Source: an uncultured Planctomycetia bacterium
GTDB taxonomy: Bacteria > Omnitrophota > Gorgyraeia > Tantalellales > Tantalellaceae
Direction: 5' to 3'
Assembly (NCBI GenBank): GCA_964572255.1
Contig: CAZNEE010000001.1
Location: 2,223-66,222, forward strand
DNA: 64,000 nt
Part shown: positions 1 to 64,000 of the stretch, piece after piece
How positions within the stretch are numbered: the stretch's first letter is position 1
Layout: the number at the start of each line of letters is the position of its first letter
Notes under the pieces: generated by a model
Database searches by the model: none
Told to the model about the DNA's origin: nothing
The model's input: only the letters and a program-made list of their open reading frames with translations
Made by a program: the position numbers and the translations under genes

Positions 1-2313
1 ATGGCCCTGGCTATCCGTGATCTTTTAATAGACAAATGGATAGTGACCCAGCAGCGGTATCATGATGAGAATTCCAAGAGAGTATATTATCTTTCACTCG
101 AATTCCTTCTCGGGAGGCTTCTCAGCAATAACATATTGAATCTCGGATTGAATGATGAAAGCAAAAAAGCCATGGAGGAGCTGGGGCTTAACCTGAAAGA
201 TCTTTCAGAACGCGAGATCGATGCCGGTTTGGGAAATGGGGGCCTTGGAAGACTTGCGGCATGTTTTCTTGATTCCATGGCAAGTTTAGGCATTCCGGCG
301 ACCGGTTACGGCATACGATATGATTACGGCATCTTTAACCAGAAGATCATCAACGGTTATCAGGTGGAACTGCCCGAGGAGTGGCTGGCATTAGGCAATC
401 CATGGGAATTTGAAAGACCTGAATATACTCTAAAGATAAAGTTTTACGGTAAGACCGTTCAAAGCACAGGCAGGGACGGTAAGTTTCATGTGGATTGGGT
501 GGATACAAGTAATGTTCTTGCTGTTGCTTATGATATACCTGTCCCCGGCTATAATAACGATGTTGTGAACAATTTGAGGCTTTGGTCAGCAAGAGGTACG
601 AAGGAATTTGACCTGGAATATTTTCATGACGGTGATTATATAAAAGCTTGTGAAAATAAGATAGTCTCTGAGAACATTTCACGCGTTCTTTATCCGAGTG
701 ATAACGTGTATAAAGGTCTTGAACTACGGTTAAAACAGGAATATTTTTTCACTTCCGCATCGATCCAGGATATTATCCGCAGGTTTAAGATGCATAACGA
801 TGATTTCATGGCTTTCCCGGATAAAGTGGCGATCCAGCTTAACGATACACATCCGGCGATCGCCATTGTTGAACTTTTGCGTTTACTTCTGGATGAAGAG
901 GGGCTCGACTGGGATACCGCTTGGGATATTACTGTAAGAACGTTTGCTTATACGAATCATACTATAATGTCTGAAGCCCTTGAAAGCTGGCCGGCAGCAC
1001 TCTTCAAAAAACTCCTTCCCAGGCACATGGAACTGATATACGAGATAAATATGAGGTTCTTGCGGGAAGTCGCCAATCGTTATCCGTGGGATCATTGGAG
1101 GTTAGGTCGTATGTCTCTTATGGAAGAATGGCCGGAAAAAAGGGTAAGGATGAGCCATCTTTGTATTGTCGGGAGCCACTCTGTAAACGGTGTTTCACAT
1201 CTCCATACGGAACTGCTAAAAACCACGCTTTTTAAGGATTTTTATGACTTTTATCCCTGGAAGTTCAATTCCAAAACTAACGGTATAACGCAAAGAAGGT
1301 GGCTAAGAAAAGCGAATTCTCCGCTTTCGAGTCTTGTTACCGAAACGATCGGTGATGGATGGATAGGGGATCTTGGCCAGATCAAAAAGATCTCTTCATA
1401 TGCCGATGACGGCGCGTTCAGAAAAAAATGGAATGATATAAAAAATGAGAACAAAAAAAGATTGGCAAAATATATAGAAGATAAAAATAAGGTCATCATT
1501 AATCCTGATTCTTTGTTCGATGTCCAGGTCAAGCGTATACATGAATATAAACGCCAGACGCTTTTCGCTTTTTATCTGATCTCACAATATTTGAGGATAA
1601 AGAACAACCCCAACGAGGACATCCTGCCCAGAACCGCGATAATAGCCGGAAAAGCCGCGCCTGGTTATAAAATGGCAAAACTTATCATAAAGTTCATAAA
1701 TAGCATAAGCGAAGTCATTAACAGGGATCCTGATGTTAAGGATAAACTTAAAGTGGTCTTCCTGGAGAATTATTGCGTTTCTCTGGCGGAGAGAATATTT
1801 CCGGCAAGTGAACTTTCCGAACAGATCTCGACCGCCGGGAAAGAGGCTTCCGGTACGGGAAACATGAAATTTATGCTCAACGGTGCAGTTACTATCGGCA
1901 CATGGGATGGAGCGAACATAGAGATCGCTCAGGAAGTGGGGGATGACAATATCTTCATTTTCGGGTTAAAGGCGGACCAGGTGCAGGAATTAAGAAGCAA
2001 AGGATACAATCCTAAAAAATATTTAAAGCAGGATCCATTATTAAAAGAAGTTTATCAGCTTGTGAAAGAGGATTTTTTCTCGCCCTTTGAGACCGGGATA
2101 TTTAAAAATCTATTGGAGTCGCTTATTGGCTATGACGAATACATGATCTTTGCGGATTTTGATGACTATGTAAAAACCCAGGAGAAAGTATTCGAGGCCT
2201 ATAGAGATCGGGACAGGTGGACAAAGATGTCGATCATGAATGTTGCAAATTCAGGGAGATTTTCAAGTGACAGAACGATCCGGGAATATGCCAAAGAGAT
2301 ATGGGGGATCTAA
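1..2313 (+). CDS. glgP: Glycogen/alpha-glucan phosphorylase (5' end truncated by window edge)
   Basis: ORF runs from window start; pyridoxal-phosphate site signature 'EASGTGNMKFMLNGA' and overall phosphorylase family match. Confidence 0.9.
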   Translation: MALAIRDLLIDKWIVTQQRYHDENSKRVYYLSLEFLLGRLLSNNILNLGLNDESKKAMEELGLNLKDLSEREIDAGLGNGGLGRLAACFLDSMASLGIPATGYGIRYDYGIFNQKIINGYQVELPEEWLALGNPWEFERPEYTLKIKFYGKTVQSTGRDGKFHVDWVDTSNVLAVAYDIPVPGYNNDVVNNLRLWSARGTKEFDLEYFHDGDYIKACENKIVSENISRVLYPSDNVYKGLELRLKQEYFFTSASIQDIIRRFKMHNDDFMAFPDKVAIQLNDTHPAIAIVELLRLLLDEEGLDWDTAWDITVRTFAYTNHTIMSEALESWPAALFKKLLPRHMELIYEINMRFLREVANRYPWDHWRLGRMSLMEEWPEKRVRMSHLCIVGSHSVNGVSHLHTELLKTTLFKDFYDFYPWKFNSKTNGITQRRWLRKANSPLSSLVTETIGDGWIGDLGQIKKISSYADDGAFRKKWNDIKNENKKRLAKYIEDKNKVIINPDSLFDVQVKRIHEYKRQTLFAFYLISQYLRIKNNPNEDILPRTAIIAGKAAPGYKMAKLIIKFINSISEVINRDPDVKDKLKVVFLENYCVSLAERIFPASELSEQISTAGKEASGTGNMKFMLNGAVTIGTWDGANIEIAQEVGDDNIFIFGLKADQVQELRSKGYNPKKYLKQDPLLKEVYQLVKEDFFSPFETGIFKNLLESLIGYDEYMIFADFDDYVKTQEKVFEAYRDRDRWTKMSIMNVANSGRFSSDRTIREYAKEIWGI

Positions 2314-2759
2314 TGGAAAGATCCAGAGGCATAACAATATACGGGTCACTGATAATCGCGTTAGGCATTTTTAACCTTTTAAGTATAGGCGGATATAAAC
2401 AGTTCGCTTTAATGTTTCATGGTCTTCCAAATCTAATAATTATAGGCATTTACGTATTTACCATACTTTATGGGATAGCATGTGTTTATTGCGGATCCGC
2501 TATACTAAAGCTTGAAGATTGGGGAAGAAAAGTAGTAGTTGCTTTAACGACAATAAGCGTGATAATGGGTTTACTTTTGAACAGGCTGGCAATGTCCAAT
2601 TTAAAGGATTTTGTTTTCTCGGACGGTTCGCAGGTACCGCCTGACATCGCGGGATCGGTGTACAATTTCAGTATTATCCTTACAGCCATAGTTACCTTAT
2701 TTGAGATATCGATCATATTTTTCCTTACAAGACCTTCCGTAAAAGCCCAGTTTAAGTAA
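2301..2759 (+). CDS. Hypothetical small polytopic membrane protein
   Basis: 152 aa ORF with several hydrophobic helices; no recognisable motif; start may be ATG at 2313. Confidence 0.4.
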   Translation: MGDLMERSRGITIYGSLIIALGIFNLLSIGGYKQFALMFHGLPNLIIIGIYVFTILYGIACVYCGSAILKLEDWGRKVVVALTTISVIMGLLLNRLAMSNLKDFVFSDGSQVPPDIAGSVYNFSIILTAIVTLFEISIIFFLTRPSVKAQFK

Positions 2760-2840
2760 TAGTATATTGGGAATTTTTAAACACTTCTGAGTATGTAGGG
2801 TGTTCCTAAATGGCACGTCCCTAAAAAAACTTAAAAAAAT

Positions 2841-2868
2841 TTGACTTATATGAAAAATGTGATATACT
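2841..2868 (+). promoter_or_regulatory. Sigma70-like promoter TTGACT-N16-TATACT driving the leader RNA below
   Basis: TTGACT at 2841-2846, 16 nt spacer, TATACT at 2863-2868; same hexamers and spacing recur at the paralogous module on the minus strand (55590..55563). Confidence 0.45.
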
Positions 2869-2914
2869 TTTAAACGTTAGTAAAGTTAGTAGTTTTTACT
2901 AAAGTTTTTGAAAC

Positions 2915-3060
2915 AATAGTAAACCATTCGCAAGGATGGGGCACAAAGCCAGAGGGGCCGAAACAGGCTAAGTGGAGGCCAGCCAGCTGCCGATATAGCT
3001 AATCGTTAAAGCGCATGGCAGAGTGTTTTGTGAACCCAACCTTCAATGGTTGGGTTTTTT
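2915..3060 (+). promoter_or_regulatory. Structured 5' leader RNA; candidate c-di-GMP-I (GEMM-like) riboswitch aptamer plus intrinsic terminator expression platform
   Basis: 'AAACCAUUCGCAAGGAUGGGGCACAAAGCC' closely matches my recollection of the Vibrio cholerae Vc2 GEMM P-hairpin/junction ('AAACCAUUCGAAAGAGUGGGACGCAAAGCC'); GNRA hairpin CCAUUC-GCAA-GGAUGG; paralogous copy at 55373..55512(-) with compensatory changes; ends in hairpin AACCCAACC-ttcaa-TGGTTGGGT + U6 (3033-3060). Confidence 0.55.
3033..3060 (+). terminator. Intrinsic terminator (riboswitch expression platform)
   Basis: 9-bp GC-containing stem (ACCCAACC/GGTTGGGT) with 5-nt loop followed by TTTTTT. Confidence 0.6.
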
Positions 3061-3160
3061 ATTGATGAAAGGAGGGGATTCAAAAAGTAAAGAACGATGG
3101 AATTGTAATGCAATTATATGCAAATAGTGAAAAATCTAAAAAGAAAGAGAGGTGAGTAAG

Positions 3161-3595
3161 ATGAAGAAAATTATGATATTAAGCGCTATATTGTTTTGTG
3201 TTTGTATCGTTGGCGTTAATCCCAGTTATGCGGGTTTAGATGTGTCAGAAACTTCACCCGGCACCTATACCTGGTTTTACACCGGGGTACCTCATGCTAA
3301 TGATTACCATATAAGAAGCGACGGGCTTTACGGCCCTACTCCTTCAGGTTGGTCACCTGACCCATCAGATGCTGATGGAGACCCCACTACAGACGATTGG
3401 TACTGGAGTGATCCAGGGGATTTTGATTTGAATGGGATGGGGGGAACTATTTCATATGCATCTTATACGCCATACATAAGAATCACACAAAATGGCGAGA
3501 CTATAGCTGAAAACCCTGAACCGGCAACCATGGCAATATTTGGTCTTGGCGGATTGGGTTTGGCGGTAAGAAGAAAATTTTTGCGTAAGGCGTGA
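3161..3595 (+). CDS. PEP-CTERM sorting-signal secreted protein
   Basis: N-terminal signal peptide; C-terminus '...PEPATMAIFGLGGLGLAVRRKF' = PEP motif + TM helix + basic tail; RBS AGAGAGG before ATG 3161 (ORF track starts at GTG 3152). Confidence 0.75.
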   Translation: MKKIMILSAILFCVCIVGVNPSYAGLDVSETSPGTYTWFYTGVPHANDYHIRSDGLYGPTPSGWSPDPSDADGDPTTDDWYWSDPGDFDLNGMGGTISYASYTPYIRITQNGETIAENPEPATMAIFGLGGLGLAVRRKFLRKA

Positions 3596-3654
3596 AAAGG
3601 AATAATACATAACAGCATACAGTAAAAGAACTGAAAGGGGCACACGAAATATTT

Positions 3655-3692
3655 GAACCGGGTTCTATCACTTTGTGATCTGAACCCGGTTC
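3655..3692 (+). other. Perfect 11-bp inverted repeat stem-loop (GAACCGGGTTC...GAACCCGGTTC) downstream of PEP-CTERM gene
   Basis: Seen directly; no immediate U-tract, so terminator function uncertain. Confidence 0.3.
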
Positions 3693-3750
3693 AACTCCTT
3701 ATAGCGTGAAGTTTGCTTTTTATTGGCCTTTACGCTATAATACCCCAGTT

Positions 3751-5784
3751 ATGAAGAAGTATGTCCTTCACGAGACTTTTCCCTCAAAAGAGACGCATAT
3801 AGATTTCAGAAGCCATCTAAACGACCAGCAGTATGAGGTTGTGACGAAGGCTGAAGGGCCGTGCCTTGTTCTTGCCGGCGCGGGCAGCGGCAAAACGAGG
3901 ACTCTTATATACCGCCTGGCATATCTATTGGAGCGGGGGGTTCCCCCCAGGAATATCCTTCTCATGACATTCACGAATAAAGCCGCTCATGAAATGCGCG
4001 ACCGCACGGAAATGCTTCTAAAGTATAAGCCTAAAGGGCTTTGGAGCGGTACTTTTCATCATGTCGGCAATAAATCTTTACGCATGTATGCAGAAGCTGT
4101 AGGGTATAAGAAAGATTTCACTATACTTGATGAACATGACTCGCAGGACCTTATCAAAGCGTGCATGAAGGGGATAGAGAAGGTAAAGGGAGAACGCTTT
4201 CCAAAACCATCAGTAGTTCGTTCAATTATAAGCCTTTCCGTAAATACAAAAAAGTCCATTCAGGATATATTAGATGAAAAATATCCTTATTTTTGGCAGT
4301 TTTCAGATGAGATCGAGAAAATAAAGGATATTTACCAGAAAAAGAAAAAAACCTCGAACAGCATGGATTATGATGACCTTCTCTCAAAATGGAAAGAACT
4401 TCTCGAGACAATTCCTCAGGCAAGAAAGCGTTTCACGGAACAGTTTAAATATATTCTTGTAGATGAATACCAGGATACCAATTTTCTACAGGCGGATATC
4501 ATTGATATACTTGCTGAACATCATAAAAACGTCTTGGTTGTAGGAGATGACGCTCAGGCCATTTATTCGTTTCGTGGCGCCCGTGTTGATAATATTTTGA
4601 AGATCCCTGACAGATTCCGGGATGTGAAAATATTCAAGCTGGAGACAAATTATCGTTCCACGCCTGAAGTGCTCGATCTTGCCAATGATTCCCTGAAAAA
4701 TAACGAAAAGCAGTTCCATAAAGAACTTAAAGCCGTAAATGATTATCTTGAAAAACCCGCTCTTGTTGAGGTCAAAGATCTTTACTCGCAGGCTTCTTTT
4801 GTCGCCCAGAGAGTTCTTGAGATGAGAGAGGAAGGGTTGGAGCTGAAAGATATAGCAGTTCTATTCAGGGCTCATTATCAGGCGGCGGAACTTGAAATGG
4901 AACTTGTGAAAAGGGGTATTCCATATATCGTTCGCGGGGGGATAAGATTTTTTGAGCAAGCCCACATCAAAGATGTGCTTTCATTTTTAAGGATCATTGT
5001 TAATCCTACCGATGAGATCTCCTGGATGAGGGCTCTAACACTTTGTCCCGGGATAGGCCCGGGGTACGCTTCAAGAATATATGAATCCTTCCGAAAAGGC
5101 GGATCGAACCTTAAAGCATTTTTAACAAAAGATACACCCGAAGGGGTTCCGCCAAAAGCGCGTTCCGGGTATTCAAGGTTTTATAAGATAATGAAACGAT
5201 TGGTTGGCGAAGCGGCAAGTGGGTCCCCCGGAGATATCATAAATCTGATAATGGAAGAGGGATATCATACACATCTTTTAGCGAACTATGAGAACGCCAA
5301 GGACAGGGTTGATGATATCAGGGAGCTGGTGAATTTTTCACATGATTATAAAGCTGTACAGGATTTTTTAAATGATGTTACTTTAAGAGAGAATTTCAGG
5401 GGAGAAACTGTATTAGGCGCTAACGAGGATGATGAACAGCTTGTCCTTTCCACCATCCATCAGGCTAAGGGTCTGGAATGGGATGCCGTTATCATCATCG
5501 GTCTTTGCGAGGGGCAGTTCCCTCATCCCAAGGCCATGAAAGAAGAGTCAGAGATCGAGGAAGAGAGGCGCCTGTTCTATGTGGCCTCAACCCGGGCGAA
5601 AAAATATTTATATTTAATGCATCCGGCAACAAGGTACGATTATCAGATGGGGCTCGTGGTCGCCCGTCGCAGCAGGTTCCTCGAGGAGCTAAACAGCAAT
5701 TTGTACGAAGTCTGGGCGGTCGAAGGCGAATCATCCTTCAGTGAAGATGAGGACAGTGCTGAAGAAATTATTTCTTTAGAATGA
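3751..5784 (+). CDS. UvrD/PcrA/Rep-family ATP-dependent DNA helicase
   Basis: Q-motif 'NDQQYEVV', Walker A 'AGAGSGKTRTL', 'TFTNKAAHEM', 'VDEYQDTN', motif VI 'YVASTRAKK'; ORF track begins at 3706 but first plausible ATG after a TATAAT is 3751. Confidence 0.85.
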   Translation: MKKYVLHETFPSKETHIDFRSHLNDQQYEVVTKAEGPCLVLAGAGSGKTRTLIYRLAYLLERGVPPRNILLMTFTNKAAHEMRDRTEMLLKYKPKGLWSGTFHHVGNKSLRMYAEAVGYKKDFTILDEHDSQDLIKACMKGIEKVKGERFPKPSVVRSIISLSVNTKKSIQDILDEKYPYFWQFSDEIEKIKDIYQKKKKTSNSMDYDDLLSKWKELLETIPQARKRFTEQFKYILVDEYQDTNFLQADIIDILAEHHKNVLVVGDDAQAIYSFRGARVDNILKIPDRFRDVKIFKLETNYRSTPEVLDLANDSLKNNEKQFHKELKAVNDYLEKPALVEVKDLYSQASFVAQRVLEMREEGLELKDIAVLFRAHYQAAELEMELVKRGIPYIVRGGIRFFEQAHIKDVLSFLRIIVNPTDEISWMRALTLCPGIGPGYASRIYESFRKGGSNLKAFLTKDTPEGVPPKARSGYSRFYKIMKRLVGEAASGSPGDIINLIMEEGYHTHLLANYENAKDRVDDIRELVNFSHDYKAVQDFLNDVTLRENFRGETVLGANEDDEQLVLSTIHQAKGLEWDAVIIIGLCEGQFPHPKAMKEESEIEEERRLFYVASTRAKKYLYLMHPATRYDYQMGLVVARRSRFLEELNSNLYEVWAVEGESSFSEDEDSAEEIISLE

Positions 5785-5988
5785 AGAAGAAAAATAAAAT
5801 TCTAAGGGTCCCCTTAAAAGTTTTAGCCTTTTTTATAACTTTTGAAGGAAAAAGTGTAAAAACTGTTTGAGCTTACTTTTCCTAGGTGCGCGAGTTTTTT
5901 TACACTCTTCAAAGAGTTAGAAAAAAGGTGTTAAGAAACTTTTCGGGGAAAAGAATTTTATTTTTCTTCTTAAAACGAAAGATAGAAT

Positions 5989-6423
5989 ATGATCAGAAGA
6001 TTCTCGGCAGGCGGAGTAGTAATGCGAAAGACCGGCAGGAAGGCGGAAGTCTTGCTTATCAAGGACTCTTATGGCCGCTGGACATGGGCTAAAGGGCATA
6101 TTGAAAGGGGCGAAACACCCGAAGAGGCTGCTGTAAGGGAAATATCCGAGGAGACCGGGCTTAAAGAGTTAAAGATACTTGAAGAGCTCGGCAAGCAGGA
6201 GTATTTTTTTACATTAAAAGGCGAGAAGATATTCAAAACGGTTCATGTATTTCTTGTTCAAGCTTCTGGGGATGAAAAACTGGATATCCAGACATCAGAG
6301 ATCCAAGACGGCAAATGGTATGGCCCTGAGGAGGCACTTGAAAAAATAGAATACAAAGATTCTGCGCCTCTTCTTGAGAAGGGTATAGAGATATTCCTGA
6401 AAGGTAAAAAAAAGAATGGATAA
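5989..6423 (+). CDS. NUDIX hydrolase
   Basis: Nudix box '[23 protein letters not shown]'. Confidence 0.8.
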
Positions 6424-7042
6424 GACCGTAAAAGCGATATTATTAGATCTGGGAAATGTTATTATCAAGCTGAATCCTTCGGCATTAGAGGAAGGATACT
6501 CTCATTATGGCGATGCAGGCGGCGGCAGGATGACCGAGTTCATAATGAAGGAAGACTCGGAAATATTAAGCGGATATATGGAGGGCAAACTTACATCTTC
6601 GCAATTTTACAAGAAAGTAAGCCGCCTTTTCAATATGGATATTTCATTTGATGATTTTTATCGTGTATGGAATGGCATGTTCCTGCCGTACCCAGAGATG
6701 GAAAACCTCATAAGACTTACCAGGGAAAAATATCCTGAGGTAAAACTTATTCTCGTTTCCAACACTAATGAAGCGCATTATGATTTTATAAGGCAAAATT
6801 ATAAGATCCTTGATCTTTTAGACGAATGTGTCGTTTCGCATGAGTTTGGGAAGCAGAAACCTGATAACTCTATTTACAATGAAGCCTTGCGGATATCGGG
6901 AACATTGCCGAAAGAGACGTTTTACACCGATGACCGGCTTGATCTCATCGACGCCGCCAGGGCCATGGGGATACGCGCTTTTCAGTTTACCGGCCATGAG
7001 GAATTTCAGGAAAAGCTAGAAAAATTCGGGTTAATATTGTGA
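6416..7042 (+). CDS. HAD-superfamily hydrolase (subfamily IA-like)
   Basis: N-terminal '[10 protein letters not shown]' (motif I-like), 'LVSNTN' motif II-like; overlaps nudix stop by 8 nt. Confidence 0.55.
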
Positions 7043-7049
7043 GGTATAA

Positions 7050-7946
7050 TTGAGAAGATCCGGATTTATTGCCATATCAGGCCAGCCGAATGTCGGCAAA
7101 TCAACTATGCTGAACGGCTTTTTAAAAGAAAAGCTTGCGATAATCAGCGAACGCCCCGAAACTACCCGTGACAATATACGGGGGATCCTTACCGATAAAG
7201 AATGCCAGATAATTTTTGTTGATACCCCGGGGATACATAAACCTCACGATCTATTAGGCAAACTCATGCTCTCGCGCGCTCAGTCCTCACTGATGGAATC
7301 AGATATAGTGATCTTTGTGACCGAAAAGAGACTTGCTTTAAACGAAAATGACAGAAATATCATAGAACGCCTCCCGAGACCGGAGGAGGATAAAAAAGTC
7401 ATTCTTGTGATCAATAAAGTTGATAAGGTAAAAGATAAAAAGTTATTACTCCCCATTATCGAAGAGGCGGGTAAACTTTATCCATTTAATGAGATAATAC
7501 CGATCTGTGCTTTGGATCAGTCCGATATCGAAAAACTTCTGATAATAATAAAATCTTACCTTCCCGAAGGGCCTTTATTTTACCCGGAAGAGCAGCTTAC
7601 GGATAAAAGCGAACACTTTATAATCCAGGAACTTATACGCGAGAAGACGCTGGTATTTACATATGAGGAAGTGCCTCATTCAGTAGCTGTTGTTGTGGAT
7701 AATATCGAGCGGGATGAAGATAAAGGCGGTTTGAATATCCAGGCCACGATTTATGTTGAACGCACCTCGCAAAAGTCCATTATTATCGGGAAAAAAGGCG
7801 AAATGATCAAAAGAATCGGAAAAGAAGCCAGAAGTGATATAGAAAAATTTCTGGGGGAACATATTTATTTGGACCTTTGGGTCAAGGTAAAAAAGAAGTG
7901 GAAAAAGGATCCCGGCGCCCTTGAGGAACTGGGATATACTGATTAA
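7050..7946 (+). CDS. era: GTPase Era
   Basis: G1 'GQPNVGKST', G3 'DTPGIH', G4 'NKVDK', C-terminal KH domain 'IIGKKGEMIKRIG'; TTG start. Confidence 0.9.
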   Translation: MRRSGFIAISGQPNVGKSTMLNGFLKEKLAIISERPETTRDNIRGILTDKECQIIFVDTPGIHKPHDLLGKLMLSRAQSSLMESDIVIFVTEKRLALNENDRNIIERLPRPEEDKKVILVINKVDKVKDKKLLLPIIEEAGKLYPFNEIIPICALDQSDIEKLLIIIKSYLPEGPLFYPEEQLTDKSEHFIIQELIREKTLVFTYEEVPHSVAVVVDNIERDEDKGGLNIQATIYVERTSQKSIIIGKKGEMIKRIGKEARSDIEKFLGEHIYLDLWVKVKKKWKKDPGALEELGYTD

Positions 7947-7990
7947 TAAGTTAAGATAGCGCTAAAAGCTGTGCTGACTTTGCATTTATA

Positions 7991-8064
7991 AGAGTGTAAT
8001 ATGTTTCCGTACAGGGAGGATCCACACTGGGCGGAGGGGCCCTGGTAGGAAATATATTACACTC
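7991..8064 (-). repeat. Copy A of dispersed GC-rich palindromic intergenic repeat (inverted orientation relative to copies B/C)
   Basis: Core CCAGGGCCCCTCCGCCC(A/G)GTGTGGATCCTCCCTG near-identical to 39646..39722 and 42855..42934; flanked by imperfect terminal inverted repeats; embedded in a longer palindrome 7971..8089. Confidence 0.7.
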
Positions 8065-8183
8065 ATGGGAGGATATAAAGTCAGCAGTACATTTTTATGA
8101 TATTTAACCGAAAAAAGTATTGATTTTACCGTATTAAGCGTATAATATTAGTTGTCAATTTAATATATAGTATAGGGAACAGG

Positions 8184-9551
8184 ATGAATAGCGGGAAAGA
8201 TTATTCACAGGAAACACAGGAGATGAGAGAAGAATTACTCCAAAAACTTCATGAGGCCCTTGAGGGAGCGCTTGAAGATCGGATGAAGAGCATCCTGAGC
8301 GGAATGGCCCCTGAAGATATAGCTGAAATCTTAAGCGATTTTTCCGAAGAGGAAAAACTCAAGATCTTTAACACGCTTAATCCTGAAGATGCCGCCACGG
8401 TTCTTGATGATACCGACCCCCAGTCACGTCTTCAGATATTAAATAAGTTAGATAACAGAAAATTATCCCAGATTTTAGGGGAGATGCCTGTTGATGAAGC
8501 AGCTGACATTGTTGAAGAGGTGCCGGAGAAAGAAAGAGAAGAGATCCTTGATCTTTTAGAAAAAGAAGAAGCTGAAGAGGTTGAAGAGATCCTGAGCTAT
8601 CCTGAAGACAGTGCGGCAAGGGTTATGAACCCTGAATTTGTTGCCGTTAAGGAGAACGATGATATTGAAGCCGCTATCCAACATGTACGCGGCTTAGAGC
8701 TGGAAGAAGAAGTTTATTATGTTTATGTTGTAGATGAGAGTGAAAAACTCCGCGGCATAGTTCCGTTGAAAAAGCTTTTATTGGCACGTAAAGGAACGTT
8801 AATAAAGGATATAACGGATGAAGATGTATATTCGATCGTGGTAGACGCTGACAGGGAAGAAGCGGCACGCATAATGAAAAAATATGACCTTTTAGCATTG
8901 CCTGTTGTAGATCGTAGGGAAAAACTGGTAGGCCGGATTACCGTCGATGACATCATTGACGTTATGGATGAAGAGGTTGCAGAGGATATCAGCAAGATGA
9001 CCGGTACCATCGAGGAGGAATGGGGGAACGAAACCACGATCAAAGCTGCAGGGAACCGCCTCCCGTGGCTTATCACTTGTATGCTAGGAAGCATTGTCAC
9101 GGGTTTAGTTATACAAATGTTCGAGGTGACGCTTGCGGAGACTATTGCGTTAGTTTCTTTTATCCCTGTTATTACCGCGACGGGCGGGAACAGCGGTGTT
9201 CAGGCGTCAACCGTTGTTATTAGGGGTATTGCTTTGGGGCACATGGATTTTTCCAAGCTGAGAAGTGAAGTTATACGCCAGTTCAAGATCGCGGTGGGCC
9301 TTGGTTTAGTGTGCGGCATAGTTTTATCAATCTTAGCTGATTTTTGGAAAAATAACAGTGCAGTGGGCATTATCGTTGGTGTTTCGATATTCCTGGTAGT
9401 TGTCTGGTCAAATTTTGTAGGCGTATTTGCTCCTATGCTCATGAAAAAGATCAAGATAGATCCTGCCTTGGCGGCAGGTCCTTTAATAACGACTTTAAAT
9501 GATATAATCGGAGTATTTATTTATCTGAGTGTTGCGGCTTCATTTTTATAA
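8184..9551 (+). CDS. mgtE: Magnesium transporter MgtE
   Basis: Acidic MgtE_N region, tandem CBS domains, C-terminal 5-TM MgtE domain ('ITATGGNSGVQAS'). Confidence 0.85.
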   Translation: MNSGKDYSQETQEMREELLQKLHEALEGALEDRMKSILSGMAPEDIAEILSDFSEEEKLKIFNTLNPEDAATVLDDTDPQSRLQILNKLDNRKLSQILGEMPVDEAADIVEEVPEKEREEILDLLEKEEAEEVEEILSYPEDSAARVMNPEFVAVKENDDIEAAIQHVRGLELEEEVYYVYVVDESEKLRGIVPLKKLLLARKGTLIKDITDEDVYSIVVDADREEAARIMKKYDLLALPVVDRREKLVGRITVDDIIDVMDEEVAEDISKMTGTIEEEWGNETTIKAAGNRLPWLITCMLGSIVTGLVIQMFEVTLAETIALVSFIPVITATGGNSGVQASTVVIRGIALGHMDFSKLRSEVIRQFKIAVGLGLVCGIVLSILADFWKNNSAVGIIVGVSIFLVVVWSNFVGVFAPMLMKKIKIDPALAAGPLITTLNDIIGVFIYLSVAASFL

Positions 9552-9584
9552 TGGTCGATACTTTTAAAATAAGGGGGTAAAAAT

Positions 9585-9779
9585 ATGGGAAAAGCATTAA
9601 GTTTGTTAATAGGATCTATCGTGGCCGTAGTAGGGCTCATTCTTCTTATCGCATGGTGGTACGAATTCATGTTCCTTTTAAGGGCGGCTATACCTCCCAT
9701 GCTGATAGTCGGAGGGGCGGTAGCTGTTATCGCCGGTTTTAGCGAGTTTAAAGATACTTTAAAAGTCAAGAAATCCTAA
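9585..9779 (+). CDS. Hypothetical small membrane protein
   Basis: 64 aa, two hydrophobic helices; RBS GGGGG upstream. Confidence 0.3.
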   Translation: MGKALSLLIGSIVAVVGLILLIAWWYEFMFLLRAAIPPMLIVGGAVAVIAGFSEFKDTLKVKKS

Positions 9780-9798
9780 GTTAAGTGAAAATATTTTT

Positions 9799-10374
9799 AT
9801 GATGCGTTCCGAAAGAACAAAAATCATTTTGTTTCTGTTCCTTTGCGTTTTTCTTTTGCAAGGATGTCTGGTGAACAAGGAAGAAGCCGAGAAGGAGATT
9901 CTTTCTTACGATTCATCCTTTCAAAAGGAAATACAGAGAAGGAACGGTCTTCAAGAGGAACTCAATTCCGCCAGAGACTCGTATTCCCAGGAGGTCGATT
10001 CTATAGAGGAACAAAAAAGGGCGTTGAAAGAGAAAAAGGACCAGCTGAAGAGAGAGTTCGATATTTCGGTCGATGAGATCAAACGGCAAATAGAGCCGGC
10101 TAGACGCGATCTTCAGCATGATCTGGCCAAGTTAGAACGCGATCACAAGATAAGAAAAAGCGAACTTAAAGAGATCCGTAAAGACATAGAAGAGATAGAC
10201 GCTCTGATCGATAAGAAAGAGAAATTAATATTGACCCAGGAGGAGATAAGGACCTGGAATGACAGGCGTTCTGCATTAGTGGAAAAACAGGCTTTACTTA
10301 ACGCCGAAGCGGGCAAACTTGCCGAGGAAATAAGAATAACCAAGTTAAAAATAAAAGTATTGGTATTAAAATAG
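9799..10374 (+). CDS. Hypothetical coiled-coil lipoprotein
   Basis: Signal peptide ending 'LLQGC' (lipobox-like), remainder charged heptad-like repeats. Confidence 0.4.
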   Translation: MMRSERTKIILFLFLCVFLLQGCLVNKEEAEKEILSYDSSFQKEIQRRNGLQEELNSARDSYSQEVDSIEEQKRALKEKKDQLKREFDISVDEIKRQIEPARRDLQHDLAKLERDHKIRKSELKEIRKDIEEIDALIDKKEKLILTQEEIRTWNDRRSALVEKQALLNAEAGKLAEEIRITKLKIKVLVLK

Positions 10375-10389
10375 GATAAAAGGAGCAGT

Positions 10390-11955
10390 TTGGTGAAGGT
10401 TAAACGGGCACTCATCAGCGTATCGGATAAAACGGGTTTGAAAGATCTTGTTAAAGAACTTGATAAATTGAAAGTAGAGATCATTTCAACCGGGGGGACC
10501 GCAAAGGCTATCAAAGCATTAGGTATTAATGTTGTGGAGGTTTCTTCTTACACGGGGTTCCCTGAGATGCTCGACGGGAGAGTGAAAACCATTCATCCGA
10601 AGATACACGGGGGATTGCTTGCTCTTAGAAAAAATAAAGATCACATGCGCCAGATCAAAGAGAACGATATGCAGCTTATAGATATGGTGGTTGTTAATTT
10701 ATATCCTTTTGAAGAGACTATATCACGGAAAGGCGTCACGGAGGAAGAGGCGATAGAGAACATAGATATCGGCGGGCCGACCATGCTGCGCAGTGCGGCT
10801 AAGAACTTTAGATCCGTTGCCGTTGTAAGTTCGCCTTCACAGTATGAGAAAGTAACTGGGGAACTGAAAAAGAACGGAGGCGAGCTTTCGGAAAGCTTAC
10901 TTAAGGATCTTGCTGCGGAAGTTTTTGCTAAAACCTCGAAATATGACGGGCTTATCGCAAAATATCTTTCCGGATCAGGCGCTGAAAGATCGGGCGGAGA
11001 ACTTCCCGATATATTGAATATAAAAGGAACAAAAGTTTATGATCTGCGTTACGGTGAAAATCCCCATCAACACGCGGCATTTTATAAAGACGCTTCTTCA
11101 ACATGCAAGGGAGTGGCCGATGCCCGCAAGCTGCAGGGCAAACAACTGTCTTTTAACAATATAATGGATCTAGATGTTGCGATGGCTATAGTGAAAGATT
11201 TCTCGACACCTGCAGTAAGTATCATAAAACATAATAATCCATGCGGTGCGGCAACTGCTGACACCCTTGAGGCAGCTTTTAAGGATGCTTTGGATTGCGA
11301 CAGGATGAGCGCTTTCGGAAGTATTATGGGGTTCAACATGCCCATTACAGAAGGCATGGCGAAACTTATCCTGGGGGAAGCGGATTTTGTCGAATGCATA
11401 ATTGCCCCGGATTATGAGGACGGCGCGTTGGAAGTTTTTAAGAGCAAACAGAACCTCAGAATATTGAGGTTGCAATTTCTTGATAGGGCCCAGAAAAAAG
11501 AAAAAGATGTTAAAAAAGTTCTGGGAGGCATTTTGTTGCAGGATGTGGATATAAAGGACATATCCAGGAGTGAACTAAAAACTGTTACTGACAGAGAAGT
11601 CCCGGAAGAACTTATTGATTCACTTGTTTTCGGATGGAAAGTCGTGAAGTATGTGAAAAGCAATTCAATATTGCTTTGTCAGGGGACCAAAACGGTCGGT
11701 ATCGGAGCCGGTCAGATGTCACGCGTTGATTCCGTAAAAATTGCTATTGATAAAGCCGGAGAAAGAGCCAGGGGAGCTGTGCTTGCCAGTGACGCTTTTT
11801 TTCCCATGGCGGATTCCATAGAAGAAGCGCATAGGGCTGAAATCGCGGCTATTATACAGCCCGGCGGATCTATCCATGATGAAGAAGTAATAAAGAGCTG
11901 CAACCACTTTGGCATACCAATGGTATTTACCGGAGTTCGCCATTTTCGCCACTGA
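10390..11955 (+). CDS. purH: Bifunctional AICAR transformylase / IMP cyclohydrolase
   Basis: Full-length PurH family match ('ALISVSDKTGL', 'STGGTAK', AICARFT domain). Confidence 0.9.
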   Translation: MVKVKRALISVSDKTGLKDLVKELDKLKVEIISTGGTAKAIKALGINVVEVSSYTGFPEMLDGRVKTIHPKIHGGLLALRKNKDHMRQIKENDMQLIDMVVVNLYPFEETISRKGVTEEEAIENIDIGGPTMLRSAAKNFRSVAVVSSPSQYEKVTGELKKNGGELSESLLKDLAAEVFAKTSKYDGLIAKYLSGSGAERSGGELPDILNIKGTKVYDLRYGENPHQHAAFYKDASSTCKGVADARKLQGKQLSFNNIMDLDVAMAIVKDFSTPAVSIIKHNNPCGAATADTLEAAFKDALDCDRMSAFGSIMGFNMPITEGMAKLILGEADFVECIIAPDYEDGALEVFKSKQNLRILRLQFLDRAQKKEKDVKKVLGGILLQDVDIKDISRSELKTVTDREVPEELIDSLVFGWKVVKYVKSNSILLCQGTKTVGIGAGQMSRVDSVKIAIDKAGERARGAVLASDAFFPMADSIEEAHRAEIAAIIQPGGSIHDEEVIKSCNHFGIPMVFTGVRHFRH

Positions 11956-11994
11956 TAAAATAGGCGCCAGATCACCAGGCCATCAAAGAATGAC

Positions 11995-13341
11995 ATGCTT
12001 ACCTATAAACAATCACTTAAATATTTAGATTCATTTCTTAATTATGAACGCGAGGGCTTTAATTCCTTAAAGAAAGAATTTGATCTGGGGAATCTGCATC
12101 GGGTTTTGGAAAGAATGGACTCGCCTCAAGAAGATTTTATTTCCGTTCATGTCGGCGGAACCAAGGGAAAAGGGTCCATTTGTACTTTTGCAAGTTCAAT
12201 TTTAGAACAGAGCGGATATAAAGTAGGGCTTTATACTTCCCCGCATCTGGTGGATATCCGTGAACGTATAAACATAAACGGAGATCTTATAAGTGAGGAG
12301 GATTTTGCCGGGGTCCTTGATGGGTTAAAAAACGTGATAGAAGAAGAATCACTTTCAGATGACTTGACGTATTTTGAAGTATTGACGTTGGCGGCAATAT
12401 CTTATTTCAGCCAAAAAAAGGTCGATTATGCCGTTTTTGAAGTGGGGATGGGGGGCAGACTGGACGCGACGAATGTAATAAACGCTAAAGTATGCTGTAT
12501 AAGCCCTATTAGTTATGATCACACCCATATTTTGGGCAGTACTATAGAAGAGATCGCCAGGGAAAAAGCGGGGATCATTAAAAAGGGTTCACATTGCATA
12601 GTTTCTCCTCAAAGGCCCGAGGCGTTGGAGATCATCCGCAATAAATGTCTCAGAGAAGGTGCCTCTTTTTCCATTATCGGAAAAGATATCACTTTTAAAG
12701 TGAATAGGATCGAAGATTGCGGCAGCTCGTTTGATGTTTTCACACTTAACGGGGAGCATATAGATTGCCGGACAAAGATGCCGGGTGAATTTCAGCCAGA
12801 AAACTGCGCTTCTGCCATAGGCATATATGAGAACTTGTTTTCCGGAGAAAAATATATAGATGAGGAAGCGGTCAAAAGGGGCGCGGAGAAAGCTTATATA
12901 TCTGGACGGCTTGAGATCTTGAGTCGAAAACCCCTTATTGTCATAGACGGGGCTCAAAACCGCCAAAGCGCGGCAAAGTTGAAATATTCTGTTGAACAAA
13001 TATTTAAATATGATAAATTAATACTTCTTTTGGGGGTTTCGAAGGATAAGGACATAAAAGGCATTGCAGATGAACTCATTCCCTTGGCAGATGAGGTCGT
13101 TTTGACCCGCGCCAATGTCAAACGTGCCGCTGATCCCGACCTGGTGAGAGGTTATGTAGGAGGAAAAAAGGCGAGCAGGACGCGGGATGTTAAAGAAGCT
13201 CTCGGTCTTTCGCTTGCTAAAGCAAAAGAAAATGATATGATCCTTGCCGCGGGATCGTTTTATGTGATCGGAGAGATCAAGAAGTTGATCGCAAGCGGGA
13301 AGAGTGAGCTGGAGACGGGTCTTTCATCGGAAAAAATATGA
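11995..13341 (+). CDS. folC: Folylpolyglutamate synthase / dihydrofolate synthase (Mur ligase family)
   Basis: P-loop 'HVGGTKGKGS', Mur ligase middle and C domains. Confidence 0.8.
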   Translation: MLTYKQSLKYLDSFLNYEREGFNSLKKEFDLGNLHRVLERMDSPQEDFISVHVGGTKGKGSICTFASSILEQSGYKVGLYTSPHLVDIRERININGDLISEEDFAGVLDGLKNVIEEESLSDDLTYFEVLTLAAISYFSQKKVDYAVFEVGMGGRLDATNVINAKVCCISPISYDHTHILGSTIEEIAREKAGIIKKGSHCIVSPQRPEALEIIRNKCLREGASFSIIGKDITFKVNRIEDCGSSFDVFTLNGEHIDCRTKMPGEFQPENCASAIGIYENLFSGEKYIDEEAVKRGAEKAYISGRLEILSRKPLIVIDGAQNRQSAAKLKYSVEQIFKYDKLILLLGVSKDKDIKGIADELIPLADEVVLTRANVKRAADPDLVRGYVGGKKASRTRDVKEALGLSLAKAKENDMILAAGSFYVIGEIKKLIASGKSELETGLSSEKI

Positions 13342-14723
13342 AGAATAACGAAACAATAGCTGCCATATCAACGCCGCTTGGACAAGGCGGAATAGGTGTT
13401 GTACGTCTCAGCGGAAAAGATTCTTTTAAAATAGCCGATAAAATATTTGAGCATTCCAAAGGAGAGGGCATATTATCAACTCCCAGTCATACCGTACATT
13501 ATGGGTGCATAAAAGATCCGGACGAAGGAAAGATTGTTGATGAAGCACTTCTTACCGTTATGCACGCGCCTAAGACGTACACCGCTGAAGATATCGTGGA
13601 ATTAAGCTGTCATGGCGGCATCATCCCCTTAAAAAGAGTCCTGGAGTTATGCGTGTCAGAAGGGGCCAGATTAGCCGAGCCGGGCGAATTTACGAAGAGA
13701 GCCTTTCTTAACGGCAGGCTGGATCTTGCACAAGCCGAAGCTGTTCTGGATATAATAAAAGCTAGGACCGATGCGTCGTGCAGCATTGCGGTTGATCACC
13801 TGCGCGGCAGATTTTCGAAAAAAATACAGGACTTGCGGGAGAAACTAGCAGAAGTTCTATCCTCTATAGAATTAGGTATAGATTTTTCTGATGAAGATGT
13901 GGAGCTTAAAGCAATAAGTGAAATAAGGCGGAATATAGGGAAGATAGCCGAAGCGCTTGAGGGGCTTCTCTCCACTTACGATAAGGGTATGATCATAAAA
14001 GAGGGAGTAAGAGCTGTTATATGCGGCAGGCCGAATGTGGGGAAATCGAGCCTGATGAACTCTCTTTTGGGTCGGGACAGGGTGATCGTGACCCCTGTAG
14101 CGGGAACTACACGGGATGTAGTTGAAGAATCAATAAATGTATCAGGAATTCTTATAAAATTATCCGACACAGCGGGAATAATAGAAACTAAGGATAGAGT
14201 TGAGATAGAGGGTATAAAACGGTCGAAAGAAAAGCTTGATGAAGCGGATATAGTTTTATTTATGCTTGATGCAAGTCAGCTATTATCGGAAAAAGATGAG
14301 AAGATCTTTAATGCTGTAAGTAAAAAGAAGATTTTGGTTATAGCCAATAAAATAGATCTGCCCAAAGAGATGGATATTAAAGAAGCGAGAGAGAAGTTCA
14401 ATAATGAGGAGATATTAGAGATATCGGTTTTAAAAGGTGAGGGCATTGAAAAAATAGAAAGCGCTATTTCCCGAAAAATTACCGAGAAAAACATTGACGC
14501 GGCAGAAGGGGCGATAGTAGCAAACTTAAGACATAAAAAACTTTTAGAGAAAGCTCACGAGAATATCAAAAGAAGCCTGGAGAATAGTGAACAGAATTAT
14601 AACGGAGAGCTTATAGCAAGCGATCTTAATGATGCGCTGCATCATCTGGGGCTGATAATAGGAGAATCCATAGAAGATGATGTCCTGGATAGGATCTTTT
14701 CACAGTTCTGTATCGGAAAATAA
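13338..14723 (+). CDS. mnmE: tRNA modification GTPase MnmE
   Basis: N-terminal folate-binding domain, G domain '[10 protein letters not shown]', C-terminal 'CIGK'. Confidence 0.9.
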
Positions 14724-14737
14724 ATAAGGGAGATAAG

Positions 14738-15307
14738 ATGGATAAAGCAAAAATAAAAAAAGCGGTAAAAGATATACTTAAAGCCGTTGGGGAAGACCCG
14801 GGAAGACCGGGGTTGAAAGATACTCCGCGAAGAGTCGCCGACATGTATGAAGAAATACTCGCCGGAACGAAAAAGAACGCCGAGAATGAGCTGGCGGTAT
14901 TTTTTGAAAAAGAACATGATGAAATAATACTTTTAAAAGATATTCCGTTATATTCGATCTGCGAACATCACATGGTCCCTTTCATGGGTAAGGCGCATGT
15001 TGCTTATATGCCGGATGCGAACAGGATCACCGGTCTGAGTAAGATAGCCCGTGTCGTGGATACACTCTCCAGGAGGTTACAGGTCCAGGAAAGGCTTACC
15101 ACCGAGATCGCCGATGCCTTAATGCGAAAACTCAAGCCGAAAGGGGTTCTGGTGGTTATTGAGGCGGAACATCTTTGCATGAGCATGAGGGGGGTTAAAA
15201 AACCCGGGGTGATCACAACAACAAGCGCGATCAGAGGGATATTCCGTAAAAGCCAAAAAACCCGTCAGGAAGCTCTGTCACTTATCCAGCATAGAGTACA
15301 GTATTGA
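14738..15307 (+). CDS. folE: GTP cyclohydrolase I
   Basis: 'CEHHMVPF' active-site motif, length typical. Confidence 0.9.
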
Positions 15308-15330
15308 TCTAAGTTTTTTGTTATTGAGCA

Positions 15331-15359
15331 TTTGCAATTAGGCTTGTATTATATTATAA
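15331..15359 (+). promoter_or_regulatory. Sigma70-like promoter TTGCAA-N17-TATAAT
   Basis: TTGCAA 15331-15336, 17 nt spacer, TATAAT 15354-15359, upstream of 15398 gene. Confidence 0.45.
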
Positions 15360-15397
15360 TAATGCGCAAAATAATATTAATATAAAGGGCAGAAAAG

Positions 15398-15853
15398 ATG
15401 GTTCAACATAGCGCTATATGGTATTTTGTACATAATAAGGTGGTTATCGCGACTTTTGGCGGTTGGTTTATTGCGCAATCCTTAAAAGTATTTGTAGGTG
15501 TAATCAGAGAAAAACGGTTTAATTTTAAATGGTTTGTCGGCACCGGAGGCATGCCCAGCTCTCATGCGGCAGGAGTGAGCGCACTTACTGCTGCGGTAGG
15601 CATACAGGAAGGAGTTTCAAGTGCGCTTTTTGTAGTGGCTCTTATGTTCGCTGTTGTGGTCATATCAGATGCCCAGGGAGTTCGACGCGCTTCAGGTAAG
15701 CAAGCCGAAATTTTGAACAGGATCGTAGAGGATATCTACTGGAAAAAAGAGGTAAAAGAGGATAGGCTTAAGGAACTTCTCGGACACACTCCGATACAGG
15801 TTTGGGCAGGTATTTTAATAGGTATAAGTATAGCATTTTTAGTGTATTCATGA
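15398..15853 (+). CDS. Divergent PAP2/acid-phosphatase-related membrane protein (DUF212-like)
   Basis: 'GGMPSSHAA' motif, 3-4 TM helices. Confidence 0.55.
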   Translation: MVQHSAIWYFVHNKVVIATFGGWFIAQSLKVFVGVIREKRFNFKWFVGTGGMPSSHAAGVSALTAAVGIQEGVSSALFVVALMFAVVVISDAQGVRRASGKQAEILNRIVEDIYWKKEVKEDRLKELLGHTPIQVWAGILIGISIAFLVYS

Positions 15854-15878
15854 TTAAAAACGTGAAAGACATATTAAC

Positions 15879-16808
15879 ATGAACCGTAAAGCACTTTTAC
15901 TATTAGCATCAATAGTTGTCGTAGCTATTACTTGCGTATCTTTTTTAGTTCTAAAACTTTCTCCGTCAAAAGACAAAGGTCTTATCAAATTAGATAAGGC
16001 CGCTTTAGTATATGAGCGGGGAGAAAAGTTCCTGAAAGAAGGAAGCTATGGCAGAGCCGCAGACGCTTTTATCGTGACGCTGAACAACTATTCTGATTCT
16101 GAATATTCGGAAAAATCTCTCAGAAAACTCGCCTCCATGTATCAGGAAAACGGTGATTATGCTAAAGCCAGGTATTATTACAAGAGACTTCTTAACAGTT
16201 TTCCGGATATTAAAGATAAAGACAATGTAAAGTCGCAGTTGGAAAAACTTAACATGGATGTTCTTATTTCTCCTGTGATAACGGAAGATAGCGTGGAATA
16301 TGCGGTAAAACCGGGGGATTCTCTATACAGTATAGCCAGTAAATTCAATACGACAATAGCGTTGATCAAGAAGATCAACAAACTTCAATCCGATGTTATT
16401 CGCCCCGGCCAGAAGCTTAAAATAAATATTTCAAAATTTTCAATATTCGTGGATAAATCTCTTAATATTCTCATCTTAAAAAAAGACGGAGAACCTTTTA
16501 AAACATATGTTGTCTCCACCGGCAAGGACAATTGCACTCCTGTAGGCAAATTCAAGATAACGGATAAGTCGATAAAACCTGTCTGGTACAGGCCCGACGG
16601 TAAAGTTATTCAGCCGGATTCTGAAGAATATGAACTGGGCGAAAGATGGATGGGGCTTACTATATCAGGGTACGGGATCCATGGCACCAATGATGAGAAT
16701 ACTATCGGCAGCCAGATAACCATGGGATGCGTCAGGATGCGAAATGACGATGTGGTGGAGCTCTTTGACATAGTCAGCCCGGGCACAGAAGTCGAAATTG
16801 TGAATTAA
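15879..16808 (+). CDS. LysM-domain L,D-transpeptidase (YkuD family)
   Basis: LysM 'YAVKPGDSLYSIASKFNTTIALIKKINKL', catalytic 'HGT...GCVRM' motif near C-terminus. Confidence 0.75.
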   Translation: MNRKALLLLASIVVVAITCVSFLVLKLSPSKDKGLIKLDKAALVYERGEKFLKEGSYGRAADAFIVTLNNYSDSEYSEKSLRKLASMYQENGDYAKARYYYKRLLNSFPDIKDKDNVKSQLEKLNMDVLISPVITEDSVEYAVKPGDSLYSIASKFNTTIALIKKINKLQSDVIRPGQKLKINISKFSIFVDKSLNILILKKDGEPFKTYVVSTGKDNCTPVGKFKITDKSIKPVWYRPDGKVIQPDSEEYELGERWMGLTISGYGIHGTNDENTIGSQITMGCVRMRNDDVVELFDIVSPGTEVEIVN

Positions 16809-16823
16809 AAGAGGCGATTTTTT

Positions 16824-17777
16824 ATGGCAATAATTTTAGATTTTGAGAAACCGATCATAGAACTTGAGAATAAAATAGAAGAACTCAAGAAATTCACCAG
16901 TGACGAGAATATCGATCTTTCCGATGAGATCGTAAAACTTACCCGCAGGCTGGAGAAACTCAAAGCGGATATTTTCGGAAAACTGACTTCCTGGCAAAGA
17001 GTTCAGTTAGCCCGTCATCCGGAACGCCCGTACACATTGGATTACATAGATATGTTAATGGATGATTTTATCGAGATCCACGGTGACAGACATTTCAGCG
17101 ACGACAAAAGCATGATAACGGGTCTGGCAAAGATGAACGGCAAAAAATTAGTAGTGATAGGCCATCAAAAAGGACGTGATACCAAAGAGAATCTCGAGAG
17201 GAATTTCGGCTGCGCTCATCCTGAAGGCTACCGGAAAGCCATGCGTATCATGTGTATGGCGGAAAAATTCAACCTTCCGATAGTGAGTTTAATTGATACT
17301 CCGGGCGCGTATCCAGGCATAGGGGCCGAAGAAAGGGGCCAGGCGGAAGCTATCGCGTATAATTTACGGGAGATGGCCGGATTAAAGGTCCCTATAATTA
17401 TATTTGTGATAGGAGAAGGCGGTTCAGGCGGAGCTTTAGGTATAGGGGTCGGAGATAAAGTATTTGTTCTGGAAAACGCGTACTATTCGGTTATTTCTCC
17501 CGAAGGGTGCGCAGCTATACTTTGGAAAGAACGGAGTAAAGCTCCTGATGCGGCTACGGCGCTTAGGTTAACGGCACCTGAATTGATGGAATTAGGGATT
17601 ATAGACGGGATCGTTCCCGAACCATTAGGGGGAGCGCACAGAAGCCCGGAGGAAACCGCACAGGGCATAAAAACAAAATTGACCGAAAGCTTGGAAGAAC
17701 TTTCCTCGAAATCAGTGGAAGAACTCTTAGAGGCAAGGTATAATAAATTCCGAAACATGGGAGTTTATAAAGAATAG
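16824..17777 (+). CDS. accA: Acetyl-CoA carboxylase carboxyltransferase alpha subunit
   Basis: Full-length AccA match ('[10 protein letters not shown]', 'GEGGSGGAL'). Confidence 0.9.
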
Positions 17778-17781
17778 TAGT

Positions 17782-18186
17782 ATGAATATAGAGATCGCGA
17801 ACGACAGTTATTTATTGAAAGAGACCTGCGAAAAACTGCTTAAGTTGCTTAGAGAGAATGGTGTGGATGAAAATACTATCTTTGATATCCATGTGGGGTT
17901 TGAAGAAGCGCTGCGAAATGCGATGGTGCATGGCAACAAATCCATGCCGAATAAAAAAGTTAAAATAAACGCTCAGGTTACCGAAGATCATGTTCTTATA
18001 AGTATCGAGGATGAAGGCGACGGCTTCGACCCTAAGAGTTTACCTGATCCCACGCTTGATGAAAATCTTCTTAGAGAAGGTGGCAGGGGAGTATATCTTG
18101 TAGAACATCTTATGGATGAAGTAAGGTACGAAAATGGCGGCAGGAGAGTTGTCATGAAAAAATATTTTGTTAAAAGTCATAAATAG
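17782..18186 (+). CDS. Anti-sigma regulatory factor / Ser-protein kinase (RsbW/SpoIIAB-like HATPase)
   Basis: 'ALRNAMVHGN' N-box, 'DEGDGFD' G1-like box. Confidence 0.65.
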   Translation: MNIEIANDSYLLKETCEKLLKLLRENGVDENTIFDIHVGFEEALRNAMVHGNKSMPNKKVKINAQVTEDHVLISIEDEGDGFDPKSLPDPTLDENLLREGGRGVYLVEHLMDEVRYENGGRRVVMKKYFVKSHK

Positions 18187-18202
18187 ATGAGGGGGAGAAG
18201 GC

Positions 18203-18535
18203 ATGCAGATCAATGTTGAGGAAAAAAACGGTATTTCAGTATTTCGCATGGAGGGAGATATTGATATAAACACATCACCGGAGGTAAAAAAGTCGCTTGA
18301 TCAGGCTATAAGCGCTAAAAAAGATAAAATAGTCATCAATTTAGGTAAGGTTGGTTATGTGGACAGCTCCGGGTTGGCGACGCTGGTCGAGATACTTAAA
18401 AATCTCAGAGGATACGGAGGAAAACTTAAACTAACCAATCTTTCACCGAAAGTCATGGGACTTTTTGAGATAACAAAGCTGAATAAGCTTTTTGATATTG
18501 CAGATGGTGAAGAAAACGCTTTAAACTCTTTTTGA
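18203..18535 (+). CDS. STAS-domain anti-sigma-factor antagonist (RsbV/SpoIIAA-like)
   Basis: 'YVDSSGLATLVEI' STAS motif with phosphorylatable Ser. Confidence 0.75.
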   Translation: MQINVEEKNGISVFRMEGDIDINTSPEVKKSLDQAISAKKDKIVINLGKVGYVDSSGLATLVEILKNLRGYGGKLKLTNLSPKVMGLFEITKLNKLFDIADGEENALNSF

Positions 18536-18539
18536 AAAA

Positions 18540-19337
18540 ATGAAAAACTTAATATTTAATACAGGAAAGGCGACATTAAATCTTTGGCAGCATATAAGGG
18601 AAATACTGTTTCTTTTTCATAAAACTATTCTTGCCATTGTAACGGGACCTTTTAAAAAGAAGATCACGAAACGTGAAAGCATATTTCAGCAGATGGTTTT
18701 TGCCGGAGTACAGTCACTTGTTATAGTATTTTTTATCTCTCTCTTCACTGGAATAGTTATTGCCATGCAAAGCGCTTATCAGCTTAAACAGCTGGGGGCT
18801 ACCATTTACGTTGCGGCTATGGTAAGTATAAGTATGGCAAGAGAACTGGGGCCGGTTTTTACGGCTCTTGTTGTTACGGGAAGGGTAGGCTCGGCTATAA
18901 CCGCGGAACTCGGAACCATGAAAGTTTCCGAGCAGATAGAAGCGCTTGAGACGTTGGCGATCGATCCGATAAGGTTTCTCGTTGTGCCGCGTTTTCTGGC
19001 GCTTTTGGTAATGCTTCCCTGTCTCACACTGATCAGCGATGCAGTAGGTATACTCGGAGGTCTCATAGTAGGTGTTAACAATCTCAAGCTTAATATGTAC
19101 AGGTATTTAAGCTTTTCTTTTGATCTTATGACCTGGAAAGATGTCTGGACGGGTATCATAAAAAGCGCTGTTTTCGCTATTATAATTGCAATGATCTCAT
19201 GCTACGTGGGGCTTGATACCCGTGGGGGAGCTGAAGGAGTCGGCAGGTCGACCACTCTTAGCGTTGTGATAAGTTTTATTCTGATCATACTTTTTGACTG
19301 TATTTTGACAGGTATATTTTATTTTTGGAATGTATAA
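18540..19337 (+). CDS. mlaE: ABC transporter permease MlaE
   Basis: MlaE/YrbE family polytopic permease. Confidence 0.8.
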   Translation: MKNLIFNTGKATLNLWQHIREILFLFHKTILAIVTGPFKKKITKRESIFQQMVFAGVQSLVIVFFISLFTGIVIAMQSAYQLKQLGATIYVAAMVSISMARELGPVFTALVVTGRVGSAITAELGTMKVSEQIEALETLAIDPIRFLVVPRFLALLVMLPCLTLISDAVGILGGLIVGVNNLKLNMYRYLSFSFDLMTWKDVWTGIIKSAVFAIIIAMISCYVGLDTRGGAEGVGRSTTLSVVISFILIILFDCILTGIFYFWNV

Positions 19338-19364
19338 GAGGGGATAAGTTTAAATTAAAAAAAT

Positions 19365-20300
19365 ATGAATACAGAAAATAATCCACAGCAAGATCCAAGG
19401 CACAGCAAGGCAGAAAAAGAAATACTGGGCCATGAACCATGGTGCTGGAGCAAGGAGCACTTAACCGATCCTGAAAAAGAGGCCGGAAATGAAAACGAGC
19501 AGCACGATAGAGAAGTTGTTGTTGAGGTCAAGGATCTTGTCAAAAATTTCGGGGAGAGAACTGTTCTAAGCGGCATAAACCTCAAGATATACAGAGGCGA
19601 AACATTTGTTATAATGGGCGGTTCCGGCTGCGGAAAGAGTACTTTACTCAGGCATATGATAGGGAATATTAAACCTACTTCAGGCAGAACTTATTTACTT
19701 GGAGATGATATAACCGACAAGCATGAGGATGACCTGGATGACGTGCGCAAGAAAATAGGCATGTCGTTTCAATCTTCGGCGCTTTTTGATTCCATGACGG
19801 TCGCGGAGAATGTAAGCCTGCCGTTAAGAGAGCATACTAAACTCGAAGAAAGCGTCATAAACATAATGGTCAAGATGAAACTTGAGCTTGTGGGCTTAAG
19901 AGGATTTGAAGACCTGATGCCAAGTGAACTTTCAGGCGGCATGAGAAAACGTGTAGGCCTGGCCCGGGCAATAGCCATGGATCCTCAGATAGTTTTTTAC
20001 GATGAGCCTACTGCCGGATTGGATCCCATAATGGCGGCGGTTATAGATAAACTTATCGTCGATCTTTCCCAGAAATTGGCGATAACAAGCGTTGTCGTAA
20101 CGCATGATATGCAGAGTGTAATGCGTATCGCTGACAGGGTAGCCATGCTGTATGAGGGTAAGGTGCTTGAAGTGGGCACTCCTGCCAGGATAAGAAATTC
20201 CGATAATGGGATCATCCAGCAGTTTATAAACGGCAGTCCGGACGGGCCGATAAAATTCTTTCAGCATAAAGATGATTATCTTGAAAGTTTAACACAATAA
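19365..20300 (+). CDS. mlaF: ABC transporter ATP-binding protein MlaF (with ~45 aa N-terminal extension)
   Basis: Walker A 'GGSGCGKST', signature 'LSGGMRKRVGLARA', Walker B 'VFYDEPT'. Confidence 0.85.
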   Translation: MNTENNPQQDPRHSKAEKEILGHEPWCWSKEHLTDPEKEAGNENEQHDREVVVEVKDLVKNFGERTVLSGINLKIYRGETFVIMGGSGCGKSTLLRHMIGNIKPTSGRTYLLGDDITDKHEDDLDDVRKKIGMSFQSSALFDSMTVAENVSLPLREHTKLEESVINIMVKMKLELVGLRGFEDLMPSELSGGMRKRVGLARAIAMDPQIVFYDEPTAGLDPIMAAVIDKLIVDLSQKLAITSVVVTHDMQSVMRIADRVAMLYEGKVLEVGTPARIRNSDNGIIQQFINGSPDGPIKFFQHKDDYLESLTQ

Positions 20301-20323
20301 GAAGGAGAAAAAGGAGAGCATAT

Positions 20324-20920
20324 ATGAAATTATCGAATGAAGTAAAGGTTGGCCTTGTTGTTCTTATCGCTATTTTAGTCGCGGTTATGTATTTTTTGAA
20401 GACCGCGAATTTCCAGACAGGCACATATGATATAAAAACCTGTTTTACGTACGCGGGGGATCTTAAAAAAGATGCGATCGTTAAACTCTCCGGAATAGAA
20501 GTCGGACGGTTAACGGATATAAAATTTATTTATGAGCCTGATGCGACAAAAGTGGAATGCACATTAGCTTTGAATCGTAAAGCTAAGGTCAGAGAGGATT
20601 CCATAGCCTACATAGGAACAGCCGGTTTTGTCGGGGACGCGTATGTCGGCATAACGCCGGGAAAATCAGAAATTTTCCTTAAAGACGGCGCAAAAATGGC
20701 CAGTGAAGATCCCGTTCAGATGCGCCTCTTAATGAAGAAAGCCGACAATATCGCCAATAATCTGGATACGATAATAACCGATATAAAGTCGGTGATTTCT
20801 GATAACAGGCAAAATCTGGACAATATCGTACTTAATCTTGAAGCGACCACGGAGAATTTTAAAGAGTTCAGTGATGATGTTAAGAAGCACCCATGGAAGA
20901 TCATGTTCAAGGGCGAGTAG
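20324..20920 (+). CDS. mlaD: MCE-domain protein MlaD
   Basis: N-terminal TM anchor + MCE domain. Confidence 0.7.
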   Translation: MKLSNEVKVGLVVLIAILVAVMYFLKTANFQTGTYDIKTCFTYAGDLKKDAIVKLSGIEVGRLTDIKFIYEPDATKVECTLALNRKAKVREDSIAYIGTAGFVGDAYVGITPGKSEIFLKDGAKMASEDPVQMRLLMKKADNIANNLDTIITDIKSVISDNRQNLDNIVLNLEATTENFKEFSDDVKKHPWKIMFKGE

Positions 20921-20940
20921 GACACACAAGGAGGTGTGTT

Positions 20941-21807
20941 ATGAGAAAGATGAGAATTTTGTTTTTATGCATGATTTTTGTTTTTAACATTGCTTTTATA
21001 GTTCCTTCCTGGGCGGAGGCAGTCAGAGTGTCTTCTTTAGCGGGTGATGTTAAGATCATTCCCGCAGGCGAGACTAAAGAAGTTGCCTGCACACCGGAGA
21101 TGGAATTGAAGCCGGGAGACCGTATCCTTACGGGGGATGAATCCCGTTTGGAGATGTATTTTGATAAAGCAAAACAAAATACCGCCACAGTTGAGTCCAA
21201 CAGCAATGTTGTTATTAGACTTCAAGAGGAAGATAAGATAGAGCTTATAGACGGCGAGCTCATAACGGCGTTAAATGACCTCGGCAAAGGCGAGGTTTTT
21301 AGGGTACGTACGCCTTCTGCGGTATGCGGCGCGAGAGGCACTATATGGGATACAGCTGTAATAAAAGGAGTAACTACGATTTCTACCTTAAAGGATAGGG
21401 TGTTTGTACGCGGCGTAAATAAAGACGGCTCTGTTATGGAGAAGGAATTCTGGGTCAAAGAAGGCTATGAAAGAAAGATCAAGAAGTTTGAACGGCCGGA
21501 AAAAATGCTGAAAATTTCAAGGGACAGGTTCGAAAAATTAAGAGAAAAAGCCGATATTAAGAAAAAAGAGAAAAAAGTTCCGGTAAGCAAGAAAAAGGCC
21601 CGCATGTTAGATAGGGCAAGAAGAGAGAGAAAGATGGACAGGATAGAGAAAATCGAAGAAAAAGACAGAGTTCTGGAAGACATTTCGGATATAAGGGACA
21701 AGTCCGTAACGAACGTGATAGAACAAAAGGACGAAACAAGGTTGGACAGCGTTCGCGATAAGCTTGATGACAGCAGCAACACCGGCACTAGAATTACAAA
21801 ACCTTAA
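20941..21807 (+). CDS. FecR-domain-like secreted protein, paralog 1, with highly charged K/R/D/E C-terminal tail
   Basis: Signal peptide; 'FRVRTPSAVCGARGTIWDT...VFVRG' FecR-like pattern; ORF-track start 20893 overlaps mlaD, ATG 20941 preferred. Confidence 0.5.
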   Translation: MRKMRILFLCMIFVFNIAFIVPSWAEAVRVSSLAGDVKIIPAGETKEVACTPEMELKPGDRILTGDESRLEMYFDKAKQNTATVESNSNVVIRLQEEDKIELIDGELITALNDLGKGEVFRVRTPSAVCGARGTIWDTAVIKGVTTISTLKDRVFVRGVNKDGSVMEKEFWVKEGYERKIKKFERPEKMLKISRDRFEKLREKADIKKKEKKVPVSKKKARMLDRARRERKMDRIEKIEEKDRVLEDISDIRDKSVTNVIEQKDETRLDSVRDKLDDSSNTGTRITKP

Positions 21808-21823
21808 AGGGGAGTTGTTGGAC

Positions 21824-22588
21824 ATGAAAAAATATACAATAAATGTAATTTGTTCTCTGGCAATAAGTTGCGTCTTTTTTATATCATTTGCATTTGCTGA
21901 CACGGTAAAGGTAGTTTCTTTTACGGGTGATGTGGAGATAACACCGTCCGGTGAGGCAAAAAGCGTGAAACCCGAACTTAACATGCCGGTTAAAACGGGA
22001 ACCCGTATAGTTACGGGCAAAAAATCATATTTAAATATGGTGTTTGATGAAGAAAAGAAGAATGTTGTAAAAGTCGGCGAGAACAGTGATGTTGTGATCA
22101 AGCTTGAGAAAGAGAATAAGATCCAGCTCGTGGATGGGGACCTGTATGTTTTATTGGAAAAACTTCCGGCTGAAAGCGTTTTTGAAGTGGAAACGCCTTG
22201 TGCGGTTTGCGGTGTTCGCGGTACCGGCTGGCACACTAAAGGCACTAAGAAATTCACCGATGTGACCGTATTTAACGGTAAAGTTTTTGTTCAGGGGAAG
22301 AATAAAGACGGCTCCGTCATGGATGAGAAATTCTGGGTGAAAGAAGGCTACAAGGTAAGGACAAAAAAGCATAAGTCACCCGGGAAGATGACAAAGGTTT
22401 CAAGAACATTGCTTAATAAATTAAAAAACCAGTTTAAAAATAATAAAAAAAGGGACAGAAAAGGTTCAGATAAATTTGATGACCGGAGAGAAGGCATAAT
22501 CGAACGCAAGGATGAAGGCAGGATAGACAAGATACGCGATAAGCTCGACGAGAAGAAGGAAAGCGGCGGGCATTATTTAGAGATTTAG
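21824..22588 (+). CDS. FecR-domain-like secreted protein, paralog 2
   Basis: Collinear with paralog 1 ('FEVETPCAVCGVRGTGWHT...VFVQG'); same charged tail architecture. Confidence 0.5.
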   Translation: MKKYTINVICSLAISCVFFISFAFADTVKVVSFTGDVEITPSGEAKSVKPELNMPVKTGTRIVTGKKSYLNMVFDEEKKNVVKVGENSDVVIKLEKENKIQLVDGDLYVLLEKLPAESVFEVETPCAVCGVRGTGWHTKGTKKFTDVTVFNGKVFVQGKNKDGSVMDEKFWVKEGYKVRTKKHKSPGKMTKVSRTLLNKLKNQFKNNKKRDRKGSDKFDDRREGIIERKDEGRIDKIRDKLDEKKESGGHYLEI

Positions 22589-22642
22589 GGGGAAGATAAT
22601 AATCAAAAAGCCTACTATCTTTGAGGGAAGGGCGGTAAATAA

Positions 22643-23701
22643 GTGAAAAGACATATAACGGACGTAAAAAGGGTGATATTCTTATGTATTTTTGTTTTTA
22701 CATGTTTTTCAGTGAAAGGCAACGATCTTGCAGCTGAAGAAAGATTGCAGGAAGAAATACAGGATAAGTATCCGGCCGCGGCTATTATGCCGCCCGAAAA
22801 AGAATACGAAGAATATAAGGTTGATTATTTGGAAAATTTTGAAGTAAGAGGGTCATTTGACCTTCAGCAGGGATTTGATAATAATGTCGATCTGGATTCA
22901 AAACGGCATAAAGACGGGTTTCTTCAGGCGATAGGGGATCTGGAAGTTGCTTACAAGATGTCAGAGGAACTCAAGCTAAAAGCGGGCGGGGACATATTCA
23001 GCATTTTATATTATAAATACAACTCAAATAATATATTTGATATAGAGCCATACGTGGGTTTTGATTACGAGATCATTCCGGGTCTTGTTTCCATAAATCG
23101 CTGCAGTTATGATTATTTCTCATATCCGAATTCACATGAAAGTACTTTTTCCGCGATCGAACTCTCAACAGCCCTCAGGCATTATTTAACCGAGGATCTT
23201 TATCATAGCCTGGAATATGAATACAGTCATCGCTGGTACGCCGACTGGAAGGTCAGCATGGAAGATTCAAGAAAGGGCGATAATGACCGGGAAGATAACC
23301 GTAATACTATCACGCATAAGATACGCTTTTTTTTCGCACAGTTAATTTTAAAACTTAATAACGAGCTTATTTTCGTTGATTCTAATCACAAGTATCAGGA
23401 TTATTATGATTCCTGGAAGTATTCGGTAAAACCGGGGATCATGTATTTTCTTACCGACCAGTTATATACTGATATCAGTTTCAGGTATAAACATACGAAT
23501 TATAAGAACAGGCGCAGTTCAGAGGACGTGAACAAGAAGGTGAGGGATAATACCTATACTTTAAGCGCGGCGCTTTATTATGACCTTACAAAAAATATGA
23601 CCCTGGAGGTCAGTTACTCGTATAGTGAAAATGATTCAAATGATCCGTTCAATAAATATTCCGGCAGCATAGTTTCCGGCGGAATATATTACAGTTTCTG
23701 A
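22643..23701 (+). CDS. Hypothetical outer-membrane beta-barrel-like protein
   Basis: Signal peptide, alternating aromatic-rich strands, C-terminal '...YYSF' aromatic terminus typical of OMPs; weak. Confidence 0.3.
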   Translation: MKRHITDVKRVIFLCIFVFTCFSVKGNDLAAEERLQEEIQDKYPAAAIMPPEKEYEEYKVDYLENFEVRGSFDLQQGFDNNVDLDSKRHKDGFLQAIGDLEVAYKMSEELKLKAGGDIFSILYYKYNSNNIFDIEPYVGFDYEIIPGLVSINRCSYDYFSYPNSHESTFSAIELSTALRHYLTEDLYHSLEYEYSHRWYADWKVSMEDSRKGDNDREDNRNTITHKIRFFFAQLILKLNNELIFVDSNHKYQDYYDSWKYSVKPGIMYFLTDQLYTDISFRYKHTNYKNRRSSEDVNKKVRDNTYTLSAALYYDLTKNMTLEVSYSYSENDSNDPFNKYSGSIVSGGIYYSF

Positions 23702-23717
23702 TGCCCGCCCTGTATCC

Positions 23718-25631
23718 ATGAAGAAATTTGATAGAAGCAAATTTACATATTTTGTCCTCAGTGCATTCATAATATCGCTTTTTCTTTTCTTTTCATATTC
23801 CCGCGCCCTGGATGAGTTTGAATACAGCCTGTTGGACCTGAGGTATAAACTCAGGCCCGTTCTTCCTGTCGATAAGAATATCGTTATAGTTGAGATCGCG
23901 GATGATTCTATAGAAAAACTCGGCAAATGGCCCTTCCCCCGCAAATATCATGCACTTATGGTAAAGGCGCTGAAGTCGGCCGGCGCAAAAAAAATAGTTT
24001 TCGACATATTCTTCAGCGAAGAAAAAGAAGGGGATGAAGAGCTCGCGTCAGCGATCAAAGAGGAAGGCAATGTATACCTCCCGTACGTTTTTGATCTGGA
24101 TCTAAGCGGACCGGATAAAAGCTTTTTGCAGGCCAGAGGATATGCGGCGGAAATAGTGGATATTCTGAAGAATGTTGCTAAGGGAGAAGGCTTTATAAAT
24201 GCCGTACCCGATCCTGACGGTAAAATACGCAGGATCCCGCTTTTTATCGGATATAAGGGGATGTTCTATCCTCACATGACTTTTTTGGTGTCTCTGAATT
24301 ACATGGGGGCTTCATTTGATAAGGTCAAAATAGCCCCCGGCAGGAAGATCATCGTTGATAAGAACTTTACGGTGCCTATAGACGATACTTCCATGATGTT
24401 GGTGAATTATCCCGGGCCATGGGGGAAGGCATTTCGCCATTATTCATATGTGGATATTATGCAGTCATATCTTGCGGATATTACCAATAAGGAACCCGTA
24501 CTGGATCTGGCGGAACTAAAAGATGCTGTCTGTTTTGTCGGTCTCACCGCCACGGCCGCGCTTGATGCCCATCCTTCTCCGACAGAGCCCCTTTATCCCG
24601 GGGTGGGCGTACATGCCAGCTTATTGAACAGCATGATCCATAAAAGTTTTTTAATGAGATTGAACAGGTGGTGGAATCTTCTAATACTCATCATTATGTG
24701 GGTTATTACAACCCTTATAACTATAAGAGTCAGAAAAAGGTTCGGGTTTTTATCTATAATTTTGATCATACTGGCTTTTTCCTCTATTGCGATCCTGCTT
24801 TTCTATCCTTTCGGGATATGGATAGACATGTTCTATCCTATATTTACCATGGTAGGCATTTATATTGTTTTTACGTTCAGAAAATATGTCAAAGAAACTC
24901 AAAGAAGAGAGCTTTTGGAAAAAGAACTGAACATCGCCAAAGAGATACAGAGAAGCTTCCTGCCTCTTGAGATCCCCAAAGTGGGAGAACTTGATATCGA
25001 TGTTGAGATGTTGACCGCACGCCAGGTAGGAGGCGATCTTTATGATGTGGTTAAGCTGGATGATACAAAAGCGGGAGTCATGATAGGGGATGTGGCGGGC
25101 AAGGGCGTACCGGCCTCTCTTTTTATGGCAAGGGTAGTAACTGAATTCAAGACTTTTATAGGCCAGGGATCGCCGCAAGAGATATTAAAAAAGCTTAATG
25201 ACAGATTTGTTTCCGAGGGGACAGGGAACCTTTTTGTTACACTGACATATATGGTTGTGGATACCGGATCAAAAAGGATCGAATTCGCAAGCGGCGGGCA
25301 TTTGCCCATAATTCTTGTTGAAGCTGACGGTAAGGTCGAATTTCTTGATGTGGAAGAAGGGTTGCCTTTGGGATTAGCCGAAAGTGTTTTTTCTCTTGGG
25401 AAACGGAATTATAAACCGGGAAGCGTATTTCTGCTCTATACAGACGGAGTTACGGAGGCAATGAACATAAAGGATGAAATGTTCGGAAAAGAAAAATTGA
25501 CTAAGCTGCTCTTGGCGCTAAAAGAAAGACCTTCTGAGGAGATAGTTAAAGGAGTTCAGAAAGCCGTGGAAGAATACGCAGGACGAGCGGCTCAGCACGA
25601 TGACATTACCGTTATTGCGATAAAGACATAG
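23718..25631 (+). CDS. CHASE2 sensor - PP2C/SpoIIE-type serine phosphatase (RsbU-like)
   Basis: Periplasmic CHASE2-like N-domain, 3-4 TM helices, C-terminal PP2C motifs 'GGDLYDV', 'GDVAGKGVPASLFM', 'YTDGVTEA'. Confidence 0.75.
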   Translation: MKKFDRSKFTYFVLSAFIISLFLFFSYSRALDEFEYSLLDLRYKLRPVLPVDKNIVIVEIADDSIEKLGKWPFPRKYHALMVKALKSAGAKKIVFDIFFSEEKEGDEELASAIKEEGNVYLPYVFDLDLSGPDKSFLQARGYAAEIVDILKNVAKGEGFINAVPDPDGKIRRIPLFIGYKGMFYPHMTFLVSLNYMGASFDKVKIAPGRKIIVDKNFTVPIDDTSMMLVNYPGPWGKAFRHYSYVDIMQSYLADITNKEPVLDLAELKDAVCFVGLTATAALDAHPSPTEPLYPGVGVHASLLNSMIHKSFLMRLNRWWNLLILIIMWVITTLITIRVRKRFGFLSIILIILAFSSIAILLFYPFGIWIDMFYPIFTMVGIYIVFTFRKYVKETQRRELLEKELNIAKEIQRSFLPLEIPKVGELDIDVEMLTARQVGGDLYDVVKLDDTKAGVMIGDVAGKGVPASLFMARVVTEFKTFIGQGSPQEILKKLNDRFVSEGTGNLFVTLTYMVVDTGSKRIEFASGGHLPIILVEADGKVEFLDVEEGLPLGLAESVFSLGKRNYKPGSVFLLYTDGVTEAMNIKDEMFGKEKLTKLLLALKERPSEEIVKGVQKAVEEYAGRAAQHDDITVIAIKT

Positions 25632-25642
25632 AAAGGAAAAAG

Positions 25643-27286
25643 ATGAAATTGGAACTTAGGAGGCTCAAAAATTTTACACCAAGAAAAGGTCCGCTCCTTT
25701 TAATGATCATGGATGGTGTGGGATTAGGCAAACAGGATGAGTCTAACGGAGTTTACGTGGCCAATACCCCTTGTCTTGATAAATTATTTAAAAGCGAACT
25801 TTTCACCAAACTGCAGGCGCATGGGACAGCTGTAGGGCTTCCGACTGATGAAGATATGGGTAATAGCGAGGTAGGGCACAACGCGCTCGGAGCCGGAAGG
25901 GTTTTCGCTCAAGGGGCAAAACTGGTGGATAATTCCATAGAGGACGGTTCTCTGTTCGAGGGAGAGACCTGGAAAGATCTTGTGGGTAGAGTTAAGTGCG
26001 GGACCGGAGAACAGGCAGCTTTCCATTTCATAGGTCTTTTATCTGACGGTAATGTTCATTCCCATACAGATCAGTTATATGCCATGGTGAACCGGCTTGC
26101 TGAAGACGGTGTTAAAAAGGTTCGTATTCACGCGCTTTTAGACGGGCGTGACGTTCCCGAAAAATCGGCATTAACTTATATAGGCAAAACAGAAGATGTC
26201 TTGGAGAAAATAAAGCGGGAGAAGGGCTATGACTATCGAATAGCTTCCGGCGGCGGCAGGATGGTCACTACTATGGACAGGTATGAAGCGGATTGGTCTG
26301 TGGTTGAAAGAGGCTGGGATGCGCATGTTCTCGGTAAAGGAAGATTTTTTAGATCAGCCAAAGAAGCGGTAGAAACATATTATAAAGAGGACCCCACCAT
26401 GACCGATCAGTATATGGATTCTTTTGTTATAGCGGAGAACGGCAAACCGATAGGGAGTATTGAGAATGGGGATTCGGTAGTATTTTTTAATTTTAGAGGC
26501 GATAGGGCTATTGAGATATCAAGAGCATTTGATGAGGCGGATTTTTCAAAGTTTGACAGGGAAAGAGTTCCCGATGTTTTATATGCGGGAATGATGGAGT
26601 ATGATGGAGATGAACATATACCCAAGCATTATCTGGTAAATCCTCCCGAGATCGACAGAACCCTCAGCGAATATCTCTGTTCGGCAGGCGTGAAGATGTT
26701 CGCCATATCCGAAACACAAAAATTCGGCCATGTGACATATTTCTGGAACGGGAACAAATCAGGCTATGTATGCAAAGGTCTTGAAGAATATTATGAAATA
26801 CCGTCTGATAAGATCCAGTTCGATAAAGCGCCCAAGATGAAAGCTGAAGAGATAGCCGATAAAACTATCGAGCTCTTAAAAAGCAATAAATTCGCCTTTG
26901 GGAGGCTCAATTTCGCTAATGGCGACATGGTAGGGCACACGGCCGTACCGAAAGCGATTATCACCGCCATGGAAACCGTTGATTCCTGCGTGCAGAAACT
27001 TCTGGATGTTGTCAGGGAGCTCGGGGGTATTGCCATAGTAACGGCCGATCATGGCAATTCTGAAGAGATGTTCACAATAGATAAGGACGGGAAAAAGCAT
27101 GTACCCAAAACCGCACATACTTTGAATCCCGTGCCTTTTATAATATATGATCCGCAGTATGCCGGTGAATATAAAATGGCTGATTTAGAGAGAAGGGGCT
27201 TATCTAATGTAGCAGGTACGATCCTGAACCTGCTCGGGTTTGAGAACGTGGAAGATTATGACCCTTCTTTAATAACGTTTAAATAG
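25643..27286 (+). CDS. gpmI: 2,3-bisphosphoglycerate-independent phosphoglycerate mutase
   Basis: 'MDGVGLG', 'GNSEVGHNALGAGR', 'TADHGN' iPGM signatures. Confidence 0.85.
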   Translation: MKLELRRLKNFTPRKGPLLLMIMDGVGLGKQDESNGVYVANTPCLDKLFKSELFTKLQAHGTAVGLPTDEDMGNSEVGHNALGAGRVFAQGAKLVDNSIEDGSLFEGETWKDLVGRVKCGTGEQAAFHFIGLLSDGNVHSHTDQLYAMVNRLAEDGVKKVRIHALLDGRDVPEKSALTYIGKTEDVLEKIKREKGYDYRIASGGGRMVTTMDRYEADWSVVERGWDAHVLGKGRFFRSAKEAVETYYKEDPTMTDQYMDSFVIAENGKPIGSIENGDSVVFFNFRGDRAIEISRAFDEADFSKFDRERVPDVLYAGMMEYDGDEHIPKHYLVNPPEIDRTLSEYLCSAGVKMFAISETQKFGHVTYFWNGNKSGYVCKGLEEYYEIPSDKIQFDKAPKMKAEEIADKTIELLKSNKFAFGRLNFANGDMVGHTAVPKAIITAMETVDSCVQKLLDVVRELGGIAIVTADHGNSEEMFTIDKDGKKHVPKTAHTLNPVPFIIYDPQYAGEYKMADLERRGLSNVAGTILNLLGFENVEDYDPSLITFK

Positions 27287-27290
27287 TTGC

Positions 27291-27319
27291 TTGACTTATA
27301 TATAGTGAAATAATAAAAT
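27291..27319 (+). promoter_or_regulatory. Sigma70-like promoter TTGACT-N17-TAAAAT upstream of tRNA pair
   Basis: Seen directly; hexamers at 27291-27296 and 27314-27319. Confidence 0.35.
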
Positions 27320-27344
27320 TATTTCCTGTTTTATTTATCTTTTT

Positions 27345-27432
27345 GCCGGAGTGGTGAAATTGGCAGACGCGCTGGACTCAAAATCCAGTGGGGTATCCCC
27401 CCGTGTGGGTTCGACTCCCACCTCCGGCACCA
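27345..27432 (+). tRNA. tRNA-Leu (anticodon CAA), class II with long variable arm, CCA encoded
   Basis: Acceptor GCCGGAG/CTCCGGC, anticodon loop CU-CAA-AA, long extra arm, T-loop GGTTCGACTCC. Confidence 0.85.
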
Positions 27433-27439
27433 CTTGAGT

Positions 27440-27515
27440 GGGGCTGTAGCTCAGCTGGAAGAGCGCGTGCATGGCATGCATGAGGTCAGGGGTTCGATCC
27501 CCCTCAGCTCCACCA
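27440..27515 (+). tRNA. tRNA-Ala (anticodon GGC), CCA encoded
   Basis: G3:U70 identity pair in acceptor stem, anticodon loop AU-GGC-AU, T-loop GGTTCGATCCC; followed by T-run. Confidence 0.85.
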
Positions 27516-27625
27516 TTTTTCCCGCAAAAATTTTTTGATTCATTCCTTTTTTGTGTCGTATTTCTTGCTATATATATTTATTTTAAGTACACTTTGTTAT
27601 TGAGAAGGCAATATGTATTTTTTTA

Positions 27626-27653
27626 TTGACAAAAGGCAATAATTAAATATACT
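27626..27653 (+). promoter_or_regulatory. Sigma70-like promoter TTGACA-N16-TATACT upstream of speH
   Basis: Consensus -35 at 27626-27631, -10 at 27648-27653. Confidence 0.4.
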
Positions 27654-27760
27654 TTAACCCAAAAGTTAAAAAGTTCTGGGCGAATAAGTTAATAGGGGTT
27701 TTTTAACTCTGTTTTTTGTTAAACCCCTTAACAAAAAAAACTTAAAAATGGAGGGCAAAA

Positions 27761-28177
27761 ATGAAAGATGCCACCAAAGAAAGTTTTGGTCCGCATTTAA
27801 TGCTAGATCTTAGTGAGTGCAATCCGGACAAACTGAGCGATTATAATCATGTATTCAACATCTTGGATGAGTTGCCTGATAAAATAGGCATGACAAAGAT
27901 CACACAGCCTTATGTATTCCCGTATTCGGGTTTGGTCCCCGAAGACAAGGGGATAACAGGCACGGTTATAATTGCAGAGAGCCATATATCCATCCACTCT
28001 TTTCAAGAGAAAGATTATTGTTTTGTCGATGTATTTTCATGTAAACATTTCGATGTAGATCTTGCCGCTGAATATCTTATAAGCGCTTTCGAGTCAAAAA
28101 AATATGAGAAATATGTTGTTAATCGCGGCAAGGATTTTGTGAGATACAGACAAAACGAACTTGCAGCTGCCGCTTAA
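27761..28177 (+). CDS. speH: S-adenosylmethionine decarboxylase proenzyme (class 1b, pyruvoyl-dependent)
   Basis: Self-cleavage region 'IIAESHISIHSF', size ~138 aa. Confidence 0.8.
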   Translation: MKDATKESFGPHLMLDLSECNPDKLSDYNHVFNILDELPDKIGMTKITQPYVFPYSGLVPEDKGITGTVIIAESHISIHSFQEKDYCFVDVFSCKHFDVDLAAEYLISAFESKKYEKYVVNRGKDFVRYRQNELAAAA

Positions 28178-28198
28178 CTGACAAAAAGGTAAGCGGTC

Positions 28199-29065
28199 AT
28201 GGAAAAATACAATAATTTTGGTGCTCTTGAAGAGTCTTTTATCGACCCGGATACTTCAGAAATAGCTGTCCTGTCGGTTCCATATGATGAAACAAGTACC
28301 TGGATTAAGGGGGCTGATAAAGGCCCCCTTGCTATTATTAAGGCCTCCTCAGCGCTTGAAGTCTATGATATAGAGACAGACTCGGAAGTTTACAAAAAAG
28401 GCATATATACGTGCCCTGCCATTAAAACTAATGCTTCGCCTGAAGATATGTCCGGTGAAGTCGAAAATAAGGTCAGTGGTCTTATTAATGCCGGAAAATT
28501 CGTCGTTATTTTAGGCGGGGAGCATTCGGTAAGTATAGGAGCGATAAAAGCGCATAATTCTAAATTTAAAGACCTTTCGGTGCTTCAGTTCGATGCCCAC
28601 GCTGACCTAAGAGATGAATATGAAGGAAGCAAGTATAATCACGCGTGCGTAATGGCCCGCGTTAAGGAGATCGCACCTTTTGTTCAGGTCGGCATACGCA
28701 GCATGAGTGTTGAAGAAAAAGACAAACTCGACGCCTCAAGTACCTTTTTTGCAAAAGATATTAATGGCGGGGATATTTGGATCAATAAAGTGGTCGAAAA
28801 ACTCACCTCAAATGTTTATGTAAGCATAGATCTGGATGTTTTTGATCCGTCAATCATGCCTTCGACAGGGACGCCTGAACCGGGAGGATTAACGTGGTAT
28901 CAGGTATTACGTCTTTTAAAGGCTGTCAGCGAGAGCAAGAACGTGGTAGGATTTGATGTAGTCGAATTATGTCCTATGGAAAATAACAGTGCTCCGGATT
29001 TTGCCGCAGCCAAACTTATTTATAAATTTTTAAGTTACATATATGAAAACAGGTCAAAAAAATAG
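28199..29065 (+). CDS. speB: Agmatinase (arginase/ureohydrolase family)
   Basis: 'GGEHSVSIG', 'DAHADL', 'SIDLDVFDP' manganese-binding motifs. Confidence 0.8.
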   Translation: MEKYNNFGALEESFIDPDTSEIAVLSVPYDETSTWIKGADKGPLAIIKASSALEVYDIETDSEVYKKGIYTCPAIKTNASPEDMSGEVENKVSGLINAGKFVVILGGEHSVSIGAIKAHNSKFKDLSVLQFDAHADLRDEYEGSKYNHACVMARVKEIAPFVQVGIRSMSVEEKDKLDASSTFFAKDINGGDIWINKVVEKLTSNVYVSIDLDVFDPSIMPSTGTPEPGGLTWYQVLRLLKAVSESKNVVGFDVVELCPMENNSAPDFAAAKLIYKFLSYIYENRSKK

Positions 29066-29068
29066 AGA

Positions 29069-30094
29069 GTGACAGGGATGAAAAAAAAAGACTTATTGAA
29101 AAAAACCGTAAAACATATAGATATAAAAAGTTTTGATGCTACCAAGATAATCAAATCCATGGAAGACATGTCGTTCACGGCCCGCGATCTTGCCCGCGGC
29201 GCCGAGATATTCGATATGATGCTCCGCGACAAGAACTGCACGACGATACTTTCTCTCGCAGGAAGCACTTCTGCGGGCGGATGCATGCAGGTCTATGTCG
29301 ATATGGTCAAAAATAATATGATCGACGCCGTTGTTGCCACGGGCGCGAGTATAGTGGACATGGATTTTTTTGAAGCATTGGGATTTAAACACTATAAAGG
29401 AACTCAGCATATCGATGACAATAAGCTGAGAGATCTTTATATTGACAGAATATACGATACGTTCATCGATGAAGAAGAGCTTCAACTTTGCGATAAAACG
29501 ATAACTGAAATAGCTGACTCACTCGAAAGGCGCCCTTATTCATCCAGGGAATTCATTCTCGAGATGGGTAAATACCTGAAAAAGAACGCCAAAAAGAAGG
29601 ACTCATTGGTCCAAACCGCATATGAGAAAAATGTTCCTGTCTTTTGTCCGGCATTTTCAGATTCCAGCGCGGGCTTCGGCCTTGTTCTTCATCAATGGAA
29701 AAACAGGAAAGAGCATATCTCTATCGATTCAGTGAAAGATTTTCTTGAGCTTACCGAGATAAAAATGGCTTCAAAAGATTCGGGGCTTTTAATTATAGGA
29801 GGGGGAGTACCCAAGAATTTTATCCAGGATACGGTTGTTTGTGCTGAAGTATTGGGAAAAGAAGCGAACATGCACAAGTACGCCGTGCAAATAACAGTTG
29901 CCGATGTGCGTGACGGCGCATGTTCAAGCTCAACGCTTAAAGAAGCATCTTCATGGGGCAAAGTTGACACCAGTTATGAACAAATGGTATACGCTGAAGC
30001 TACATCAGTCCTGCCGCTTTTGGCAAGCTACGCTTATCATAAAGGAAGCTGGAAGAAAAGAAAAAGAAGAGAATGGGCAAAGTTATTCAAATAA
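29069..30094 (+). CDS. Deoxyhypusine synthase-like protein (bacterial polyamine-cluster type; possible homospermidine synthase-like)
   Basis: 'IGGGVPKNFIQD' DHS NAD-binding motif, 'LAGSTSAGG' region. Confidence 0.65.
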   Translation: MTGMKKKDLLKKTVKHIDIKSFDATKIIKSMEDMSFTARDLARGAEIFDMMLRDKNCTTILSLAGSTSAGGCMQVYVDMVKNNMIDAVVATGASIVDMDFFEALGFKHYKGTQHIDDNKLRDLYIDRIYDTFIDEEELQLCDKTITEIADSLERRPYSSREFILEMGKYLKKNAKKKDSLVQTAYEKNVPVFCPAFSDSSAGFGLVLHQWKNRKEHISIDSVKDFLELTEIKMASKDSGLLIIGGGVPKNFIQDTVVCAEVLGKEANMHKYAVQITVADVRDGACSSSTLKEASSWGKVDTSYEQMVYAEATSVLPLLASYAYHKGSWKKRKRREWAKLFK

Positions 30095-30104
30095 AGCGAT
30101 CATA

Positions 30105-32561
30105 ATGGAACAGTATAAACCGGCTGACATAGAGAAAAAATGGCAAAAAAAGTGGCGCAAGGAAGGCCTCTTTAAGGTCGATGTCAAGGATTTCAAGGAT
30201 AAATATTATTGCCTCATGATGTTTCCTTATCCTTCCGCGGGGCTTCATGTAGGCCATGGCCGGAATTATATAATAGGCGATGTTGTAGCAAGGTATAAAA
30301 AAATACGCGGCCTTAATGTGCTCACACCTATGGGATGGGATGCTTTCGGCCTCCCGGCTGAGAATGCCGCTATTAAAGCCGGCATACATCCTAAAGAATC
30401 CACTATGAATAACATAACTACAATGAAACGTCAGCTGGATTCCTGGGGGGTGGAATATGATTGGGATCGTGAAGTGACTTCCTGCCTTCCGGATTATTAC
30501 AAATGGACACAATGGATATTCTTGAAACTTTTCGAAAAGGGCCTGGCATATAAAAAGAAGGCTTTTGTGAACTGGTGTCCTTCATGCAGCACTGTGCTCG
30601 CGAACGAACAGGTCATACAGGGTCAGTGCGAGAGGTGTGATACAGAGGTTGAGCAGAAAGATCTTGAACAATGGTTTTTCCGGATCACTGATTATGCCCA
30701 AAGGCTTCTGGATGATATAGAAAAACTGGATGAATGGCCCGAGAAGGTCAAGATCATGCAGAGTAACTGGATCGGCCGGTCTGAAGGCGTTAATATTGAT
30801 TTTCCGATAGTAGATTCGGATAAAAAGCTTACTTGTTTTACCACCCGTGTTGATACTATCTATGGATGTACATATATGGTCCTTGCGGCAGAACATCCTA
30901 TGGTTGAAGAACTTATCGCAGATAATCCCGAAAAGAAAAAAATAATGGAATTTGTGCGCGAAGTTCGTAATGAATCCAAGATAGCGAGAGAAACGGCCGA
31001 GACAGAGAAAAAGGGCATCTTTACCGGCCGCTATGTGATAAATAAGATAAACGGGAGAAAAATACCTTTATGGATATCGGATTATGTTCTCATGGAATAT
31101 GGGACAGGCGCGGTAATGGCTGTTCCGGCACACGACCAGAGAGATTTTGAGTTTGCCAAAAAGTACGGTCTTCCTGTAGAAGTTGTTATAGATAACCCGG
31201 AAGATTCTCTGGATGCCGGCAAGATGGAGGCAGCATATGAAGACGAAGGCGTGCTCACCGCTTCGGATAAGTTCGATGGCTTGAATAACATAAAGGCAAT
31301 GGACGCTATTAGTGACCATATGGAAAAAGAGGATATCGGCAAGAGGGCCGTACATTTTAAATTACGGGATTGGCTTATTTCCCGGCAAAGATATTGGGGA
31401 GCTCCTATTCCTATTATTTATTGTGATAAATGCGGAACAGTGCCCGTACCGGAAAAATCCTTACCGGTCATTTTGCCTGAAGGCGCGGAATTCAAGCCTA
31501 CAGGGGAATCACCGTTAAAATTTGCTGAAGATTTTGTAAATACCGAGTGTCCGAAATGCAAAGGGCCGGCAAAGCGCGAAATAGACACGATGGATACATT
31601 TGTTGATTCAAGCTGGTATTATCTCCGCTATATCTCGCCGAAGCTGGATGACAGGCCTTTTGATACGAAAGATGTTAATAGATGGCTTCCCGTGGATCAA
31701 TATATAGGAGGGGTCGAACATGCCATACTTCATCTTTTATATTCAAGGTTTATAACCAAGGTATTGTATGACATGGGGCATGTAGGTTTTGATGAACCGT
31801 TCAAACGTCTTTTTACCCAGGGAATGATAGTAAAAGACGGGGCTAAAATGTCAAAATCCAAGGGGAACGTTGTAAGTCCTGATGCCCTGATCAAAAAATA
31901 CGGAGCTGATACCGTTAGACTCTATACCTTGTTTATCGGCCCCCCGGAGAAAGATGCCGAATGGTCCGATCAGGGGGTTGAGGGGGCTTTTCGTTTTCTG
32001 AAAAGAGCATGGAACGTTCTGGACATACTTGAAAGATCTTCGGATTCCGGGGATGAAGATGCCGAGGATAAACTTATGCGCAAGATGCACGGGACCATAA
32101 AAAAGCTCACAGACGATATAGACCAGGAATTTCATTTCAATACGGCTATAAGCGCAATAATGGAGCTTTTGAATGAAGTATATTCGGGCTTGAACGATAA
32201 AGGCCAGGGTTGTTACAGCAAAAAATGTTTGAACGAAGTTGTTGAAAACATGCTGGTCTTAATGGCGCCTTTTGTTCCGCATATCGCGGAAGAGATGTGG
32301 GAAAAAACAGGAAAGACGGAGAGTGTATTCAGGGCAAATTGGCCGGCTTACCTGGAAGATATGCTTTTGACAGAAGCGGTTACTATTCCTGTTCAGATCA
32401 ACGGTAAGCTCCGGAGTAAAATAGAAGTGCCGCGCGGGCTTGATCAGGATAGAATAAAAGAAATAGTGCTCGGGGATGAAAAACTACAGGAAAAACTCAC
32501 CGGCAAAGAGATCCGGAAATGGATCATTGTACCGGACAAACTGATCAATATCGTTGTTTAG
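30105..32561 (+). CDS. leuS: Leucyl-tRNA synthetase
   Basis: HIGH 'HVGHGRNY', KMSKS 'KMSKSKGN', CP1 editing domain; ORF-track start 29898 is an upstream in-frame extension, ATG 30105 'MEQYKPADIEKKWQ' is the canonical start. Confidence 0.95.
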   Translation: MEQYKPADIEKKWQKKWRKEGLFKVDVKDFKDKYYCLMMFPYPSAGLHVGHGRNYIIGDVVARYKKIRGLNVLTPMGWDAFGLPAENAAIKAGIHPKESTMNNITTMKRQLDSWGVEYDWDREVTSCLPDYYKWTQWIFLKLFEKGLAYKKKAFVNWCPSCSTVLANEQVIQGQCERCDTEVEQKDLEQWFFRITDYAQRLLDDIEKLDEWPEKVKIMQSNWIGRSEGVNIDFPIVDSDKKLTCFTTRVDTIYGCTYMVLAAEHPMVEELIADNPEKKKIMEFVREVRNESKIARETAETEKKGIFTGRYVINKINGRKIPLWISDYVLMEYGTGAVMAVPAHDQRDFEFAKKYGLPVEVVIDNPEDSLDAGKMEAAYEDEGVLTASDKFDGLNNIKAMDAISDHMEKEDIGKRAVHFKLRDWLISRQRYWGAPIPIIYCDKCGTVPVPEKSLPVILPEGAEFKPTGESPLKFAEDFVNTECPKCKGPAKREIDTMDTFVDSSWYYLRYISPKLDDRPFDTKDVNRWLPVDQYIGGVEHAILHLLYSRFITKVLYDMGHVGFDEPFKRLFTQGMIVKDGAKMSKSKGNVVSPDALIKKYGADTVRLYTLFIGPPEKDAEWSDQGVEGAFRFLKRAWNVLDILERSSDSGDEDAEDKLMRKMHGTIKKLTDDIDQEFHFNTAISAIMELLNEVYSGLNDKGQGCYSKKCLNEVVENMLVLMAPFVPHIAEEMWEKTGKTESVFRANWPAYLEDMLLTEAVTIPVQINGKLRSKIEVPRGLDQDRIKEIVLGDEKLQEKLTGKEIRKWIIVPDKLINIVV

Positions 32562-33305
32562 ATGAAGACAAAATTATTATTTATAACAATATGCCTTACG
32601 TTTTTAGCATCTTCTTCTTTGGGGGAGAAAACTCTAAAGAAGGATGAATCCTATGAGGGGGATTTGGGCATTCAGGTTATCCGGAAAATTACCTTACCCA
32701 AAGGGTACCACGAGGGATTGTATCTTGATGGCGGGAATATATGGGTATGCAACGGCAAGAAAATTAATACGTGGGTCATAGATACATCGAACGGCAAGGT
32801 CTCTTCAAAGATAATTCCGGTTGCCGGTTTTACTGAGGGAATAACTCATATAGGAGAAGGCGATTTCTGGGTGACTGATTGGGATGACAAGAAATTATAC
32901 CGCGTAAAAATAAAAGAAAATAAAATGGTGGCCGAGCGGGCGGTATCTCTCGAACCTGCGTATCCCGCAGGAGTAATTTGGACCGGTGAAAAACTTTATG
33001 TAATAACTTGGACAAGGGGAATAGGTACTAAATACGGTCTTCTCCGGATGAACAAAGAAGGCGAGTTATTGGATGAAATAAGGATAAAAAGGATACATGA
33101 GCCGGCTCATCTTGCGTGGGACGGTAAATATTTATGGATAACAAGTTGGTATAATCAAAAGGTTTACAAAATAAGTACAGAGGATTTTAAGATATTGGGA
33201 TCTTTTGATTCCCCGGCGAAAGATACTACAGGTATTGTTTGGGACGGAGAAGGTTTTTGGATAACAGGAACACATGACGATCTATATAAAGTGAAACTGA
33301 AATAA
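32562..33305 (+). CDS. Hypothetical secreted beta-propeller-like protein (possibly glutaminyl-cyclase-like fold)
   Basis: Signal peptide; repeated W/Y-G-x-W blades; no firm motif. Confidence 0.3.
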   Translation: MKTKLLFITICLTFLASSSLGEKTLKKDESYEGDLGIQVIRKITLPKGYHEGLYLDGGNIWVCNGKKINTWVIDTSNGKVSSKIIPVAGFTEGITHIGEGDFWVTDWDDKKLYRVKIKENKMVAERAVSLEPAYPAGVIWTGEKLYVITWTRGIGTKYGLLRMNKEGELLDEIRIKRIHEPAHLAWDGKYLWITSWYNQKVYKISTEDFKILGSFDSPAKDTTGIVWDGEGFWITGTHDDLYKVKLK

Positions 33306-33332
33306 AAGGTCGGAAAGAATAAGTCTTTAAGG

Positions 33333-33359
33333 ATACGCTTTCAGGAAGCGTATTTTTTA
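33333..33359 (+). terminator. Intrinsic terminator
   Basis: ATACGCTTT-cag-GAAGCGTAT stem followed by TTTTTT. Confidence 0.5.
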
Positions 33360-33428
33360 TTGTAGATTATTTGATAAATATATAAAATATTATTGAAGAA
33401 AACAAAAATTTATCATTGAAAGGCATAA

Positions 33429-33779
33429 ATGAACTTTACACGGGAAGAGAAAATTATACTTATATTTTTCATGATCCTGCTTTTGACGGGAGCCATATTT
33501 ATGCATATCGTACAGAATCACACTTTCGGTCCCGCTATAGGGACCGATGTATCTTTAAAAGATATAGAGCGTCAATTGAAAGAAAGCCGCAGGATCGATA
33601 TAAACATTGCCTCAATAAACGACTTTGCGAAAATCCCCGGCATAGGATATACAATTGCCGAAAGAATTGTCTCTTATAGAGAATCGAGAGGAAGCTTTAT
33701 GATCGAATCGGATCTGATGAAAGTAAAAGGAATAGGGCAAAAAAAGTTTGAGAAAATGAAGGAATATATAAAGATATGA
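33429..33779 (+). CDS. comEA: Competence protein ComEA (helix-hairpin-helix DNA-binding)
   Basis: N-terminal TM, C-terminal tandem HhH 'IPGIGYTIAERIV...VKGIGQKKFEK'. Confidence 0.7.
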   Translation: MNFTREEKIILIFFMILLLTGAIFMHIVQNHTFGPAIGTDVSLKDIERQLKESRRIDINIASINDFAKIPGIGYTIAERIVSYRESRGSFMIESDLMKVKGIGQKKFEKMKEYIKI

Positions 33780-35362
33780 TACAACTGGCGGGGCCGTTAG
33801 CCTTACCGATCATTCTTTTTATTTTTGGGATGATTTTATCGAATATATCGGGGAATGTTTTGTTAGGATATTTCTATATTCAAATATTCATTCTCTCTGC
33901 CGATATCTTCTTAATGATTTTAACCGGAGGAAAGAAGCGTTTTTATTTTCTTTTTTGCCTTTTCTTCTTTTTGCTCGGCGTTTTCAGATACACATCCGGC
34001 ACGGTATTGCGTGAAAATAATATAGGTATATACGCCGGCAGCAGGTATAGTGAAGCAACTCTCAAGGGCGTGGTAACGGGATATCCGGAAGAAAGAAGAG
34101 CATTCTTATCAAGGTATAAATTATTTTCCATGAAAGTTGAGCATATCTTAGCCGATGGCGAAGAAGGAAAAGTAACGGGAAATATCCTTGTAAAACTTTT
34201 TACATATTCAAAAAGGCCGAGAGTAGGGGATGAGATCGTAATAGGAGGGGAGTTATTTCTTCCTGATAATAAGGATGACGATTTTGATTATATAAATTAT
34301 CTCAGAAAGAGGGGAATAACAGCGATCTTGAGATCAAAAGAAGGCGATCTATATTCAAAGATCGCCACGCGAAATACACCTTTTTTTGTTTTAAAACGCT
34401 TGATCTACAGTATTAGGAGAAAAGCGGATGAAATTATAGGCAGATATCTTTGGGGCAATAACAGGGAAATTATAAGGTCGGTTATTTTGGGGTTAAGAGG
34501 CAATATTGCTCAGGAGACTCAGGATATTTTCATCAAAACAGGGACCATGCATATTCTGGCAGTTAGCGGACTGCATATAGGCATAATAGCCGGGCTGTTC
34601 CTCTGGATATTCAGTTTTCTTGAATTCCCCGGCAAAACATCATATTTGATGACAATTATAGGCATATGTTTGTTTGCGGTACTTGCGGGATGCAGGTCTT
34701 CATCTATACGCGCAGCAATAATGTTCTCTTTTGTCCTGATCAATCGTATGGCAGGAAGAAAAACAGACATTCTAAATGTTCTTTTGCTATCCGCTTTTTT
34801 CATCACCTTTTTTCATCCCTCACAACTTTTTCAGACGGGTTTTATACTTTCATATGTTGCCGTGCTGTCGATTATTTTTATAACTCCGATCACGGACGGG
34901 ATTTTCAGGATAAATAGATTAAAGTATAAGGAAAATGCATTTAATAAAGCATGGAGATACTTCCTGAAGCTGATGTCTTTGTCGCTGGCAATCTGGATAG
35001 GCATGATGCCCCTGGTTGCAATGTATTTTAAAATAGTTACATTATCGGTTATTTTCACGAATCTTTTAGCTGTGCCTGTACTGTTTGTCATGGTCGTTTC
35101 GGGTATCGGTCTGCTATTGGCAGGTTCTATTAATATTTTTTACCCTGTTGCCGGGGCCATTTCATTATTCATACGGGGCCTGTGTGATATATTTACTAAA
35201 ACGCTGCAAATGATCTCAAATATCCCTTTTTTGTATATCAAGGTCCCGTCTTTGGGAAAACCTCTGATATTGGGTTATTATATGTGCCTGGTTCTTATTG
35301 TAGGTATTTTTAACGTGTATATAAGCAAAACTTGTAAACCAGGCGGAGTAATTAGGCTATAA
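33776..35362 (+). CDS. comEC: ComEC/Rec2 DNA internalisation channel (DUF4131 + competence domain; no C-terminal metallo-beta-lactamase domain)
   Basis: 'HILAVSGLHIGIIAG' competence-domain signature, polytopic. Confidence 0.8.
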   Translation: MIQLAGPLALPIILFIFGMILSNISGNVLLGYFYIQIFILSADIFLMILTGGKKRFYFLFCLFFFLLGVFRYTSGTVLRENNIGIYAGSRYSEATLKGVVTGYPEERRAFLSRYKLFSMKVEHILADGEEGKVTGNILVKLFTYSKRPRVGDEIVIGGELFLPDNKDDDFDYINYLRKRGITAILRSKEGDLYSKIATRNTPFFVLKRLIYSIRRKADEIIGRYLWGNNREIIRSVILGLRGNIAQETQDIFIKTGTMHILAVSGLHIGIIAGLFLWIFSFLEFPGKTSYLMTIIGICLFAVLAGCRSSSIRAAIMFSFVLINRMAGRKTDILNVLLLSAFFITFFHPSQLFQTGFILSYVAVLSIIFITPITDGIFRINRLKYKENAFNKAWRYFLKLMSLSLAIWIGMMPLVAMYFKIVTLSVIFTNLLAVPVLFVMVVSGIGLLLAGSINIFYPVAGAISLFIRGLCDIFTKTLQMISNIPFLYIKVPSLGKPLILGYYMCLVLIVGIFNVYISKTCKPGGVIRL

Positions 35363-35494
35363 TAGCGCGGAAAATACGTGTTTTCGGGGCATATATTTTT
35401 TATTTTTTAATATATAATTACATAATTATTTATTCTTGTAAAGCGTGTAAAAATGTGGTATAGTGAATTTGTAAATAAACATGGAGGTGTGGTA

Positions 35495-35923
35495 GTGGAA
35501 GATCGTCCAGAACAAAGACGTCATGAAAGGGTGAAAACCCACATTCCAATCAGGTACCGCAAATTGCGTGATACAGCGGGCATGTCGGGAGCCAGTTCTC
35601 TCTCCAAAAACATAAGCCAAGGCGGGATCAGATTCAGAACCGCGGAATTTATTTCAATGGCATGTAGGCTTATTTTGGAACTGGATATTCCGATGTTTAA
35701 CAAACCCGTTAAAGCCATTTCAAAGGTGGCTTGGATACGTAAAGCCGGTTCTGGCGACGATTATGAAGTGGGGAATCAGTTCCTTGAGATCTCCAAAAAA
35801 GACAAAGAGCTTATCACGGAATATGTAGATAGTCTTTCCAAGTACAACGATCAAGCAAGCACTGGTACCTCCAGTACGGACGATAAAACTAAAGATGCGA
35901 AAGAAAACAGTCCGGAAGCTTAA
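35495..35923 (+). CDS. PilZ-domain c-di-GMP-binding protein, paralog 1
   Basis: 'RRHERV' (RxxxR) and 'NISQGGIRF' (D/NxSxGG) PilZ motifs; GTG 35495 preceded by GGAGG (ORF track gives ATG 35453). Confidence 0.65.
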   Translation: MEDRPEQRRHERVKTHIPIRYRKLRDTAGMSGASSLSKNISQGGIRFRTAEFISMACRLILELDIPMFNKPVKAISKVAWIRKAGSGDDYEVGNQFLEISKKDKELITEYVDSLSKYNDQASTGTSSTDDKTKDAKENSPEA

Positions 35924-36042
35924 ATTTATTTTTTTAAAAATCTTTGTCTTGAGTCGCCTGTCTGAGTTGAACTTATTTGGGGGCCGCATTTATTCTGTCT
36001 AATTTTTTTAAAACTTTATTTAAATCATTGTATCAGTCTATT

Positions 36043-37002
36043 ATGAAGAGAAAATCTGTAATTATATTTACTTTTTTGGTTTCTGTTGTTTTTTCGGCTA
36101 ATGTGTCTTATGCATTTTGGATATGGACGCCGAAGTCAAAGACAATGATCAATCCTAAGTTCGCCGTTAAAGATACTCCACGTGAACAATATGATTGGGC
36201 AATGCGTTTTTACGAATTACATGATTTTCAAAGGGCCGCGGATGAATTTGTACGCCTTGTAAATCATTATCCCGATTCGGATCTCGCCCCGGATGCGCAA
36301 TATTATGCCGGCAGGTCTTTTGAGGAACTGGGTAAATATTATTTTGCGTATGAAAATTACCAGAAAACAGTAGAAAAGTATCCGTACACTAAACGCATGG
36401 AGGAAATACTTCAGAGAGAATTTAATATCGCGAAGATCCTGCAAACCAAAGATGAGCCGAAGTTGATGGATATGGAGCTTTCGCTTTCGATGGACAGGGC
36501 AGTAACCATATATAAGAAGATAGTTGAAAACAGCCCTTTTGGCGAGTATGCGGACAAATCTTTATACAATATGGCCGATTGCTATCGCAGGCTGAAAAGA
36601 TATAATGAAGCAGCGGAAGCTTACAGGAAGATCATAAATGACCATCCCGGAAGCGATCTGGTGCCGGAAGCCAAATATCAGCTTGCATATACGATGTACG
36701 AAGCTTCGCTAGACCCTGAATATGACCAGGCAAGTACGGAAGAAGCTTTGGAAGAGTTTGAGAGAATAGCGAAAACCAGTGATATCCCGGGGATATCGGA
36801 AGAGGCTGATAAGGCCATACTTGAACTTAAGGACAAAAAGGCAAAAAGCATAATGACCATTGCCGAATTTTATGAAAGGCAGAAAAAATACGGGAGCGCT
36901 TTACTGTATTATAAGGAGATCGCCAGGGATTATCCGGGTACGCCAAGCGCCAATATAGCTGAAATAAAAATCGAAATATTAAGCGGAAAGGTTAAAAATT
37001 GA
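36043..37002 (+). CDS. TPR-repeat periplasmic protein (BamD/YbgF-like)
   Basis: Signal peptide 'MKRKSVIIFTFLVSVVFSANVSYA', several TPR-like repeats; ORF-track start 35977 is upstream extension. Confidence 0.45.
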   Translation: MKRKSVIIFTFLVSVVFSANVSYAFWIWTPKSKTMINPKFAVKDTPREQYDWAMRFYELHDFQRAADEFVRLVNHYPDSDLAPDAQYYAGRSFEELGKYYFAYENYQKTVEKYPYTKRMEEILQREFNIAKILQTKDEPKLMDMELSLSMDRAVTIYKKIVENSPFGEYADKSLYNMADCYRRLKRYNEAAEAYRKIINDHPGSDLVPEAKYQLAYTMYEASLDPEYDQASTEEALEEFERIAKTSDIPGISEEADKAILELKDKKAKSIMTIAEFYERQKKYGSALLYYKEIARDYPGTPSANIAEIKIEILSGKVKN

Positions 37003-37541
37003 AGAACTATTCTTTAATAAAACTCTTATTGGTCGTATTTTTATTTTTAAGCGGATGCGGGTATACCACCTCATCACTTTTGCCGAAGGATCTGGATTCC
37101 ATACATGTTGATAGTTTTAAAAACAAAATAGATCCCACTAAGGAAATATCCGACAGAAGGGTCAGCTACACCTATAGGCCAGGCCTGGAAATAGATATAA
37201 CCCGGTCGGTAATTGACGGTTTTATATTTGACAGGCATCTCGATATAGAGGGCGAAAAAAATGCGGCGCTTTTGATGAAAGGGGCCCTGACGGACTTTAG
37301 AGAGTATCCGCTCAGTTACGATAAAGGAAATAATATAGATGAATTTCGAATAGAAATATATGTTGATATCGAGCTTTATAACAACAAAACCGGCAAACTT
37401 ATGTGGCGGGAAAAAGGCTTCATGGGACAATCCAGTTATAATGTATCGGGTCCTAATGCTAAGCCTGAGTCAGAAGGCATCAAGGATGCGGTTAATGACC
37501 TTGCCGCAAGGATAGTCGAAAGAACAGTTGAATCCTGGTAA
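36999..37541 (+). CDS. Lipoprotein, candidate LptE (LPS assembly)
   Basis: Lipobox 'FLSGC', ~180 aa, position between leuS and holA as in the conserved leuS-lptE-holA neighbourhood. Confidence 0.4.
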   Translation: MKNYSLIKLLLVVFLFLSGCGYTTSSLLPKDLDSIHVDSFKNKIDPTKEISDRRVSYTYRPGLEIDITRSVIDGFIFDRHLDIEGEKNAALLMKGALTDFREYPLSYDKGNNIDEFRIEIYVDIELYNNKTGKLMWREKGFMGQSSYNVSGPNAKPESEGIKDAVNDLAARIVERTVESW

Positions 37542-37564
37542 TAGACAGGTATTGGTCAATTCTA

Positions 37565-37607
37565 TGGACCCAGGTCGGGAAATCACGATCTGGGTCCATT
37601 TGTTTTA
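37565..37607 (+). terminator. Intrinsic terminator
   Basis: TGGACCCAGGTC / GATCTGGGTCCA 12-bp stem (1 mismatch) + TTTGTTTT. Confidence 0.55.
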
Positions 37608-37811
37608 GTGACAAAAAAACAGTTATTTCACCCCAAGTGTTAGAATATAAAATAGTTAGATATTTCACTTGCATAGTTCCGGATGTATGTTAAAATAATA
37701 GCAAGTCAAATGTAGATTTTTATTTAACTAACAATGCATATTATGGCGAGATCTTTATGAAGCGATCAGTCAAACTATTTAATTTAGGTATAAAAAAGCA
37801 GGGAGAGAAAA

Positions 37812-38210
37812 GTGAATAACAATAAAGAAAGAAGAAAATATAAAAGAGTGAGCGTACATATTCCGGTCAAGTATCGCGCTCTTAACTCGAGCCCGGATGA
37901 TCCGAATATCAGCACTGTTACCAAAAATATCAGTGAAAGAGGGATCAGATTCAGGGCGTCTGAGTTTATATCTATAGCTACGAGACTTGTTATGGAGATG
38001 GATGTTCCCTTGCTTAATAAGCCTATTAAAGCCATATCAAAGATAGCATGGATCCAAAAAACGCCTGCGGGCAACGATTACGAAGTCGGCGGCTATTTTC
38101 TGGAAATGGCGAAAAAAGACAAGGAAATAATTTCCGAGTATGTAGGGAACGTAGACTATAAAGACGATCCAGAGCAGGACAAGCCAAAAAAAGACAATTC
38201 CAGTAAATAA
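37812..38210 (+). CDS. PilZ-domain c-di-GMP-binding protein, paralog 2
   Basis: 'RRKYKRV' and 'NISERGIRF' motifs; collinear with paralog 1 ('KAISK(V/I)AWI(R/Q)K...GDDYEVG(N/G)(Q/Y)FLE(I/M)(S/A)KKDKE(L/I)I(T/S)EYV'). Confidence 0.65.
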   Translation: MNNNKERRKYKRVSVHIPVKYRALNSSPDDPNISTVTKNISERGIRFRASEFISIATRLVMEMDVPLLNKPIKAISKIAWIQKTPAGNDYEVGGYFLEMAKKDKEIISEYVGNVDYKDDPEQDKPKKDNSSK

Positions 38211-38296
38211 AAAGCGTAAAAGCAAATCCAGAATCATTTTTTCCTCTCATTAAAATTTCATTGTAAACACCTCTTCCAAATAGTACAATTAAAAAG

Positions 38297-39238
38297 ATGA
38301 ATTATCTGATTATAGGCGATGACGCATATCTGAGGGAACGCGAAGAGAATAAAATAAAAGAAAAATTCCTTAGTTCCGGCGAGGCTGATATAAATTTTTC
38401 TATTTACCGGGAAGAAGATGATTTAAGCGATATTATGGATTCTCTGGGCACTCTGCCTTTTCTTGCGGATAGAAGAGTTATTCTCGTCAAAGAAGTAGAA
38501 AATTTCACGGAAAGTTCGCTGAATACTTTAATGTCTTACCTTGAACATCCAACGGAAACCAGCGTTCTCATAATCTCCGCCGACAGCAATTTCAAAAAGA
38601 ACAAGCATTATAAAAAGTTCGTTTCTTCGATGGAGACCATTGCAGCCGATGTACCGCAAGCGCATACCATGAAGAAGTGGATAAAGAGTTTTCTGGAAAA
38701 GGAAAATGTGGACATTTCGCCCCAGGCAGTTGACCTTATTGTTGAATTGAAAGGGCAGGATACTGCCGGGATCAAGGCCGAAATAGATAAACTTATTTCT
38801 TTTTCCGGCGGCAATAAAATTGAAGTAAAAGATGTCGAACAGATCGTCGGCCGCAGTGTTACCGAGACTGTTTTCAAGCTTGTGGATGCCATAGATTCCG
38901 GGGATGGCGAATGGGCATTCCGCATATTGAACGATCTTTACAATGATAAGAAACAGCCTGTTGAGATAATCGGCTATCTTGGCTGGCACATGAGAATGAT
39001 GCAGGGCGTAAACCTGCTCTCCTCGAAAGGGGCTGGAGTAAACGAAATAGCTTCCAAGCTCGGATATTCTCCGGGTTATGTCAAAAGGTTATCATACCAG
39101 GCCAAGAAATATGATCACTCCAAAATAGCCCGCCGCGTATCCCTTTTATTCGAAACAGATAAGGCAATAAAAACGGGGCAGAAAGACCCCAATATAGCTC
39201 TCCAGATGCTTGTTGTTGAGTTCTTGAAGGATAAATAA
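38297..39238 (+). CDS. holA: DNA polymerase III delta subunit
   Basis: HolA family N-terminal 'YLI.GDD.YL' and AAA-lid architecture. Confidence 0.75.
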   Translation: MNYLIIGDDAYLREREENKIKEKFLSSGEADINFSIYREEDDLSDIMDSLGTLPFLADRRVILVKEVENFTESSLNTLMSYLEHPTETSVLIISADSNFKKNKHYKKFVSSMETIAADVPQAHTMKKWIKSFLEKENVDISPQAVDLIVELKGQDTAGIKAEIDKLISFSGGNKIEVKDVEQIVGRSVTETVFKLVDAIDSGDGEWAFRILNDLYNDKKQPVEIIGYLGWHMRMMQGVNLLSSKGAGVNEIASKLGYSPGYVKRLSYQAKKYDHSKIARRVSLLFETDKAIKTGQKDPNIALQMLVVEFLKDK

Positions 39239-39248
39239 GGCAAGTACT

Positions 39249-39515
39249 TTACTTTTTGATCTTACTCAGCTGAGTTTTCAGCCTGGATATCCTGCGGGAA
39301 GCATTTTCTTTCTTGATAACATTACTTTTAGCGGCTTTATCCAGTTTGGATTCAAGCTGCCTCAGTAAAGCGTTTGCTTCGTCCGGCTTCTGATCACTTA
39401 TCAGTGCTCTTGATCTCTTGGTAAGAGTTCGGATCTCTGAAATAACTGATTTATTTCTTGAATGTTTTTTCTTGTCCTGTCTTAATCTTTTGTATGCTGA
39501 TTTCTTTACCGGCAT
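39249..39515 (-). CDS. rpsT: 30S ribosomal protein S20
   Basis: 'MPVKKSAYKRLRQDKKKHSRNKS...' typical S20. Confidence 0.9.
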   Translation of the reverse strand: MPVKKSAYKRLRQDKKKHSRNKSVISEIRTLTKRSRALISDQKPDEANALLRQLESKLDKAAKSNVIKKENASRRISRLKTQLSKIKK

Positions 39516-39645
39516 TACTTTCTCTCCTTAAATGTTTACTGTAACTAAATTTAGGAGCATAATTTAACACAGCTGGGCGTTGTTGTCAATGTTTTTATGA
39601 AACTATGGATATCAGGTATTATGCTGGTTTTGTTTGTAAACGTAT

Positions 39646-39722
39646 AAGAGTGCAGTATATTTCCTGCCAGGGCCCCTCCGCCCGGTGTGGATCCTCCCTG
39701 TACGGAAACATACTGCACTCTT
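39646..39722 (+). repeat. Copy B of dispersed GC-rich palindromic intergenic repeat
   Basis: AAGAGTGCAGTATATTTCC-TGCCAGGGCCCCTCCGCCCGGTGTGGATCCTCCCTGTAC-GGAAACATACTGCACTCTT; terminal inverted repeats; between divergent rpsT and murJ. Confidence 0.7.
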
Positions 39723-39808
39723 TGTCATATAAACAAAACAAGCATAACCCTTGATATACACTATTGCTAGCTTCACGTAATAATGATATTATATAGGCTA
39801 TAAATAAT

Positions 39809-41392
39809 ATGTCCACTAACCGTAAACTCATAAAATCTACCGGAATAATAAGTTCCGCGACCATTGCCAGCCGTGTCCTTGGTTTTATCCGGGATATCCT
39901 GATCGCTAAATGGTTCGGGACAGGGATATTTGCCCAGGCTTTTGTAGTGGCTTTTCGTCTGCCCAATATGCTCAGGGATATGGTCGGGGAAGGGGCCACC
40001 GATGCGGCGATCGTTCCTATCTTAAGTGAATACCAGCATACACGTACGCGTGAAGAATATTGGGAAGTCGCCCGTATCATACTTAACCTTTTACTTTCAG
40101 TGCTTATAATAGTATCTGTCCTGGGAGTGGTTTTTGCGCCCGTTTTAGTAAAAGTTATTGCCCCCGGATTCTTGAAAGATCCCGAAAAGTTCAGAATAAC
40201 CGTTACTTTAACACGATGGCTTTTCCCTTACATATTATTCCTTGGCATCGTTGCCTACAGTAAAGGCGTTCTGAATTCATTTCATTATTTTACTACACCC
40301 GCTTTCGCGCCCGTTGTGCTCAATGTTACCATGATACTTTCTCTTTTAATATTATGCCCCATAATCGGGATAAGAGGCCTTGTTGCAGGCGTGCTTTCAG
40401 GAGGCATCTTTGAACTTCTTCTTCAGATGCCTCAATTAAAAAAGAAGGGGTTCACATTCGGCAGGGGATTCAAGATCTTTCATCCCATTGCTTCCAGAAT
40501 AGGAAAACTCCTTCTGCCCAGGGCTATCGGAACCGCGGTATATCAGCTTAGCGTTCTTATTGATACGATCTTGGCGTCGCTTGCATGGATAGTCGGTGGA
40601 GGCGGAGTCGCGGCGCTGTATTATTCCAACAGGCTCGTGCAGCTGCCTTTGGCGGTTTTTGGGATAGCCCTTGCTACGGCGGCCCTTCCGAGGATGAGTA
40701 AAGAAGTAGCTTCGAATAATTTGGATAAACTTAAAGAAACGGTTTCTTTTTCCCTCAGAACGATTTTTACTGTTATGATACCAGCGTCCGTAGGGCTTAT
40801 AGTCCTTGCGGAACCTATAGTGAGGATACTTTTTCAAAGAGGAGTATTTACAAGCTATTCCACATCGATAACATCGAGCGCGCTTTTCTTTTACAGTTTC
40901 GGACTTTTCGCATATGCGGGGATAAAGATATTGGTGAGCACGTATTATTCCATGGGAGACACCCGCACGCCGGTAAAGACGGCATCAATATCTTTGGCGG
41001 TAAATTTGATCTTAAACCTGATATTAATGTGGCCTTTGAAAATAGGAGGACTCGCCCTGGCTACTTCAATTGCAGCTACGACGAATTTTATCATGCTTTA
41101 TAAAAGGTTGACCGTGAAGATAGGGGATATAGATACAGAGAGGATCATCTCGTCCGTTAAAAAAATATGCCTATCCAGCGGGATCATGGCAATTTTTACG
41201 TACGTATGTTCCATTCTTTTTTTACAGCCGGATAAAGCGTACGGGATAAAGGGCATTATTTCAATATTTGCTATTGTGCTTTTGAGCGCATTAGTTTATC
41301 TTACTGCGGCATATCTTATGCGGGTTGAGGGAATAAGACGGTTATTTATAGAGGTAAACGGGCGCAGGGTATACATAAGAAAAAATGAATAA
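39809..41392 (+). CDS. murJ: Lipid II flippase MurJ (MviN)
   Basis: 'ASRVLGFIRDILIAKWFG' N-terminus, 14-TM MOP-superfamily. Confidence 0.9.
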   Translation: MSTNRKLIKSTGIISSATIASRVLGFIRDILIAKWFGTGIFAQAFVVAFRLPNMLRDMVGEGATDAAIVPILSEYQHTRTREEYWEVARIILNLLLSVLIIVSVLGVVFAPVLVKVIAPGFLKDPEKFRITVTLTRWLFPYILFLGIVAYSKGVLNSFHYFTTPAFAPVVLNVTMILSLLILCPIIGIRGLVAGVLSGGIFELLLQMPQLKKKGFTFGRGFKIFHPIASRIGKLLLPRAIGTAVYQLSVLIDTILASLAWIVGGGGVAALYYSNRLVQLPLAVFGIALATAALPRMSKEVASNNLDKLKETVSFSLRTIFTVMIPASVGLIVLAEPIVRILFQRGVFTSYSTSITSSALFFYSFGLFAYAGIKILVSTYYSMGDTRTPVKTASISLAVNLILNLILMWPLKIGGLALATSIAATTNFIMLYKRLTVKIGDIDTERIISSVKKICLSSGIMAIFTYVCSILFLQPDKAYGIKGIISIFAIVLLSALVYLTAAYLMRVEGIRRLFIEVNGRRVYIRKNE

Positions 41393-42821
41393 AAGAATGC
41401 CGGCTAAAATACATAATAAATTATCATCTAAGATCAAAAAGCTCCCCGGCACACCCGGCGTGTATATGTTCTTGAACGGGAAAGGCCGGATAATATATGT
41501 GGGCAAAGCCCGGGTGCTGAAAAAAAGAGTAATGTCTTATTTCCGTGCCGGACGGGCCGGTGACGCGAGATTGGAACTTTTAAGAGGAGAAATCCGCGAT
41601 ATAAATTTTGTAAGAGCTTCCTCGGAAGCGGAAGCTTTGATCTATGAAGCCGGGCTTATAAAGGATCATCGTCCAAAATATAATATAGAGCTTAAAGATG
41701 ATAAGTCATATCCTTTTCTTAAGTTGACAATGAATGAAGAGTATCCCAGGCTATTCATCACACGCAGAAGGGTGAATGACGGGGCGGTTTACTATGGTCC
41801 GTATACGGATGTGAAGCTGTTGAAGCAAGCGGTGTCTTTTATGAAAAAAGTATTCCCCCTTAGAACATGCAAGAAGTTCCATAAAACAGTATGTTTGGAA
41901 TATCATATTGGACAGTGTCTGGGCCCCTGCGAGGGCAAAACATCTAAACAGGAATATGGAAAAATAGTTAAACAGCTGAAAGCTTTTCTGGAGGGGAGAA
42001 AAGAGGATCTTATTGATTCGCTGAACGGCCAGATGAAGAGGCTTTCAGAAAAAAGAAAATATGAAAAAGCTTTAATAATCAAAAAACGCGTAGAAGCGCT
42101 TACCGCTGTCCAGCAGATGCATGATCGGGCTCAATATCCGATGTTCGGTGAACTTGATGAACTAAGGAACGCGCTTGGTTTAAAAAAAATCCCGGCAGTT
42201 ATAGAGTGTTTTGATATATCAAATATCGGAGGCAAGGAAGCAGTGGGATCTATGGTAAGATTTGTGGACGGCAGGCCCGATAAAGGGAATTACAGAAAAT
42301 TCAGGATAAGAACTGTCGGGAGGATTGATGATTACTCCATGATACGTGAAGTTGTAAGAAGACGATATTCGCGTCTCTTAGGAGAGCGGGAAAAACTTCC
42401 GGATCTGGTCTTAATTGATGGCGGAAAAGGCCATCTTATGGTAGCAAAAGATGAATTGGCCGCTTTAGGGGTGGAAAGAACAGCGCTCGCGAGCATAGCG
42501 AAAGAGCACGATCACTTATATACTTTAAAGCGACCGCATCCGATCCGTCTCTCACCCGGGTCCAGATTGCTGCTTTTGATCCAACGCGTCAGGGACGAAG
42601 CGCATAGGTTCGCTATAGAATTCCATAGATCTCTTAGAATGAGAGCCAAGTTTTATACCGAGCTCAGGGATATTAAAGGCATAGGGCCTGTTAAAGAAGA
42701 TCTGCTTTTGGAGAAATTTAAAAGTATCGAAAGAATAAAGAAACTGTCCCTTAAAGATCTGATCGAAGCCGGGATCGATATAAAAACATCCAAGGCTATC
42801 ATTGAATATTTTAAAAAGTAA
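41385..42821 (+). CDS. uvrC: Excinuclease ABC subunit C (short form)
   Basis: GIY-YIG 'GVYMFLNGKGRIIYVGKA', UVR domain, RNaseH-like endonuclease, C-terminal (HhH)2. Confidence 0.85.
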   Translation: MNKRMPAKIHNKLSSKIKKLPGTPGVYMFLNGKGRIIYVGKARVLKKRVMSYFRAGRAGDARLELLRGEIRDINFVRASSEAEALIYEAGLIKDHRPKYNIELKDDKSYPFLKLTMNEEYPRLFITRRRVNDGAVYYGPYTDVKLLKQAVSFMKKVFPLRTCKKFHKTVCLEYHIGQCLGPCEGKTSKQEYGKIVKQLKAFLEGRKEDLIDSLNGQMKRLSEKRKYEKALIIKKRVEALTAVQQMHDRAQYPMFGELDELRNALGLKKIPAVIECFDISNIGGKEAVGSMVRFVDGRPDKGNYRKFRIRTVGRIDDYSMIREVVRRRYSRLLGEREKLPDLVLIDGGKGHLMVAKDELAALGVERTALASIAKEHDHLYTLKRPHPIRLSPGSRLLLLIQRVRDEAHRFAIEFHRSLRMRAKFYTELRDIKGIGPVKEDLLLEKFKSIERIKKLSLKDLIEAGIDIKTSKAIIEYFKK

Positions 42822-42854
42822 GTCACAAAAAATCATGCTGACGTCGCATTTATT

Positions 42855-42934
42855 AAAAGTACAGTATATTTCCTACCAGGGCCCCTCCGCCCGGTGTGGA
42901 TCCTCCCTGTACGGAAACATACTGCACTTTTAAA
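42855..42934 (+). repeat. Copy C of dispersed GC-rich palindromic intergenic repeat
   Basis: Core identical to copy B except flanks; lies between uvrC stop and prfB RBS. Confidence 0.7.
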
Positions 42935-43006
42935 AGCAGGGTCGGCCTGTGTTCTGTGACATGCGACTTTTTATATGTTATAATGCAAAACCGGAGGTAA
43001 AACGAG

Positions 43007-44105
43007 ATGATTGAAGAGCTTATAGAGAATTTAAAGATACTTGATGCTAAGCTGGAAGAACTCAGGGGGTATCTTTGACCTTGATAAAAATCGTAAAGAA
43101 ATAACCGAGTTAGAGAGAGAGCTGAACGACCCGGACATTTGGCGCAATCAGGAAAAAGCTGATAAGCTTTCCCGTAGGCTTCGAACGGTAAGGGCTCTTG
43201 TAGGGCCTTATAACGATATCGAACAGAAGTATGAAGCTGTTAAGGAATTATCCGAAATAGTGGAAGCCGAAGATGCCGAATCCATCAATAGTTTGCTTGA
43301 TGAAATAAAAGACCTTCGAGAGGATATCGACAAACTTGAGTTTAAAAGTCTTCTTGGAGATGAAGCTGATGGATGTAATGCGATAGTAAGCATCAATTCC
43401 GGAGCGGGCGGCACCGAATCATGTGATTGGGCTTCCATGCTCTTTCGTATGTATACCAGATGGGCTGAAGCGCATGGCCATAAGTTTGAAGTATTAGATC
43501 AGCTTGCAGGGGATGAAGCCGGCATAAAAAGCGTTACCTTTATTATACAAGGCGATTTTGCTTATGGTTATTTGAAAGCAGAATCAGGAGTTCATCGTTT
43601 GGTAAGGATCTCTCCTTTTGATGCCAACAAGCGAAGGCATACATCGTTTGCTTCGGTCGATGTTATCCCGGAATTAAGCGGGGATATAAAGGTTGATATT
43701 AAAGATGCTGATCTGAGAGTGGATACGTACCGGGCTTCCGGAGCAGGCGGACAACATGTTAATGTTACGGATTCGGCCGTGCGTATAACACATCTGCCTA
43801 CCGGCATAGTCGTGCAGTGCCAGAAAGAGAGATCGCAGCATAAAAACAAAGCGGCAGCCATGAAAGTCCTTAAGGCGCGGCTTTATGAAAAAATGAAGCG
43901 TGAACAGGAAGAAAAAACTGTAAGAGCGTATGAAGATAAAAAGAAGATAGAATGGGGAAGCCAAATAAGGTCTTACGTACTGCATCCGTATAAGATGGTC
44001 AAGGACCATAGAACAGAAGTACAGACCTCAAATGCGGAAAAGATATTAGACGGTGATCTCGACAGATTTATTGAAGAATTTTTAAAAATGAAGGCTAAAA
44101 AATAA
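43007..44105 (+). CDS. prfB: Peptide chain release factor 2 with programmed +1 ribosomal frameshift (join 43007..43075, 43077..44105)
   Basis: ORF1 '[23 protein letters not shown]' ends at canonical site AGGGGG-TAT-CTT-TGA-C (43064-43079); +1 frame continues 'DLDKNRKEI...' to 'SPF', 'GQH' motifs and stop at 44105. Confidence 0.9.
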
Positions 44106-44122
44106 CCCATAAAGGGAATATC

Positions 44123-47100
44123 ATGTTTGGATTTATAGGGAATATATTAAAACGTATTTTCGGCACTCAGAACGAAAGAGAGCTGAATAAACTTTATCCA
44201 ACGGTTGATAAGATCAATGCTTTTGAAGAAGAGATCTCATCTCTTTCCGATGAAGGTTTAAAGGCCAGAGCCGCCGATATAAGAGAAAATATGCAGAAAC
44301 TGCGCAAGGAGAAAGAGGATGAAATAAACAGGGTCCGCGAACTTATGACAAGCTCTACTTCCGACCAGGAACGGATCAAGTATAAAAAACAGCTTAAAGA
44401 TATAAAGAACAGCGTATTTGAAGATAAACTTCCGGAGGTTTTTGCTTTGGTAAGAGAGGCATCAAAGAGGACCATAGGCCTCAGGCATTTTGATGTACAG
44501 CTTATAGGAGGCATTGTGCTTCATCAAGGCAAGATCGCGGAGATGACCACGGGTGAAGGCAAAACTCTGGTTGCTACACTTCCCGCAACACTTAATGCGT
44601 TTTCCGGAGAAAGTGTCCATGTGATCACGGTTAACGATTATCTCGCTAAAAGGGATTATGAATGGATGGGCCCCGTGTATAAGTTTTTGGGCTTATCTAT
44701 CGGCGTAATTCAGCACGATATGAGGCCTGATGACCGCAAAATAGCTTATAGCTCCGATGTTGTTTATGGGACAAACAATGAGTTTGGATTTGATTACCTG
44801 AGAGACAATATGGTCGCGGACAAGAATGATGTTGTCCAGAGACATCCGAGTTTTTCGATAGTTGATGAAGTTGACAGTATTCTGATCGATGAGGCAAGGA
44901 CGCCGCTTATTATTTCCGGACCCGTAGATGAGCCGAATGAAGCATATAATCGGATGCGTCCGGTCGTTCAGGAAGTTGTCGGCGCGCAAAAACGCCTTGT
45001 AAGAGATTATTTGATGAAGTTAAAAAGCGCGATTGATGAAGAAAAAGATGAAGAGGCAGGAAGATTGCTTTATCTTGTTCAAAAAGCTGACCCAAAGAAC
45101 CGTGATTTCCTGGATATGATACTGAAAGATAGACATGCTAAGACGTTATTGGATAGGGCCGAGGCGGATCTGGACAGTAAGGTCATGGAAAAGGAACGCA
45201 ATGAGCTTCTGGAGGAACTTTATTACGTTTTCGATGAGAAGACCAGAGAATCCACATTCAGCGCCAAGGGTCAGAAGATGATGAGTGACAGGTTTGGAAT
45301 AGAGTTCATGATCGAAGACATAGAGATCAAACTGGCTGAACTTGCGGATGAAGACATTCCTTTGGAAGAGAAAGTAAAACGCGAAACCGAATTGACGGCA
45401 GTTTATACAGAACAGCAGAGGAATGTAGACAGTTTAAAACAACTTTTAAAAGCGTACATATTATTCCAGAAGGATGTTGATTACGTTATAAAGGATAACA
45501 AGATCGTGATAGTTGACAGTTTTACCGGAAGAATGATGCCGGGCAGGCGCTTTTCCGAAGGTATACATGAAGCTATTGAAGCCAAAGAACGGGTGGAAGT
45601 GCAAAAAGAGAGCCAGACATTGGCCACTATAACACTTCAGAATTATTTCCGCATGTATGATAAGCTTGCCGGCATGACCGGTACTGCCAAGACAGAAGAA
45701 GTTGAATTCGAGAATATCTATATCTTGCCGGTAATTCAAATACCGACAAATCGTCCTTTAAGGCGCGAGAATATGCCGGATAGGATCTATAAAACGGAGA
45801 AGGAAAAGTTCGATGCTATTGTCAATGAGATCGGGCATTGGCACAGTAAAGGAAGGCCTCTACTTGTCGGGACCATTTCCATAGAGAAATCAGAAAGACT
45901 CAGCAAGTTTCTCACGGCAAAAGGCATAAAGCATAATGTACTCAATGCTAAGTATCATGAAAAAGAAGCTCATATTATCTCACAGGCCGGCAGGTTCGGT
46001 GCTGTCACTATAGCGACGAATATGGCCGGAAGAGGTACGGATATAATTCTTGGAGGAAATGCCGAGTTCCTGGCTAACGATGAACTTATAAAGCTGGATA
46101 TCGATGATCCTGAAGAGAAGAAACAGGCTCAGGAAAGATTCTTGAAGGAATTCAGGGAAAGGACCGATCAGGAACATGAAAAAGTTGTAGGGGAAGGCGG
46201 GTTGCATGTAATAGGTACCGAGAGGCATGAAGCAAGAAGAATAGATAACCAGCTCCGTGGTCGTTCAGGGAGACAGGGTGATCCCGGATCAAGCAGGTTT
46301 TATTTATCCCTGGAAGATGACCTTATGCGTATTTTTGGTTCAGACAGGATCAAGATGGTAATGGATAAACTCGGCATGGAAGAAGGGGAGGTCATAGAAA
46401 ATCCACTGGTAACAAGAGCTATAGGAACTGCTCAAAAGAGGGTGGAAACGCAGAACTTTGAGATCCGTAAACAGCTTCTTAAGTTCGATAACATAATGAA
46501 TCAACAGAGAGAAGTCATATATCAAAGACGCCGCATGATCTTGGAAGAAGAGAATTTAAAAAAAGAGTTTCTCGAATCATTTGCGGCAGCAGCAGAGGGG
46601 TTACTCGAAAATTGGGATGAAGAACCAGAGCCTGAAACTCTGGCGAAAAATTTATTATATCACTACGCAATAAATATAAAGCCTGATACTTTATCGGGCA
46701 TGTCGTCCCAGGAAGTGATCGAACATGTGAAGGCCGTTGCGGAGGAGAGCTATTCAATAAGAGAGAAGCTTATAGGCGAAGACAGGATCAGAGAACTTGA
46801 AAGAATGGTAATGCTTTCAGTTATCGATTCAAATTGGAAGGAGTATTTAAGGGAACTCGATGAATTGCGTGAAGGCATATCCTGGCGCGCTTATGCGCAA
46901 AAGGATCCTTTTATAGAATTCCAGCATGAAGCATTTCAGATGTTCACTGATCTTATGGTAAAAATAGATGAGCAGGTGGCGGGACATATCATGAAGATAT
47001 CCGCGCTGGAAGAACAGCAGAGAAAAGCTGTTTTCCAACCCGCAAAAGAAACTTTAGAGCATAGATCATATTCGGCTTTAGGCAAATCTTCGGTAGGGCA

Positions 47101-47269
47101 AGACGAGTTTTATGGTGAAGAGCAGCCTTCTATGGGTCCGGGAGGAGCGCCGATTCCATCCCAACCCGCGAAAGATGAAACATATAAAAGAGAAACCCCA
47201 AAAGTCGGGCGTAATGATCCCTGTCCTTGCGGCAGCGGCAAAAAGTATAAGAAATGTTGTGGTAGATGA
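44123..47269 (+). CDS. secA: Preprotein translocase ATPase SecA
   Basis: DEAD motor motifs, C-terminal zinc finger '[14 protein letters not shown]'. Confidence 0.95.
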
Positions 47270-48786
47270 GTAGAAGCAGAAAAAACATATTTTTAGTAAT
47301 TTTTTCAGGTATCCTCACGTTTTTAGCATTTCCGCCAGTAAAGTTAAGCTTTCTTGCATGGATCTCTCTGGTCCCGCTTTTTATAGTGATCAGGGATAAT
47401 AACAGGAAAAGTTCTTTCTGGTATTCTTACTTATCAGGGTTAGTCTTTTTCGGGTTATTAATATCGTGGCTTGTAAATGTTACCGTGCCTGGATCGATCA
47501 TTCTGGTGATTTTACTTGCTCTTTTTTACGGGTTATTCGGTCTTGCGGCAAGAATCGTGTTCAAATATTCCATGGACTTATTGATATTACCGTTTATCTG
47601 GGTGGTCCTGGAATATATTCGCAGCCATCTTCTTACGGGTTTTCCCTGGGGGCTCTTAGGATATTCACAGTATGCAAATATAAAAATTATACAAGTCGCC
47701 GATATTACCGGTGTTTATGGAATATCATTTATGCTGGTCATGTTCAATGTTGCCGTATATGCCGTTATAGTGAGATCTAAAAGAAAAATTTCCTACATGA
47801 TGAGCGCGCTGCTTTTTCTGATAGTTATCATTACATACGGCGTTTATAGACTGGATAATTTCAGCATATGGGGCAAACCGAGAATAAGTGTCATTCAGGG
47901 GAACATACCGCAGAAATTCAAATGGGATCCAGGGCACGCTAAGAATATTATAGAGAAATATGACGGGCTTACCAGGCAAGCGGCCGGCGATAAACCTGAT
48001 ATGATAGTTTGGCCTGAGACAGCGTATCCTTATCTTGTGGAAGAAGGCGCCGGTGCAGTTGAAATAGAAGAGCTTGCAAGAGATATAAATATTCCGATCC
48101 TTGCCGGGATCGTATATGAAGAAAAAGAAAATTTCTATAACAGCGCTTTCCTTTTTTCAAGCAGGGGCGCTCAAGAGAACATATACAACAAGATACATCT
48201 TGTACCGTTCGGGGAATATATACCTTTTGGGAAATACTTTTCTTTTTTAAGAGGCTACATCGATAAACCGATCGGTGATTTTACGGCTTCGGATGATTTC
48301 ACACTTTTTGTTCTAAGATCAACCGAATATTCTGAAGTACAAAAAGACGTTATAACGCACACGACTTTATTCTACAAATTCGGTGTTTTGATCTGTTTTG
48401 AGGATATCTTCCCTTATATCACGAGACGTTTTGTTTCAGAAGGCGCGAATATCATGATCAATATGACAAATGACGCATGGTTCGGCAATACCGCGGCGGC
48501 CGAGCAGCATTTGCAGGCTTCTGTTTTTAGAGCGGTAGAGAATCGGGTGCCTGTAATAAGGGCAGCCAATACGGGAGTTTCATGTTTCATTAACCCGACG
48601 GGCAAGATATTATCAAGAGTCGCTGACAATAACAAGGATATTTTTATAGAAGGATTCGCTACCGAAAACGTCCAAGTGACCAGTTTAAGATCGTTTTACA
48701 CCAAATACGGAGATGCTTTTGTGTATTTCTGCGCTTTCATGATGGTGATCTTGATCGCGACAGAATGGTTCCTGGTAAAAGAATAA
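47266..48786 (+). CDS. lnt: Apolipoprotein N-acyltransferase
   Basis: N-terminal 6-7 TM helices + CN-hydrolase domain ('VWPETA', 'ICFEDIF'). Confidence 0.85.
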
Positions 48787-48807
48787 GCAGCACATTATTT
48801 TCAAAAA

Positions 48808-50238
48808 ATGGGAAAGCTTAATCCAAAGATCAGCATAACAATAATATTGATCCTTCTGGTGATAGGGGTCGCAATATATGCAAACTCTTTTAAAAACGAA
48901 TTCTTGTTTGATGATCTGACACATGTAGTAAGGAATGCGGCGATAAGAAGTTTCGGAAATATTCCATCGGTTTTTCAGCATGAACTGACGTATTTCAGCG
49001 GTGAGGAAGGAGGGAAATTTTATAGACCCTTCGAGTCCATAACATTCATGGTCGATTATTTCCTGTGGGGGTTAGAACCCGTTGGCTATCATATTACAAA
49101 CACGCTTCTTCATGTCGCAGTGTGTATATTGCTGTTTTTTTTAATGAATTCCATTCTCAAGGATGCTGTATTATCTTCATTTATAAGTATATTGTATTTG
49201 GTCCATCCGGTTCATACGGAAGCAGTAACATATATATCCGGCAGGGCCGATTCGATTTCCACATTTTTACTCTTGTTAATGATCATCCTTCAATGCAAGT
49301 ATTGGATAAGCGACAAGAGGCAGGAAAAGATCTTGTATTATTCATCCATCATAATACTTTTCATAGCGGCTCTTTTCACCAAAGAATCAGCTTTGATCTT
49401 TCCGGTTCTTTTGATGTTTTTTGAGTATTGTTTCCGGAAAGAGAATTCCTACACAAGTCTTTTCAATAAAAGAACATATTTTTACATACCTTTTTTTATT
49501 GTTATGGGAGCTTGGTTCTTGTTTAAGAACAGTATAGTTTCAACGGAAGCAATGGTGGAAGATGTTCTTCCGTTTAACATGCGCTTGGTTCTACTGCCGA
49601 AACAGATCTTTAATTACGTAAGACTTTCGCTGTTTCCGACCGACTTACACATGGAATACAGATTTCCGTTCACTGATACTATTTTTAAGAGCGGATATTT
49701 TGAGCCTTTTATATTTACCGCAATTTTTCTTGTTATTATTTTTTATCTATGGAAAAAGGGGGAGAATGATAAAAATTTCCGTATTATGTTCTTCGGCTTG
49801 GGGTGGTTTTTGATAGCGTTATTTCCTTATTTAAGCATCGTCTTTCCCTTGAATGCCGTTTTTTCGGAACATTGGCTTTATATCCCTTTGATAGGATTTC
49901 TTCTGTCAGTGGCTTATTTTATTTACAATCAGCTTGGGAAAAATAAACTAGTCAGGCGGTATATAGTTTTTTTATTTGTAGCAGTTATCGGTCTATATTC
50001 ATATTTAACAATAAAACAAAATATGGTATGGAAAGATGCTTTTACATTTTATAGTTATACATTAAATTATGCGCCGTACAGCGGGAAGGTTTATAACGGT
50101 CTTGCCCTTGAGTACATAGAAAGGGGAGATCTTGCGAAAGCCGAAGAGTTGTTGGAAAAAGCGGTAAAAGTTGAACCCAGATATAAGACAGCAATTGATA
50201 ATTTAAAAACACTTCGCAAACAGATGGGAGAAAAATAG
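48808..50238 (+). CDS. Polytopic membrane protein with C-terminal TPR repeats (TMTC/PMT-like putative glycosyltransferase)
   Basis: 'NSFKNEFLFDD' N-terminal motif reminiscent of PMT/TMTC family, ~10 TM helices, TPR tail. Confidence 0.4.
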   Translation: MGKLNPKISITIILILLVIGVAIYANSFKNEFLFDDLTHVVRNAAIRSFGNIPSVFQHELTYFSGEEGGKFYRPFESITFMVDYFLWGLEPVGYHITNTLLHVAVCILLFFLMNSILKDAVLSSFISILYLVHPVHTEAVTYISGRADSISTFLLLLMIILQCKYWISDKRQEKILYYSSIIILFIAALFTKESALIFPVLLMFFEYCFRKENSYTSLFNKRTYFYIPFFIVMGAWFLFKNSIVSTEAMVEDVLPFNMRLVLLPKQIFNYVRLSLFPTDLHMEYRFPFTDTIFKSGYFEPFIFTAIFLVIIFYLWKKGENDKNFRIMFFGLGWFLIALFPYLSIVFPLNAVFSEHWLYIPLIGFLLSVAYFIYNQLGKNKLVRRYIVFLFVAVIGLYSYLTIKQNMVWKDAFTFYSYTLNYAPYSGKVYNGLALEYIERGDLAKAEELLEKAVKVEPRYKTAIDNLKTLRKQMGEK

Positions 50239-50239
50239 T

Positions 50240-50602
50240 ATGTCACCCTGCAGGAAATGCGAGTCAAAATGCTGCAGATATTTTGCGCTTCAGATCGATA
50301 CACCCAGAAGCAAGAACGATTTTGAGAATGTGAGATGGTATGTAGCTCATAAAGGGGTAAAAGTGTATGTAAAAAACAGCAAATGGTACCTTGATATAGC
50401 TAATAGATGCAGATATCTTGATAAAGATCACATGTGCAAAATATATGATAAAAGGCCTCTTATATGCCGTGAACATAGTCCGGAAGAATGTGAGAGAGTA
50501 GCGGGTGATTACGGTTTTAGTCATATATTCCATAACCTGAAAGAACTGGATAAATACCTCGAAAAACGCTTTCGGAAAAAGCGTTCCACCCCTAAAAGTT
50601 AA
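50240..50602 (+). CDS. YkgJ-family Cys-cluster protein (CxxCxxCC-type zinc/iron-chelating domain)
   Basis: 'CRKCESKCC' N-terminal cluster plus downstream Cys residues. Confidence 0.5.
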   Translation: MSPCRKCESKCCRYFALQIDTPRSKNDFENVRWYVAHKGVKVYVKNSKWYLDIANRCRYLDKDHMCKIYDKRPLICREHSPEECERVAGDYGFSHIFHNLKELDKYLEKRFRKKRSTPKS

Positions 50603-50618
50603 GCTATAAAATAGTTAG

Positions 50619-50647
50619 TTGACTCATTTTGAAGCTTTTGTTATAAT
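50619..50647 (+). promoter_or_regulatory. Sigma70-like promoter TTGACT-N17-TATAAT
   Basis: TTGACT 50619-50624, TATAAT 50642-50647, upstream of 50690 gene. Confidence 0.4.
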
Positions 50648-50689
50648 GTATCTACATTTCTTTTGGCTTAACAAAAAGGGGGAAGGGAA

Positions 50690-51196
50690 ATGAAAAAAAG
50701 TCTTATAGCATGTTTACCCGCGTTTATTTGGGGAATTGCGATTTTTGTCTTTACGGTTCTACCGGCCTTTTTGGCATATACTCTATTGAAAATTTTTAAA
50801 GGGCATTTTAAGAGCATACTGGTCCATTTCCTTCCGTTATATAAGGACCATTTTTCGTGCGCATTTAAACATATCGACAAAGTAGCCCATTTTTCAGAAT
50901 ATACGATCCTGGCATTTCTTGTTGTTTGCGGGTTAAATTATGTACGCGGCATAACTATCAGGGCCAATCTATCAATTACATTATTTTTTGGTATCAGCTA
51001 CGGCCTTATTACTGAACACTTACAAAAATATATTCCCAGCAGGACCGCGAGTTTTGGGGACGCTATGGCAAATGTCGCGGGAGTGTTATTTGGCATAGTT
51101 TTAGGCTATTTGGTAATAGGGGTTATAAAATTAGTAAGTGGGAAATTTCGCAATTGTAGCCGGAAGCTTTTATCTCCTCAAACTTCCAGTATTTGA
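50690..51196 (+). CDS. VanZ-like family membrane protein
   Basis: 'IDKVAHFSEYTILAFL' VanZ-like motif, 4 TM helices. Confidence 0.5.
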   Translation: MKKSLIACLPAFIWGIAIFVFTVLPAFLAYTLLKIFKGHFKSILVHFLPLYKDHFSCAFKHIDKVAHFSEYTILAFLVVCGLNYVRGITIRANLSITLFFGISYGLITEHLQKYIPSRTASFGDAMANVAGVLFGIVLGYLVIGVIKLVSGKFRNCSRKLLSPQTSSI

Positions 51197-51203
51197 TCCC
51201 AAC

Positions 51204-52166
51204 TTAATGTCGCGGAGTTATTTTTTGTTTGAGTATATCTTTTTCAAAAATTAGATGTTTGTCTTTTGGATAAATCCATTCTTCATGGGGAAAAGAAGTC
51301 TTTATTTTTTCAACAGGCTCTCCCAGCGCAACGAGAACTTGTTGAGTATTCATGCCTTTTTTTACAACATGGAAGCGTATCAGGAATTTATAGAGTAAGG
51401 GCCAATTTTGAGGATCTTCAGTGATAAAATAGGTACCGAACCTGTTTTCATTATACCAACTTCCATCCGGGACATTCGTTCCGCTGAAATTTAGATCGAC
51501 AAAACCGATTTCTCCCCTGTCAGTTTGAACAATAAATCTAATGGGTCTTAAAGGATCCCAGCTGGCAACTACATCCATAACTTTTAAAGGAGTATATTTT
51601 CCGACAGATATAGTTTTTTCCTGGTCTTTTTCTTCATCATAAGAATAGATATATTTTCTCAAATACCAGAGGGTTTTTCCTATCCATTCTTTGCGGGCGT
51701 TTTCAATATCGGTAACTGAAACCAGCCCCTCTACAATCCCTTCTCTTGCCAAGATCTTATAAGTTTTTCCGTTATCATCCATTTTTAAGTAAACATCATA
51801 TATAATTTCCGCTGGATGGCCTGGAGGAGAAGGAGTTATTTTTTTATCTATTTTAGTTACCGTTCCGACCCTGCCGACACAATTTTTATAAATTGGATGA
51901 TAATCACGGCCAAATTCCGGATCATTGACTATCTCGATCATATCATCATATTTGTCGGTGTATATCAGGTCGCGTTTTCGTTTAGGATAAAAAACAAATT
52001 TATTCCCGATCCACGTTTCTATCGGACGGTATGAGTAGATATCTGCATAATAATCTTCTGGTTGCGCTTTTTGAGTGCCGATTGAGCCCTTTTTTACATA
52101 AGAATTGTCAGCGAAAGAAAAAATAGGCAAGGAAATAATTAAAAGTAGAATTATTAGTTTTTTCAT
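51204..52166 (-). CDS. Hypothetical secreted protein
   Basis: Signal peptide 'MKKLIILLLIISLPIFSFA'; no recognisable motif. Confidence 0.35.
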   Translation of the reverse strand: MKKLIILLLIISLPIFSFADNSYVKKGSIGTQKAQPEDYYADIYSYRPIETWIGNKFVFYPKRKRDLIYTDKYDDMIEIVNDPEFGRDYHPIYKNCVGRVGTVTKIDKKITPSPPGHPAEIIYDVYLKMDDNGKTYKILAREGIVEGLVSVTDIENARKEWIGKTLWYLRKYIYSYDEEKDQEKTISVGKYTPLKVMDVVASWDPLRPIRFIVQTDRGEIGFVDLNFSGTNVPDGSWYNENRFGTYFITEDPQNWPLLYKFLIRFHVVKKGMNTQQVLVALGEPVEKIKTSFPHEEWIYPKDKHLIFEKDILKQKITPRH

Positions 52167-52215
52167 ATGGTGAAATTTTAGAACTATTTATTGAATTTGT
52201 CAACATATATAAGGA

Positions 52216-53748
52216 TCATACCCATAAATTCCTGTCCAGGCACCTGTATCCGATAGCTTCGGAGATGTGGTGTGATTCGATCCTTTCCGATCCTTCCATG
52301 TCTGCGATTGTGCGTGAGATCTTCAGGATCTTATCATAAGCTCTGGCGCTGATCCCGAGTTCGAGTATAGCGGTTTTTAAAAGTTCTTCCGATTCTTTGG
52401 AGAGAATACAGTAGTTTTCTATTTCTTTCGAAGCCATGTATGCGTTATATGCGAGAGAAGATGTTCTATCTTTGAACCTTTCTTTTTGGATATTTCTGTT
52501 CCTGATCACACGTTCTTTAATTACAGAAGATTCTTCTCCGGTCCTTTTTCGGGAGAGCTGGTCATAATCCAGCCGAGGCACTTCAATGTGGATATCTATC
52601 CTGTCTAAAAGCGGACCTGATAATTTAGAGAGATACTTTTGTATTTGATGAGGGGAGCACTGGCAGTTTTTGTGCGGATCAGTAAAATATCCGCACGGAC
52701 AAGGGTTCATGGCCGCAATTAATATAAAACGGGAAGGGAACCTGGTCGATCGCTGCGTTCTGGTTACAGTTATTTCCCCGGCTTCAAGAGGCTGTCTTAG
52801 CGCTTCCAGTACATCACGGCGGTATTCCGGGAACTCATCAAGGAAAAGTACGCCGTTATGAGCAAGGCTTATTTCACCGGGCAAAGGATAGGAGCCGCCT
52901 CCCGCCATAGCTGCATAAGAGATCGTATGATGGGGAGAGCGAACGGGACGTTTAGTTATAAGATCATGGCTTTTAAGTTGGCCGGCTACGCTGTAAATAT
53001 TAGTCACTTCAAGCGCTTCGTCCGGCAGGAGATCGGGAAGGATAGTTGTGAATCTTTGCGCAAGCATACTCTTGCCTGATCCGGGAGGGCCTAAAAGAAG
53101 TATATTGTGTCCTCCGCTGGCCGCGACTTCAAGCCCGCGTTTGACATGTTCCTGGCCTTTGACATCTTTAAAATCCAAGTTTCCTTGAAGTTCGGTTGTA
53201 TTTACATCTTTTTGTTCTATTTTTACGGGATTAAGAGGTTTTATTCCTTTAAAATGCTCAACTACTTTTGCCAGGGAAGCCGCGCCGTATACGGTAAGCT
53301 TTTTTACGTTGGCTGCTTCAGGCGCATTATGTTTGGGCAGAATAAAGCTTTTGAATTTTTCTTTCAAAGCCAAAGCGATAGGCAGGGCGCCTCTGAAAGA
53401 TTTGAGTTTTCCGTTCAAGGAAAGTTCGCCGCAAAACAGAGACCCTTCAAGATCTTCCTCGTTTATAACGCCGGTCGCGCTAAGGATGCCGATCGCGATC
53501 GGAAGATCAAATCCGGCCCCTTCTTTTTTTATATTGGCGGGAGAGAGATTGACCGTTATTTTTCCCTGAGGGAAAGTATAACCCGAATTCTTTATAGCGG
53601 AACGGATACGTTCCCGGCTCTCCCTGATGGATGTGTCAGGCAGGCCGACTATCGCAAAAGAGGGAAGACCGTTCGAAACATCCACTTCGACGTCTACAGC
53701 ATATGCGCTAAGCCCCACAACACATGCCGAATTTACTTTAGATAACAT
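52216..53748 (-). CDS. comM: Mg-chelatase-like AAA+ ATPase YifB/ComM
   Basis: N-terminal ChlI/Lon-like domain 'GLPDTSIRESRERIRSAI', Walker A 'GPPGSGKSM', Mg-chelatase C-domain. Confidence 0.9.
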   Translation of the reverse strand: MLSKVNSACVVGLSAYAVDVEVDVSNGLPSFAIVGLPDTSIRESRERIRSAIKNSGYTFPQGKITVNLSPANIKKEGAGFDLPIAIGILSATGVINEEDLEGSLFCGELSLNGKLKSFRGALPIALALKEKFKSFILPKHNAPEAANVKKLTVYGAASLAKVVEHFKGIKPLNPVKIEQKDVNTTELQGNLDFKDVKGQEHVKRGLEVAASGGHNILLLGPPGSGKSMLAQRFTTILPDLLPDEALEVTNIYSVAGQLKSHDLITKRPVRSPHHTISYAAMAGGGSYPLPGEISLAHNGVLFLDEFPEYRRDVLEALRQPLEAGEITVTRTQRSTRFPSRFILIAAMNPCPCGYFTDPHKNCQCSPHQIQKYLSKLSGPLLDRIDIHIEVPRLDYDQLSRKRTGEESSVIKERVIRNRNIQKERFKDRTSSLAYNAYMASKEIENYCILSKESEELLKTAILELGISARAYDKILKISRTIADMEGSERIESHHISEAIGYRCLDRNLWV

Positions 53749-53760
53749 TATTGCTCCTTT

Positions 53761-54162
53761 TTAATTTTCTTCGATCTCAATAACGTTTGTTACATGATCA
53801 AGAACCTGAAGATTTTTATTGATATCAAGTTTAACGGAAACAGCGTCAATACGGCACGGCCTGTTAAAAATTCGGTGCCTTTTGATGTAATACTGGCAAT
53901 TTCTTATGATATGTTTTTGTTTTGTCCTGGTTATAGAGGAGAAGGGAGTACCGAATTTTTCGGAAATACGCGTTTTGACCTCCAGAAAAACAAGATATTT
54001 TCCATATGTAGATACTATATCTATCTCGCCGAAAGGCGTCCTGTAGTTCCTTCTTAATATTCTGAACCCTTTAGAGAACAAGTGCCTTTCGGCGAGTTTT
54101 TCCCCGTATTTACCTATACTATGCCTGAACAAGTTCTTCGCTTGTTTCTTCTTTTTTCTCAT
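53761..54162 (-). CDS. yraN: YraN-family (UPF0102) endonuclease-like protein
   Basis: 'GEIDIVSTYGKYLVFLEVKTR' YraN core; ATG 54162 would overlap spoVG 3' end by 44 nt (alternative TTG 54132); ORF track extends to 54327. Confidence 0.6.
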   Translation of the reverse strand: MRKKKKQAKNLFRHSIGKYGEKLAERHLFSKGFRILRRNYRTPFGEIDIVSTYGKYLVFLEVKTRISEKFGTPFSSITRTKQKHIIRNCQYYIKRHRIFNRPCRIDAVSVKLDINKNLQVLDHVTNVIEIEEN

Positions 54163-54415
54163 TGTATGCCTCAAGAACCAGTTCCTGCAGCCCTTTGTGC
54201 ATTTCTTTGGAAATAGTATAGAAGGTGGGGTACCACTTTCCATCCTTGCCTTGCTCTCTGGGCATCCCAAGGAAAAGACCGTCTTTACCCTCGACGACTT
54301 TAAGTCCTTTTGCGATGAACGTATCAAGTATCATTAGATCGCAAAAGGCTTTTGTCGGGCCATCCCCGTCCAAAAGGCGAATTTTCTCCACTCTGATGAT
54401 CGGTTTGTTACTCAT
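54119..54415 (-). CDS. spoVG: Septation protein SpoVG
   Basis: 'MSNKPIIRVEKIRLLDGDGPTKAFCD...' full-length SpoVG. Confidence 0.85.
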   Translation of the reverse strand: MSNKPIIRVEKIRLLDGDGPTKAFCDLMILDTFIAKGLKVVEGKDGLFLGMPREQGKDGKWYPTFYTISKEMHKGLQELVLEAYNEKKEETSEELVQA

Positions 54416-54535
54416 TTTTTCCTCCTTTTCAGTTTACGATTTGTTATGCATGATTTATTGCGGATCATGCACCCATGCATATATAGACAAGTTTTCGGAG
54501 AAAAAACTTTCATTTAGAACAAAAATAATGCGAAA

Positions 54536-54579
54536 CAAAAAGACCCTGACCACTTTTTCTAGTGATCAGGGCCTTTTTT
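54536..54579. terminator. Bidirectional intrinsic terminator downstream of minus-strand PEP-CTERM gene
   Basis: GACCCTGACCACT / AGTGATCAGGGCC imperfect stem flanked by A5 (left) and T6 (right). Confidence 0.45.
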
Positions 54580-54627
54580 ATGACCAAAATGAATATAAGC
54601 TTGTAAAGCTACTTCTAATTATTTTAT

Positions 54628-55323
54628 TTATTTTCTAAATCTTTTTATTGCAAACCCCAGTCCTGCTAACAGGAACGAGAACATAGTTGCGGGTTCGGGA
54701 ACAGGATCGGGATCTTCTGGCGGTGATTCCTGTTCAGCAGTTATAAGTTGTACCATATCACCGCTATCCATACCGGCGTCATATGTATTGTCATCTGGAT
54801 CAAAAGGATTATTTGCGTATTCAAAAAGAATTAGATCGGCATCGATGCCCCCCGGGGTTATGAGTGTCGCTGAACCGCCCGGAATGGATTCTGCCGGATT
54901 GGCCGGAGGCCAGGAAGGCGTGCCAAAGAAAACCCTATGGATTATATCGGGATCCATATCGTAATATAATATTTCCGTTGCATAAAAACTATAGGGAGTA
55001 CCCCAGACAGCCGGCCAAAAGGTCCAGACTGGTCCGCTTAATCCATCATCAGAACCAAGGCGCCAAGACCCGAAAGATCCCACAGAAGGATCCCACATTG
55101 GCGTAACAGAAACCTGTGCGCCATTATCCCAATCCCAATAAATATCCCCAGATTGGAGTGGGGCATTTATAGTAGTGTTTGCCGGAAGATCCCAGACATC
55201 AAATGGGGGTTCGGTGGTCTCTATTGCTACGTCACTGGTTATCGGCGCCGCCCCGGCGCTTTGCGCCATAAACAAAAGACCAGCCGCAATTACCGCAATT
55301 GCTATTAAACTTAAATTCTTCAC
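54628..55323 (-). CDS. PEP-CTERM sorting-signal secreted protein
   Basis: Signal peptide 'MKNLSLIAIAVIAAGLLFMAQSAGA'; C-terminus 'VPEPATMFSFLLAGLGFAIKRFRK'. Confidence 0.75.
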   Translation of the reverse strand: MKNLSLIAIAVIAAGLLFMAQSAGAAPITSDVAIETTEPPFDVWDLPANTTINAPLQSGDIYWDWDNGAQVSVTPMWDPSVGSFGSWRLGSDDGLSGPVWTFWPAVWGTPYSFYATEILYYDMDPDIIHRVFFGTPSWPPANPAESIPGGSATLITPGGIDADLILFEYANNPFDPDDNTYDAGMDSGDMVQLITAEQESPPEDPDPVPEPATMFSFLLAGLGFAIKRFRK

Positions 55324-55372
55324 TTTGGTCCTCCTTCTTGTTACTTTTTAAACTTCACATCTTTACTAAAAC

Positions 55373-55512
55373 AAAAAAACCCAACCATTGAAAGGTTGGG
55401 TCACAAAGATCCTCTTACACTTTTTACGATAGTGCAAATCGGCAACCGGCTGGGTCTCGCTTAATCTGCTAAACCCCCTGTGGTTTTGTGCCCCATTCTT
55501 GCAAATGGTTTA
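55373..55512 (-). promoter_or_regulatory. Paralogous structured leader RNA (candidate c-di-GMP-I/GEMM-like riboswitch + terminator), copy 2
   Basis: Reverse complement reads AAACCAUUUGCAAGAAUGGGGCACAAAACC...GCCGAU...ACCCAACCUUUCAAUGGUUGGGUUUUU; collinear with 2915..3060. Confidence 0.55.
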
Positions 55513-55562
55513 CTATTAGTATTGGTAAAAAGAGCATAATTGCTTACTTTACTATCTCTTAA

Positions 55563-55590
55563 AGTATACCACATGTTTTCCGAAAGTCAA
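55563..55590 (-). promoter_or_regulatory. Sigma70-like promoter TTGACT-N16-TATACT (minus strand) driving leader copy 2
   Basis: Reverse complement of 55585-55590 = TTGACT, of 55563-55568 = TATACT; overlaps 3' end of anti-sigma gene. Confidence 0.4.
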
Positions 55591-56018
55591 TTTTTTTTAG
55601 TAAGTTTTTTCGATTCGAAGTGGGAGAGGAGTCGGTTGGTTTTATCTTGGTCGCCGCTTTTCCAGGCCTCATGGATCATTACGAGCATCTTTGTTGTTCT
55701 TGCCTCGATTATCCATTTAGCGCCCATCAATAAGCACGCGACGAGGAATTGAAGAAAATATTTTGAAAAAATAAAAGAGCAGGCAAAAGTGATGATTGTT
55801 CCCAGGAGCCAGCGATTCTTTCTGATCCACCGAAAAATGCTTTCTTTCAGCTCAAAAATATCAGGTTGGCTTAATATCTCATGGGTCTCTGCCAGGAGCT
55901 TCCGGCATTTGTCGCATGAGGCAAGATGCTGTTCCACGCTTCTTTTTAGTCCATCTTCAAGCAGACCGTTCATATATTCGCTCAGGATTTCTTCTGTAGG
56001 GCATATGCGGCTGTTCAT
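55587..56018 (-). CDS. Anti-sigma factor with N-terminal zf-HC2 zinc finger and C-terminal TM anchor
   Basis: 'EQHLASCDKCRKLLAETHE' HxxxCxxC motif; immediately downstream of ECF sigma gene. Confidence 0.6.
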   Translation of the reverse strand: MNSRICPTEEILSEYMNGLLEDGLKRSVEQHLASCDKCRKLLAETHEILSQPDIFELKESIFRWIRKNRWLLGTIITFACSFIFSKYFLQFLVACLLMGAKWIIEARTTKMLVMIHEAWKSGDQDKTNRLLSHFESKKLTKKN

Positions 56019-56077
56019 GATCTATTCTCCTTTTTACATATATAGACAAATTTTTCAGTCAAAAACGTTCACCGATC

Positions 56078-56710
56078 TTAAAAAATATCAATATTTTCAC
56101 CAAAATATTGGTTTAGTCCCTCGCGCAGATTATGTTTTCCCCGGCGGATCAACGTCGAAACCGTATTCAGGGGTATATTCATTATTTCGGAGATATCCCG
56201 GTGCTTTTTATTTTCATAGATATTTAACTTTAAAACAAGCTGTTGTTTAGGGTTGAGCTTGGCAAGCTCCTTCTTGAAAGCTTCTCTGATCTCCGAAGAT
56301 TCGATCATCTTTTCAGTGTTAAGCTTTAAAGATGATAATTTTGATCCCAAGGTCAATTCAGGTTCTTCCCGGGAAAAGCTTTGATCCAAAGAGGCAGTAT
56401 TGTTTCGATTTTTTATCTCCTTTTTTGTGCAGTAATTCAAAGTCGCGTTAATTGAAACCATTACCAGCCAGCTTTTAAGGGAAGAGGGATGCTTTATTCC
56501 GGAAAGCCTGTTGTTGTTCCATATGGATAAAAATATCTCCTGAACAATATCCTGATATTCATATCTAACCGAACCCACGCTAAGCCTGTTTAACTTATAG
56601 TTGACGCTTCTAATTACAAGCCGTTCATAGCGCCGGATGAATTCTCCCCAGGCATTAGAGTCCCTTTGGGCGCATTTATTTATCAATTCTTTCGTAGAAA
56701 GATACCGCAT
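56078..56710 (-). CDS. RNA polymerase ECF-type sigma factor (sigma-70 region 2 + region 4)
   Basis: Region 2 'QDIVQEIFLSIWNN', region 4 HTH 'HRDISEIMNIPLNTVSTLIRRGKHNL'. Confidence 0.85.
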   Translation of the reverse strand: MRYLSTKELINKCAQRDSNAWGEFIRRYERLVIRSVNYKLNRLSVGSVRYEYQDIVQEIFLSIWNNNRLSGIKHPSSLKSWLVMVSINATLNYCTKKEIKNRNNTASLDQSFSREEPELTLGSKLSSLKLNTEKMIESSEIREAFKKELAKLNPKQQLVLKLNIYENKKHRDISEIMNIPLNTVSTLIRRGKHNLREGLNQYFGENIDIF

Positions 56711-56856
56711 AGGGACATTTTAATATAATTTTCGTATTTTATCAATTATTATTTGCATTTAATTAAAATTACAAGGCTATAGTTTTTAATGAAAAAAGGG
56801 CACAAGAAATTAAAATAAACACAAGTTAGCACATAAAAAAGCTAGCAAGATTTTAC

Positions 56857-56884
56857 TTGAATATACATACACTTATTGTATAAT
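56857..56884 (+). promoter_or_regulatory. Sigma70-like promoter TTGAAT-N16-TATAAT upstream of giant ORF
   Basis: TTGAAT 56857-56862, TATAAT 56879-56884, ~110 nt before ATG 56994. Confidence 0.4.
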
Positions 56885-56993
56885 ATATATATTCAAATAA
56901 AAGAATAAAAAGCAAGAAAAGCACTAAGTTATATGTGCTTTTAATTTTTGCAAAGAAAATTAAGAAATTTTAAAGTAAGATGGGGTTGGGAAA

Positions 56994-59900
56994 ATGATAA
57001 ACGCTTGGCAAAAAGACAATTCGTCCATAGTAAGCAAAAAGACACTAATAAGGGTCGTGGCGCTTATTACATTAGTGGCTTTTGTGCTTACTATGGATGG
57101 GGGTATTCTTACCGACATTGCGCACGCCTCGAACCTACCTTCAAATTCCGCGAATAGCTTCAACGCCCGATTGATCAAGTTGCCGGAATACCTTGGCCAC
57201 ATAAAAGAATCCCATAATACTTTTTCAGAAAGAATAGTTATTCACATTCAGGATGCCCACTGTAATTATGCCGCCCAAAAGAAAATTGCCGATATAATCC
57301 GATATCTCAATGATACATACGCGATAGACACCGCCAACCTGGAAGGAGGAAAAGGCAATTATGATCTTTCACCTTTTTCCGGTATTTCCGATAAGGCTGT
57401 TCGCGAAAAAATATCTGATCATTTTGTTAAGGAAGGGCTTATAAACGGAGCGGAGTATTTTGCCATAAATAGTCCAAATCAAGTAAAGCTGTGGGGGATA
57501 GAAGATGAAGGGCTTTATGTAAGAAATCTTAATGTATATCGGGATGCTATTAAGCATAAAAAAGAGGCTGATAAATATATAAATGAACTCGGGCAGGCAT
57601 TAACTGGCCTTAAACGCCATATTTATTCAGAGGAACTTTTAAAGCTGGATGGGGTCTATTCCGAGTTTAAAGAGCAGGAAATAGAGTTAAGGGATTATCT
57701 CGCATATCTATTCAATAAAGCTGATGAAAGATCCATCGATATCAAGGCATTCCCGAATTTGTACCTGTTAAATCAGGCGATCAGGGAAGAAAGAAAGATA
57801 GATTTTGAAAAGGCCGATAAAGAAAGGACCCGTCTTATAAATAGATTGGAGAACAAGCTCTCCAGATACGATATTGAGGAACTCCTCTTAAAAATGGTCG
57901 AATTTAAAGAAGAGAGGATAACACAGGATAGTTTTTACAGATACCTTGCAAGAAAAGCAAGGCTGGCCAATATCAGCCTGGAGGGATCTCCCGAACTCAG
58001 GAAATATATCATATATGTATCCATATATAATTCTTTGGATGAAATTACACTATATGAAGAGATAGAAGCCCTTGAGGGAAAGATCCAACAGTCTTTGTGT
58101 GAGAACGAGACCCAACTTGAGCTATATGAACTTTCAAGGAACTTTGCTTTAACGAAAAACATTCTGGATTTTTCAATAACAAGCAACGATTACAGGTATT
58201 ACAAGGATAATCAAAAGCTTTTTAAGGTCAAAAATTATATATCATTTATAGGAAAATACTCACCGCGATATAAAATTACCGCAAAAGTTGATAATAATTT
58301 ACGGGATCTTGATCGTTATCGTGATGAAGCCATAAAGTTCTATGAATATTCATTCGAAAGGGACAAGGCATTTATAAAAAATCTTAAATGGTCGCAAGCA
58401 AAAGACCAGGGCCGGCAAATCACTATCCTTATAACAGGCGGTTTCCACTCGGAGAACCTTACCGGTCTTTTAAAAGAGAAAGGGATCTCTTTCATCTCGA
58501 TAGCGCCGAACTTTAAATGCGAGGAGGGGTACGAATCGCCTTACTTTGATCTTTTAAGCGGCGGCAAAGGCTCTCTGGTAAAGCTTATCGAGACAAGCAC
58601 TTCGGGCCTTGCGATGCATAGTTTGCTTTCAGAGATGGAAGTTATCGATATAGATAAGGAAGGCATTAAGCGGGCCATAGAAGTCCTTGAAGCATTAGAA
58701 AAAGAAGGGAGCATCACTCTTCCCGCCAGGTACGGATCTGTTACATTTTCACGCGAAGCCATAAGCGACCTCTCAGAGGAAAAGAAAAGGATGAACGGAT
58801 ACACGGTCTATGTGACCAGGGAAGATATCCAAAGAGAGGGTTCATCTGAAGGCAAAGAAGATAAACGGGCATTACAGGCAATTGAAAAAGATCACATTGC
58901 AAAAAGAATTATAAACCGCACCTTTGGTAATGCCAGGGCTGTTTCTGGATTGTTCCACCCGTTAAGCTTGATTTTACTGCTTACTGCACCAAGTCTTTTT
59001 GTGACAAAAATTGCTTTCTGGATTCTTATAAGCGCCACGTCACTATTTATAACAAAAGAGATATTACATTATTTCGGATTATTGGATAGAGATAAAACAA
59101 AGTCTCCCGCCTGGTTTGATAAACTTTCATTTGATTTTGCGAAAAAAGGCATGGTTCTCGGGATGGTCTTTTTGGGGTTTATGGCTTTTTATTTTATTGT
59201 ATCTCCCGGCTCTATTATCCCGAATTATATGACCTGGTCGAACTTGATCTCGGGTAGAAATCCGATATGGGATATTATTTTTACTGGAGGAGTATTTGGT
59301 CTTTTCATTTTACCGCTTCAATTATTTGTATCCGGGATGAGTGAGGGCATAAGTGGTTTATTTAAGGAAGCCATTACAGATCGTCTCCCTTTCAGGGAGA
59401 AAAAAAGATCTTCCTGGCACAGCGAAGAGGAAGCTGCGTATTTATTGATTTGTTATGCACCGATCCTTGAAGAATCGGCACGATTTATTAATATATGGGC
59501 GTATTTATATGGAGCTTTATATGTTTTAGGGTTAAGTACACAGTCATCCATTTTATTCGCGATTGTGGCGTCATCTCTTCATTTTTGGGCAACTCATTGC
59601 TCTCATAAAAGTCTCGCGACTTTACTTGAAGGGGTATTTTTAGGCGTTTTGACGGTTTTTATCAATAACCCTATTGTTAATTATGCCAGCCATTTTTGGC
59701 ATAACGTTTTTTATGGTGGAGCTTCATCTGCACTTTCAAGAGATGGCGAAGAACAGGGAAAACCAAAGTCATCTCCCGATGAAACCAGCGTTGAAGTTGA
59801 AAAGGTTCAGGATCCGACAGCGGATATGATCGAAGCCATAATCGAGCTCCATAAGGCGAATGATCAGATGGAACGCATATCCGAAGAGGAACTCACGCAG

Positions 59901-62900
59901 CACCTTAAGAACCCTGAAAGTATTATTTTCATCGCAAAAGATGCAAAAACAGAAAAAGTCGTAGGATGTTTCTTTGGTGTGCCTCAGATATATGTCCCGG
60001 GGACCGTATATTTAGAAAGGCCTGATACAGTCAGGATCAAGAACCAGACGTTTTATGAAGTGTCAGGACAGGTGCTTCCGAATTACCAGGGTAAAGGGAT
60101 AGGCACTGCCTTAAGGCGGGAATTAAGGGACGAAGTTAGATATACAGGCAGATTCCAATACATCGCCTGTCATCAGTACAAGTCATTCGATGAGCTTAAG
60201 CTGATAAAAGAGCTTAAAAAATACGGCCAGGGCGATAAGTTGCACATAGCCATAAATACCAGCCCCCAATATATCGTAATAAAGCTTAACCCTGCGGATA
60301 AAGACAACAAACCTGCACCGACCTTAAAAAAGAAAATCCGTCGTTTTCTGGTCATTTTAGTGATGTTCTTTACGCTTGGCTATTATGCGCTTACCAGCGG
60401 GATATTATCTAATGTTAACGGTTCGAGGCAGGTTGTTCATATTTTAAAAGCGGCTGTCACCTGGGTTCTTCCTTCCGGTGATGAAAATCCGCAGGAGAGA
60501 GAAAATATTGATGGCAACATGATCGAGGAGTCAGAAGCTAGTGTTACCGCAGAACCTATCATTGCCCACAAAGAAGAGTATGGTATTGAAGTTGGAGAAG
60601 AAAAGGAAGCAGGCGGTAAAGATGCAGGCAAGACCGCCGGGCTTAAGAAACACACATTGAAGAAAATGTTCAAAACTGTCTTGCGCAAAAGCCTATCAGC
60701 CTTAAAATGGCTGGCCTGTGTAGTTTTGATAGGAAGCACGCCCAAAGATGAGATGCTTTTTAATCCGTCGGAAGAGACATACGATATATGGCGTGAAAAT
60801 GAAGCAGATCCTTCTCTTTTGAAGCAAAAATCTTCGGAAGTCGATGATAGGTTGACTCTTGCCCCGCTTTTACAGAAAAAAACGGCAGCAGACCTCAGGA
60901 AAGAAATCCATAAAAAATTGGTAAGAAAACGATTTCCTTCTAGAATTATTAATTGGATCTTTCCCTACGCAAAGAAACAGTTTTCAGAAAAATTATACAG
61001 ATCATTAAATAGCTTAAAAGATGCCCATGTTTATAAAATTCATCTTTTGTTGGAGTTTTTAAGTAAAGAGGAAAACGTAAGATCGATCCTGGCGGAATTA
61101 AAGCAAGCCGCAAAAGATGAAAAAGAGGCAGGAGGAGTTTTCAGGTTTACGGACGGAAAAGTAGAATTTTGCCCGTATCCGGCATCCAAATATTTGGGCA
61201 ACAAATATCACATGGTCGGAATAAAAGATTTTGATTACAAGGATCTGTTGTTCGGGTTTCATTCACATCCTCCTGCAGCTTTTGGCTGGGGGCCCAGCCA
61301 AGCCGATGTTGATATGTCTTTTATTTCAGACACATCACAAATCCTGTTTTATACCGACGGACTATCTTCCGGCCGGTTCAGTGTGATATTTTTCCAGGCA
61401 TATAACATAGATGGAGAATTTTCCGACTACATAAACATCCATTTAGGCAACTATTCATATTCAAGAAAGCCCGATTCTTTGTCAGAAGAAACGATAGCTT
61501 TTCTTGATTCTTTTCCTAGAAGAGGGAAGCCTCTCACCCCCAGTTCCAATATAGGCAATCTTGCCCGCATGGTAAGCAAAAAAGGCAGTATCGCAACCAT
61601 AGAAAATTCAGAAGGAGAATTGCACGAAGTTAAGCTGGAGTATCATGGCAAGTTGAACGTAAAACGCATTAAGAGAGAGTTTGATTTTGCAGATTATGTA
61701 TGGGGCGGAAAGAAAGAACTTCTTTTTATGTTCCTGGATCTGGTCGAACCTCTGAAACCAAGCATATATTATTTTGATGGCAGTGCAGAGAAAATCGAAG
61801 ACCTTTCGGCTTTTTCATCTTTTGAGTACGGTCTTTTAGCTTTTCATCCGAATTTGGCATCTAATTTACTTGCTCAATTGCATGAAATAGGGCATTACCT
61901 GATAGATTACAGGGAAGGCAATGCGAAGAAGGGACTGTTGGACCTTAAATATAAGAGAACGGACGAAGAGGAATTTATTATAGTCAGGGCGAGAGAGACT
62001 GTTTCAGATAAATTGAAAGTGATAAGAAAGATACATCTTTCCCCGGATACTTCATGGTATATCCAAAATGAAGATTGGCCGGAGGGGTGGGAAGAAGATC
62101 CCCATTATCTTTTAAGGGTACTTTTCAGGGAGATCTTTGATGAGGTCGATCAAGACCTGACCGAGGACATAAAGTACTTGTTACAGGCAAGAAAGATAAA
62201 CTCTGAAACCGGTAATAAAAAAGGAACTTCCGGCAAAACCACTTTACGCATGGGCGGCATGGGCATAGCAGCGCCTTTTGCGGCGCATTTGGCCGGGCTG
62301 ATCTCGCTTCCTGTGGCTTTTCAGCTCATATTCGCAATTACAATAATATCCCTTGTTTCGATGATACTCAGTCAGATGACCGCTTTTGATGATTCTAAGC
62401 TTTGTGATGTAAATGACGAGGCACGGGAAAACCGGAAAAAAGAATATATATCCAAAAAAGCCATCAATGAACTTAAAGCGAATTATGGGCTCCTGCCCAA
62501 AGAGCACAAGTTATCACAATATATCAAGGATCTCTTAAGGGAAATTTACCCCGAACTCAGTGACGAAGAACTGCCAAAAGTAGAGGTACTTGCGTCCAGA
62601 GGTTACGGTGTAAATGCCATGGTTTTCCCGAATAATACCATCGTTATTACTCCGGAACTTCTCGAGTTCGCCGAATACAAGGAAGAGCTGATCCATATCC
62701 TTTTTCATGAGATCGTGCATATGGACAGGGAACATTTTAAGCGTGACAAAAATGCCGGATCGATCCGGGAACTCCTTGGACTAATGAGATACGATGAGTA
62801 CGAGGCTGACATGGCGGCTTTTCGCATGCTCCAGGACAAGGGCTTTAATCCTCAAGGCGCCATATCCATGATGAAAAAGTTTAGAGATGCTTTCGGTAAA

Positions 62901-64000
62901 TATAGATTAGAGAGGGAGCTTAATGTCGTACACGGGGAAGAAACAGACCGTCTTCTTAACATGGAAAGCCTTACGTATCTGGAAGATTATAAGGACCTTT
63001 CATTTTCATTGACACCGCTTCCGAAAGAAGTTTGGAAAGGCGCCTCTAGAGATGGTTTTATAAGAAGCGGGAACAGAAGGGATCTTATATTGAATGATTC
63101 GTACCCGATAGAAGATCGCATGAGGTTGATATTCCAGGCAGATCAGTATCTCCTGCAGGAGATTCTGGGAGAGCTTTGCGGCAAGATAATATTAAGCGAG
63201 AGTGAGCTCCGCAAGCTCGGCAGGGACGAAGATGACATGACTTCTGCAATAGCGGTGCAATTATCGGAACAAAGGATGCTTCTTAAGAAAGCGATCGAAC
63301 GGCTAAAAGAGATATTAGAGGAGAAGACCAGCGGAGAAAATGCGAAAGTTTTAAACTTTACCATTGTGAGCTTGATCTTCGGAGTCCCTTTTGACGTTTC
63401 CCCCGAAACATTAAGAAGCGGATATTTCCGGGATATCAAGGGGGATTTCTATGAACAATTAGACAGTGACCCGGAGGCCGTAATAGAGTCGATCGAAAGA
63501 TTGCTTACAAACGGCGTGATGGAGAAATTAGATCTTGTAATAGACGGTAATACGCTCAGCAGTTTTTTAATAGGATTATCTCAAGCGGCGGCGGAAAGAG
63601 GCTTGTACGATAAAGACGAAGGCTTTGATTTTAAAATGTACCTTAAAAATTCATTCAGGCTTCTTGAGGGCGGAGCTTTTTATGCCGGAAGAGAGGGCAT
63701 GGGAGACTGTGGCTGCAGCTGCTGCGGCGGTGTATTTAATAAATCTGTAATATGGACACGCATTGTCTTTAGAGGGCTATGGGAGATCTTCGACCTGGGA
63801 CAGGTTGAAGAGGGCATATTTGAGGAGGACAATTTATTTCATTATTTTAAGGAGGTAAATGAGTATAAAGGTTCTGCACAGGTAAATCGTGAATTACTGA
63901 CATCTTTTGCCTCCTCCAGCAGGGAAGTTGATATTAAAAAAATGGATTCTGAGATCAAAAGAGTCGGGCTATTCAGGAAAGACATCGAGGAAGAAAACGA
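56994..64000 (+). CDS. Giant multidomain membrane protein (3' partial; at least 2335 codons, continues beyond window) - not in supplied ORF track
   Basis: Manual translation from ATG 56994 (in-frame TAA at 56976-56978 upstream) reaches window end with no stop; contains TM segments, TraB/Tiki/ChaN-like motifs, GNAT-like 'QGKGIGTAL', JAMM-like 'HSHP..S..D', 'HEIGH', M48-type 'HEIVH...EYEAD', Cys cluster 'GDCGCSCCGG'. Confidence 0.8.
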   Translation, partial: MINAWQKDNSSIVSKKTLIRVVALITLVAFVLTMDGGILTDIAHASNLPSNSANSFNARLIKLPEYLGHIKESHNTFSERIVIHIQDAHCNYAAQKKIADIIRYLNDTYAIDTANLEGGKGNYDLSPFSGISDKAVREKISDHFVKEGLINGAEYFAINSPNQVKLWGIEDEGLYVRNLNVYRDAIKHKKEADKYINELGQALTGLKRHIYSEELLKLDGVYSEFKEQEIELRDYLAYLFNKADERSIDIKAFPNLYLLNQAIREERKIDFEKADKERTRLINRLENKLSRYDIEELLLKMVEFKEERITQDSFYRYLARKARLANISLEGSPELRKYIIYVSIYNSLDEITLYEEIEALEGKIQQSLCENETQLELYELSRNFALTKNILDFSITSNDYRYYKDNQKLFKVKNYISFIGKYSPRYKITAKVDNNLRDLDRYRDEAIKFYEYSFERDKAFIKNLKWSQAKDQGRQITILITGGFHSENLTGLLKEKGISFISIAPNFKCEEGYESPYFDLLSGGKGSLVKLIETSTSGLAMHSLLSEMEVIDIDKEGIKRAIEVLEALEKEGSITLPARYGSVTFSREAISDLSEEKKRMNGYTVYVTREDIQREGSSEGKEDKRALQAIEKDHIAKRIINRTFGNARAVSGLFHPLSLILLLTAPSLFVTKIAFWILISATSLFITKEILHYFGLLDRDKTKSPAWFDKLSFDFAKKGMVLGMVFLGFMAFYFIVSPGSIIPNYMTWSNLISGRNPIWDIIFTGGVFGLFILPLQLFVSGMSEGISGLFKEAITDRLPFREKKRSSWHSEEEAAYLLICYAPILEESARFINIWAYLYGALYVLGLSTQSSILFAIVASSLHFWATHCSHKSLATLLEGVFLGVLTVFINNPIVNYASHFWHNVFYGGASSALSRDGEEQGKPKSSPDETSVEVEKVQDPTADMIEAIIELHKANDQMERISEEELTQHLKNPESIIFIAKDAKTEKVVGCFFGVPQIYVPGTVYLERPDTVRIKNQTFYEVSGQVLPNYQGKGIGTALRRELRDEVRYTGRFQYIACHQYKSFDELKLIKELKKYGQGDKLHIAINTSPQYIVIKLNPADKDNKPAPTLKKKIRRFLVILVMFFTLGYYALTSGILSNVNGSRQVVHILKAAVTWVLPSGDENPQERENIDGNMIEESEASVTAEPIIAHKEEYGIEVGEEKEAGGKDAGKTAGLKKHTLKKMFKTVLRKSLSALKWLACVVLIGSTPKDEMLFNPSEETYDIWRENEADPSLLKQKSSEVDDRLTLAPLLQKKTAADLRKEIHKKLVRKRFPSRIINWIFPYAKKQFSEKLYRSLNSLKDAHVYKIHLLLEFLSKEENVRSILAELKQAAKDEKEAGGVFRFTDGKVEFCPYPASKYLGNKYHMVGIKDFDYKDLLFGFHSHPPAAFGWGPSQADVDMSFISDTSQILFYTDGLSSGRFSVIFFQAYNIDGEFSDYINIHLGNYSYSRKPDSLSEETIAFLDSFPRRGKPLTPSSNIGNLARMVSKKGSIATIENSEGELHEVKLEYHGKLNVKRIKREFDFADYVWGGKKELLFMFLDLVEPLKPSIYYFDGSAEKIEDLSAFSSFEYGLLAFHPNLASNLLAQLHEIGHYLIDYREGNAKKGLLDLKYKRTDEEEFIIVRARETVSDKLKVIRKIHLSPDTSWYIQNEDWPEGWEEDPHYLLRVLFREIFDEVDQDLTEDIKYLLQARKINSETGNKKGTSGKTTLRMGGMGIAAPFAAHLAGLISLPVAFQLIFAITIISLVSMILSQMTAFDDSKLCDVNDEARENRKKEYISKKAINELKANYGLLPKEHKLSQYIKDLLREIYPELSDEELPKVEVLASRGYGVNAMVFPNNTIVITPELLEFAEYKEELIHILFHEIVHMDREHFKRDKNAGSIRELLGLMRYDEYEADMAAFRMLQDKGFNPQGAISMMKKFRDAFGKYRLERELNVVHGEETDRLLNMESLTYLEDYKDLSFSLTPLPKEVWKGASRDGFIRSGNRRDLILNDSYPIEDRMRLIFQADQYLLQEILGELCGKIILSESELRKLGRDEDDMTSAIAVQLSEQRMLLKKAIERLKEILEEKTSGENAKVLNFTIVSLIFGVPFDVSPETLRSGYFRDIKGDFYEQLDSDPEAVIESIERLLTNGVMEKLDLVIDGNTLSSFLIGLSQAAAERGLYDKDEGFDFKMYLKNSFRLLEGGAFYAGREGMGDCGCSCCGGVFNKSVIWTRIVFRGLWEIFDLGQVEEGIFEEDNLFHYFKEVNEYKGSAQVNRELLTSFASSSREVDIKKMDSEIKRVGLFRKDIEEEN

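Follow-up and report, generated by a model that had tools for sequence, protein, structure and literature searches.

Within the GEMM-I (c-di-GMP-I) riboswitch fold, an A in place of the G at Vc2 position 20 defines the cGAMP-sensing GEMM-Ib subclass (PMC6140456). Two Geobacter members of this subclass, Gs1761 and the G. metallireducens pilM riboswitch, select cGAMP over c-di-GMP by approximately 1000-fold. By ITC, a Vc2 G20A mutant was bispecific, with binding of c-di-GMP at 53 nM, via a protonated adenine, and of cGAMP at 120 nM, and bispecificity has likewise been described for natural A20 riboswitches, Cbe 1-2 among them (PMC6140456). Residues A9-A14 of Gs1761 read ACAAUA (PMC6274999) and its ligand contacts are G8, A11, A12, U13, A14, C15, A41, A42, G74, C75, and C76 (PMC7288161); roles have been assigned to the intercalating adenine (Vc2 A47) and to the Watson-Crick pocket cytosine (Vc2 C92) (PMC5888326, PMC6140456). 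The pilM riboswitch, whose sequence is given in the supplement of PMC9262584, is an ON switch in which the terminator overlaps the 3' strand of the aptamer. In Cd1, a competing antiterminator unfolds part of the binding pocket and ligand binding leads to termination (PMC9262584). Riboswitches of this kind have also been reported next to genes for exosortase-sorted proteins: in Methylophaga nitratireducenticrescens GP59, three c-di-GMP riboswitches precede PEP-CTERM genes and one precedes a VPLPA-CTERM gene (PMC12530212, 2025). A sequence-only reading of the DNA analyzed here had taken the pairing of riboswitch and PEP-CTERM gene to be undescribed, a view that the GP59 precedent does not allow.

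The DNA analyzed here, referred to as the window, is a 64-kb stretch of a 527-kb contig. Judged by its sequence, the source organism is a member of the Omnitrophota; all of the best named relatives of its SecA (35/35) belonged to this phylum. Two modules, solitary insertions among housekeeping genes and 52 kb apart, each appear to form a self-contained cassette, in which a promoter and a 5' stem-loop are followed by a GEMM-I-fold aptamer and an intrinsic terminator, and then by a gene that encodes a small, secreted PEP-CTERM protein. Copy 1 lies on the plus strand and copy 2 on the minus strand; a third sequence, L012, is an allele of the copy 1 locus from another metagenome. The copy 1 promoter (2841..2868, +) is of the sigma-70 type, TTGACT-16-(TG)n-TATACT, with 10 of 12 consensus matches and a TG before the -10. 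Its -35 is abutted by an A-rich tract (2823..2840, +) that may act as an UP element and that, in an alignment of the modules, was kept in copy 2 (55610-55591, -); this A-rich pattern occurred just twice in the window. Copy 2 has the same type of promoter (TTGACT-16-TATACT, 55563..55590, -), and the arrangement in L012 is the same as in both copies. Promoter and terminator strings each occurred exactly twice in the window and in none of 100 shuffles. Transcription of copy 1 would start at approximately 2875-2876, so that the leader, from about 2876 to the end of the terminator, would measure approximately 185 nt, longer than the approximately 145 nt estimated previously. In MFE folds, the 5' end of the copy 1 transcript formed a 9-bp stem-loop (2877..2902, +). 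In copy 2 (55552-55525), its outer GUAAAG/UUUUAC stem was retained and the loop was replaced by a second stem. This element may protect the 5' end of the mRNA or serve as a folding insulator.

Most of this layout had been anticipated by the sequence-only reading, all of whose listed sequence features were found at its coordinates or a few bases away. The promoter at 2841-2868 and the PEP-CTERM gene starting at ATG 3161 were both present, the latter with PF07589 and TIGR02595 scores above cut-off, and a second module announced near 55360-55520 was found to comprise a promoter, an aptamer, a terminator, and a PEP-CTERM gene on the minus strand. The terminator placed at 3033-3060 has a stem at 3032-3057 and a T-run that extends to 3060. 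That it merely ends an upstream transcript could be ruled out, since a promoter and the aptamer separate it from the upstream gene.

Both aptamers are members of the GEMM-I/c-di-GMP-I family RF01051. When the whole window was compared with 4227 Rfam families, copy 1 (2908..2994, +) scored 51.1 bits (E = 4.8e-7, model 1-87) and copy 2 (55438..55524, -) 50.2 bits (E = 7.9e-7), against a gathering score of 35 bits. Both matches spanned the full model (positions 1-87 of 87), and the covariance-model check suggested along with the original c-di-GMP-I assignment was therefore positive for both copies. The L012 allele scored 51.7 bits. The string AAACCAUUCGCAAGGAUGGGGCACAAAGCC (2921-2950), earlier singled out as aptamer-like, lay inside the copy 1 match. 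In copy 1, the match comprised J1/2 (ACAAUA, 2913-2918, +), the closing pairs of P2 (G2919-C2944 and U2920-A2943, +), the P2 hairpin CCAUUC-GCAA-GGAUGG (2924-2939, +), the intercalating A (2945, +; Vc2 A47, Gs1761 A41), P3 (2947-2988, +), and the pocket C (2990, +; Vc2 C92, Gs1761 C75). Copy 2 and L012 contained equivalents of A2945 and C2990. Of the features typical of GEMM-I, P2 showed a 2-bp stem and an AAA bulge followed by a GNRA loop, and the P3 helix was present. The GNRA loop predicted for P2 was indeed found, as a GCAA loop that is also of the GYRA type. P2 tetraloops were either GCAA, as in both copies, or GUAA, and neither a GAAA tetraloop nor its 11-nt receptor was present; together, these constitute the 'type 1' architecture, which is not obligatory for RF01051. 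In distal P3, all model pairs were non-canonical in the Rfam alignment; a conserved 17-nt distal loop occurred in P3.

Conservation of structure was assessed in the three related sequences (copy 1, copy 2, and L012), two of which are near-identical alleles. In this set, 96% of the cells in aptamer helices were paired and four pairs showed changes on both sides; those between the two copies fell in P3. The covariation score was reached in only 3 of 500 shuffles, and sliding the partners reduced pairing to 28-48%. The two copies diverged by approximately 25% overall and retained every core position of the aptamer.

A canonical P1 is absent: neither the 5' flank of copy 1 (UUUUUGAA) nor that of copy 2 (CAAUA) has a complement in the 3' sequence CGAU(A/U)U. 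We propose that a 4-bp hairpin, CGAU-N7-AUCG (2991..3005, +; copy 2 55441-55427, -), which was identified with RNAalifold and adjoins the 3' side of the pocket C, may substitute for the missing helix. Its loop differed in all three sequences; its stem never varied and therefore offers no covariation. A long-range P1 formed by the transcript start and the 3' tail, which appeared in the MFE structure of copy 1 and was possible in copy 2, was rejected because L012 keeps the 5' end, whereas its 3' tail no longer pairs. RNAalifold also drew a helix between leader columns 14-19 and the 3' strand of the aptamer, which consisted mostly of G-U pairs.

At the ligand-reading positions (Vc2 20/47/92), the alignment gave A/A/C, which would correspond to a GEMM-Ib (3',3'-cGAMP) pocket rather than to the canonical c-di-GMP-I combination G/A/C. 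The adenine that occupies the position of Vc2 G20 and Gs1761 A14 was located at 2918 (+; model position 11, posterior '*') in copy 1 and at 55514 (-) in copy 2. All three sequences carried A where a G would read the first guanine of c-di-GMP, and all nine aptamers from Firmicutes and bioreactor-metagenome loci that were aligned base by base had G. In copy 1 and L012, J1/2 was ACAAUA, identical to that of Gs1761 and pilM; copy 2 had CUAAUA. Nine of the 11 contact residues of Gs1761 were identical in copy 1. The exceptions were G8, replaced by A in the absence of P1, and C15, replaced by G, which flips the first P2 pair to a Vc2-like G-C instead of the C-G of Geobacter and makes the pocket a mixed one. 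The G8-C76 pair, which stacks on the ligand in Gs1761, is not formed with the 5' flank. Of the original assignment as a c-di-GMP-I riboswitch, the GEMM-I fold (RF01051), the coupling to a terminator, and the position ahead of PEP-CTERM genes stood, whereas the A at the G20 position leaves c-di-GMP insecure as the ligand.

The ligand would be a G-containing cyclic dinucleotide, with c-di-GMP and 3',3'-cGAMP as candidates, singly or together. Binding of 3',3'-cGAMP is to be expected from the pocket, and binding of c-di-GMP is probable too; which of them acts in the cell would depend on whether the organism makes cGAMP. Our working assumption is that binding is dual-capable, c-di-GMP being the more likely signal physiologically in view of the PilZ receptors encoded close by. 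Signs that c-di-GMP signaling is present are two PilZ proteins (35453-35923 and 37812-38210), which were identified with Pfam in the window, as announced previously, and a REC-GGDEF gene in a relative. Within the 64-kb window, no cGAMP synthase (Hypr GGDEF or DncV/CD-NTase) was seen, and regular-expression and Pfam searches of the window detected no GGDEF motif or domain. Regular expressions for GGDEF, EAL, HD-GYP, and PilZ motifs found no match in the window; the PilZ pattern was too strict, as Pfam found two such proteins.

The copy 1 terminator, GAACCCAACC-UUCAAU-GGUUGGGUUU followed by a U-run (3032..3060, +), is conserved in copy 2 and L012, and that of copy 2 (55368..55402, -, including the U-run) was identified by folding and by a terminator scan, which placed it at 55402-55378. 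Stems of 10 bp (3032-3057) and 9 bp, respectively, followed by 6-7 or more U, identify both as Rho-independent terminators. The aptamer and terminator do not overlap and are 37 nt apart. A predicted antiterminator may connect them. Its 5' strand would consist of the loop and 3' arm of P2 and of J2/3 (AAGGAUGGGGCACAAA, 2932..2947, +; copy 2 55500-55485, -), and its 3' strand of a conserved UUUGUGA and the 5' arm of the terminator (3027..3043, +; copy 2 55407-55391, -). Conservation of UUUGUGA was in contrast with the preceding linker of approximately 30 nt, about half of which had diverged between the copies. In all three sequences, the antiterminator was the best duplex between the aptamer and the terminator-proximal strand (-16.9, -16.8, and -13.9 kcal/mol), with energies matched by 1%, 1%, and 7% of shuffles, a modest statistical signal (p about 0.01, 0.01, and 0.07). 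For transcripts ending at the terminator loop, it was the MFE structure in two of the three sequences (L012 and copy 2), and in each of the three its energy differed from that of the aptamer state by no more than about 2.5 kcal/mol. Its strands never vary and hence show no covariation. In the full-length leader at equilibrium, the combination of aptamer and terminator was always preferred, and a switch would therefore depend on co-transcriptional kinetics.

In the proposed mechanism, the single-stranded junction CACAAA, which holds the adenine inserted between the two bases of the ligand, would pair during transcription with UUUGUG, a conserved segment immediately upstream of the terminator. 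This pairing would extend into the 3' arm of P2 (UGGG(G)/ACCC and AAGG/CCUU), sequester the 5' arm of the terminator, and allow read-through. Bound ligand would bury the junction and lock P2, upon which the terminator could form and transcription would stop before the gene. The separation of aptamer and terminator, together with the conserved antiterminator segment, therefore predicts an OFF switch in which ligand leads to termination, and hence expression of the genes when the dinucleotide is low. Induction of a matrix protein by the signal, as implied earlier, would then probably have to be reversed. The reading as a whole, in which a self-contained cassette carries a dual-capable GEMM-I-fold aptamer and an antiterminator-based OFF switch, is favored with moderate confidence on the basis of comparative sequence and folding analyses.

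The copy 1 gene (3161..3595, +; ATG 3161) encodes a secreted 144-aa PEP-CTERM protein with a signal peptide, a unique mature domain, and a PEPATMAIFGLGGLGLAVRRKFLRKA tail; it scored 29.2 bits with PF07589 (cut-off 20.7 bits) and 21.1 bits with TIGR02595 (cut-off 16 bits). The copy 2 gene (54628..55323, -), which starts with GTG after AAGGAGG, encodes a 231-aa protein with scores of 21.1 and 22.4 bits, respectively. Signal peptides were visible in both translations, and in each protein the C-terminal sorting signal (PEP motif, hydrophobic helix, and basic cluster) thereby scored above both cut-offs. The mature domains of the two proteins are unrelated, and those encoded by the two alleles of the copy 1 locus are unrelated too. 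A search of 5.8 billion proteins with the copy 1 mature domain yielded no homologue other than itself. When the three PEP-CTERM proteins were combined at full length into a profile, the search retrieved those proteins and one weak match, P0004, on whose contig no riboswitch was found. A profile of the tail alone matched generic fragments (Phycisphaerae, Bryobacterales, and others) that are not relatives of the cassettes, and was dropped. A search for an exosortase (EpsH/XrtA family) within the 64-kb window detected none.

Alignment with syntenic relatives showed that the copy 2 module is an insertion of approximately 1.1 kb, with a visible boundary and without a counterpart in three to four related contigs. 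In the SecA region of related Omnitrophota contigs, the anti-sigma/spoVG neighborhood was kept and the module missing in L019, L020, and L022; L021 ended just upstream of spoVG and L023 was rearranged. Not one of these five contigs, read around SecA in search of independent module copies, gave any Rfam match (0/5). A terminator-like stem-loop with a U-run (54533..54579, -), read from the sequence and not listed by the terminator scan, lies upstream of spoVG and closes off the copy 2 cassette. An identical version of the copy 2 aptamer was present in a metagenome contig (L016). A pattern scan of genome and metagenome contigs, among whose matches the source genome itself did not occur, retrieved five loci in Firmicutes MAGs with G20 and receptor-type GEMM-I aptamers, one bioreactor-metagenome contig of the same G20 receptor type, and one copy 1 allele. 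A relaxed A20 pattern gave no match in viral contigs.

An explanation of the aptamers as canonical, c-di-GMP-selective class I riboswitches, with A20 as a tolerated variant and c-di-GMP as the sole physiological ligand, is possible and can be held only tentatively. It agrees with RF01051 scores above the gathering score, with the retention of c-di-GMP binding by Vc2 G20A, with the Vc2-like G-C pair at the start of P2, with the PilZ receptors in the window and the GGDEF gene in a relative, and with the finding that no cGAMP synthase was seen in the 64-kb window. However, the specificity position is A rather than G in all three sequences, and the exact Geobacter GEMM-Ib junction occurs in copy 1 and its allele (CUAAUA in copy 2). 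Moreover, strict c-di-GMP selectivity is unlikely in vitro, because cGAMP and c-di-GMP are bound by G20A variants with similar affinity. It is somewhat unlikely that the cassettes contain a true GEMM-Ib riboswitch, at least 100-fold selective for 3',3'-cGAMP, which would reveal cGAMP signaling in Omnitrophota. The A at the G20 position, a J1/2 identical to those of the highly cGAMP-selective Gs1761 and pilM, the pilM-like GYRA tetraloop without an 11-nt receptor, and the 9 of 11 identical contact residues would all fit such a riboswitch, but A20 is necessary rather than sufficient, as illustrated by the bispecificity of Vc2 G20A and Cbe 1-2. In addition, the C15-G40 pair is flipped to G-C, G8-C76 is not formed canonically, and no synthase was seen in the window. 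All characterized members are Geobacter ON switches, whereas the cassettes show an OFF-type architecture in an unrelated phylum.

The direction of the switch was considered separately. Neither arm of the terminator overlaps or complements a strand that bound ligand would tie up, the sole strong alternative partner of its 5' arm is the P2/J2/3 strand of the aptamer, which bound ligand would make unavailable, and the known ON design (pilM) needs an overlap of aptamer and terminator that is absent here. These features make it unlikely that the cassettes are ON switches, in which ligand would prevent termination and the dinucleotide would induce the PEP-CTERM proteins. On the other side, c-di-GMP usually induces matrix components, such that matrix proteins would be expected to be c-di-GMP-induced, the Geobacter GEMM-Ib members are ON switches, and at equilibrium the terminator forms without ligand, as it would by default in an ON switch. 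It is very improbable that the aptamers are decaying relics in a duplicated cassette, with expression set by the promoter and a constitutive attenuator alone. Their scores of approximately 51 bits are well under the 75-84 bits of Firmicutes GEMM-I examples, P1 is missing, and distal P3 does not fit the model, yet the divergence of the copies spared all core positions and was accompanied by compensatory changes in P3. The nine substitutions within or just 3' of the L012 aptamer sit in loops and linkers or, in stems, are compensated or improve pairing, and the lower score is accounted for by the receptor-less, GYRA-type architecture. A combined reading, namely a cGAMP-selective GEMM-Ib-type riboswitch outside Geobacter with a 3'-local hairpin for P1, the P2 3' arm and junction as switching strand, OFF output, and portable cassettes with strain-swapped PEP-CTERM cargo, a construction unlike that of any characterized member, is decidedly unlikely.

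The standard pipeline label 'c-di-GMP-I riboswitch' may name the wrong ligand, given that the specificity position is occupied by A and that the junction is of the Geobacter type. To our knowledge, Omnitrophota is an uncultured phylum whose signaling is essentially unknown, and a short RNA amenable to in vitro transcription would offer a direct route to the cyclic dinucleotide its cells use. If the OFF model is correct, a set of surface proteins that vary between strains would be turned off by the signal instead of being induced by it. The cassettes would, furthermore, provide an example of apparent GEMM-I riboswitch function in the absence of a canonical P1. A cGAMP-selective aptamer would be the first sign of 3',3'-cGAMP signaling in Omnitrophota; with c-di-GMP as ligand and a conventional design, the cassettes would be one more ordinary case of a well-known riboswitch.

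Among known systems, Vc2 of Vibrio cholerae shares its P2 hairpin geometry, AAA bulge, CAAAGCC junction, G-C first P2 pair, and 3' CCGAU with the cassettes, in line with the likeness first noted in P2, junction, and 3' segment. It differs in having G at position 20 and in being described as translational; Vc2 also contains a P1 helix as well as a receptor for its tetraloop. The Cd1 riboswitch of the Clostridioides difficile flagellar operon, an OFF switch, likewise has a separate terminator that can coexist with the folded aptamer. In contrast to the cassettes, its position 20 is G, its GAAA tetraloop is accompanied by a receptor, and its antiterminator pairs with the 3' strand of the aptamer (C87/G86) rather than with the P2 3' arm and J2/3, as predicted here. 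The GP59 loci resemble the cassettes in that exosortase-sorted proteins are encoded next to an annotated c-di-GMP riboswitch, in several copies per genome. However, they are clustered within 18 kb among exopolysaccharide genes of a gammaproteobacterium, whereas the cassettes are solitary and 52 kb apart; PMC12530212 reports neither the base at position 20 nor the expression platforms of the GP59 loci. The Geobacter GEMM-Ib riboswitches (Gs1761/pgcA, PDB 4YAZ; G. metallireducens pilM/Gm0970) have the same fold and are also filed under RF01051. They share with the cassettes the A at the G20 position, the J1/2 sequence ACAAUA (copy 1 and L012), the intercalating A, the pocket C, a GYRA-type tetraloop without an 11-nt receptor (as in pilM), and control by transcription termination. 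Unlike these riboswitches, whose first P2 pair is C-G, the cassettes have G-C at this position, lack a canonical P1 and the G8-C76 pair, and contain the conserved 17-nt distal loop in P3. The Geobacter members are ON switches of Desulfuromonadales with cytochrome and pili targets, whereas the cassettes are predicted OFF switches of Omnitrophota, with a terminator clear of the aptamer and PEP-CTERM targets. On balance, the cassette aptamers are best regarded as an additional member of an established riboswitch class, one with putative variant features.

A module comprising a promoter, a GEMM-I (c-di-GMP-I fold) aptamer, a terminator, and a PEP-CTERM gene was found twice, on opposite strands. 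In copy 1 (forward strand), a promoter scan located TTGACT-16-TATACT with an upstream TG (2841-2868), folding and scanning located a terminator with a G+C-rich 10-bp stem and a T-run (3032-3060), and the sequence showed an ORF (3161-3595) with its ATG at 3161 and the ribosome-binding site GAGAGGUGA. This arrangement was as described in an earlier sequence-only reading. The final 21–25 residues of the encoded protein matched PF07589 and TIGR02595 above curated cut-offs. Scans of the reverse strand located the same two elements in copy 2, with the promoter at 55590-55563 and the terminator at 55402-55378; the PEP-CTERM gene of this copy (55323-54628; GTG start) was recognized by PF07589/TIGR02595 domain matches. 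Rfam RF01051 matched significantly at 2908-2994 in copy 1 (51.1 bits, E = 4.8e-7) and at 55438-55524 on the reverse strand in copy 2 (50.2 bits, E = 7.9e-7), in both cases over model positions 1–87 and above the gathering score of 35 bits. Two tRNAs were the only other Rfam matches in the whole window. From promoter to terminator, the copies aligned with 75% identity. Since the promoter and terminator strings occurred at only two sites in the window and in none of 100 shuffles, their recurrence is not due to chance.

The best 35 named homologues of the SecA encoded in the window (58–74% identity) all belonged to Candidatus Omnitrophota, and the diderm markers Mla, BamD-like, LptE, and Lnt were present among the window genes. 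The copy 1 locus was also found in a related strain (L012; L014 and L015 carry an identical sequence), with virtually identical neighbouring genes and a leader that differed at a handful of positions. When the Rfam-type structure and terminator were imposed on copy 1, copy 2, and L012, 96% of cells were paired and four pairs had changed on both sides, with a covariation score reached by 3 of 500 shuffles; sliding the partners reduced pairing to 28–48%. Kept pairing and covariation across three sequences rule out a relic and indicate that the aptamer is under selection. A strong Shine-Dalgarno-like GAAAGGAGG was observed directly behind the copy 1 terminator (3063-3074; L012 2648-2657), approximately 90 nt ahead of the real start and with no usable start codon downstream in copy 1; in copy 2 the corresponding AAGGAGG serves as the actual ribosome-binding site. 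Duplication of the module may have been followed by a gain of extra leader sequence in copy 1.

In Vc2 of V. cholerae, G20 pairs with one guanine of c-di-GMP and C92 with the other, while A47 intercalates between them (PMC5888326, PMC6140456). In GEMM-Ib riboswitches, an A replaces G20 (A14 in Gs1761 of Geobacter) and reads the adenine of 3′,3′-cGAMP (PMC6140456). The corresponding unpaired base directly 5′ of P2 (model position 11) was A in copies 1 and 2 (cmscan alignment) and in L012. The three aptamers were aligned with the experimentally studied pilM riboswitch of G. metallireducens (PMC9262584 supplement), whose junction ACAAUA was identical in copy 1 and L012 and read CUAAUA in copy 2; the A9–A14 junction of Gs1761 likewise matched ACAAUA of copy 1 and L012 (PMC6274999). 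Of the Gs1761 ligand contacts (G8, A11, A12, U13, A14, C15, A41, A42, G74, C75, and C76; PMC7288161), 9 of 11 were identical. The exceptions were G8, replaced by an A that lies outside any P1, and C15, replaced by G, so that the first P2 pair is G-C as in Vc2 rather than C-G. As read from these alignments, the pocket is A/A/C, of the GEMM-Ib type, with two differences beside the ligand. The loop is of the GYRA type (GCAA or GUAA) and the 11-nt tetraloop receptor is absent, two traits shared with pilM that account for the modest Rfam scores; nine aligned Firmicutes and bioreactor aptamers with the same core pattern had, in contrast, G20, GAAA, and the receptor, and scored 75–84 bits. At two loci (L007 979-6308; L011 3314-8643), from a Syntrophomonadaceae MAG and a bioreactor metagenome, canonical G20-type c-di-GMP-I riboswitches (84 bits) adjoin genes with mttB-type pyrrolysine insertion elements (Rfam PYLIS_3). 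The distal end of P3 in copies 1 and 2 (2960-2976; 55472-55456, reverse strand) was a loop that is always 17 nt long, conserves the pattern A-CAG-UUAAG-G, and has an inner 2-bp stem that covaries from A-U to G-C. The GYRA tetraloop might dock into this loop, which would then replace the usual receptor.

The pocket does not by itself name the ligand. A20 does not suffice for selectivity: the Vc2 mutant G20A has affinities of 53 nM for c-di-GMP and 120 nM for cGAMP, and natural A20 riboswitches, such as Cbe 1-2 of C. beijerinckii, have been described as bispecific (PMC6140456). Of the c-di-GMP-I riboswitch proposed in the sequence-only reading, the RF01051 fold thus stands, while c-di-GMP as its ligand cannot be called from sequence, given an A at the G20 position in all three sequences. 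Genomic context weakly favours c-di-GMP. Pfam identified two single-domain PilZ proteins in the window, as previously noted, and one relative carries a REC-GGDEF gene; no cGAMP synthase was seen within the 64-kb window. The PilZ genes (35453-35923 and 37812-38210) flank a BamD-like/LptE pair, and a related Omnitrophota contig (L020) retains one in the same place, which shows that the lineage has c-di-GMP receptors.

The junction of Gs1761 is closed by P1 (G1–G8 with C76–G84), whose G8 stacks on the ligand (PMC6274999). A canonical P1 was not found in copies 1 and 2, where nucleotides 5′ of the junction were not complementary to the 3′ CGAU. Instead, CGAU-N7-AUCG occurred directly behind the pocket C (2991-3005) in all three sequences, with an invariant stem and a different loop each time. 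This 3′-local hairpin would substitute for P1, its closing pair C2991-G3005 taking the place of C76-G8; because the invariant stem gives no covariation evidence, such a role can only be inferred.

The pilM ON switch has a terminator that overlaps the aptamer 3′ strand, making the two structures mutually exclusive, whereas in the Cd1 OFF switch of C. difficile the folded aptamer is compatible with the terminator, and each of them competes with an antiterminator whose formation opens part of the pocket (PMC9262584). With the copy 1 aptamer reaching to 2994 and the terminator beginning only at 3032, the layout is non-overlapping and of the Cd1 type. The linker was poorly conserved between copies, except for AUCG and UUUGUGA directly 5′ of the terminator. 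The J2/3 junction with the intercalating adenine, CACAAA, is complementary to UUUGUG, and pairing extends into the P2 3′ arm (ACCC/UGGG, CCUU/AAGG). In all three sequences this antiterminator helix, whose strands were invariant, ranked first among the duplexes that the terminator-proximal strand can form with any part of the aptamer (–16.9, –16.8, and –13.9 kcal/mol; reached by shuffled strands in 1, 1, and 7% of trials, respectively). For transcripts ending at the terminator loop, the antiterminator was the minimum free energy structure in L012 and copy 2. In each of the three sequences, the enforced antiterminator differed from the aptamer state by at most approximately 2.5 kcal/mol, a gap so small that bound ligand could tip the predicted balance. 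Folding of full-length RNA at equilibrium always preferred the terminator. In the proposed mechanism, the junction exposed without ligand would nucleate the antiterminator, which would invade P2 and hold the terminator 5′ arm, allowing read-through; ligand binding would lock junction and P2, so that terminator formation would end transcription. The PEP-CTERM genes would then be shut off at high dinucleotide levels, and such an OFF switch is the somewhat favoured reading. The 5′ ends of both transcripts (2877-2885; 55552-55545, reverse strand), UAGUAAAG, repeat the aptamer's own UAGUAAAC (aptamer start 2916-2924) and form a 5′ stem-loop. A further helix proposed by RNAalifold, between leader columns 14–19 and the aptamer 3′ strand, contains one compensatory change and could be a competitor or chance.

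The proteins of copy 1, copy 2, and L012 had a signal peptide and tail in common and nothing else. Among 5.8 billion proteins, searches with all three returned only themselves and one marginal match. Copy 1 and L012 products (144 and 174 aa, respectively) share the same signal-peptide start and PEP-CTERM tail, and the mature domains were entirely unrelated. These two metagenome alleles (3161-3595; L012 2701-3225) look like a cassette-style swap of a surface-protein domain between strains. No exosortase or polysaccharide genes were found near either PEP-CTERM gene in the window, where the neighbours were housekeeping genes. The copy 2 module forms an insertion of approximately 1.1 kb (54530-55610) between the anti-sigma gene and spoVG. 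In three related Omnitrophota contigs (SecA 72–73% identical), genes for the ECF sigma factor, anti-sigma factor, and spoVG were adjacent, with a gap of only ~30–140 nt (L019 16912-17041, L020 21455-21484, L022 16787-16926). A fourth (L021) had a 175-nt gap upstream of spoVG before the contig end, where the upstream neighbour was not identifiable, and in a fifth (L023) the region was rearranged; none of the five contained a GEMM-I match. With unrelated cargo, and with the copy 2 site empty in three relatives, the module behaves like a self-contained cassette that was recently inserted and duplicated and whose coding part can be exchanged.

Three further features were observed in the window. 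A 35-nt motif (reverse strand, including CTCCGAAAACTTGTCTATATATG) at 54478-54512 and 56037-56071, upstream of spoVG and of the anti-sigma gene, is partly conserved ahead of spoVG in L020 (about 21460-21480) and may be a promoter read by the adjacent ECF sigma factor. A giant ORF (>2336 aa; 56991-63998, forward strand) begins just past the ECF sigma gene and runs off the window end; its sole Pfam match was a short Peptidase_M48 segment (aa 1844–1916), and L022 has an ORF of >1662 aa in the same position. An imperfectly palindromic 78-nt repeat resembling a REP or MITE-like element occurred in three intergenic copies (7989-8066, 39645-39722, and 42854-42931), the latter two 95% identical and the first inverted and 90–92% complementary to both.

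Both elements belong to RF01051, and standard pipelines would annotate them accordingly. The A20 pocket has a precedent in GEMM-Ib, and a separate terminator with OFF output in Cd1. The pairing with PEP-CTERM genes, previously thought undescribed, was reported in 2025 for Methylophaga nitratireducenticrescens GP59, in which three PEP-CTERM genes and one VPLPA-CTERM gene are listed as preceded by c-di-GMP riboswitches (PMC12530212). In the Geobacter gene lists examined, riboswitch-controlled GSU1945 and GSU1948 adjoin the PEP-motif genes GSU1943 and GSU1944 without being those genes. Each single feature therefore has a precedent; the novelty lies in their combination and in the host. In this Omnitrophota bacterium, a Geobacter-type junction accompanies an A/A/C pocket, the canonical P1 is lacking, the predicted OFF platform would use the junction as toehold, and the cargo of the putatively portable cassette varies.

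Follow-up and report, generated by a model that had tools for sequence, protein, structure and literature searches.

What is the palindromic repeat that stands in three spacers of this DNA, and what has kept its centre so much more constant than its arms? The window, by which we mean the whole stretch of 64,000 nucleotides that was analysed, carries three copies, labelled here A, B and C in order of position. The initial annotation offered two readings, a MITE- or REP-like element and a small structured non-coding RNA family. The features described below are probably those of a family of small, non-coding and non-autonomous mobile DNA palindromes, in which a fixed hairpin tip is carried on stems that are free to change.

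Within the window the repeat is well separated from chance. The 34-nt core (CCAGGGCCCCTCCGCCCGGTGTGGATCCTCCCTG) is matched three times at up to three mismatches, as compared to no match in 100 shuffles. An independent repeat search returned the same three copies as 78-nt units; B and C share 95% identity, and A, which is inverted, shows 90-92% complementarity with both. The three cores that had been annotated, with copy A inverted and carrying one substitution, were all recovered (Table 1). The repeat search found nothing else in the 64 kb that qualifies as a genuine dispersed repeat, and a covariance model run with its filters off found no further or degenerate copy there. Each copy forms the centre of a hairpin of 115-130 nt, and the longer palindromes described around the cores reappeared upon folding. 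A fold check, one of the follow-ups proposed with the initial annotation, placed the hairpins well below shuffled sequences on both strands, with z-scores between -4 and -9 for RNA and, in the case of copies A and B, between -5.6 and -8.3 for DNA. The arms that had been described next to the core proved to be 19 nt long, and in copy B they contain a single A.C mismatch that corresponds to a G.U pair on the opposite strand. Substitutions in the stems come in pairs: TGCAGTAT/ATACTGCA of copy B corresponds to TGTAATAT/ATATTACA in copy A, and AAGAG/CTCTT of copy B to AAAAG/CTTTT in copy C.

Table 1. Positions of the three palindromes, their cores and the inner arms of copy B in the window (CM, covariance model).
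Feature	Position	Strand	Remarks
Copy A, whole palindrome	7972..8086	-	Extent from folding; CM match 7984-8073 (-), 82.6 bits
Copy A, core (apex)	8012..8045	-	One substitution, in the apical loop: CCCAGTG for CCCGGTG
Copy B, whole palindrome	39620..39746	+	Extent from folding; CM match 39639-39728, 90.7 bits
Copy B, core (apex)	39667..39700	+	CAGGG / CCCC / TCCGC-CCGGT-GTGGA / TCCT / CCCTG
Copy B, inner left arm	39646..39664	+	AAGAGTGCAGTATATTTCC; pairs with 39704-39722
Copy B, inner right arm	39704..39722	+	GGAAACATACTGCACTCTT
Copy C, whole palindrome	42834..42949	+	Extent from folding; CM match 42848-42937, 87.0 bits
Copy C, core (apex)	42876..42909	+	Identical to the reference core

All three copies are intergenic, in the era-mgtE, rpsT-murJ and uvrC-prfB spacers. 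Copy A occupies a spacer of 237 nt bounded by the stop codon of era (7946) and the start of mgtE (8184); its C-rich reference orientation is on the minus strand, and the G-rich strand has the sense of both era and mgtE. Copy B lies between the divergent genes rpsT (39249-39515, minus strand) and murJ (39809-41392, plus strand), with predicted promoter-like sites on either side (39589-39561, minus strand; 39764-39792, plus strand). Copy C lies between a uvrC-like gene (stop at 42821) and prfB (ATG at 43007), close to a predicted promoter-like site at 42956-42984. By eye, the outer complementarity of copy C may extend to approximately 42821-42964 and overlap the -35 hexamer of this prfB promoter-like site. 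The repeat had been said to sit always just upstream of a gene start, and this merely follows from its location in spacers. The companion statement that it is never found in coding sequence holds for the window and fails for the wider family, which includes in-frame copies in three enzyme genes (L010, L039 and L053).

To estimate the size of the family, which the initial annotation had left to a census, we scanned one genome per species for an exact 22-nt pattern from the core (21 fixed positions and one N). Among the matches listed, the pattern occurs in more than 111 stretches from approximately 30 assemblies. Most of these assemblies are labelled Candidatus Omnitrophota, some Planctomycetia, a few Deltaproteobacteria, and one match lies in a complete chromosome labelled Bdellovibrionota. 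One of the Planctomycetia-labelled hosts shares gene order with an Omnitrophota-labelled genome, and the named matches of the window's MurJ are all Omnitrophota. No relative of the Mfd protein encoded beside the Bdellovibrionota-labelled copy (L027) exceeds 45% identity, and those matches that carry a name belong to Desulfobacterales, Myxococcota and similar groups, never to Omnitrophota. Because this neighbour lacks Omnitrophota-like relatives, we place the element in at least two phyla. Copy number can be high, with at least 44 copies in the sampled pieces of the metagenome-assembled genome JBDRFA01. The literature search found no earlier description of such palindromes, repeats or hairpins in Omnitrophota, and no match was found among IMG/VR viral contigs, GenBank phages or PLSDB plasmids that would point to a phage or plasmid origin. 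The element is thus probably a small mobile palindrome of DNA, common in some Omnitrophota, that has escaped description so far.

The anatomy of the family was examined in an alignment of 73 copies with less than 85% mutual identity, on which the hairpin of copy B was imposed. Standard pairs fill 86% of the cells, as compared to 39-53% when the partner is slid by one to three columns. At 21 of 29 pairs there are changes on both sides, compensatory cells number 601 (212 +/- 13 in shuffles), and nearly all stem positions show all four Watson-Crick pairs. Thus, over a stem of 20-35 bp the sequence is wholly different between copies and the pairing is kept. In contrast, the apex (GGGCCCCTCCGCCCGGTGTGGATCCTCCC) is essentially fixed over these diverse copies, a constancy that is partly a matter of ascertainment because the search pattern forced 21 of its 29 bases. 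The fixed part is a 29-nt asymmetric tip module, GGG-CCCC-TCCGC-CCGGT-GTGGA-TCCT-CCC. Its apical 5-bp helix (UCCGC/GUGGA, with one G.U pair), its CCGGU loop and its CCCC/UCCU internal loop are invariant in the 73 copies, and the three G-C pairs that close it (GGG/CCC) are present in 70, 72 and 73 of them. Approximately 18 secondary copies, found near the selected ones and not themselves chosen by the search pattern, differ in the core by only 1-2 nt (CCGGC for CCGGT, GGAGGC for GGATCC, CCTTTG for CCTCCG) and have unrelated stems.

Beyond the apex, the family is heterogeneous. Palindromes range from approximately 77 to 215 nt, with a median of 92 nt and a 10th-90th percentile range of 77-156 nt. 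Sub-family 1, to which the window copies belong, has a symmetric TAC/TAC internal loop beside the apex. Sub-family 2 is GC-rich; its ends are conserved (GGCGGGNCCTGYC ... GYCACCCGCC), and its distal loop, UGA/GCAGGA, is asymmetric and kept in at least eight genomes. In sub-family 3, found in metagenome-assembled genomes labelled Deltaproteobacteria, perfect stems stand directly against the core. The repeat unit of JBDRFA01 is a palindrome of approximately 215 nt with outer inverted repeats of its own. Termini are shared only within one genome or sub-family, and the arm sequences are wholly different between lineages. The DNA around the copies has a GC content of 36-68%, and the core is constant throughout this range. 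Amelioration of the stems towards host composition was considered and set aside, given that stem GC and host GC are only weakly correlated (r = 0.33); this weak tracking fits either recent arrival or selection for stable stems.

The two strands of the hairpin are not equivalent. When transition mismatches in the stems were counted over 52 copies that align cleanly, 47 would remain paired (G.U or G.T) on the G-rich strand, as compared to 17 on the C-rich strand, and 24 copies lean towards pairing on the G-rich strand and four in the opposite direction. A cruder count of mismatches (149 versus 71) points the same way. The conserved internal loops of the G-rich strand are purine-rich (GUA/GUA, GA/GAA and AGGA/GGGG) and could form tandem G.A pairs. 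The invariant apical helix has its wobble pair on the C-rich strand, which leaves an A.C mismatch on the G-rich strand. Taken together, we infer a role for a folded single strand, with the G-rich strand as the more likely active one.

The orientation of the copies was also compared with the direction of transcription. By crude ORF calls, 26 copies are sense and 24 antisense to both neighbours, 17 lie between divergent and eight between convergent genes; on these calls there is no orientation bias. Other copies (L087, L032) share with copy B a position between predicted promoters, or one between a predicted terminator and the next promoter, and some lie between co-directional genes that are probably co-transcribed. 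In three element-rich genomes the element lies directly downstream of era in the same orientation, with the G-rich strand in the sense of era. This constancy could hint at a site-specific function rather than chance. Era binds the 3' end of 16S rRNA, and the C-rich core is, we presume, loosely like that end. A functional link to era was rejected, as no copy was found at 80 era loci, four of which are 65-71% identical.

Comparison of related genomes shows that copies come and go. Six genomes (L117-L122) with MurJ proteins 70-74% identical to that of the window keep the order holA-rpsT-murJ-uvrC, in five of them with prfB-secA directly next, and none has a copy in the 9.5 kb concerned. Their rpsT-murJ spacers measure 113-214 nt in five of the six genomes (a gene is inserted in the sixth), as compared to 293 nt in the window. 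Similarly, the uvrC-prfB spacer is approximately 77-155 nt in the five genomes where these genes are directly adjacent, as compared to 185 nt (stop to prfB ATG) in the window. No copy is found between uvrC and prfB in L087 or L117-L121, and in L122 another gene separates the two. On two metagenomic contigs (L125 and L126), era is followed directly by mgtE after a spacer of approximately 47 nt, as compared to the 237 nt that include copy A. Because these relatives have the same gene order without the copies, each window copy is a lineage-specific insertion of approximately 120-130 nt. The species of the window occurs in ERZ27256770, 3300018080 and SRR14699969, and an identical MurJ is encoded on nine contigs; of the five examined, all four that reach the rpsT-murJ spacer carry copy B and all three that reach the uvrC-prfB spacer carry copy C. 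Copies B and C therefore look fixed in this species, since neither is absent from any of the contigs examined.

Other loci record further stages of gain and decay. The rpsT-murJ spacer of L087 holds one full and one truncated copy, in the opposite orientation and with other outer arms. A further syntenic spacer contains two copies in L032, a single one of opposite orientation in L110 and no more than a stemless remnant (CCCGGAGCCCCTCCCAGCCGGTATGCAT) in L001. Truncated and tandem copies occur in L014, L098, L074, L087, L008 and L032. The surroundings of 80 era homologues (478 kb) contain no copy, and the distribution is thus patchy. The truncated copies in L014 and L098 raised the idea of a specific cleavage point in the core, which was dropped upon comparison with L095; the junction lies at a CCCCT microhomology, and we therefore attribute the truncation to illegitimate recombination.

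Some copies have been inserted into genes. Pfam domains on both sides of the palindrome support this for a CCA-adding/poly(A) polymerase-type enzyme (L010), RimO (L039) and CobQ (L053). Two further cases, in a cytochrome c assembly protein (L034) and in YfhO (L041), are probable, and four candidates (L075, L012, L045 and L096) were rejected since domain support was absent or ambiguous. Relative to solved structures, RimO has approximately 43 extra residues in the linker between its UPF0004 and radical-SAM domains, and the CCA enzyme has approximately 28 extra residues between its RNA-binding and HD domains. The latter protein is 515 amino acids long, as compared to mostly 473-485 in the listed orthologues. 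Alignment with 15 orthologues places the extra segment in a variable loop and shows that it is exactly the palindrome (GCCGCCCTG...CAGGGCGGC; 105 nt, 35 codons), with GPLAGPSARCGSSRSL as part of the peptide predicted from translation through the copy. None of the 15 orthologues has the palindrome, and three have shorter, unrelated extra residues in the same loop. No target duplication is visible at this insertion, and the empty sites related to the window copies are too diverged for comparison at the level of single bases. We also considered that the arms could be an inverted duplication of the local target and rejected this, because in L010 both GC-rich arms are foreign to the AT-rich gene around them, and because the aligned orthologues lack the entire 105-nt palindrome.

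The core is free of stop codons in all six frames. In different genes it is read in three frames, as GPSARCGS, APPPGVDP and PLRPVWIL, and once on the other strand, as EDPHRAEG. It is therefore the nucleotide sequence that is conserved, not the peptide. Four of the five in-gene copies have their C-rich strand in sense, a small sample; we would expect such an excess if the G-rich RNA, which folds better, did harm within an mRNA. In GC-rich lineages, copies can stand in frame within genes, where translation seems to continue through them and to add 30-45 residues.

Known RNA families, transcription termination and linked enzymes were examined in turn. Rfam 15 has no family over the window copies at gathering thresholds, an exclusion that had been proposed at the outset. 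When copy B and one sub-family 2 copy were searched at E-values up to 10, only miRNA-like or sRNA-like hairpins far below threshold were returned. Runs of at least four T follow six of 230 hairpin ends (4/115 on the C-rich and 2/115 on the G-rich strand), as compared to a background of 7%. When the 1067 ORFs that lie within 2 kb of copies were clustered all against all, only ordinary paralogues recurred, and no family emerged that could represent a linked transposase or other enzyme. The neighbours are ordinary housekeeping genes, including those for epimerases, VWA proteins, ABC ATPases and histidine kinases. No Y1_Tnp gene was found near approximately 130 copies. The sole Y1 transposase that we saw (L117, 8366-8863) is a RAYT, flanked by its own GTAG-type REPs that are unrelated to the core.

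The closest known kinds of repeat are the Rickettsia palindromic elements (RPEs), the ERIC sequences and the MITEs. RPEs are found in spacers and also in frame in unrelated housekeeping genes, where they add a peptide segment (PMC10969869). The element described here resembles them in being palindromic, in its approximate size of 100-150 bp, in having no known transposase and in its in-frame insertions (L010, L039, L053). It differs in that RPE families encode a conserved peptide, whereas here three frames and both orientations are used and only the nucleotides are conserved. The host phylum is also different, and a fixed 29-nt apex is combined with free stems; RPEs are set apart here by their description rather than by sequence.

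ERIC (or IRU) sequences of enterobacteria, imperfect palindromes of approximately 127 bp, are conserved from one genus to another; they are found in either orientation, and species differ in their copy number. Hulton and colleagues are said to have found in 1991 that their best-conserved part is the central inverted repeat. Our element is likewise a palindrome with a conserved centre, although ERICs, which we compared by description, are alike over their full length and lie in transcribed regions. Here, in contrast, stems are unrelated between lineages, some copies lie in spacers predicted to be untranscribed (as does copy B, between predicted promoters) and some lie inside genes.

A MITE is recognised by its terminal inverted repeats, which are conserved and correspond to those of a parent IS, together with a target-site duplication. 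In our element it is the termini that vary and the centre that is fixed, no parent IS was found near the copies, and no clear target-site duplication was seen. It is nonetheless like a MITE in being small, non-coding and multicopy, in having inverted-repeat arms, in its presence or absence between relatives and in that it can adjoin promoters. Correia elements, which are MITEs, can invert (PMC10969869).

The REP/REPIN-RAYT system shares with our element the hairpin repeats that are thought to act as single-stranded DNA, and the strand asymmetry seen here is what such a mechanism predicts. However, the REP palindrome is 20-40 nt long with a GTAG head, whereas here there is no GTAG at the foot and the palindrome is 3-5 times longer. 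In addition, the elements described here are not confined to extragenic DNA and are not linked to a RAYT. A looser analogy is offered by the GC clusters of yeast mitochondria, which are GC-rich mobile hairpins in AT-rich DNA, found in spacers and occasionally in coding sequence, with no known mobiliser; these are much shorter elements of a eukaryotic organelle and are not known to share sequence with ours.

Because it lacks the conserved termini and parent IS of classical MITEs, and the size, GTAG head and linkage of the REP/RAYT system, we assign the element to no named family. The MITE/REP-like reading was correct in kind and incorrect in detail. A mobile repeat is borne out by the many genomes that carry it, by empty related sites and by decayed, truncated and tandem copies. 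What did not stand is the detail: the conserved part is the centre, there is neither GTAG nor linkage to a RAYT, and copies also lie in frame within genes.

How might such an element persist? For a mobile palindrome of this kind, the apex would be the part required in cis by a trans-acting enzyme that copies or moves the element. Descendants would then come only from copies whose apex is intact and whose stem can fold, and the apex would stay constant while the stems drift. Recognition would probably take place on a single-stranded hairpin, most likely that of the G-rich strand, because it is there that stem mismatches preferentially stay paired (G.T/G.U). After mutation, pairing could be restored by arm-to-arm correction in the folded state or by selection for foldability. 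A fixed apex with free stems and ends is the reverse of a normal MITE, and this implies a mobilising activity that reads the hairpin tip. For the host, copies may mostly be neutral passengers, with single copies that may affect neighbouring promoters or mRNAs. The mobilising step itself is purely one that we infer; no enzyme is linked to the copies.

A bolder version, which we regard as tentative and rather unlikely, is that the apex is the recognition module of a hairpin-guided mobile element, whose enzyme would read the tip of a single-stranded hairpin of DNA or RNA and act at the foot of a stem of whatever sequence and length, or else a protein-binding aptamer that hosts began to use as a portable regulatory module. 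Recognition of the hairpin tip would explain the free ends, the fixed centre and the crossing between phyla, from Omnitrophota to the Bdellovibrionota-labelled genome. Alternatively, the copies could represent a structured RNA family or a cis-acting RNA module, functional as the G-rich strand, whose invariant apex binds a conserved protein and influences mRNA stability, processing or localization; the stems would then be kept by selection for folding of the RNA. This case is favoured by the very strong covariation along a helix that is long and ends in an invariant apex, by the 47:17 ratio in favour of mismatches that pair as G.U on the G-rich strand, and by the resemblance of that strand's purine-rich loops, and of the distal loop of sub-family 2, to protein-binding RNA motifs. 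The era-downstream copies of three genomes, with the G-rich strand in era sense, and the copies between probably co-transcribed genes can be added to these. Counter to this, sense and antisense copies are about equally frequent (26 and 24), and several copies (B and those of L087 and L032) lie where no transcript is expected, with variable stems that leave no space for a conserved promoter of their own. The apical wobble on the C-rich strand, with A.C on the G-rich strand, also speaks against a functional G-rich RNA. The distribution is patchy, with close relatives that lack copies and others in which they have decayed; copies stand in unrelated enzymes in three frames, and they have no Rfam match. 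The non-coding RNA reading, although it has the covariation and the strand asymmetry in its favour, is thus disfavoured; we consider it unlikely.

A third possibility places the function in double-stranded DNA, with the palindrome presenting the 29-bp core as a host site for a conserved DNA-binding protein involved in nucleoid organisation, recombination, methylation or replication. Occurrence in untranscribed spacers and in either orientation would suit such a site, as would a core that stays constant across hosts of 36-68% GC and contains GGATCC/GATC and CCGG; a 7/9 match to the reverse complement of the DnaA box has an estimated chance of approximately 0.06 and is not significant. We nevertheless hold this explanation to be very unlikely, since a host site would not be expected to be as patchy as the element is (absent from six syntenic relatives and 80 era loci), to exist in decayed copies or to recur in a second phylum, and insertion into coding sequence follows no obvious logic of a DNA site. 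The G.T/A.C asymmetry in turn points to a single-stranded fold and not to recognition of a duplex. Finally, the positions of copies A and C after a stop codon, with a short T-run a few bases past the outer arms, might suggest intrinsic terminators, or terminator hairpins that are alike by chance or through an assembly artefact. The T-runs after 6 of 230 ends do not exceed the 7% background, copy B stands in the spacer of a divergent gene pair, the same copies occur in independent assemblies of the window species from several samples and shuffles lead one to expect no matches at all; this last explanation is extremely improbable.

If the family is one of mobile palindromes, it has a bearing on several questions. 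Omnitrophota are a large and mostly uncultured phylum, and the literature search returned no description of their repeat content. The element is an easy marker, given that one exact 22-mer pattern recovers the family, and it breaks contigs, which matters for metagenome assembly. By adding 30-45 residues to housekeeping enzymes, it provides a second, independent case of RPE-like selfish DNA that remodels proteins. The mobilising enzyme, if found, could reveal a new mechanism of single-strand transposition or recombination. More than 100 independent helices under pairing constraint constitute a data set with which arm-to-arm correction could be separated from selection. As a minor observation on the ends of the element, TA is found on either side of copy B and of several JBDRFA copies in their 215-nt form, and could belong to the repeat itself.

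Directly 3' of era, a copy of the palindromic element is found in three element-rich genomes: the present one (window 7972-8086, copy A) and those represented by the stretches L067 (2678-2700) and L051 (6725-6814). In all three (3/3) the G-rich strand lies in the sense of era, and in L067 the element-terminal TAATAC overlaps the era stop codon. No element copy was found at the other era loci (80 loci, 478 kb), so the position downstream of era is either coincidental or preferred as a target. In L051 a short tandem repeat of CTTACTCC / CTTACCA units (6600-6680) also lies in the gap that separates era from its element copy.

In copy A (7973-7989) and in copy C of the uvrC/prfB spacer (42837-42853) alike, the outer-arm motif TGCTGAC..GCATTTAT is a plus-strand sequence situated left of the core. 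The cores of A and C are nevertheless oppositely oriented. Either the motif has been retained on a different arm in each copy, or the central segment is able to flip between the inverted arms. The same spacers that hold element copies carry copies of opposite orientation in other genomes.

Among relatives that keep the gene order around rpsT, murJ and uvrC, L119 has a PhdYeFM/ParE toxin-antitoxin pair inserted between murJ and uvrC (5653-6178; one relative), and L117 has an ATPase_2/AAA_14 gene between rpsT and murJ. The conserved rpsT-murJ-uvrC block therefore takes non-element insertions as well. The uvrC/prfB spacer of L117 is filled by a different long palindrome (6993-7149). This related Omnitrophota genome also contains a textbook REPtron (8260-8960), in which a Y1_Tnp (RAYT-like) gene of 165 aa has GTAG-type REP hairpins, CGTAGGAGCGGCCTCCAGGCCGCGAAC, on either side. 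These REPs share no relation with the palindromic element. A further repeat family, containing TGTCATCCCGAGCGAGGGACAAAACCACAT or GTCATCCC...GGGATGAC, occurs in L030 (reverse complement, about 400-520), as three tandem units, and in L032 (4130-4260). In L032 this repeat occupies a post-tRNA site where L001 carries the palindromic element instead.

The CCA-adding enzymes of Omnitrophota, one of which has an element copy in frame in its gene, include three orthologues (P0006, P0101 and P0115) with in-frame extras unrelated to the palindrome (alignment A3, columns 109-128 and 173-196). Two of them have a basic 20-residue insert at a shared position, and in one the unit TRLPALSK is repeated three times in tandem. 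These extras may be additional short insertion elements.

In the window, prfB contains a classic programmed +1 frameshift site, CTCAGGGGGTATCTTTGAC (43061-43079), in which CUU UGA C comes after an SD-like AGGGGG; the long ORF (43041-44105) does not share the frame of the start ATG (43007). L087, L118 and L120 show this site as well.

The window also holds two adjoining tRNA genes and two c-di-GMP-I riboswitch aptamers (table). Along 96 nt the aptamers are 74% complementary to one another, and the two have in common a terminator-like hairpin that comes after them (3027-3060 and 55374-55407, 88% complementary). Riboswitch plus terminator is an inverted duplication with units 52 kb apart.

Structured RNA features in the window
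Feature	Position	Strand	Score
c-di-GMP-I riboswitch aptamer	2908-2994	+	51 bits
tRNA gene (Rfam tRNA)	27345-27429	+	55.6 bits
tRNA gene (Rfam tRNA)	27440-27512	+	61.3 bits
c-di-GMP-I riboswitch aptamer	55438-55524	-	50 bits

Follow-up and report, generated by a model that had tools for sequence, protein, structure and literature searches.

The minus strand of the window (the whole stretch of 64,000 nucleotides that was analysed, from an Omnitrophota bacterium) contains a second copy of a leader-plus-PEP-CTERM unit, hereafter copy 2, whose elements between 55590 and 54533 would form a self-contained monocistronic cassette of sigma-70-type promoter, GEMM-I riboswitch, terminator platform, PEP-CTERM gene and final terminator. 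The promoter (55563..55590) reads TTGACT-16 nt-TGgTATACT, with an extended -10 element and 10 of 12 consensus matches, and an A-rich tract lies upstream of it. A GEMM-I aptamer (55438..55524) is followed by an intrinsic terminator (55368..55402; fold of -12.9 kcal/mol), in which the 55402-55378 stem has 9 bp and a 7-nt loop before a U-tract. The gene at 54628..55323 encodes a secreted PEP-CTERM protein of 231 aa, with a GTG start and the RBS GAAGGAGG at 55337-55330, and the cassette is closed by a terminator at 54533..54573 (13-bp stem, then U5; fold of -21.6 kcal/mol). Taken as a whole, the locus is very probably a riboswitch-headed PEP-CTERM cassette.

Copy 1 lies on the plus strand (2841-3692). 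Its promoter (2841..2868) reads TTGACT-16 nt-TGaTATACT, likewise with an extended -10 element and 10 of 12 consensus matches, and is followed by a GEMM-I aptamer (2908..2994), a strand complementary to part of the aptamer (strand T, 3026-3043) with an intrinsic terminator (stem 3032-3057, then a U-tract; 3026..3067 together), and a gene for a signal-peptide/PEP-CTERM protein of 144 aa (3161..3595, ATG at 3161), for which the JGI annotation gives the same 144-aa product. The order of promoter, aptamer, intrinsic terminator, RBS and ORF is the same in both copies and places the aptamer in the 5' UTR. The original prediction had described the two leaders as collinear, with identical promoter hexamers and spacing, nearly the same distance from the -10 element to the AAACC block, and a terminator in each. 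All of this was reproduced: when the reverse complement of approximately 55373-55605 is aligned to 2830-3060, the mean column identity is 75-76%, TTGACT-N16-TATACT occurs in both, the distance measures 51 nt (copy 2) or 52 nt (copy 1), and a T-tract follows each terminator stem. Near the 5' end of the copy 2 transcript, a hairpin at 55525..55552 (GUAAAG...CUUUUUAC) folds at -5.6 kcal/mol. The 5' arm of this hairpin, UAGUAAAGU, is shared by the two copies, and mRNA stabilisation is one possible role for the hairpin.

Searches with the Rfam covariance models matched both leaders to RF01051 (c-di-GMP-I/GEMM-I) over the full model (positions 1-87 of 87), with scores of 51.1 bits for copy 1 (E = 4.8e-7) and 50.2 bits for copy 2 (E = 7.9e-7), and a variant of the copy 1 locus from another strain (L121) scored 51.7 bits; the gathering threshold of the family is 35 bits. 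Both leaders are genuine structured RNAs and full-length members of the GEMM-I cyclic-dinucleotide riboswitch family. The leader RNA is thus not new, as the structure and ligands of RF01051 are established. No other Rfam family reached its own threshold for either leader. The c-di-GMP-I-GGC variant RF03167, which belongs to the same clan and shares the fold, gave a sub-threshold match to copy 1 (45.2 bits against a threshold of 59). RF03167 owes its name to a changed set of conserved nucleotides, which we take to be absent from both window copies, and neither copy is a member. Other sub-threshold Rfam matches in the window (U12, GibS, mir-142, tmRNA over a tRNA-Ala gene, and others) were set aside as chance.

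The predicted fold is that of the c-di-GMP-I riboswitches Vc2 of Vibrio cholerae and Cd1 of Clostridioides difficile: a junction carries two hairpins, the first of them capped by a GNRA loop, and the conserved junction and pocket bases are shared, among them the intercalating A and the C in GCCGA, all within a 5' UTR. In copy 2, P2 is CCAUUU-GCAA-GAAUGG and P3 runs from approximately 55485 to 55444; the P2 tetraloop is GCAA in copies 1 and 2 and GUAA in L121. The original prediction had argued for a functional structured RNA from substitutions that preserve pairing, and those substitutions were confirmed. Hairpin 1 differs between the copies (CCAUUC/GGAUGG and CCAUUU/GAAUGG) by two one-sided changes that keep the pairing, and a second helix (GGCC/GGCC and GGGU/ACCC) differs by two changes on both sides. 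Across the three lineage sequences (copy 1, copy 2 and L121), 59 of 60 pair cells (98.3%) in the 20 pairs of the GEMM-I architecture are standard and four pairs are altered on both sides, whereas only 28-43% of cells pair when the 3' partner is slid by 1-3 columns; with n = 3 sequences, these counts are supportive rather than statistical proof. Together with the full-length RF01051 matches, they bear out the functional structured RNA.

In the RF01051 alignment, the pocket bases CAC-A-AAG and U-GC-CGAU are kept in both copies and align to the consensus with high posterior. The blocks GGGGCACAAA, AGCC and UGCCGAU, which are shared by the two leaders and which the original prediction had described as single-stranded, are conserved junction and ligand-pocket nucleotides of the GEMM-I family. 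Neither copy 1 nor copy 2 yielded a convincing outer P1 helix, and a GGCA/UGCC pairing proposed by RNAalifold was set aside as non-native. The core pattern, with up to two mismatches, occurs at exactly two sites in the window, both of them the leaders, against 0.03 expected. A genome scan with a core pattern returned at least 118 loci, and no homologue of the leader from this lineage was present among the matches listed. A metagenome scan returned three loci, one of which was L121.

The downstream proteins were expected to carry PEP-CTERM signals, and both did. The copy 2 protein scored 21.1 bits and the copy 1 protein 29.2 bits against PF07589 (cut-off 20.7), and the corresponding TIGR02595 scores were 22.4 and 21.0 bits (cut-off 16). 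Each protein begins with a signal peptide and ends in a PEP motif, a hydrophobic helix and a basic tail; this C-terminal sorting tail is encoded at 54705-54631 (-) in copy 2 and from 3515 (+) in copy 1. In a BLASTP comparison of the two proteins, only the 22-residue sorting tail aligned, apart from a weak match between the signal peptides. The protein bodies of the two ORFs are unrelated, and the leader and the sorting tail are what the units share. The claim that the whole leader/PEP-CTERM module is paralogous therefore holds for the leader, at 75-76% identity, and fails for the protein bodies; copy 1 is a paralogue of the regulatory part of copy 2 only. Among 5.8 billion proteins, the copy 2 protein matched only an identical sequence, and the copy 2 and L121 proteins each matched just themselves, apart from a match on the shared tail. 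No further leaders could be traced through homologues of the cargo proteins. In a crude look at PEP-CTERM genes as a general GEMM-I target, the first downstream ORF had a PEP-CTERM-like tail only in L121 among the 123 aptamer loci listed, and this idea was dropped.

These comparisons also bear on whether the second leader is a recent segmental duplication that drifts neutrally, with compensatory changes that arose by chance in a functionless RNA. Just three distinct lineage sequences are available, and related sequences can exceed a shuffle control even when they have no structure. However, the coding parts are unrelated, whereas the leaders share 75% identity and a core without changes, each copy independently passes a curated covariance model, and the slid-partner controls fall far below the 98% of the true structure. 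Neutral duplication is therefore extremely improbable. The original prediction had named a recent segmental duplication with random drift as a finding that would speak against it, and this is contradicted by the non-homologous cargo, the invariant core and the co-varying stems.

The base that specifies the ligand in this family is A in both copies, at 2918 (+) and 55514 (-). It occupies RF01051 model column 11 (posterior "*" in copy 2), the equivalent of Vc2 position 20 and of A14 in Gs1761. The G at position 20 that marks c-di-GMP-selective members is absent from both copies; judged by this base, the copies are still in the fold family and outside the c-di-GMP-selective subtype. Together with the Omnitrophota host, the A at position 20 distinguishes them from Vc2 and Cd1. 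A is a minority state at this position and not the default: in 120 aptamers with the same type of P1 from species-representative genomes, among the matches listed, G was found in 114 and A in six.

The A at position 20 is instead a feature of the Geobacter GEMM-Ib riboswitches (Gs1761, Gm0970, pilM and pgcA), which also retain the equivalent of C92 and control genes for extracellular or surface proteins, as the window copies do. The intercalating junction A corresponds to A47 of Vc2 and A41 of Gs1761, and the partner of G-beta to C92 of Vc2 and C75 of Gs1761. The pocket of the window copies consists of A at position 20, A as the intercalating junction base and C at the position-92 equivalent in GCCGA, which is the GEMM-Ib arrangement. 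The copy 1 junction, ACAAUA, is presumably identical to that of Gs1761 (4YAZ sequence). It has A at the positions of A9, A11 and A14 (PMC6274999, PMC5888326). The cGAMP riboswitches carry adenine (A14 of Gs1761) in place of G20, and C92 pairs with G-beta (PMC6140456). Because of the A/A/C pocket, both copies should accept 3',3'-cGAMP. A protonated A may in addition allow them to bind c-di-GMP, as A20 variants are able to bind this ligand as well (PMC6140456). Such recognition by a protonated adenine has been demonstrated for Vc2 G20A, Gs1761 and Cbe 1-2 (PMC6140456).

Unlike the Geobacter riboswitches, the window copies are closest in sequence, among the matches listed, to Omnitrophota aptamers with G at position 20, so A20 probably arose independently of Geobacter. 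A new riboswitch class, or a variant with altered specificity for some other nucleotide signal, was considered in this context; it would follow from regarding the leader as an unknown RNA. Variants of the fold with altered pocket bases exist within the clan (RF03167 GGC, UAU variant), and it took years for A20 members to be recognised within GEMM-I. The A/A/C triplet of the pocket, however, exactly matches that of the described GEMM-Ib subclass, and the conserved junction bases show no further deviation, which makes this explanation highly unlikely.

A20 alone does not fix the selectivity between cGAMP and c-di-GMP. The A20 RNAs in the literature range from approximately 1600-fold cGAMP-selective to bispecific, and the Geobacter A20 members characterised so far prefer cGAMP by approximately 1200- to 1600-fold. 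The Vc2 G20A mutant bound c-di-GMP with a Kd of 53 nM and cGAMP with a Kd of 120 nM, and bispecific binding also occurs in some natural A20 members (PMC6140456). A source of cGAMP would be a Hypr GGDEF, recognised by Ser replacing the specificity Asp, or a DncV/CD-NTase. A motif scan of the open frames of at least 150 aa in the 64-kb window identified no cyclase, whether GGDEF, Hypr-GGDEF or of another kind, and a Rec-GGDDF protein of one relative (L125) carries the canonical Asp and not Ser. The chance that cGAMP is the physiological ligand is about even, and that of c-di-GMP alone, or of both ligands, is only slightly below even. The same GEMM-I riboswitch could be an ordinary c-di-GMP sensor in which A20 binds G-alpha as protonated adenine and cGAMP has no role, a reading that we regard as plausible and somewhat short of an even chance. 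The tight c-di-GMP binding of Vc2 G20A agrees with it, as does the fact that the nearest relatives among the matches listed are G20 Omnitrophota aptamers (L040 and L071, 87.8% identity over 49 nt). Relatives also encode GGDEF-family proteins adjoining the syntenic sigma factor gene. Finally, PEP-CTERM genes downstream of c-di-GMP riboswitches have a precedent. Against a plain c-di-GMP sensor stand the cGAMP preference of the characterised Geobacter A20 members and the persistence of A: G prevails elsewhere among the matches listed, yet both paralogues and L121 keep A20 and the same AAUA junction, which suggests that A is selected rather than tolerated.

The known case of the PEP-CTERM association is Methylophaga nitratireducenticrescens GP59, in which c-di-GMP riboswitches lie upstream of PEP-CTERM and VPLPA-CTERM genes (PMC12530212). 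As in the window, several riboswitch-plus-PEP-CTERM units occur in one genome. The units of this gammaproteobacterium, however, lie within 18 kb beside exopolysaccharide genes (PMC12530212), whereas the two units described here are 52 kb apart amid housekeeping genes. The riboswitch as such is ordinary, as GEMM-I belongs to the most common classes and earlier work had already linked it to PEP-CTERM genes. The value of the locus is modest and lies in the A20 ligand base in this host, the switch design and the behaviour of the cassette. A20-type aptamers are a sequence signature of cGAMP sensing that has been characterised mostly in Geobacter, and the fixed A20 copies in Omnitrophota offer a concrete and cheap test for cGAMP-RNA signalling in that uncultivated phylum.

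Complementarity exists between the 5' strand of the terminator and two parts of the aptamer, the 3' strand of P2 and the core. In copy 2, strand A (AAGAAUGGGGCACAAAA, 55484..55500, minus strand) takes in the P2 3' strand together with the junction core and some of the GNRA loop, and strand T (CUUUGUGACCCAACCUU, 55392..55408, minus strand) comprises the terminator 5' strand and upstream bases. In the predicted folds, strand T pairs either with strand A, as an antiterminator, or with AAUGGUUGGGU (H), as the terminator. The A:T duplex energies are -16.8 kcal/mol in copy 1, -13.5 kcal/mol in copy 2 and -16.6 kcal/mol in L121, against about -14.2 kcal/mol for the T:H duplex and -6 or -4 kcal/mol for the P2 hairpin alone. 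A:T pairing is the minimum-energy fold of truncated transcripts in copy 1, copy 2 and L121. The full-length minimum-energy folds always contain the aptamer P2 and the terminator, and regulation would therefore have to be kinetic.

Without ligand, the terminator 5' strand together with UUUGUG would invade the aptamer and pair with AAG(G/A)AUGGGGCACAAA (P2 3' strand and core), the terminator would be blocked from forming, and the gene would be transcribed. With ligand bound, the aptamer would be locked, the terminator 5' strand would pair with AAUGGUUGGGU, and transcription would halt before the ORF. On these predicted pairings, the element is probably an OFF switch in which the ligand promotes termination. 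The aptamer and terminator are separate as in Cd1, which fits an OFF switch, and the proposed OFF logic is the same; the proposed antiterminator differs from those of Vc2 and Cd1 in using the P2 3' strand and core rather than the aptamer 3' end.

The predicted polarity is opposite to that of the Geobacter GEMM-Ib riboswitches, every characterised one of which is an ON switch. The same riboswitch with ON polarity, in which the ligand prevents termination as in Geobacter pilM and pgcA and the A:T complementarity is incidental, is the rival reading. Compared with shuffles, this complementarity had p of about 0.01 in copy 1 and about 0.1 in copy 2, so that it is just marginally significant in the latter. 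A conserved CGAU...AUCG mini-hairpin directly 3' of the aptamer hints at a relay. The terminator, however, starts approximately 38 nt past the aptamer without overlap, so the folded, ligand-bound aptamer leaves both terminator strands free, and the alternative pairings that were found (A:T, and the P2 5' strand with H) need an unfolded aptamer. We therefore consider ON polarity rather unlikely.

A comparison of 66 GEMM-I loci with terminators, among the matches listed, demonstrated that T pairs with its own P2 3' strand better than with those of others (Wilcoxon p = 0.003). Since T in the two window copies binds chiefly the invariant core, the test gave no discrimination for them. In these matches, many terminators from Omnitrophota and Planctomycetes visibly mimic P2. 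A P2-mimicking terminator seems to be recurrent in the GEMM-I leaders of the two groups, and it would predict OFF polarity.

Relative to other Omnitrophota, copy 2 is inserted between the anti-sigma and spoVG genes. In the near-identical strain represented by L121, the copy 1 site holds a different cassette between flanks that are 99.9% identical. Insertion at one site and replacement of the whole cassette between such close strains suggest that small riboswitch-headed surface-protein genes turn over quickly. Under the proposed mechanism, a second messenger would tune the display of fast-evolving surface proteins sorted by an exosortase. A more far-reaching and distinctly speculative possibility, which we consider improbable, is that these are independent Omnitrophota cGAMP-selective (GEMM-Ib-type) OFF switches heading mobile cassettes, in which the leader and the PEP-CTERM tail serve as recombination handles that exchange orphan surface-protein bodies between loci and strains. 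If true, this would be a surface-variation system under second-messenger control. As for the source of the window, no exact product is on record for its YifB or for the 152-aa ORF upstream, and the best named homologues of YifB, at 76% identity, are from Candidatus Omnitrophota MAGs.

An Rfam scan of the whole window returned two tRNAs and two matches to RF01051, the c-di-GMP-I (GEMM-I) aptamer, at 2908-2994 on the plus strand (copy 1; 51.1 bits) and at 55524-55438 on the minus strand (copy 2; 50.2 bits). Both matches exceeded the 35-bit threshold and spanned model positions 1-87 with E-values < 1e-6. A permissive Rfam scan found no third GEMM-I copy in the window, and membership of the GGC variant was rejected at a model score of 45.2 against a threshold of 59. 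The tRNAs, tRNA-Leu(CAA) and tRNA-Ala(GGC), lie adjacent at 27345-27515 on the plus strand; a sub-threshold tmRNA match at 27440-27515 is tRNA-Ala only. Both leaders are members of the GEMM-I fold family by score and architecture, by their tetraloop and the A and C of the pocket, and by a 5' UTR location. They are of a known kind, and the novelty implied by the original prediction is absent. What remains of interest is the A20 state in Omnitrophota, a putative OFF platform that mimics P2, and cassette turnover.

The features first described from the sequence map onto this fold: 'hairpin 1' corresponds to the first hairpin, which has a GNRA cap (P2 in 4YAZ numbering), the 'second helix' is a portion of P3, and the 'single-stranded blocks' are junction and pocket bases conserved in GEMM-I. 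The GEMM-I architecture was read on three sequences aligned without gaps over 87 columns: copy 1, copy 2, and L121, the copy-1 locus of another strain (metagenomic contig Ga0180437_10065373). Standard pairs were present in 59 of the 60 pair cells, with four pairs changing on both sides and two on one side only. When the 3' partner was slid by 1-3 columns as a control, only 28-43% of cells paired. The covariation reported between the two leaders is real and, with three sequences, supportive rather than statistical proof. The inference of a structured RNA was right, and the structure itself is proved by RF01051 family membership.

The leaders are collinear, as had been proposed, and align from approximately 25 nt upstream of the -35 element to approximately 30 nt past the terminator (75-76% column identity). 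In a consensus scan, copy 2 has TTGACT at 55590-55585 and TATACT at 55568-55563 on the minus strand, with a 16-nt spacer and TG ahead of the -10; the copy 1 promoter (2841-2868, plus strand) has identical hexamers and spacing, as first described. Copy 1 has 52 nt between the -10 and AAACC, one more than the 51 nt of copy 2. A terminator scan located a terminator-like hairpin followed by a T-tract at 55402-55378 (minus) and 3032-3057 (plus). The core pattern with up to two mismatches occurred only at the two leader sites in 64 kb, with 0.03 expected. A hairpin with the arm UAGUAAAGU is conserved near the transcript 5' end (2877-2902 and 55552-55525), and a motif resembling this arm, AUCGU(U)AAA(A)AG, lies just 3' of the aptamer (3002-3012 and 55430-55419). 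A 4-bp CGAU...AUCG mini-hairpin is also conserved, with a loop that differs among copy 1, copy 2, and L121. These three elements may be parts of the switch.

The unpaired base directly 5' of the two-pair GC/GC element, equivalent to position 20 of Vc2, is A at 2918 and 55514, whereas the consensus in the Rfam alignment is G. In Vc2, G20 recognizes one guanine of c-di-GMP, G-alpha, and the other, G-beta, is paired with C92; cGAMP riboswitches carry adenine in place of G20, corresponding to A14 of Gs1761 (PMC6140456). The window sequence ACAAUA-GU...CAC-A-AAG...U-GC-CGAU maps one for one onto the Gs1761 junctions, namely, J1/2 A9-A14, J2/3 A41, and J1/3 G74-C75 (PMC6274999). Among the matches listed from a scan of species-representative genomes, a sample of aptamers sharing P1 and core and conditioned on the search pattern, position 20 was G in 114 of 120 and A in six of 120, and every A-variant still scored as RF01051. 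The A and its AAUA context are kept in copy 1, copy 2, and L121 although approximately 25% of leader positions differ. The one defining base of GEMM-Ib, the 3',3'-cGAMP riboswitch subclass, is thus present in both copies, and by sequence both RNAs are assigned to the A20 (GEMM-Ib-like) subtype. Binding of c-di-GMP through an adenine that is protonated is still possible in A20 RNAs, among them the Vc2 G20A mutant and some natural members (PMC6140456). On sequence, the two RNAs may be selective for cGAMP, bispecific, or effectively sensors of c-di-GMP. Tandem GEMM-I aptamers 199 nt apart in a Bacillota MAG (JAEYRH010000005.1, 6872-7155) are near-identical except at position 20, which is G in one and A in the other; together they may take two inputs, c-di-GMP and cGAMP.

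The aptamer and terminator do not overlap, since approximately 38 nt separate them. The terminator 5' strand with its upstream bases (copy 1, UUUUGUGAACCCAACCUU; copy 2, CUUUGUGACCCAACCUU) has its complement in AAG(G/A)AUGGGGCACAAA, a stretch that takes in the tetraloop end, the P2 3' strand, and the core of the junction. The energy of this duplex was -16.8 (copy 1), -13.5 (copy 2), and -16.6 kcal/mol (L121), with approximately -14.2 for the terminator duplex and -6 or -4 for the P2 hairpin alone. The alternative pairing was the minimum-energy fold of all three transcripts ending before the terminator 3' strand, and the full-length folds contained P2 and the terminator. With the aptamer locked by ligand, the terminator could form; without ligand, the terminator 5' strand would invade the aptamer and the polymerase would read through. 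The layout is that of a kinetically controlled OFF switch, with moderate support, and OFF polarity itself is somewhat probable. Against shuffles, the complementarity gave p ~0.01 for copy 1 and ~0.1 for copy 2. Across 66 GEMM-I loci with terminators, among the matches listed, the P2 3' strand of the same locus was a better pairing partner for this strand than the P2 3' strands of the remaining loci were (Wilcoxon p = 0.003). Terminators visibly mimic P2 in many Omnitrophota and Planctomycetes leaders among these matches, for example, CCCAUUCUUC...GAAGAAUGGG beside P2 CCAUUC...GAAUGG. The characterized Geobacter cGAMP riboswitches are of ON polarity, and their terminators overlap the aptamer, unlike those of the window copies; C. 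difficile Cd1, an OFF switch, has separate aptamer and terminator domains, as they do.

Both leaders precede signal-peptide/PEP-CTERM proteins, as predicted, with PF07589 and TIGR02595 matches in both ORFs. The protein bodies are not paralogous; BLASTP aligns the tail only. Apart from this shared sorting tail, a 5.8-billion-protein index held no homologues other than self for the copy-2 and L121 proteins. All three proteins (copy 2, 54628-55323; copy 1, 3161-3595; L121, 2692-3225) are orphans, two of them by the index search. The riboswitch/PEP-CTERM association is not new because c-di-GMP riboswitches have been reported upstream of PEP-CTERM genes in Methylophaga (PMC12530212). It is also not general for GEMM-I: a rough check of 123 aptamer loci among the matches listed showed a PEP-CTERM-like tail at L121 alone. 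Six G20 aptamers whose P2 is identical to the window's (L008, L038, L048, L061, L062, and L105; Omnitrophota and Planctomycetes) lie upstream of ~130-aa proteins sharing the terminal motif ...GTSGTTT[YF]TITTGGVL..., and proteins downstream of a second set (L015, L024, L041, L052, L068, and L087) end in ...SGE[AT]GG..K..EL. Both sets look like recurrent regulons.

At the copy-1 site, the flanks of the window and L121 strains are 99.9% identical (two differences across the flanking genes at 420-2750). Within the cassette stretch compared there, 2750-3636, the promoter, riboswitch, and terminator (~2750-3075) are ~90% identical, with ~30 differences, the ORF body (3076-3514) is unrelated, and 98% identity resumes at 3515, the first codon of the PEP-CTERM tail. 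Some P3 bases of L121 agree with copy 2 and not with copy 1. The simplest reading is that a third paralogue took the place of the whole cassette, the conserved leader and tail having served as homology arms. The pattern suggests cassette exchange via recombination between paralogous leaders and tails.

The best named homologues of YifB (76% identity) are all from Candidatus Omnitrophota, the phylum to which the host belongs; the window lies on JGI contig Ga0309772_1000002 (526,890 bp). On related Omnitrophota contigs, the genes run in the conserved order sigma, anti-sigma, SpoVG, YraN, YifB. In four of them (L123, L124, L125, and L126), the gap from anti-sigma to spoVG is 28-32 nt and no GEMM-I match was found, whereas in the window the two genes are separated by 1171 nt of copy-2 cassette (55587 to 54415), so copy 2 is an insertion specific to this lineage. 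No cyclase came up when the 64-kb window was scanned for motifs. In L125, a response-regulator/GGDEF-family protein (6859-8061, minus strand; GGDDF motif, and canonical Asp where Hypr enzymes have Ser) adjoins the syntenic sigma factor gene. In the window, a giant open frame of >2340 aa (56979-63998, plus strand) occupies this place, divergent from the ECF sigma gene and running off the window end. The product on a sibling contig is 2506 aa (JGI), and the sole Pfam match of this ORF is a short Peptidase_M48 segment (residues 1848-1920).

Follow-up and report, generated by a model that had tools for sequence, protein, structure and literature searches.

The last 7 kb of the window, by which we mean the whole 64,000-nucleotide stretch of DNA analysed, raises the question of whether a reading frame that never closes is a real gene and, if it is, what so long a protein might do. 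Translation of the + strand from the ATG at 56994 to the window end at 64000 gives 2,335 sense codons and zero stops. The upstream in-frame stop is TAA at 56976–56978, as the first-pass annotation had reported, and no ATG, GTG or TTG lies between this stop and the ATG. Because the per-codon stop frequency at ~40% GC is about 0.063, the calculated probability of 2,335 codons without a stop by chance is roughly 1e-66. The same annotation had taken the frame to be incomplete and absent from its ORF track for want of a stop codon, and both points hold: the gene is missing because ORFs that leave the end of the source are not listed, and extension beyond the window, which had been proposed as a check, keeps the frame open. 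The extension comes from an independently assembled JGI metagenome contig (L081) with 99.7% identity over window positions 50907–64000. The residues 1–2335 encoded by L081 are identical to those of the window protein, with one synonymous difference in 7 kb, its frame is open up to residue 3,239 at least, and the gene call on it is 5,798 residues. Since this near-identical contig carries the same gene called at that length, the gene is not an assembly artefact. The window holds the 5′ 40% of a real 17.4-kb gene of 5,798 codons from an Omnitrophota bacterium, an origin assigned because the homologs of the N-terminal domain (the head) come from Omnitrophota. That separate genes were joined in one frame through misassembly or lost stops is scarcely credible: close homologs of the region after the head (the cargo) are nearly absent and long MAG ORFs are sometimes chimeric, but besides L081 and the improbability of such a frame by chance, the neighbouring gene is present on 7 contigs with sizes up to 0.5 Mb, and the plan of a head followed by long cargo is repeated in hundreds of family members. 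The final 56 nt of this DNA stretch have no exact match in the genome-contig or metagenome-contig collections, and are present in L081. Within the window part of the protein there is neither a second copy of the head nor an internal repeat.

The features of the gene and of the spacer before it are as follows.

56857..56884, + strand: candidate sigma-70-like −35/−10 pair TTGAAT-N16-TATAAT (10/12 consensus matches)
56994..64000, + strand: 5′ part of the gene, codons 1–2,335 of 5,798, continuing past the window (translation and L081 contig)
57042..57131, + strand: N-terminal signal peptide or signal anchor, aa 17–46 (positive n-region, hydrophobic core, A-H-A|S site)
57171..58673, + strand: conserved head, aa ~60–560, with a TIKI/Ere/ChaN/TraB-fold alpha/beta core (homolog alignment)
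57243..57269, + strand: head motif HIQDAHCNY, aa 84–92, with D87 (at least 90% conserved) and H89 (invariant)
57336..57350, + strand: head motif NLEGG, aa 115–119, with invariant E117, 28 residues past H89
58359..58448, + strand: head segment from R456-D457 to TGGFH (aa 481–485), H485 being 29 residues past R456
58944..59735, + strand: polytopic membrane block, aa ~651–914, 6–8 hydrophobic helices (hydropathy), an orphan
59748..60317, + strand: GNAT acetyltransferase-like domain, aa ~919–1108 (PF00583, QGKGIG motif, relatives)
60336..60392, + strand: single TM helix, aa 1115–1133, with KKKIRR just before it (hydropathy)
60804..61475, + strand: JAMM/MPN+-like domain, aa ~1271–1494 (E1378, H1423-x-H1425, S1435-x-x-D1438)
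61527..62213, + strand: recurrent domain, aa ~1512–1740, possibly zincin-like (H1630-E1631-x-x-H1634, H1704-Y-x-x-R1708, conserved Asp near aa 1719)
62247..62378, + strand: hydrophobic stretch, aa ~1752–1795, one long TM helix or a TM hairpin (hydropathy)
62520..62891, + strand: M48 zinc metallopeptidase domain, aa ~1843–1966 (H1905-E-I-V-H1909, third ligand in E1935-Y-E-A-D)
62892..64000, + strand: region without detectable relatives, aa 1967–2335 (homology and profile searches)

All of the motif peptides quoted in the first-pass annotation are found in the translation, and hydropathy peaks concur with its TM regions. Two of its motif positions are off by one, the GNAT motif lying at 1032–1044 (not 1031–1043) and the Cys cluster GDCGCSCCGG at aa 2237–2246 (nt 63702–63731; not 2238–2247).

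The head follows a signal segment of a kind present in 89 of 102 family members, with a median n-region charge of +3 and AxA in 71. It has the parallel beta-sheet core fold that membership of the TIKI/Ere/ChaN/TraB superfamily demands, interrupted by an all-helical insertion of ~290 aa (aa 172–462), and the residues of its catalytic set come after strands 80–87, 113–116 and 475–482. The 2His/2Glu catalytic set of the superfamily is matched, with Asp (D87) substituting for the first Glu. D87 and H89 correspond to E3900-x-H3902 of RRSP; the H89 to E117 gap of 28 is the same as that from H3902 to E3930 in RRSP and from H85 to E113 in Bcr135, and the distance of 29 from R456 to H485 is that from R4001 to H4030 in RRSP. 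The likeness to TraB, Tiki, ChaN and erythromycin esterase that had been pointed out earlier is therefore borne out by fold core and catalytic set, but not by a model match, as Pfam and NCBIfam models gave nothing for the head at E <= 10. A PDB profile search with the head also found nothing. Compared with TIKI, TraB-PrgY, erythromycin esterase, ChaN, RRSP and HopBA1, the head differs in being undetected by these models, in having its core split by the helical insertion, in carrying Asp for the first Glu in most family members, and in being joined to thousands of variable cargo residues. From sequence, we infer that the head acts as a hydrolase exposed at the outer side of the membrane, with peptidase or esterase activity the most probable. 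ChaN, its best match, binds haem and is no enzyme, which counts against a hydrolase. The head could be pictured as a non-catalytic binding or assembly module, which would bind haem or another ligand as ChaN does, or serve as a scaffold, and whose conserved residues are structural or metal-binding. We consider this quite improbable, as H89, E117, R456 and H485 are invariant across 31 diverse head sequences and are spaced as the catalytically validated residues of RRSP and Bcr135.

Searches with the head return 413 significant protein clusters. In each of the 120 that were listed, the alignment is confined to aa 1–~560 of the window protein and falls at the N-terminus of the matched protein. Homologous long ORFs in Omnitrophota and PVC genomes, which the first-pass annotation had suggested looking for, are plentiful: at least 397 head loci are confirmed among genome representatives. 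The best 80 of these are all titled Omnitrophota or PVC-placeholder MAGs, the phylum singled out in the earlier remark that giant multi-hydrolase genes mark a few candidate phyla, and at least 14 assemblies supply 2–3 loci each among these 80. Paralogs within one genome have the head alone in common, their cargo being wholly different. The ~520-aa exported head thus apparently defines, on the evidence of these alignments, a multi-paralog family restricted to Omnitrophota.

The cargo is far less conserved. Word-indexed homology searches with aa 601–2335 and aa 1796–2335 gave no match, and cargo relatives came from an exhaustive HMMER search alone. The membrane block has no Pfam or NCBIfam match and no homolog. 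It contains CPBP/Abi-like motifs (EESAR 826–830, FWATH 864–868, HFWHN 900–904), of which FWATH and HFWHN fit the EExxxR/FxxxH/HxxxN set and EESAR is one residue short; the likeness to CPBP/Abi intramembrane proteases is retained as a putative motif resemblance only. The GNAT assignment is borderline but supported: PF00583 scores 18.8 bits with the whole protein, below the gathering cutoff of 20.7. A 250-aa tile reaches 22.9 bits, and relatives show 41–49% identity. Motif A of GNAT enzymes, Q/R-x-x-G-x-G/A, forms the acetyl-CoA pyrophosphate loop and is matched by Q1032-G-K-G-I-G1037.

The JAMM/MPN+ assignment made from the sequence has no direct Pfam or NCBIfam match and is supported instead through a homolog, P0146 (E 1.7e-11, aa 1271–1474), which in its aligned part scores 28 bits against the Prok-JAB PF14464 cutoff of 25. 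E1378, H1423, H1425, S1435 and D1438 are kept in P0146 and P0150, with Ser replaced by Gly in P0174. Relative to the JAMM motif E...HxHx7SxxD, the window protein has a 9-residue spacer instead of 7. A PDB profile search of this region was uninformative, the profile being inflated by a full-length row.

The HEIGH sequence noted in the first pass belongs to a real conserved domain of ~230 aa, characterized by HExx[E/H]…HYxxR, which occurs in up to four copies in other giant proteins and is hitherto undescribed. The H and E are invariant among the copies, while the fifth position is E in 78% and H in 22%, the window protein included; most copies are thus HExxE. A third ligand might be provided by H1704 or by the Asp near aa 1719. 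Pfam and NCBIfam models do not directly recognise the domain and a PDB profile search was uninformative. Its structural match to zincins is weak, the best being to minigluzincins (proabylysin, projannalysin, selecase) and the M48/M56 catalytic core, with which it has in common a beta-strand followed by the HExxH-bearing helix; the domain may be zincin-like. As a delimiter of modules beside TM helices it was rejected, since a TM helix lies within 80 aa in only 2 of 69 copies, which does not exceed the random level. For the hydrophobic stretch at aa 1752–1795 that follows, the sides conflict under positive-inside reasoning, which also fails to converge with reasoning from parity.

The M48 signature recognised earlier is confirmed, as PF01435 scores 37.3 bits with the whole protein and 43.9 bits with a tile (gathering cutoff 20.3), and H1905-E-I-V-H1909 and E1935-Y-E-A-D align to HEISH and E-Q-E-A-D of BepA, the best PDB sequence match. 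The domain shares with the M48 peptidases BepA, HtpX and Ste24 the HExxH motif, the downstream E-x-EAD Glu and an above-threshold Pfam score. In contrast to BepA, it is a ~125-aa core inside a giant protein and has no TPR domain (15.6 bits with the NCBIfam BepA equivalog against 570), and it is without the membrane architecture of Ste24 and HtpX. Past the window, an ABC1/UbiB kinase-like domain (PF03109, 51.2 bits against 22.9) lies at aa ~3043–3233 of the L081 extension. ABC1 is also among the precomputed domain matches of the 5,798-aa gene call, where only M48 and ABC1 are recorded. The order head, M48, ABC1 is seen in six further family members.

On balance, we think that the protein is probably a membrane-threaded multi-enzyme of the Omnitrophota head family, with a signal or anchor, a hydrolase-type head and variable cargo. 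The sequences show that the gene is real, that it belongs to this family, which domains it encodes and that the catalytic residues are conserved; how the protein works is inferred. A Sec-type signal or anchor leads, followed by the exported head, a TIKI/erythromycin-esterase/ChaN/TraB-fold hydrolase domain retaining the His/acid/Glu/His set and the Arg, and then by long cargo specific to each member. The cargo here runs from the polytopic membrane block through GNAT, a TM helix, the JAMM-type and HExx[E/H] domains, a membrane crossing, M48 and the stretch without relatives to ABC1/UbiB, and the protein would thread the cytoplasmic membrane. The cofactor-dependent modules, GNAT (acetyl-CoA) and ABC1 (ATP), would then lie on the cytoplasmic side, and the three or four metalloprotease-like modules may cleave proteins of the envelope or cell surface, or else the very chain that carries them. 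As a picture of the whole family, a purely inner-membrane polyenzyme fits poorly, because 42 of the 102 members lack any TM segment beyond the head, yet ATP- or SAM-type domains occur in the family.

With the N-terminal signal as their only such segment, those 42 members would be expected to be exported whole, which favors an alternative modelled on MARTX and other polymorphic toxins. The protein would be a polymorphic effector or polyprotein, its head an export and/or self-processing module, and its cargo (acetyltransferase, DUB-like JAMM, zincins, kinase) would be freed and would target a host or prey cell from outside or from within. A constant N-terminus with unrelated C-termini, same-genome paralogs included, is consistent with this, as are the effector-typical patatin, kinase, deaminase, metallophosphatase and GNAT domains of the family cargo and the use of the TIKI fold by the secreted toxin effectors RRSP and HopBA1. 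Omnitrophota have moreover been proposed as episymbionts or predators, and their giant proteins rise upon host attachment. We nevertheless regard this alternative as unlikely for the window protein, whose ~10 additional hydrophobic helices give it a membrane-resident look. Enzymes of the ABC1/UbiB and M48 types usually have housekeeping roles at membranes, no immunity-like or secretion-system genes adjoin the gene within the window, and cleavage sites are not known. MARTX and polymorphic toxins do share a constant N-terminal part and swappable enzymatic modules, and MARTX includes the TIKI-fold RRSP; the window protein, in contrast, is polytopic and lacks RTX repeats, a CPD and any known trafficking domain. 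A bolder proposal, which we hold to be a long shot, takes the TIKI-fold head as the hallmark of a polymorphic system peculiar to the phylum. Dozens of enzyme polyproteins would be exported via one N-terminal export/self-processing module, and the recurrent HExx[E/H] domains would process the chain internally as proteases, releasing cargo enzymes such as the acetyltransferase, the DUB-like protease and the kinase onto the surface or into the interior of host or prey cells. If true, this would be a new effector-delivery architecture behind an episymbiotic or predatory lifestyle.

Returning to the multi-enzyme reading, giant membrane-anchored proteins of this kind, GNAT and peptidase modules included, are already documented in Omnitrophota (Seymour 2023, PMC10066038; West-Roberts 2023, bioRxiv 10.1101/2023.11.21.568195; Nielsen & Lui 2026, bioRxiv 10.64898/2026.06.07.730766), so the combination of GNAT, JAMM and M48 on one membrane-anchored chain, described as unusual in the first pass, is unusual only in detail. 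Such giant ORFs share with ours the phylum, a very long frame, multiple TM helices, many unrelated enzyme domains and near-unique cargo sequence. At 5,798 aa (17.4 kb), however, our protein is too short for those catalogues, which start at >20 kb and >=10 kaa, and the SecA_DEAD, dockerin and C39/S8 domains of Omnitrophota giant proteins are not found in aa 1–3239. We rejected an Archaeovorin/Dockerin-type giant protein (West-Roberts 2023; >10,000 aa with SecA_DEAD, dockerin or C39) on its length and these absences.

Giant proteins are the hallmark peculiarity of Omnitrophota, and published accounts describe them as weakly conserved and for the most part without annotation. The texts of the three reports make no mention of a conserved TIKI/Ere-fold N-terminal head or a recurrent HExx[E/H] domain. 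A conserved, exported and apparently catalytic head common to hundreds of otherwise unrelated long proteins makes experiments practicable, as a single domain can be expressed, assayed, localised and mutated, and also offers a route to classify long Omnitrophota proteins. The HExx[E/H]…HYxxR domain is a second building block, curatable as a new family, that may inform whether giant proteins get processed. The gene itself gains a checked annotation, with TIKI-like head, membrane block, GNAT, JAMM, HExxH domain, M48 and ABC1.

A conserved operon context was rejected, as 0 of 10 window neighbours (SecA, Lnt, ECF sigma, anti-sigma, PEP-CTERM and others) recur near head genes in 80 loci. The sigma70 promoter proposed upstream is present as a sequence, but promoter-like sites in the spacer are not enriched (9 found against 6.6 ± 2.8 in shuffles). 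The pair sits in a 283-bp AT-rich spacer, with a divergent ECF sigma gene on its other side.

The giant ORF comprises 2,335 sense codons with zero stops on the + strand from 56994 to 64000, preceded by an in-frame TAA (56976-56978) and with no alternative start between this stop and ATG 56994. By our calculation, the chance of a stop-free run this long is ~1e-66 at ~40% GC. The first-pass annotation had read the frame as open to the end of the window and had ascribed its absence from the ORF track to the lack of a stop within it; both points hold, as ORF lists leave out any frame that extends beyond the source. Seven public contigs encode a protein identical to that of the divergent neighbor, an ECF sigma factor (56078-56710, −); one of these, L081 (JGI metagenome 3300017963, Ga0180437_10002687, 27.7 kb), was compared with the window. 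L081 and window 50907-64000 show 36 mismatches in 13,094 nt, of which only one, synonymous and at site 61547, falls inside the 7-kb segment of the giant ORF; residues 1-2335 are encoded identically. The L081 frame stays open past the window through residue 3,239, the end of the L081 stretch examined, and the collection's gene call is 5,798 residues long, with Pfam hits to M48 and ABC1. Therefore, the ORF is incomplete, as had been proposed, and the window holds 40% of a 17.4-kb gene. Proteins of the window are found in NCBI, JGI, ENA, and Logan, on contigs of up to 526,890 bp, and misassembly is a very unlikely source of the giant ORF. Sixteen of the 36 differences from L081 cluster in 67 nt (52426-52492) inside a ComM/Mg-chelatase-like gene (52216-53748, −), and another nine lie within 51037-51249, which looks like local recombination or a hypervariable patch between strains.

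The first-pass annotation suggested looking for homologous giant ORFs in Omnitrophota/PVC genomes. Searching with all 2,335 residues, we obtained significant matches to 413 protein clusters; the top 120 are Omnitrophota proteins of 1,300-4,055 aa (E 1e-164 to 1e-136), each covering just 20-29% of the query. The part common to these 120 is aa ~1-560, always N-terminal in the matched protein; none of them matches aa 650-2335 at E ≤ 1e-3, and the sequence following this head, the cargo, had no match in the word-indexed database when searched alone (aa 601-2335; aa 1796-2335). The head is encoded at 397 loci in a contig set with one genome per species. By title, all of the best 80 come from Omnitrophota or from "uncultured Planctomycetia" placeholder MAGs, with at least 14 assemblies supplying 2-3 loci each, and six loci contain two head genes. 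Same-genome paralogs have the head alone in common (42-55% identity). Complete family ORFs span 823-3,561 aa, and many others exceed 3,900 aa and run past the flanks examined. Members differ widely in their precomputed Pfam domains (M48+ABC1, TPR, HATPase, metallophosphatase, PEP-utilizers, protein kinases, methyltransferases, cNMP-binding, M50, patatin, GNAT). The head-only similarity and this diversity argue that the family plan is a conserved head plus unrelated cargo. Of the family members, only P0036 and P0061 share the linker after the head (aa 561-621, nt 58674-58856; E 1e-4 to 1e-5), a hint of a sub-lineage within the family.

The head goes undetected by Pfam, NCBIfam, and PDB sequence models. 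Invariant positions in a 31-sequence head alignment include Q86, A88, H89, N91, Y92, E117-G-G, E154, E170, R456-D457, and T481-G-G-F-H485. The AlphaFold2 model built on this alignment is confident (pLDDT 84, pTM 0.74) and contains the following elements:

aa 12-46, N-terminal helix
aa 68-87, 113-123, 165-169, 475-482, and 499-505, strands of an α/β core
aa 172-462, all-helical insertion of ~290 aa

In RRSP, a characterized member of the TIKI superfamily, the catalytic 2His/2Glu set consists of E3900, H3902, E3930, and H4030, plus R4001, and H85/E113 is the equivalent pair in Bcr135 (PMC6254334). The head reproduces the RRSP pattern with D87-x-H89, E117, R456, and H485. Its H-to-E spacing of 28 residues is the same as in RRSP and Bcr135, its R-to-H spacing of 29 the same as in RRSP, and each putative catalytic residue directly follows a core strand in the model. 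On the basis of pattern, spacing, and placement, we take the head to be a divergent, probably active TIKI-superfamily hydrolase; the likeness to TraB/Tiki/ChaN/erythromycin esterase noted in the first-pass annotation stands at the level of residues and predicted fold, though not of direct sequence matches. The N-terminal TM helix noted there is also seen and resembles a Sec signal or anchor: its n-region is positive, its core is hydrophobic, and an A-H-A|S site is present. Among 102 intact family N-termini, 89 have a hydrophobic segment and 71 have AxA, with a median net charge of +3. The head is therefore predicted to be extracytoplasmic. One member, P0008, is labeled 'twin-arginine translocation signal domain-containing protein' by NCBI, and some members may use Tat instead of Sec.

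Three regions of the cargo resemble metallopeptidases. The proposed M48 zinc peptidase is well supported: PF01435 (cutoff 20.3) scores 37.3 bits for the whole protein and 43.9 bits for a tile, and the best PDB sequence match of the region is BepA (E 1e-5), in an alignment spanning HEIVH (1905-1909) and the third-ligand segment E-Y-E-A-D (1935-1939). The JAMM/MPN+-like region has no direct model match, and its likeness is supported through a homolog. For aa ~1271-1494, an exhaustive HMMER search matches three proteins (P0146, P0150, P0174); the aligned region of P0146, which has a canonical HxHx7SxxD, passes Pfam Prok-JAB (28 bits vs 25), and the alignment keeps E1378, H1423-x-H1425, and S1435-x-x-D1438. 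The 'HEIGH' at 1630-1634 lies inside a recurrent conserved domain (aa ~1512-1740), with 78 copies in 50 proteins of the local pool and up to four per protein, as at about 2269, 3824, 5729, and 7384 in P0121 (7,703 aa). H1630 and E1631 are invariant, but position 1634 is E in 78% of copies and H in 22% (HExx[E/H]); conservation is ~96% for HYxxR (H1704, R1708) and for an Asp near aa 1719. The domain matches no Pfam or NCBIfam model and is taken here as undescribed and possibly zincin-derived. The TIKI-like head is present in only 3 of 58 representatives, making the HEIGH domain a building block across different giant-protein families. Three to four copies each occur in P0121-P0125, P0139, P0142, and P0165 (giants of 2,600-7,700 aa). 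An association with TM helices was considered and rejected, as only 2 of 69 copies have a TM segment within 80 aa, no more than random; some multi-copy giants have an N-terminal TM segment only.

The GNAT assignment is borderline, at 22.9 bits as a tile but 18.8 for the whole protein (cutoff 20.7); QGKGIG is present, and other long proteins contain relatives with 41-49% identity. All peptide motifs quoted in the first-pass annotation exist, although two lie one residue away from the positions given. Its polytopic membrane block is evident as 6-8 hydrophobic helices (aa ~651-914) with CPBP-like FxxxH and HxxxN motifs, and has neither Pfam/NCBIfam support nor homologs in the exhaustive HMMER search. 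Regions aa 1134-1270 and 1967-2335, the latter including the Cys cluster, are without detectable relatives. Beyond the window, an ABC1/UbiB kinase-like domain (about aa 3043-3233) scores 51.2 bits (cutoff 22.9). Head, M48, and ABC1 occur together in six other family members, with ABC1 far downstream of the head in the four whose ABC1 region is detected by BLAST; ABC1 identity is just ~22%, vs 42-51% for the head.

The domain order is thus signal, TIKI-like head, polytopic block, GNAT, TM, JAMM, HExxH domain, hydrophobic stretch, and M48, then about 1,080 aa without Pfam or NCBIfam match, ABC1, and about 2,560 further aa. The signal argues for an outward-facing head; the cofactor needs of GNAT (acetyl-CoA) and ABC1 (ATP) argue for a cytoplasmic location of these two modules. 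Which side the JAMM, HExxH, and M48 modules occupy would follow from the number of membrane crossings, one or two, made by aa 1752-1795. We favor, with moderate confidence, a membrane-threaded multi-enzyme in which the exported head would be a hydrolase and several metalloprotease modules would act on envelope or surface proteins, or on the giant protein itself, the substrate and role being weakly inferred. In the main rival reading, the family would follow the logic of polymorphic effectors or polyproteins, as suggested by the contrast between head and cargo, the effector-like cargo types, the 42 of 102 family members without a further TM segment, and the host-associated lifestyle proposed for Omnitrophota.

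Giant genes with several hydrolase domains had been called characteristic of a few candidate phyla, notably Omnitrophota, and the phenomenon is already known: sparsely annotated ORFs >20 kb have been recorded throughout Omnitrophota (PMC10066038), and Archaeovorin and Dockerin types with SecA_DEAD, C39, or S8 domains have been described among proteins >10 kaa (West-Roberts 2023, bioRxiv 10.1101/2023.11.21.568195). A 2026 preprint (Nielsen & Lui, bioRxiv 10.64898/2026.06.07.730766) catalogs 916 proteins of ≥10 kaa, 94% with TM helices or a signal peptide, and finds 80% of sequence clusters to be singletons in a wider set of 5,761 such proteins. It already defines "multi-enzyme" classes with modules that include GNAT and peptidases, so the combination flagged in the first-pass annotation is unusual in detail only. 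The present gene falls just below the size cut-offs of these catalogs, and these descriptions mention neither the conserved TIKI/Ere-fold head nor the HExx[E/H] domain.

The surroundings of the giant gene include the following features:

56078-56710, −, ECF sigma factor, divergent from the giant gene across a 283-bp AT-rich spacer
55587-56018, −, zf-HC2 anti-sigma factor, upstream of the giant gene
55438-55524, −, c-di-GMP-I riboswitch aptamer (Rfam RF01051)
2908-2994, +, c-di-GMP-I riboswitch aptamer (Rfam RF01051)
54628-55323, −, PEP-CTERM-motif protein gene, 231 aa, with riboswitch 55438-55524 directly upstream

The proposed sigma70 site TTGAAT-N16-TATAAT exists at 56857-56884, but promoter-like sites, present on both strands of the spacer, are not enriched (9 vs 6.6 ± 2.8 in shuffles), leaving it a candidate promoter only. 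In 80 other loci, neither the ECF/anti-sigma pairing nor any other window neighbor is conserved beside head genes. Both aptamers score 50-51 bits (gathering score 35). The placement of the one at 55438-55524 points to a sorted surface protein, encoded beside the giant gene, being under c-di-GMP control; giant genes have been linked to PilZ and GGDEF before (bioRxiv 10.1101/2023.11.21.568195). Finally, ~10 kb upstream (44123-48786, +) lie a canonical full-length SecA (1,048 aa, all five SecA Pfam domains) and the apolipoprotein N-acyltransferase Lnt. Standard Sec export, which bears on export of the head, and a diderm-type lipoprotein pathway are thus present in this organism.
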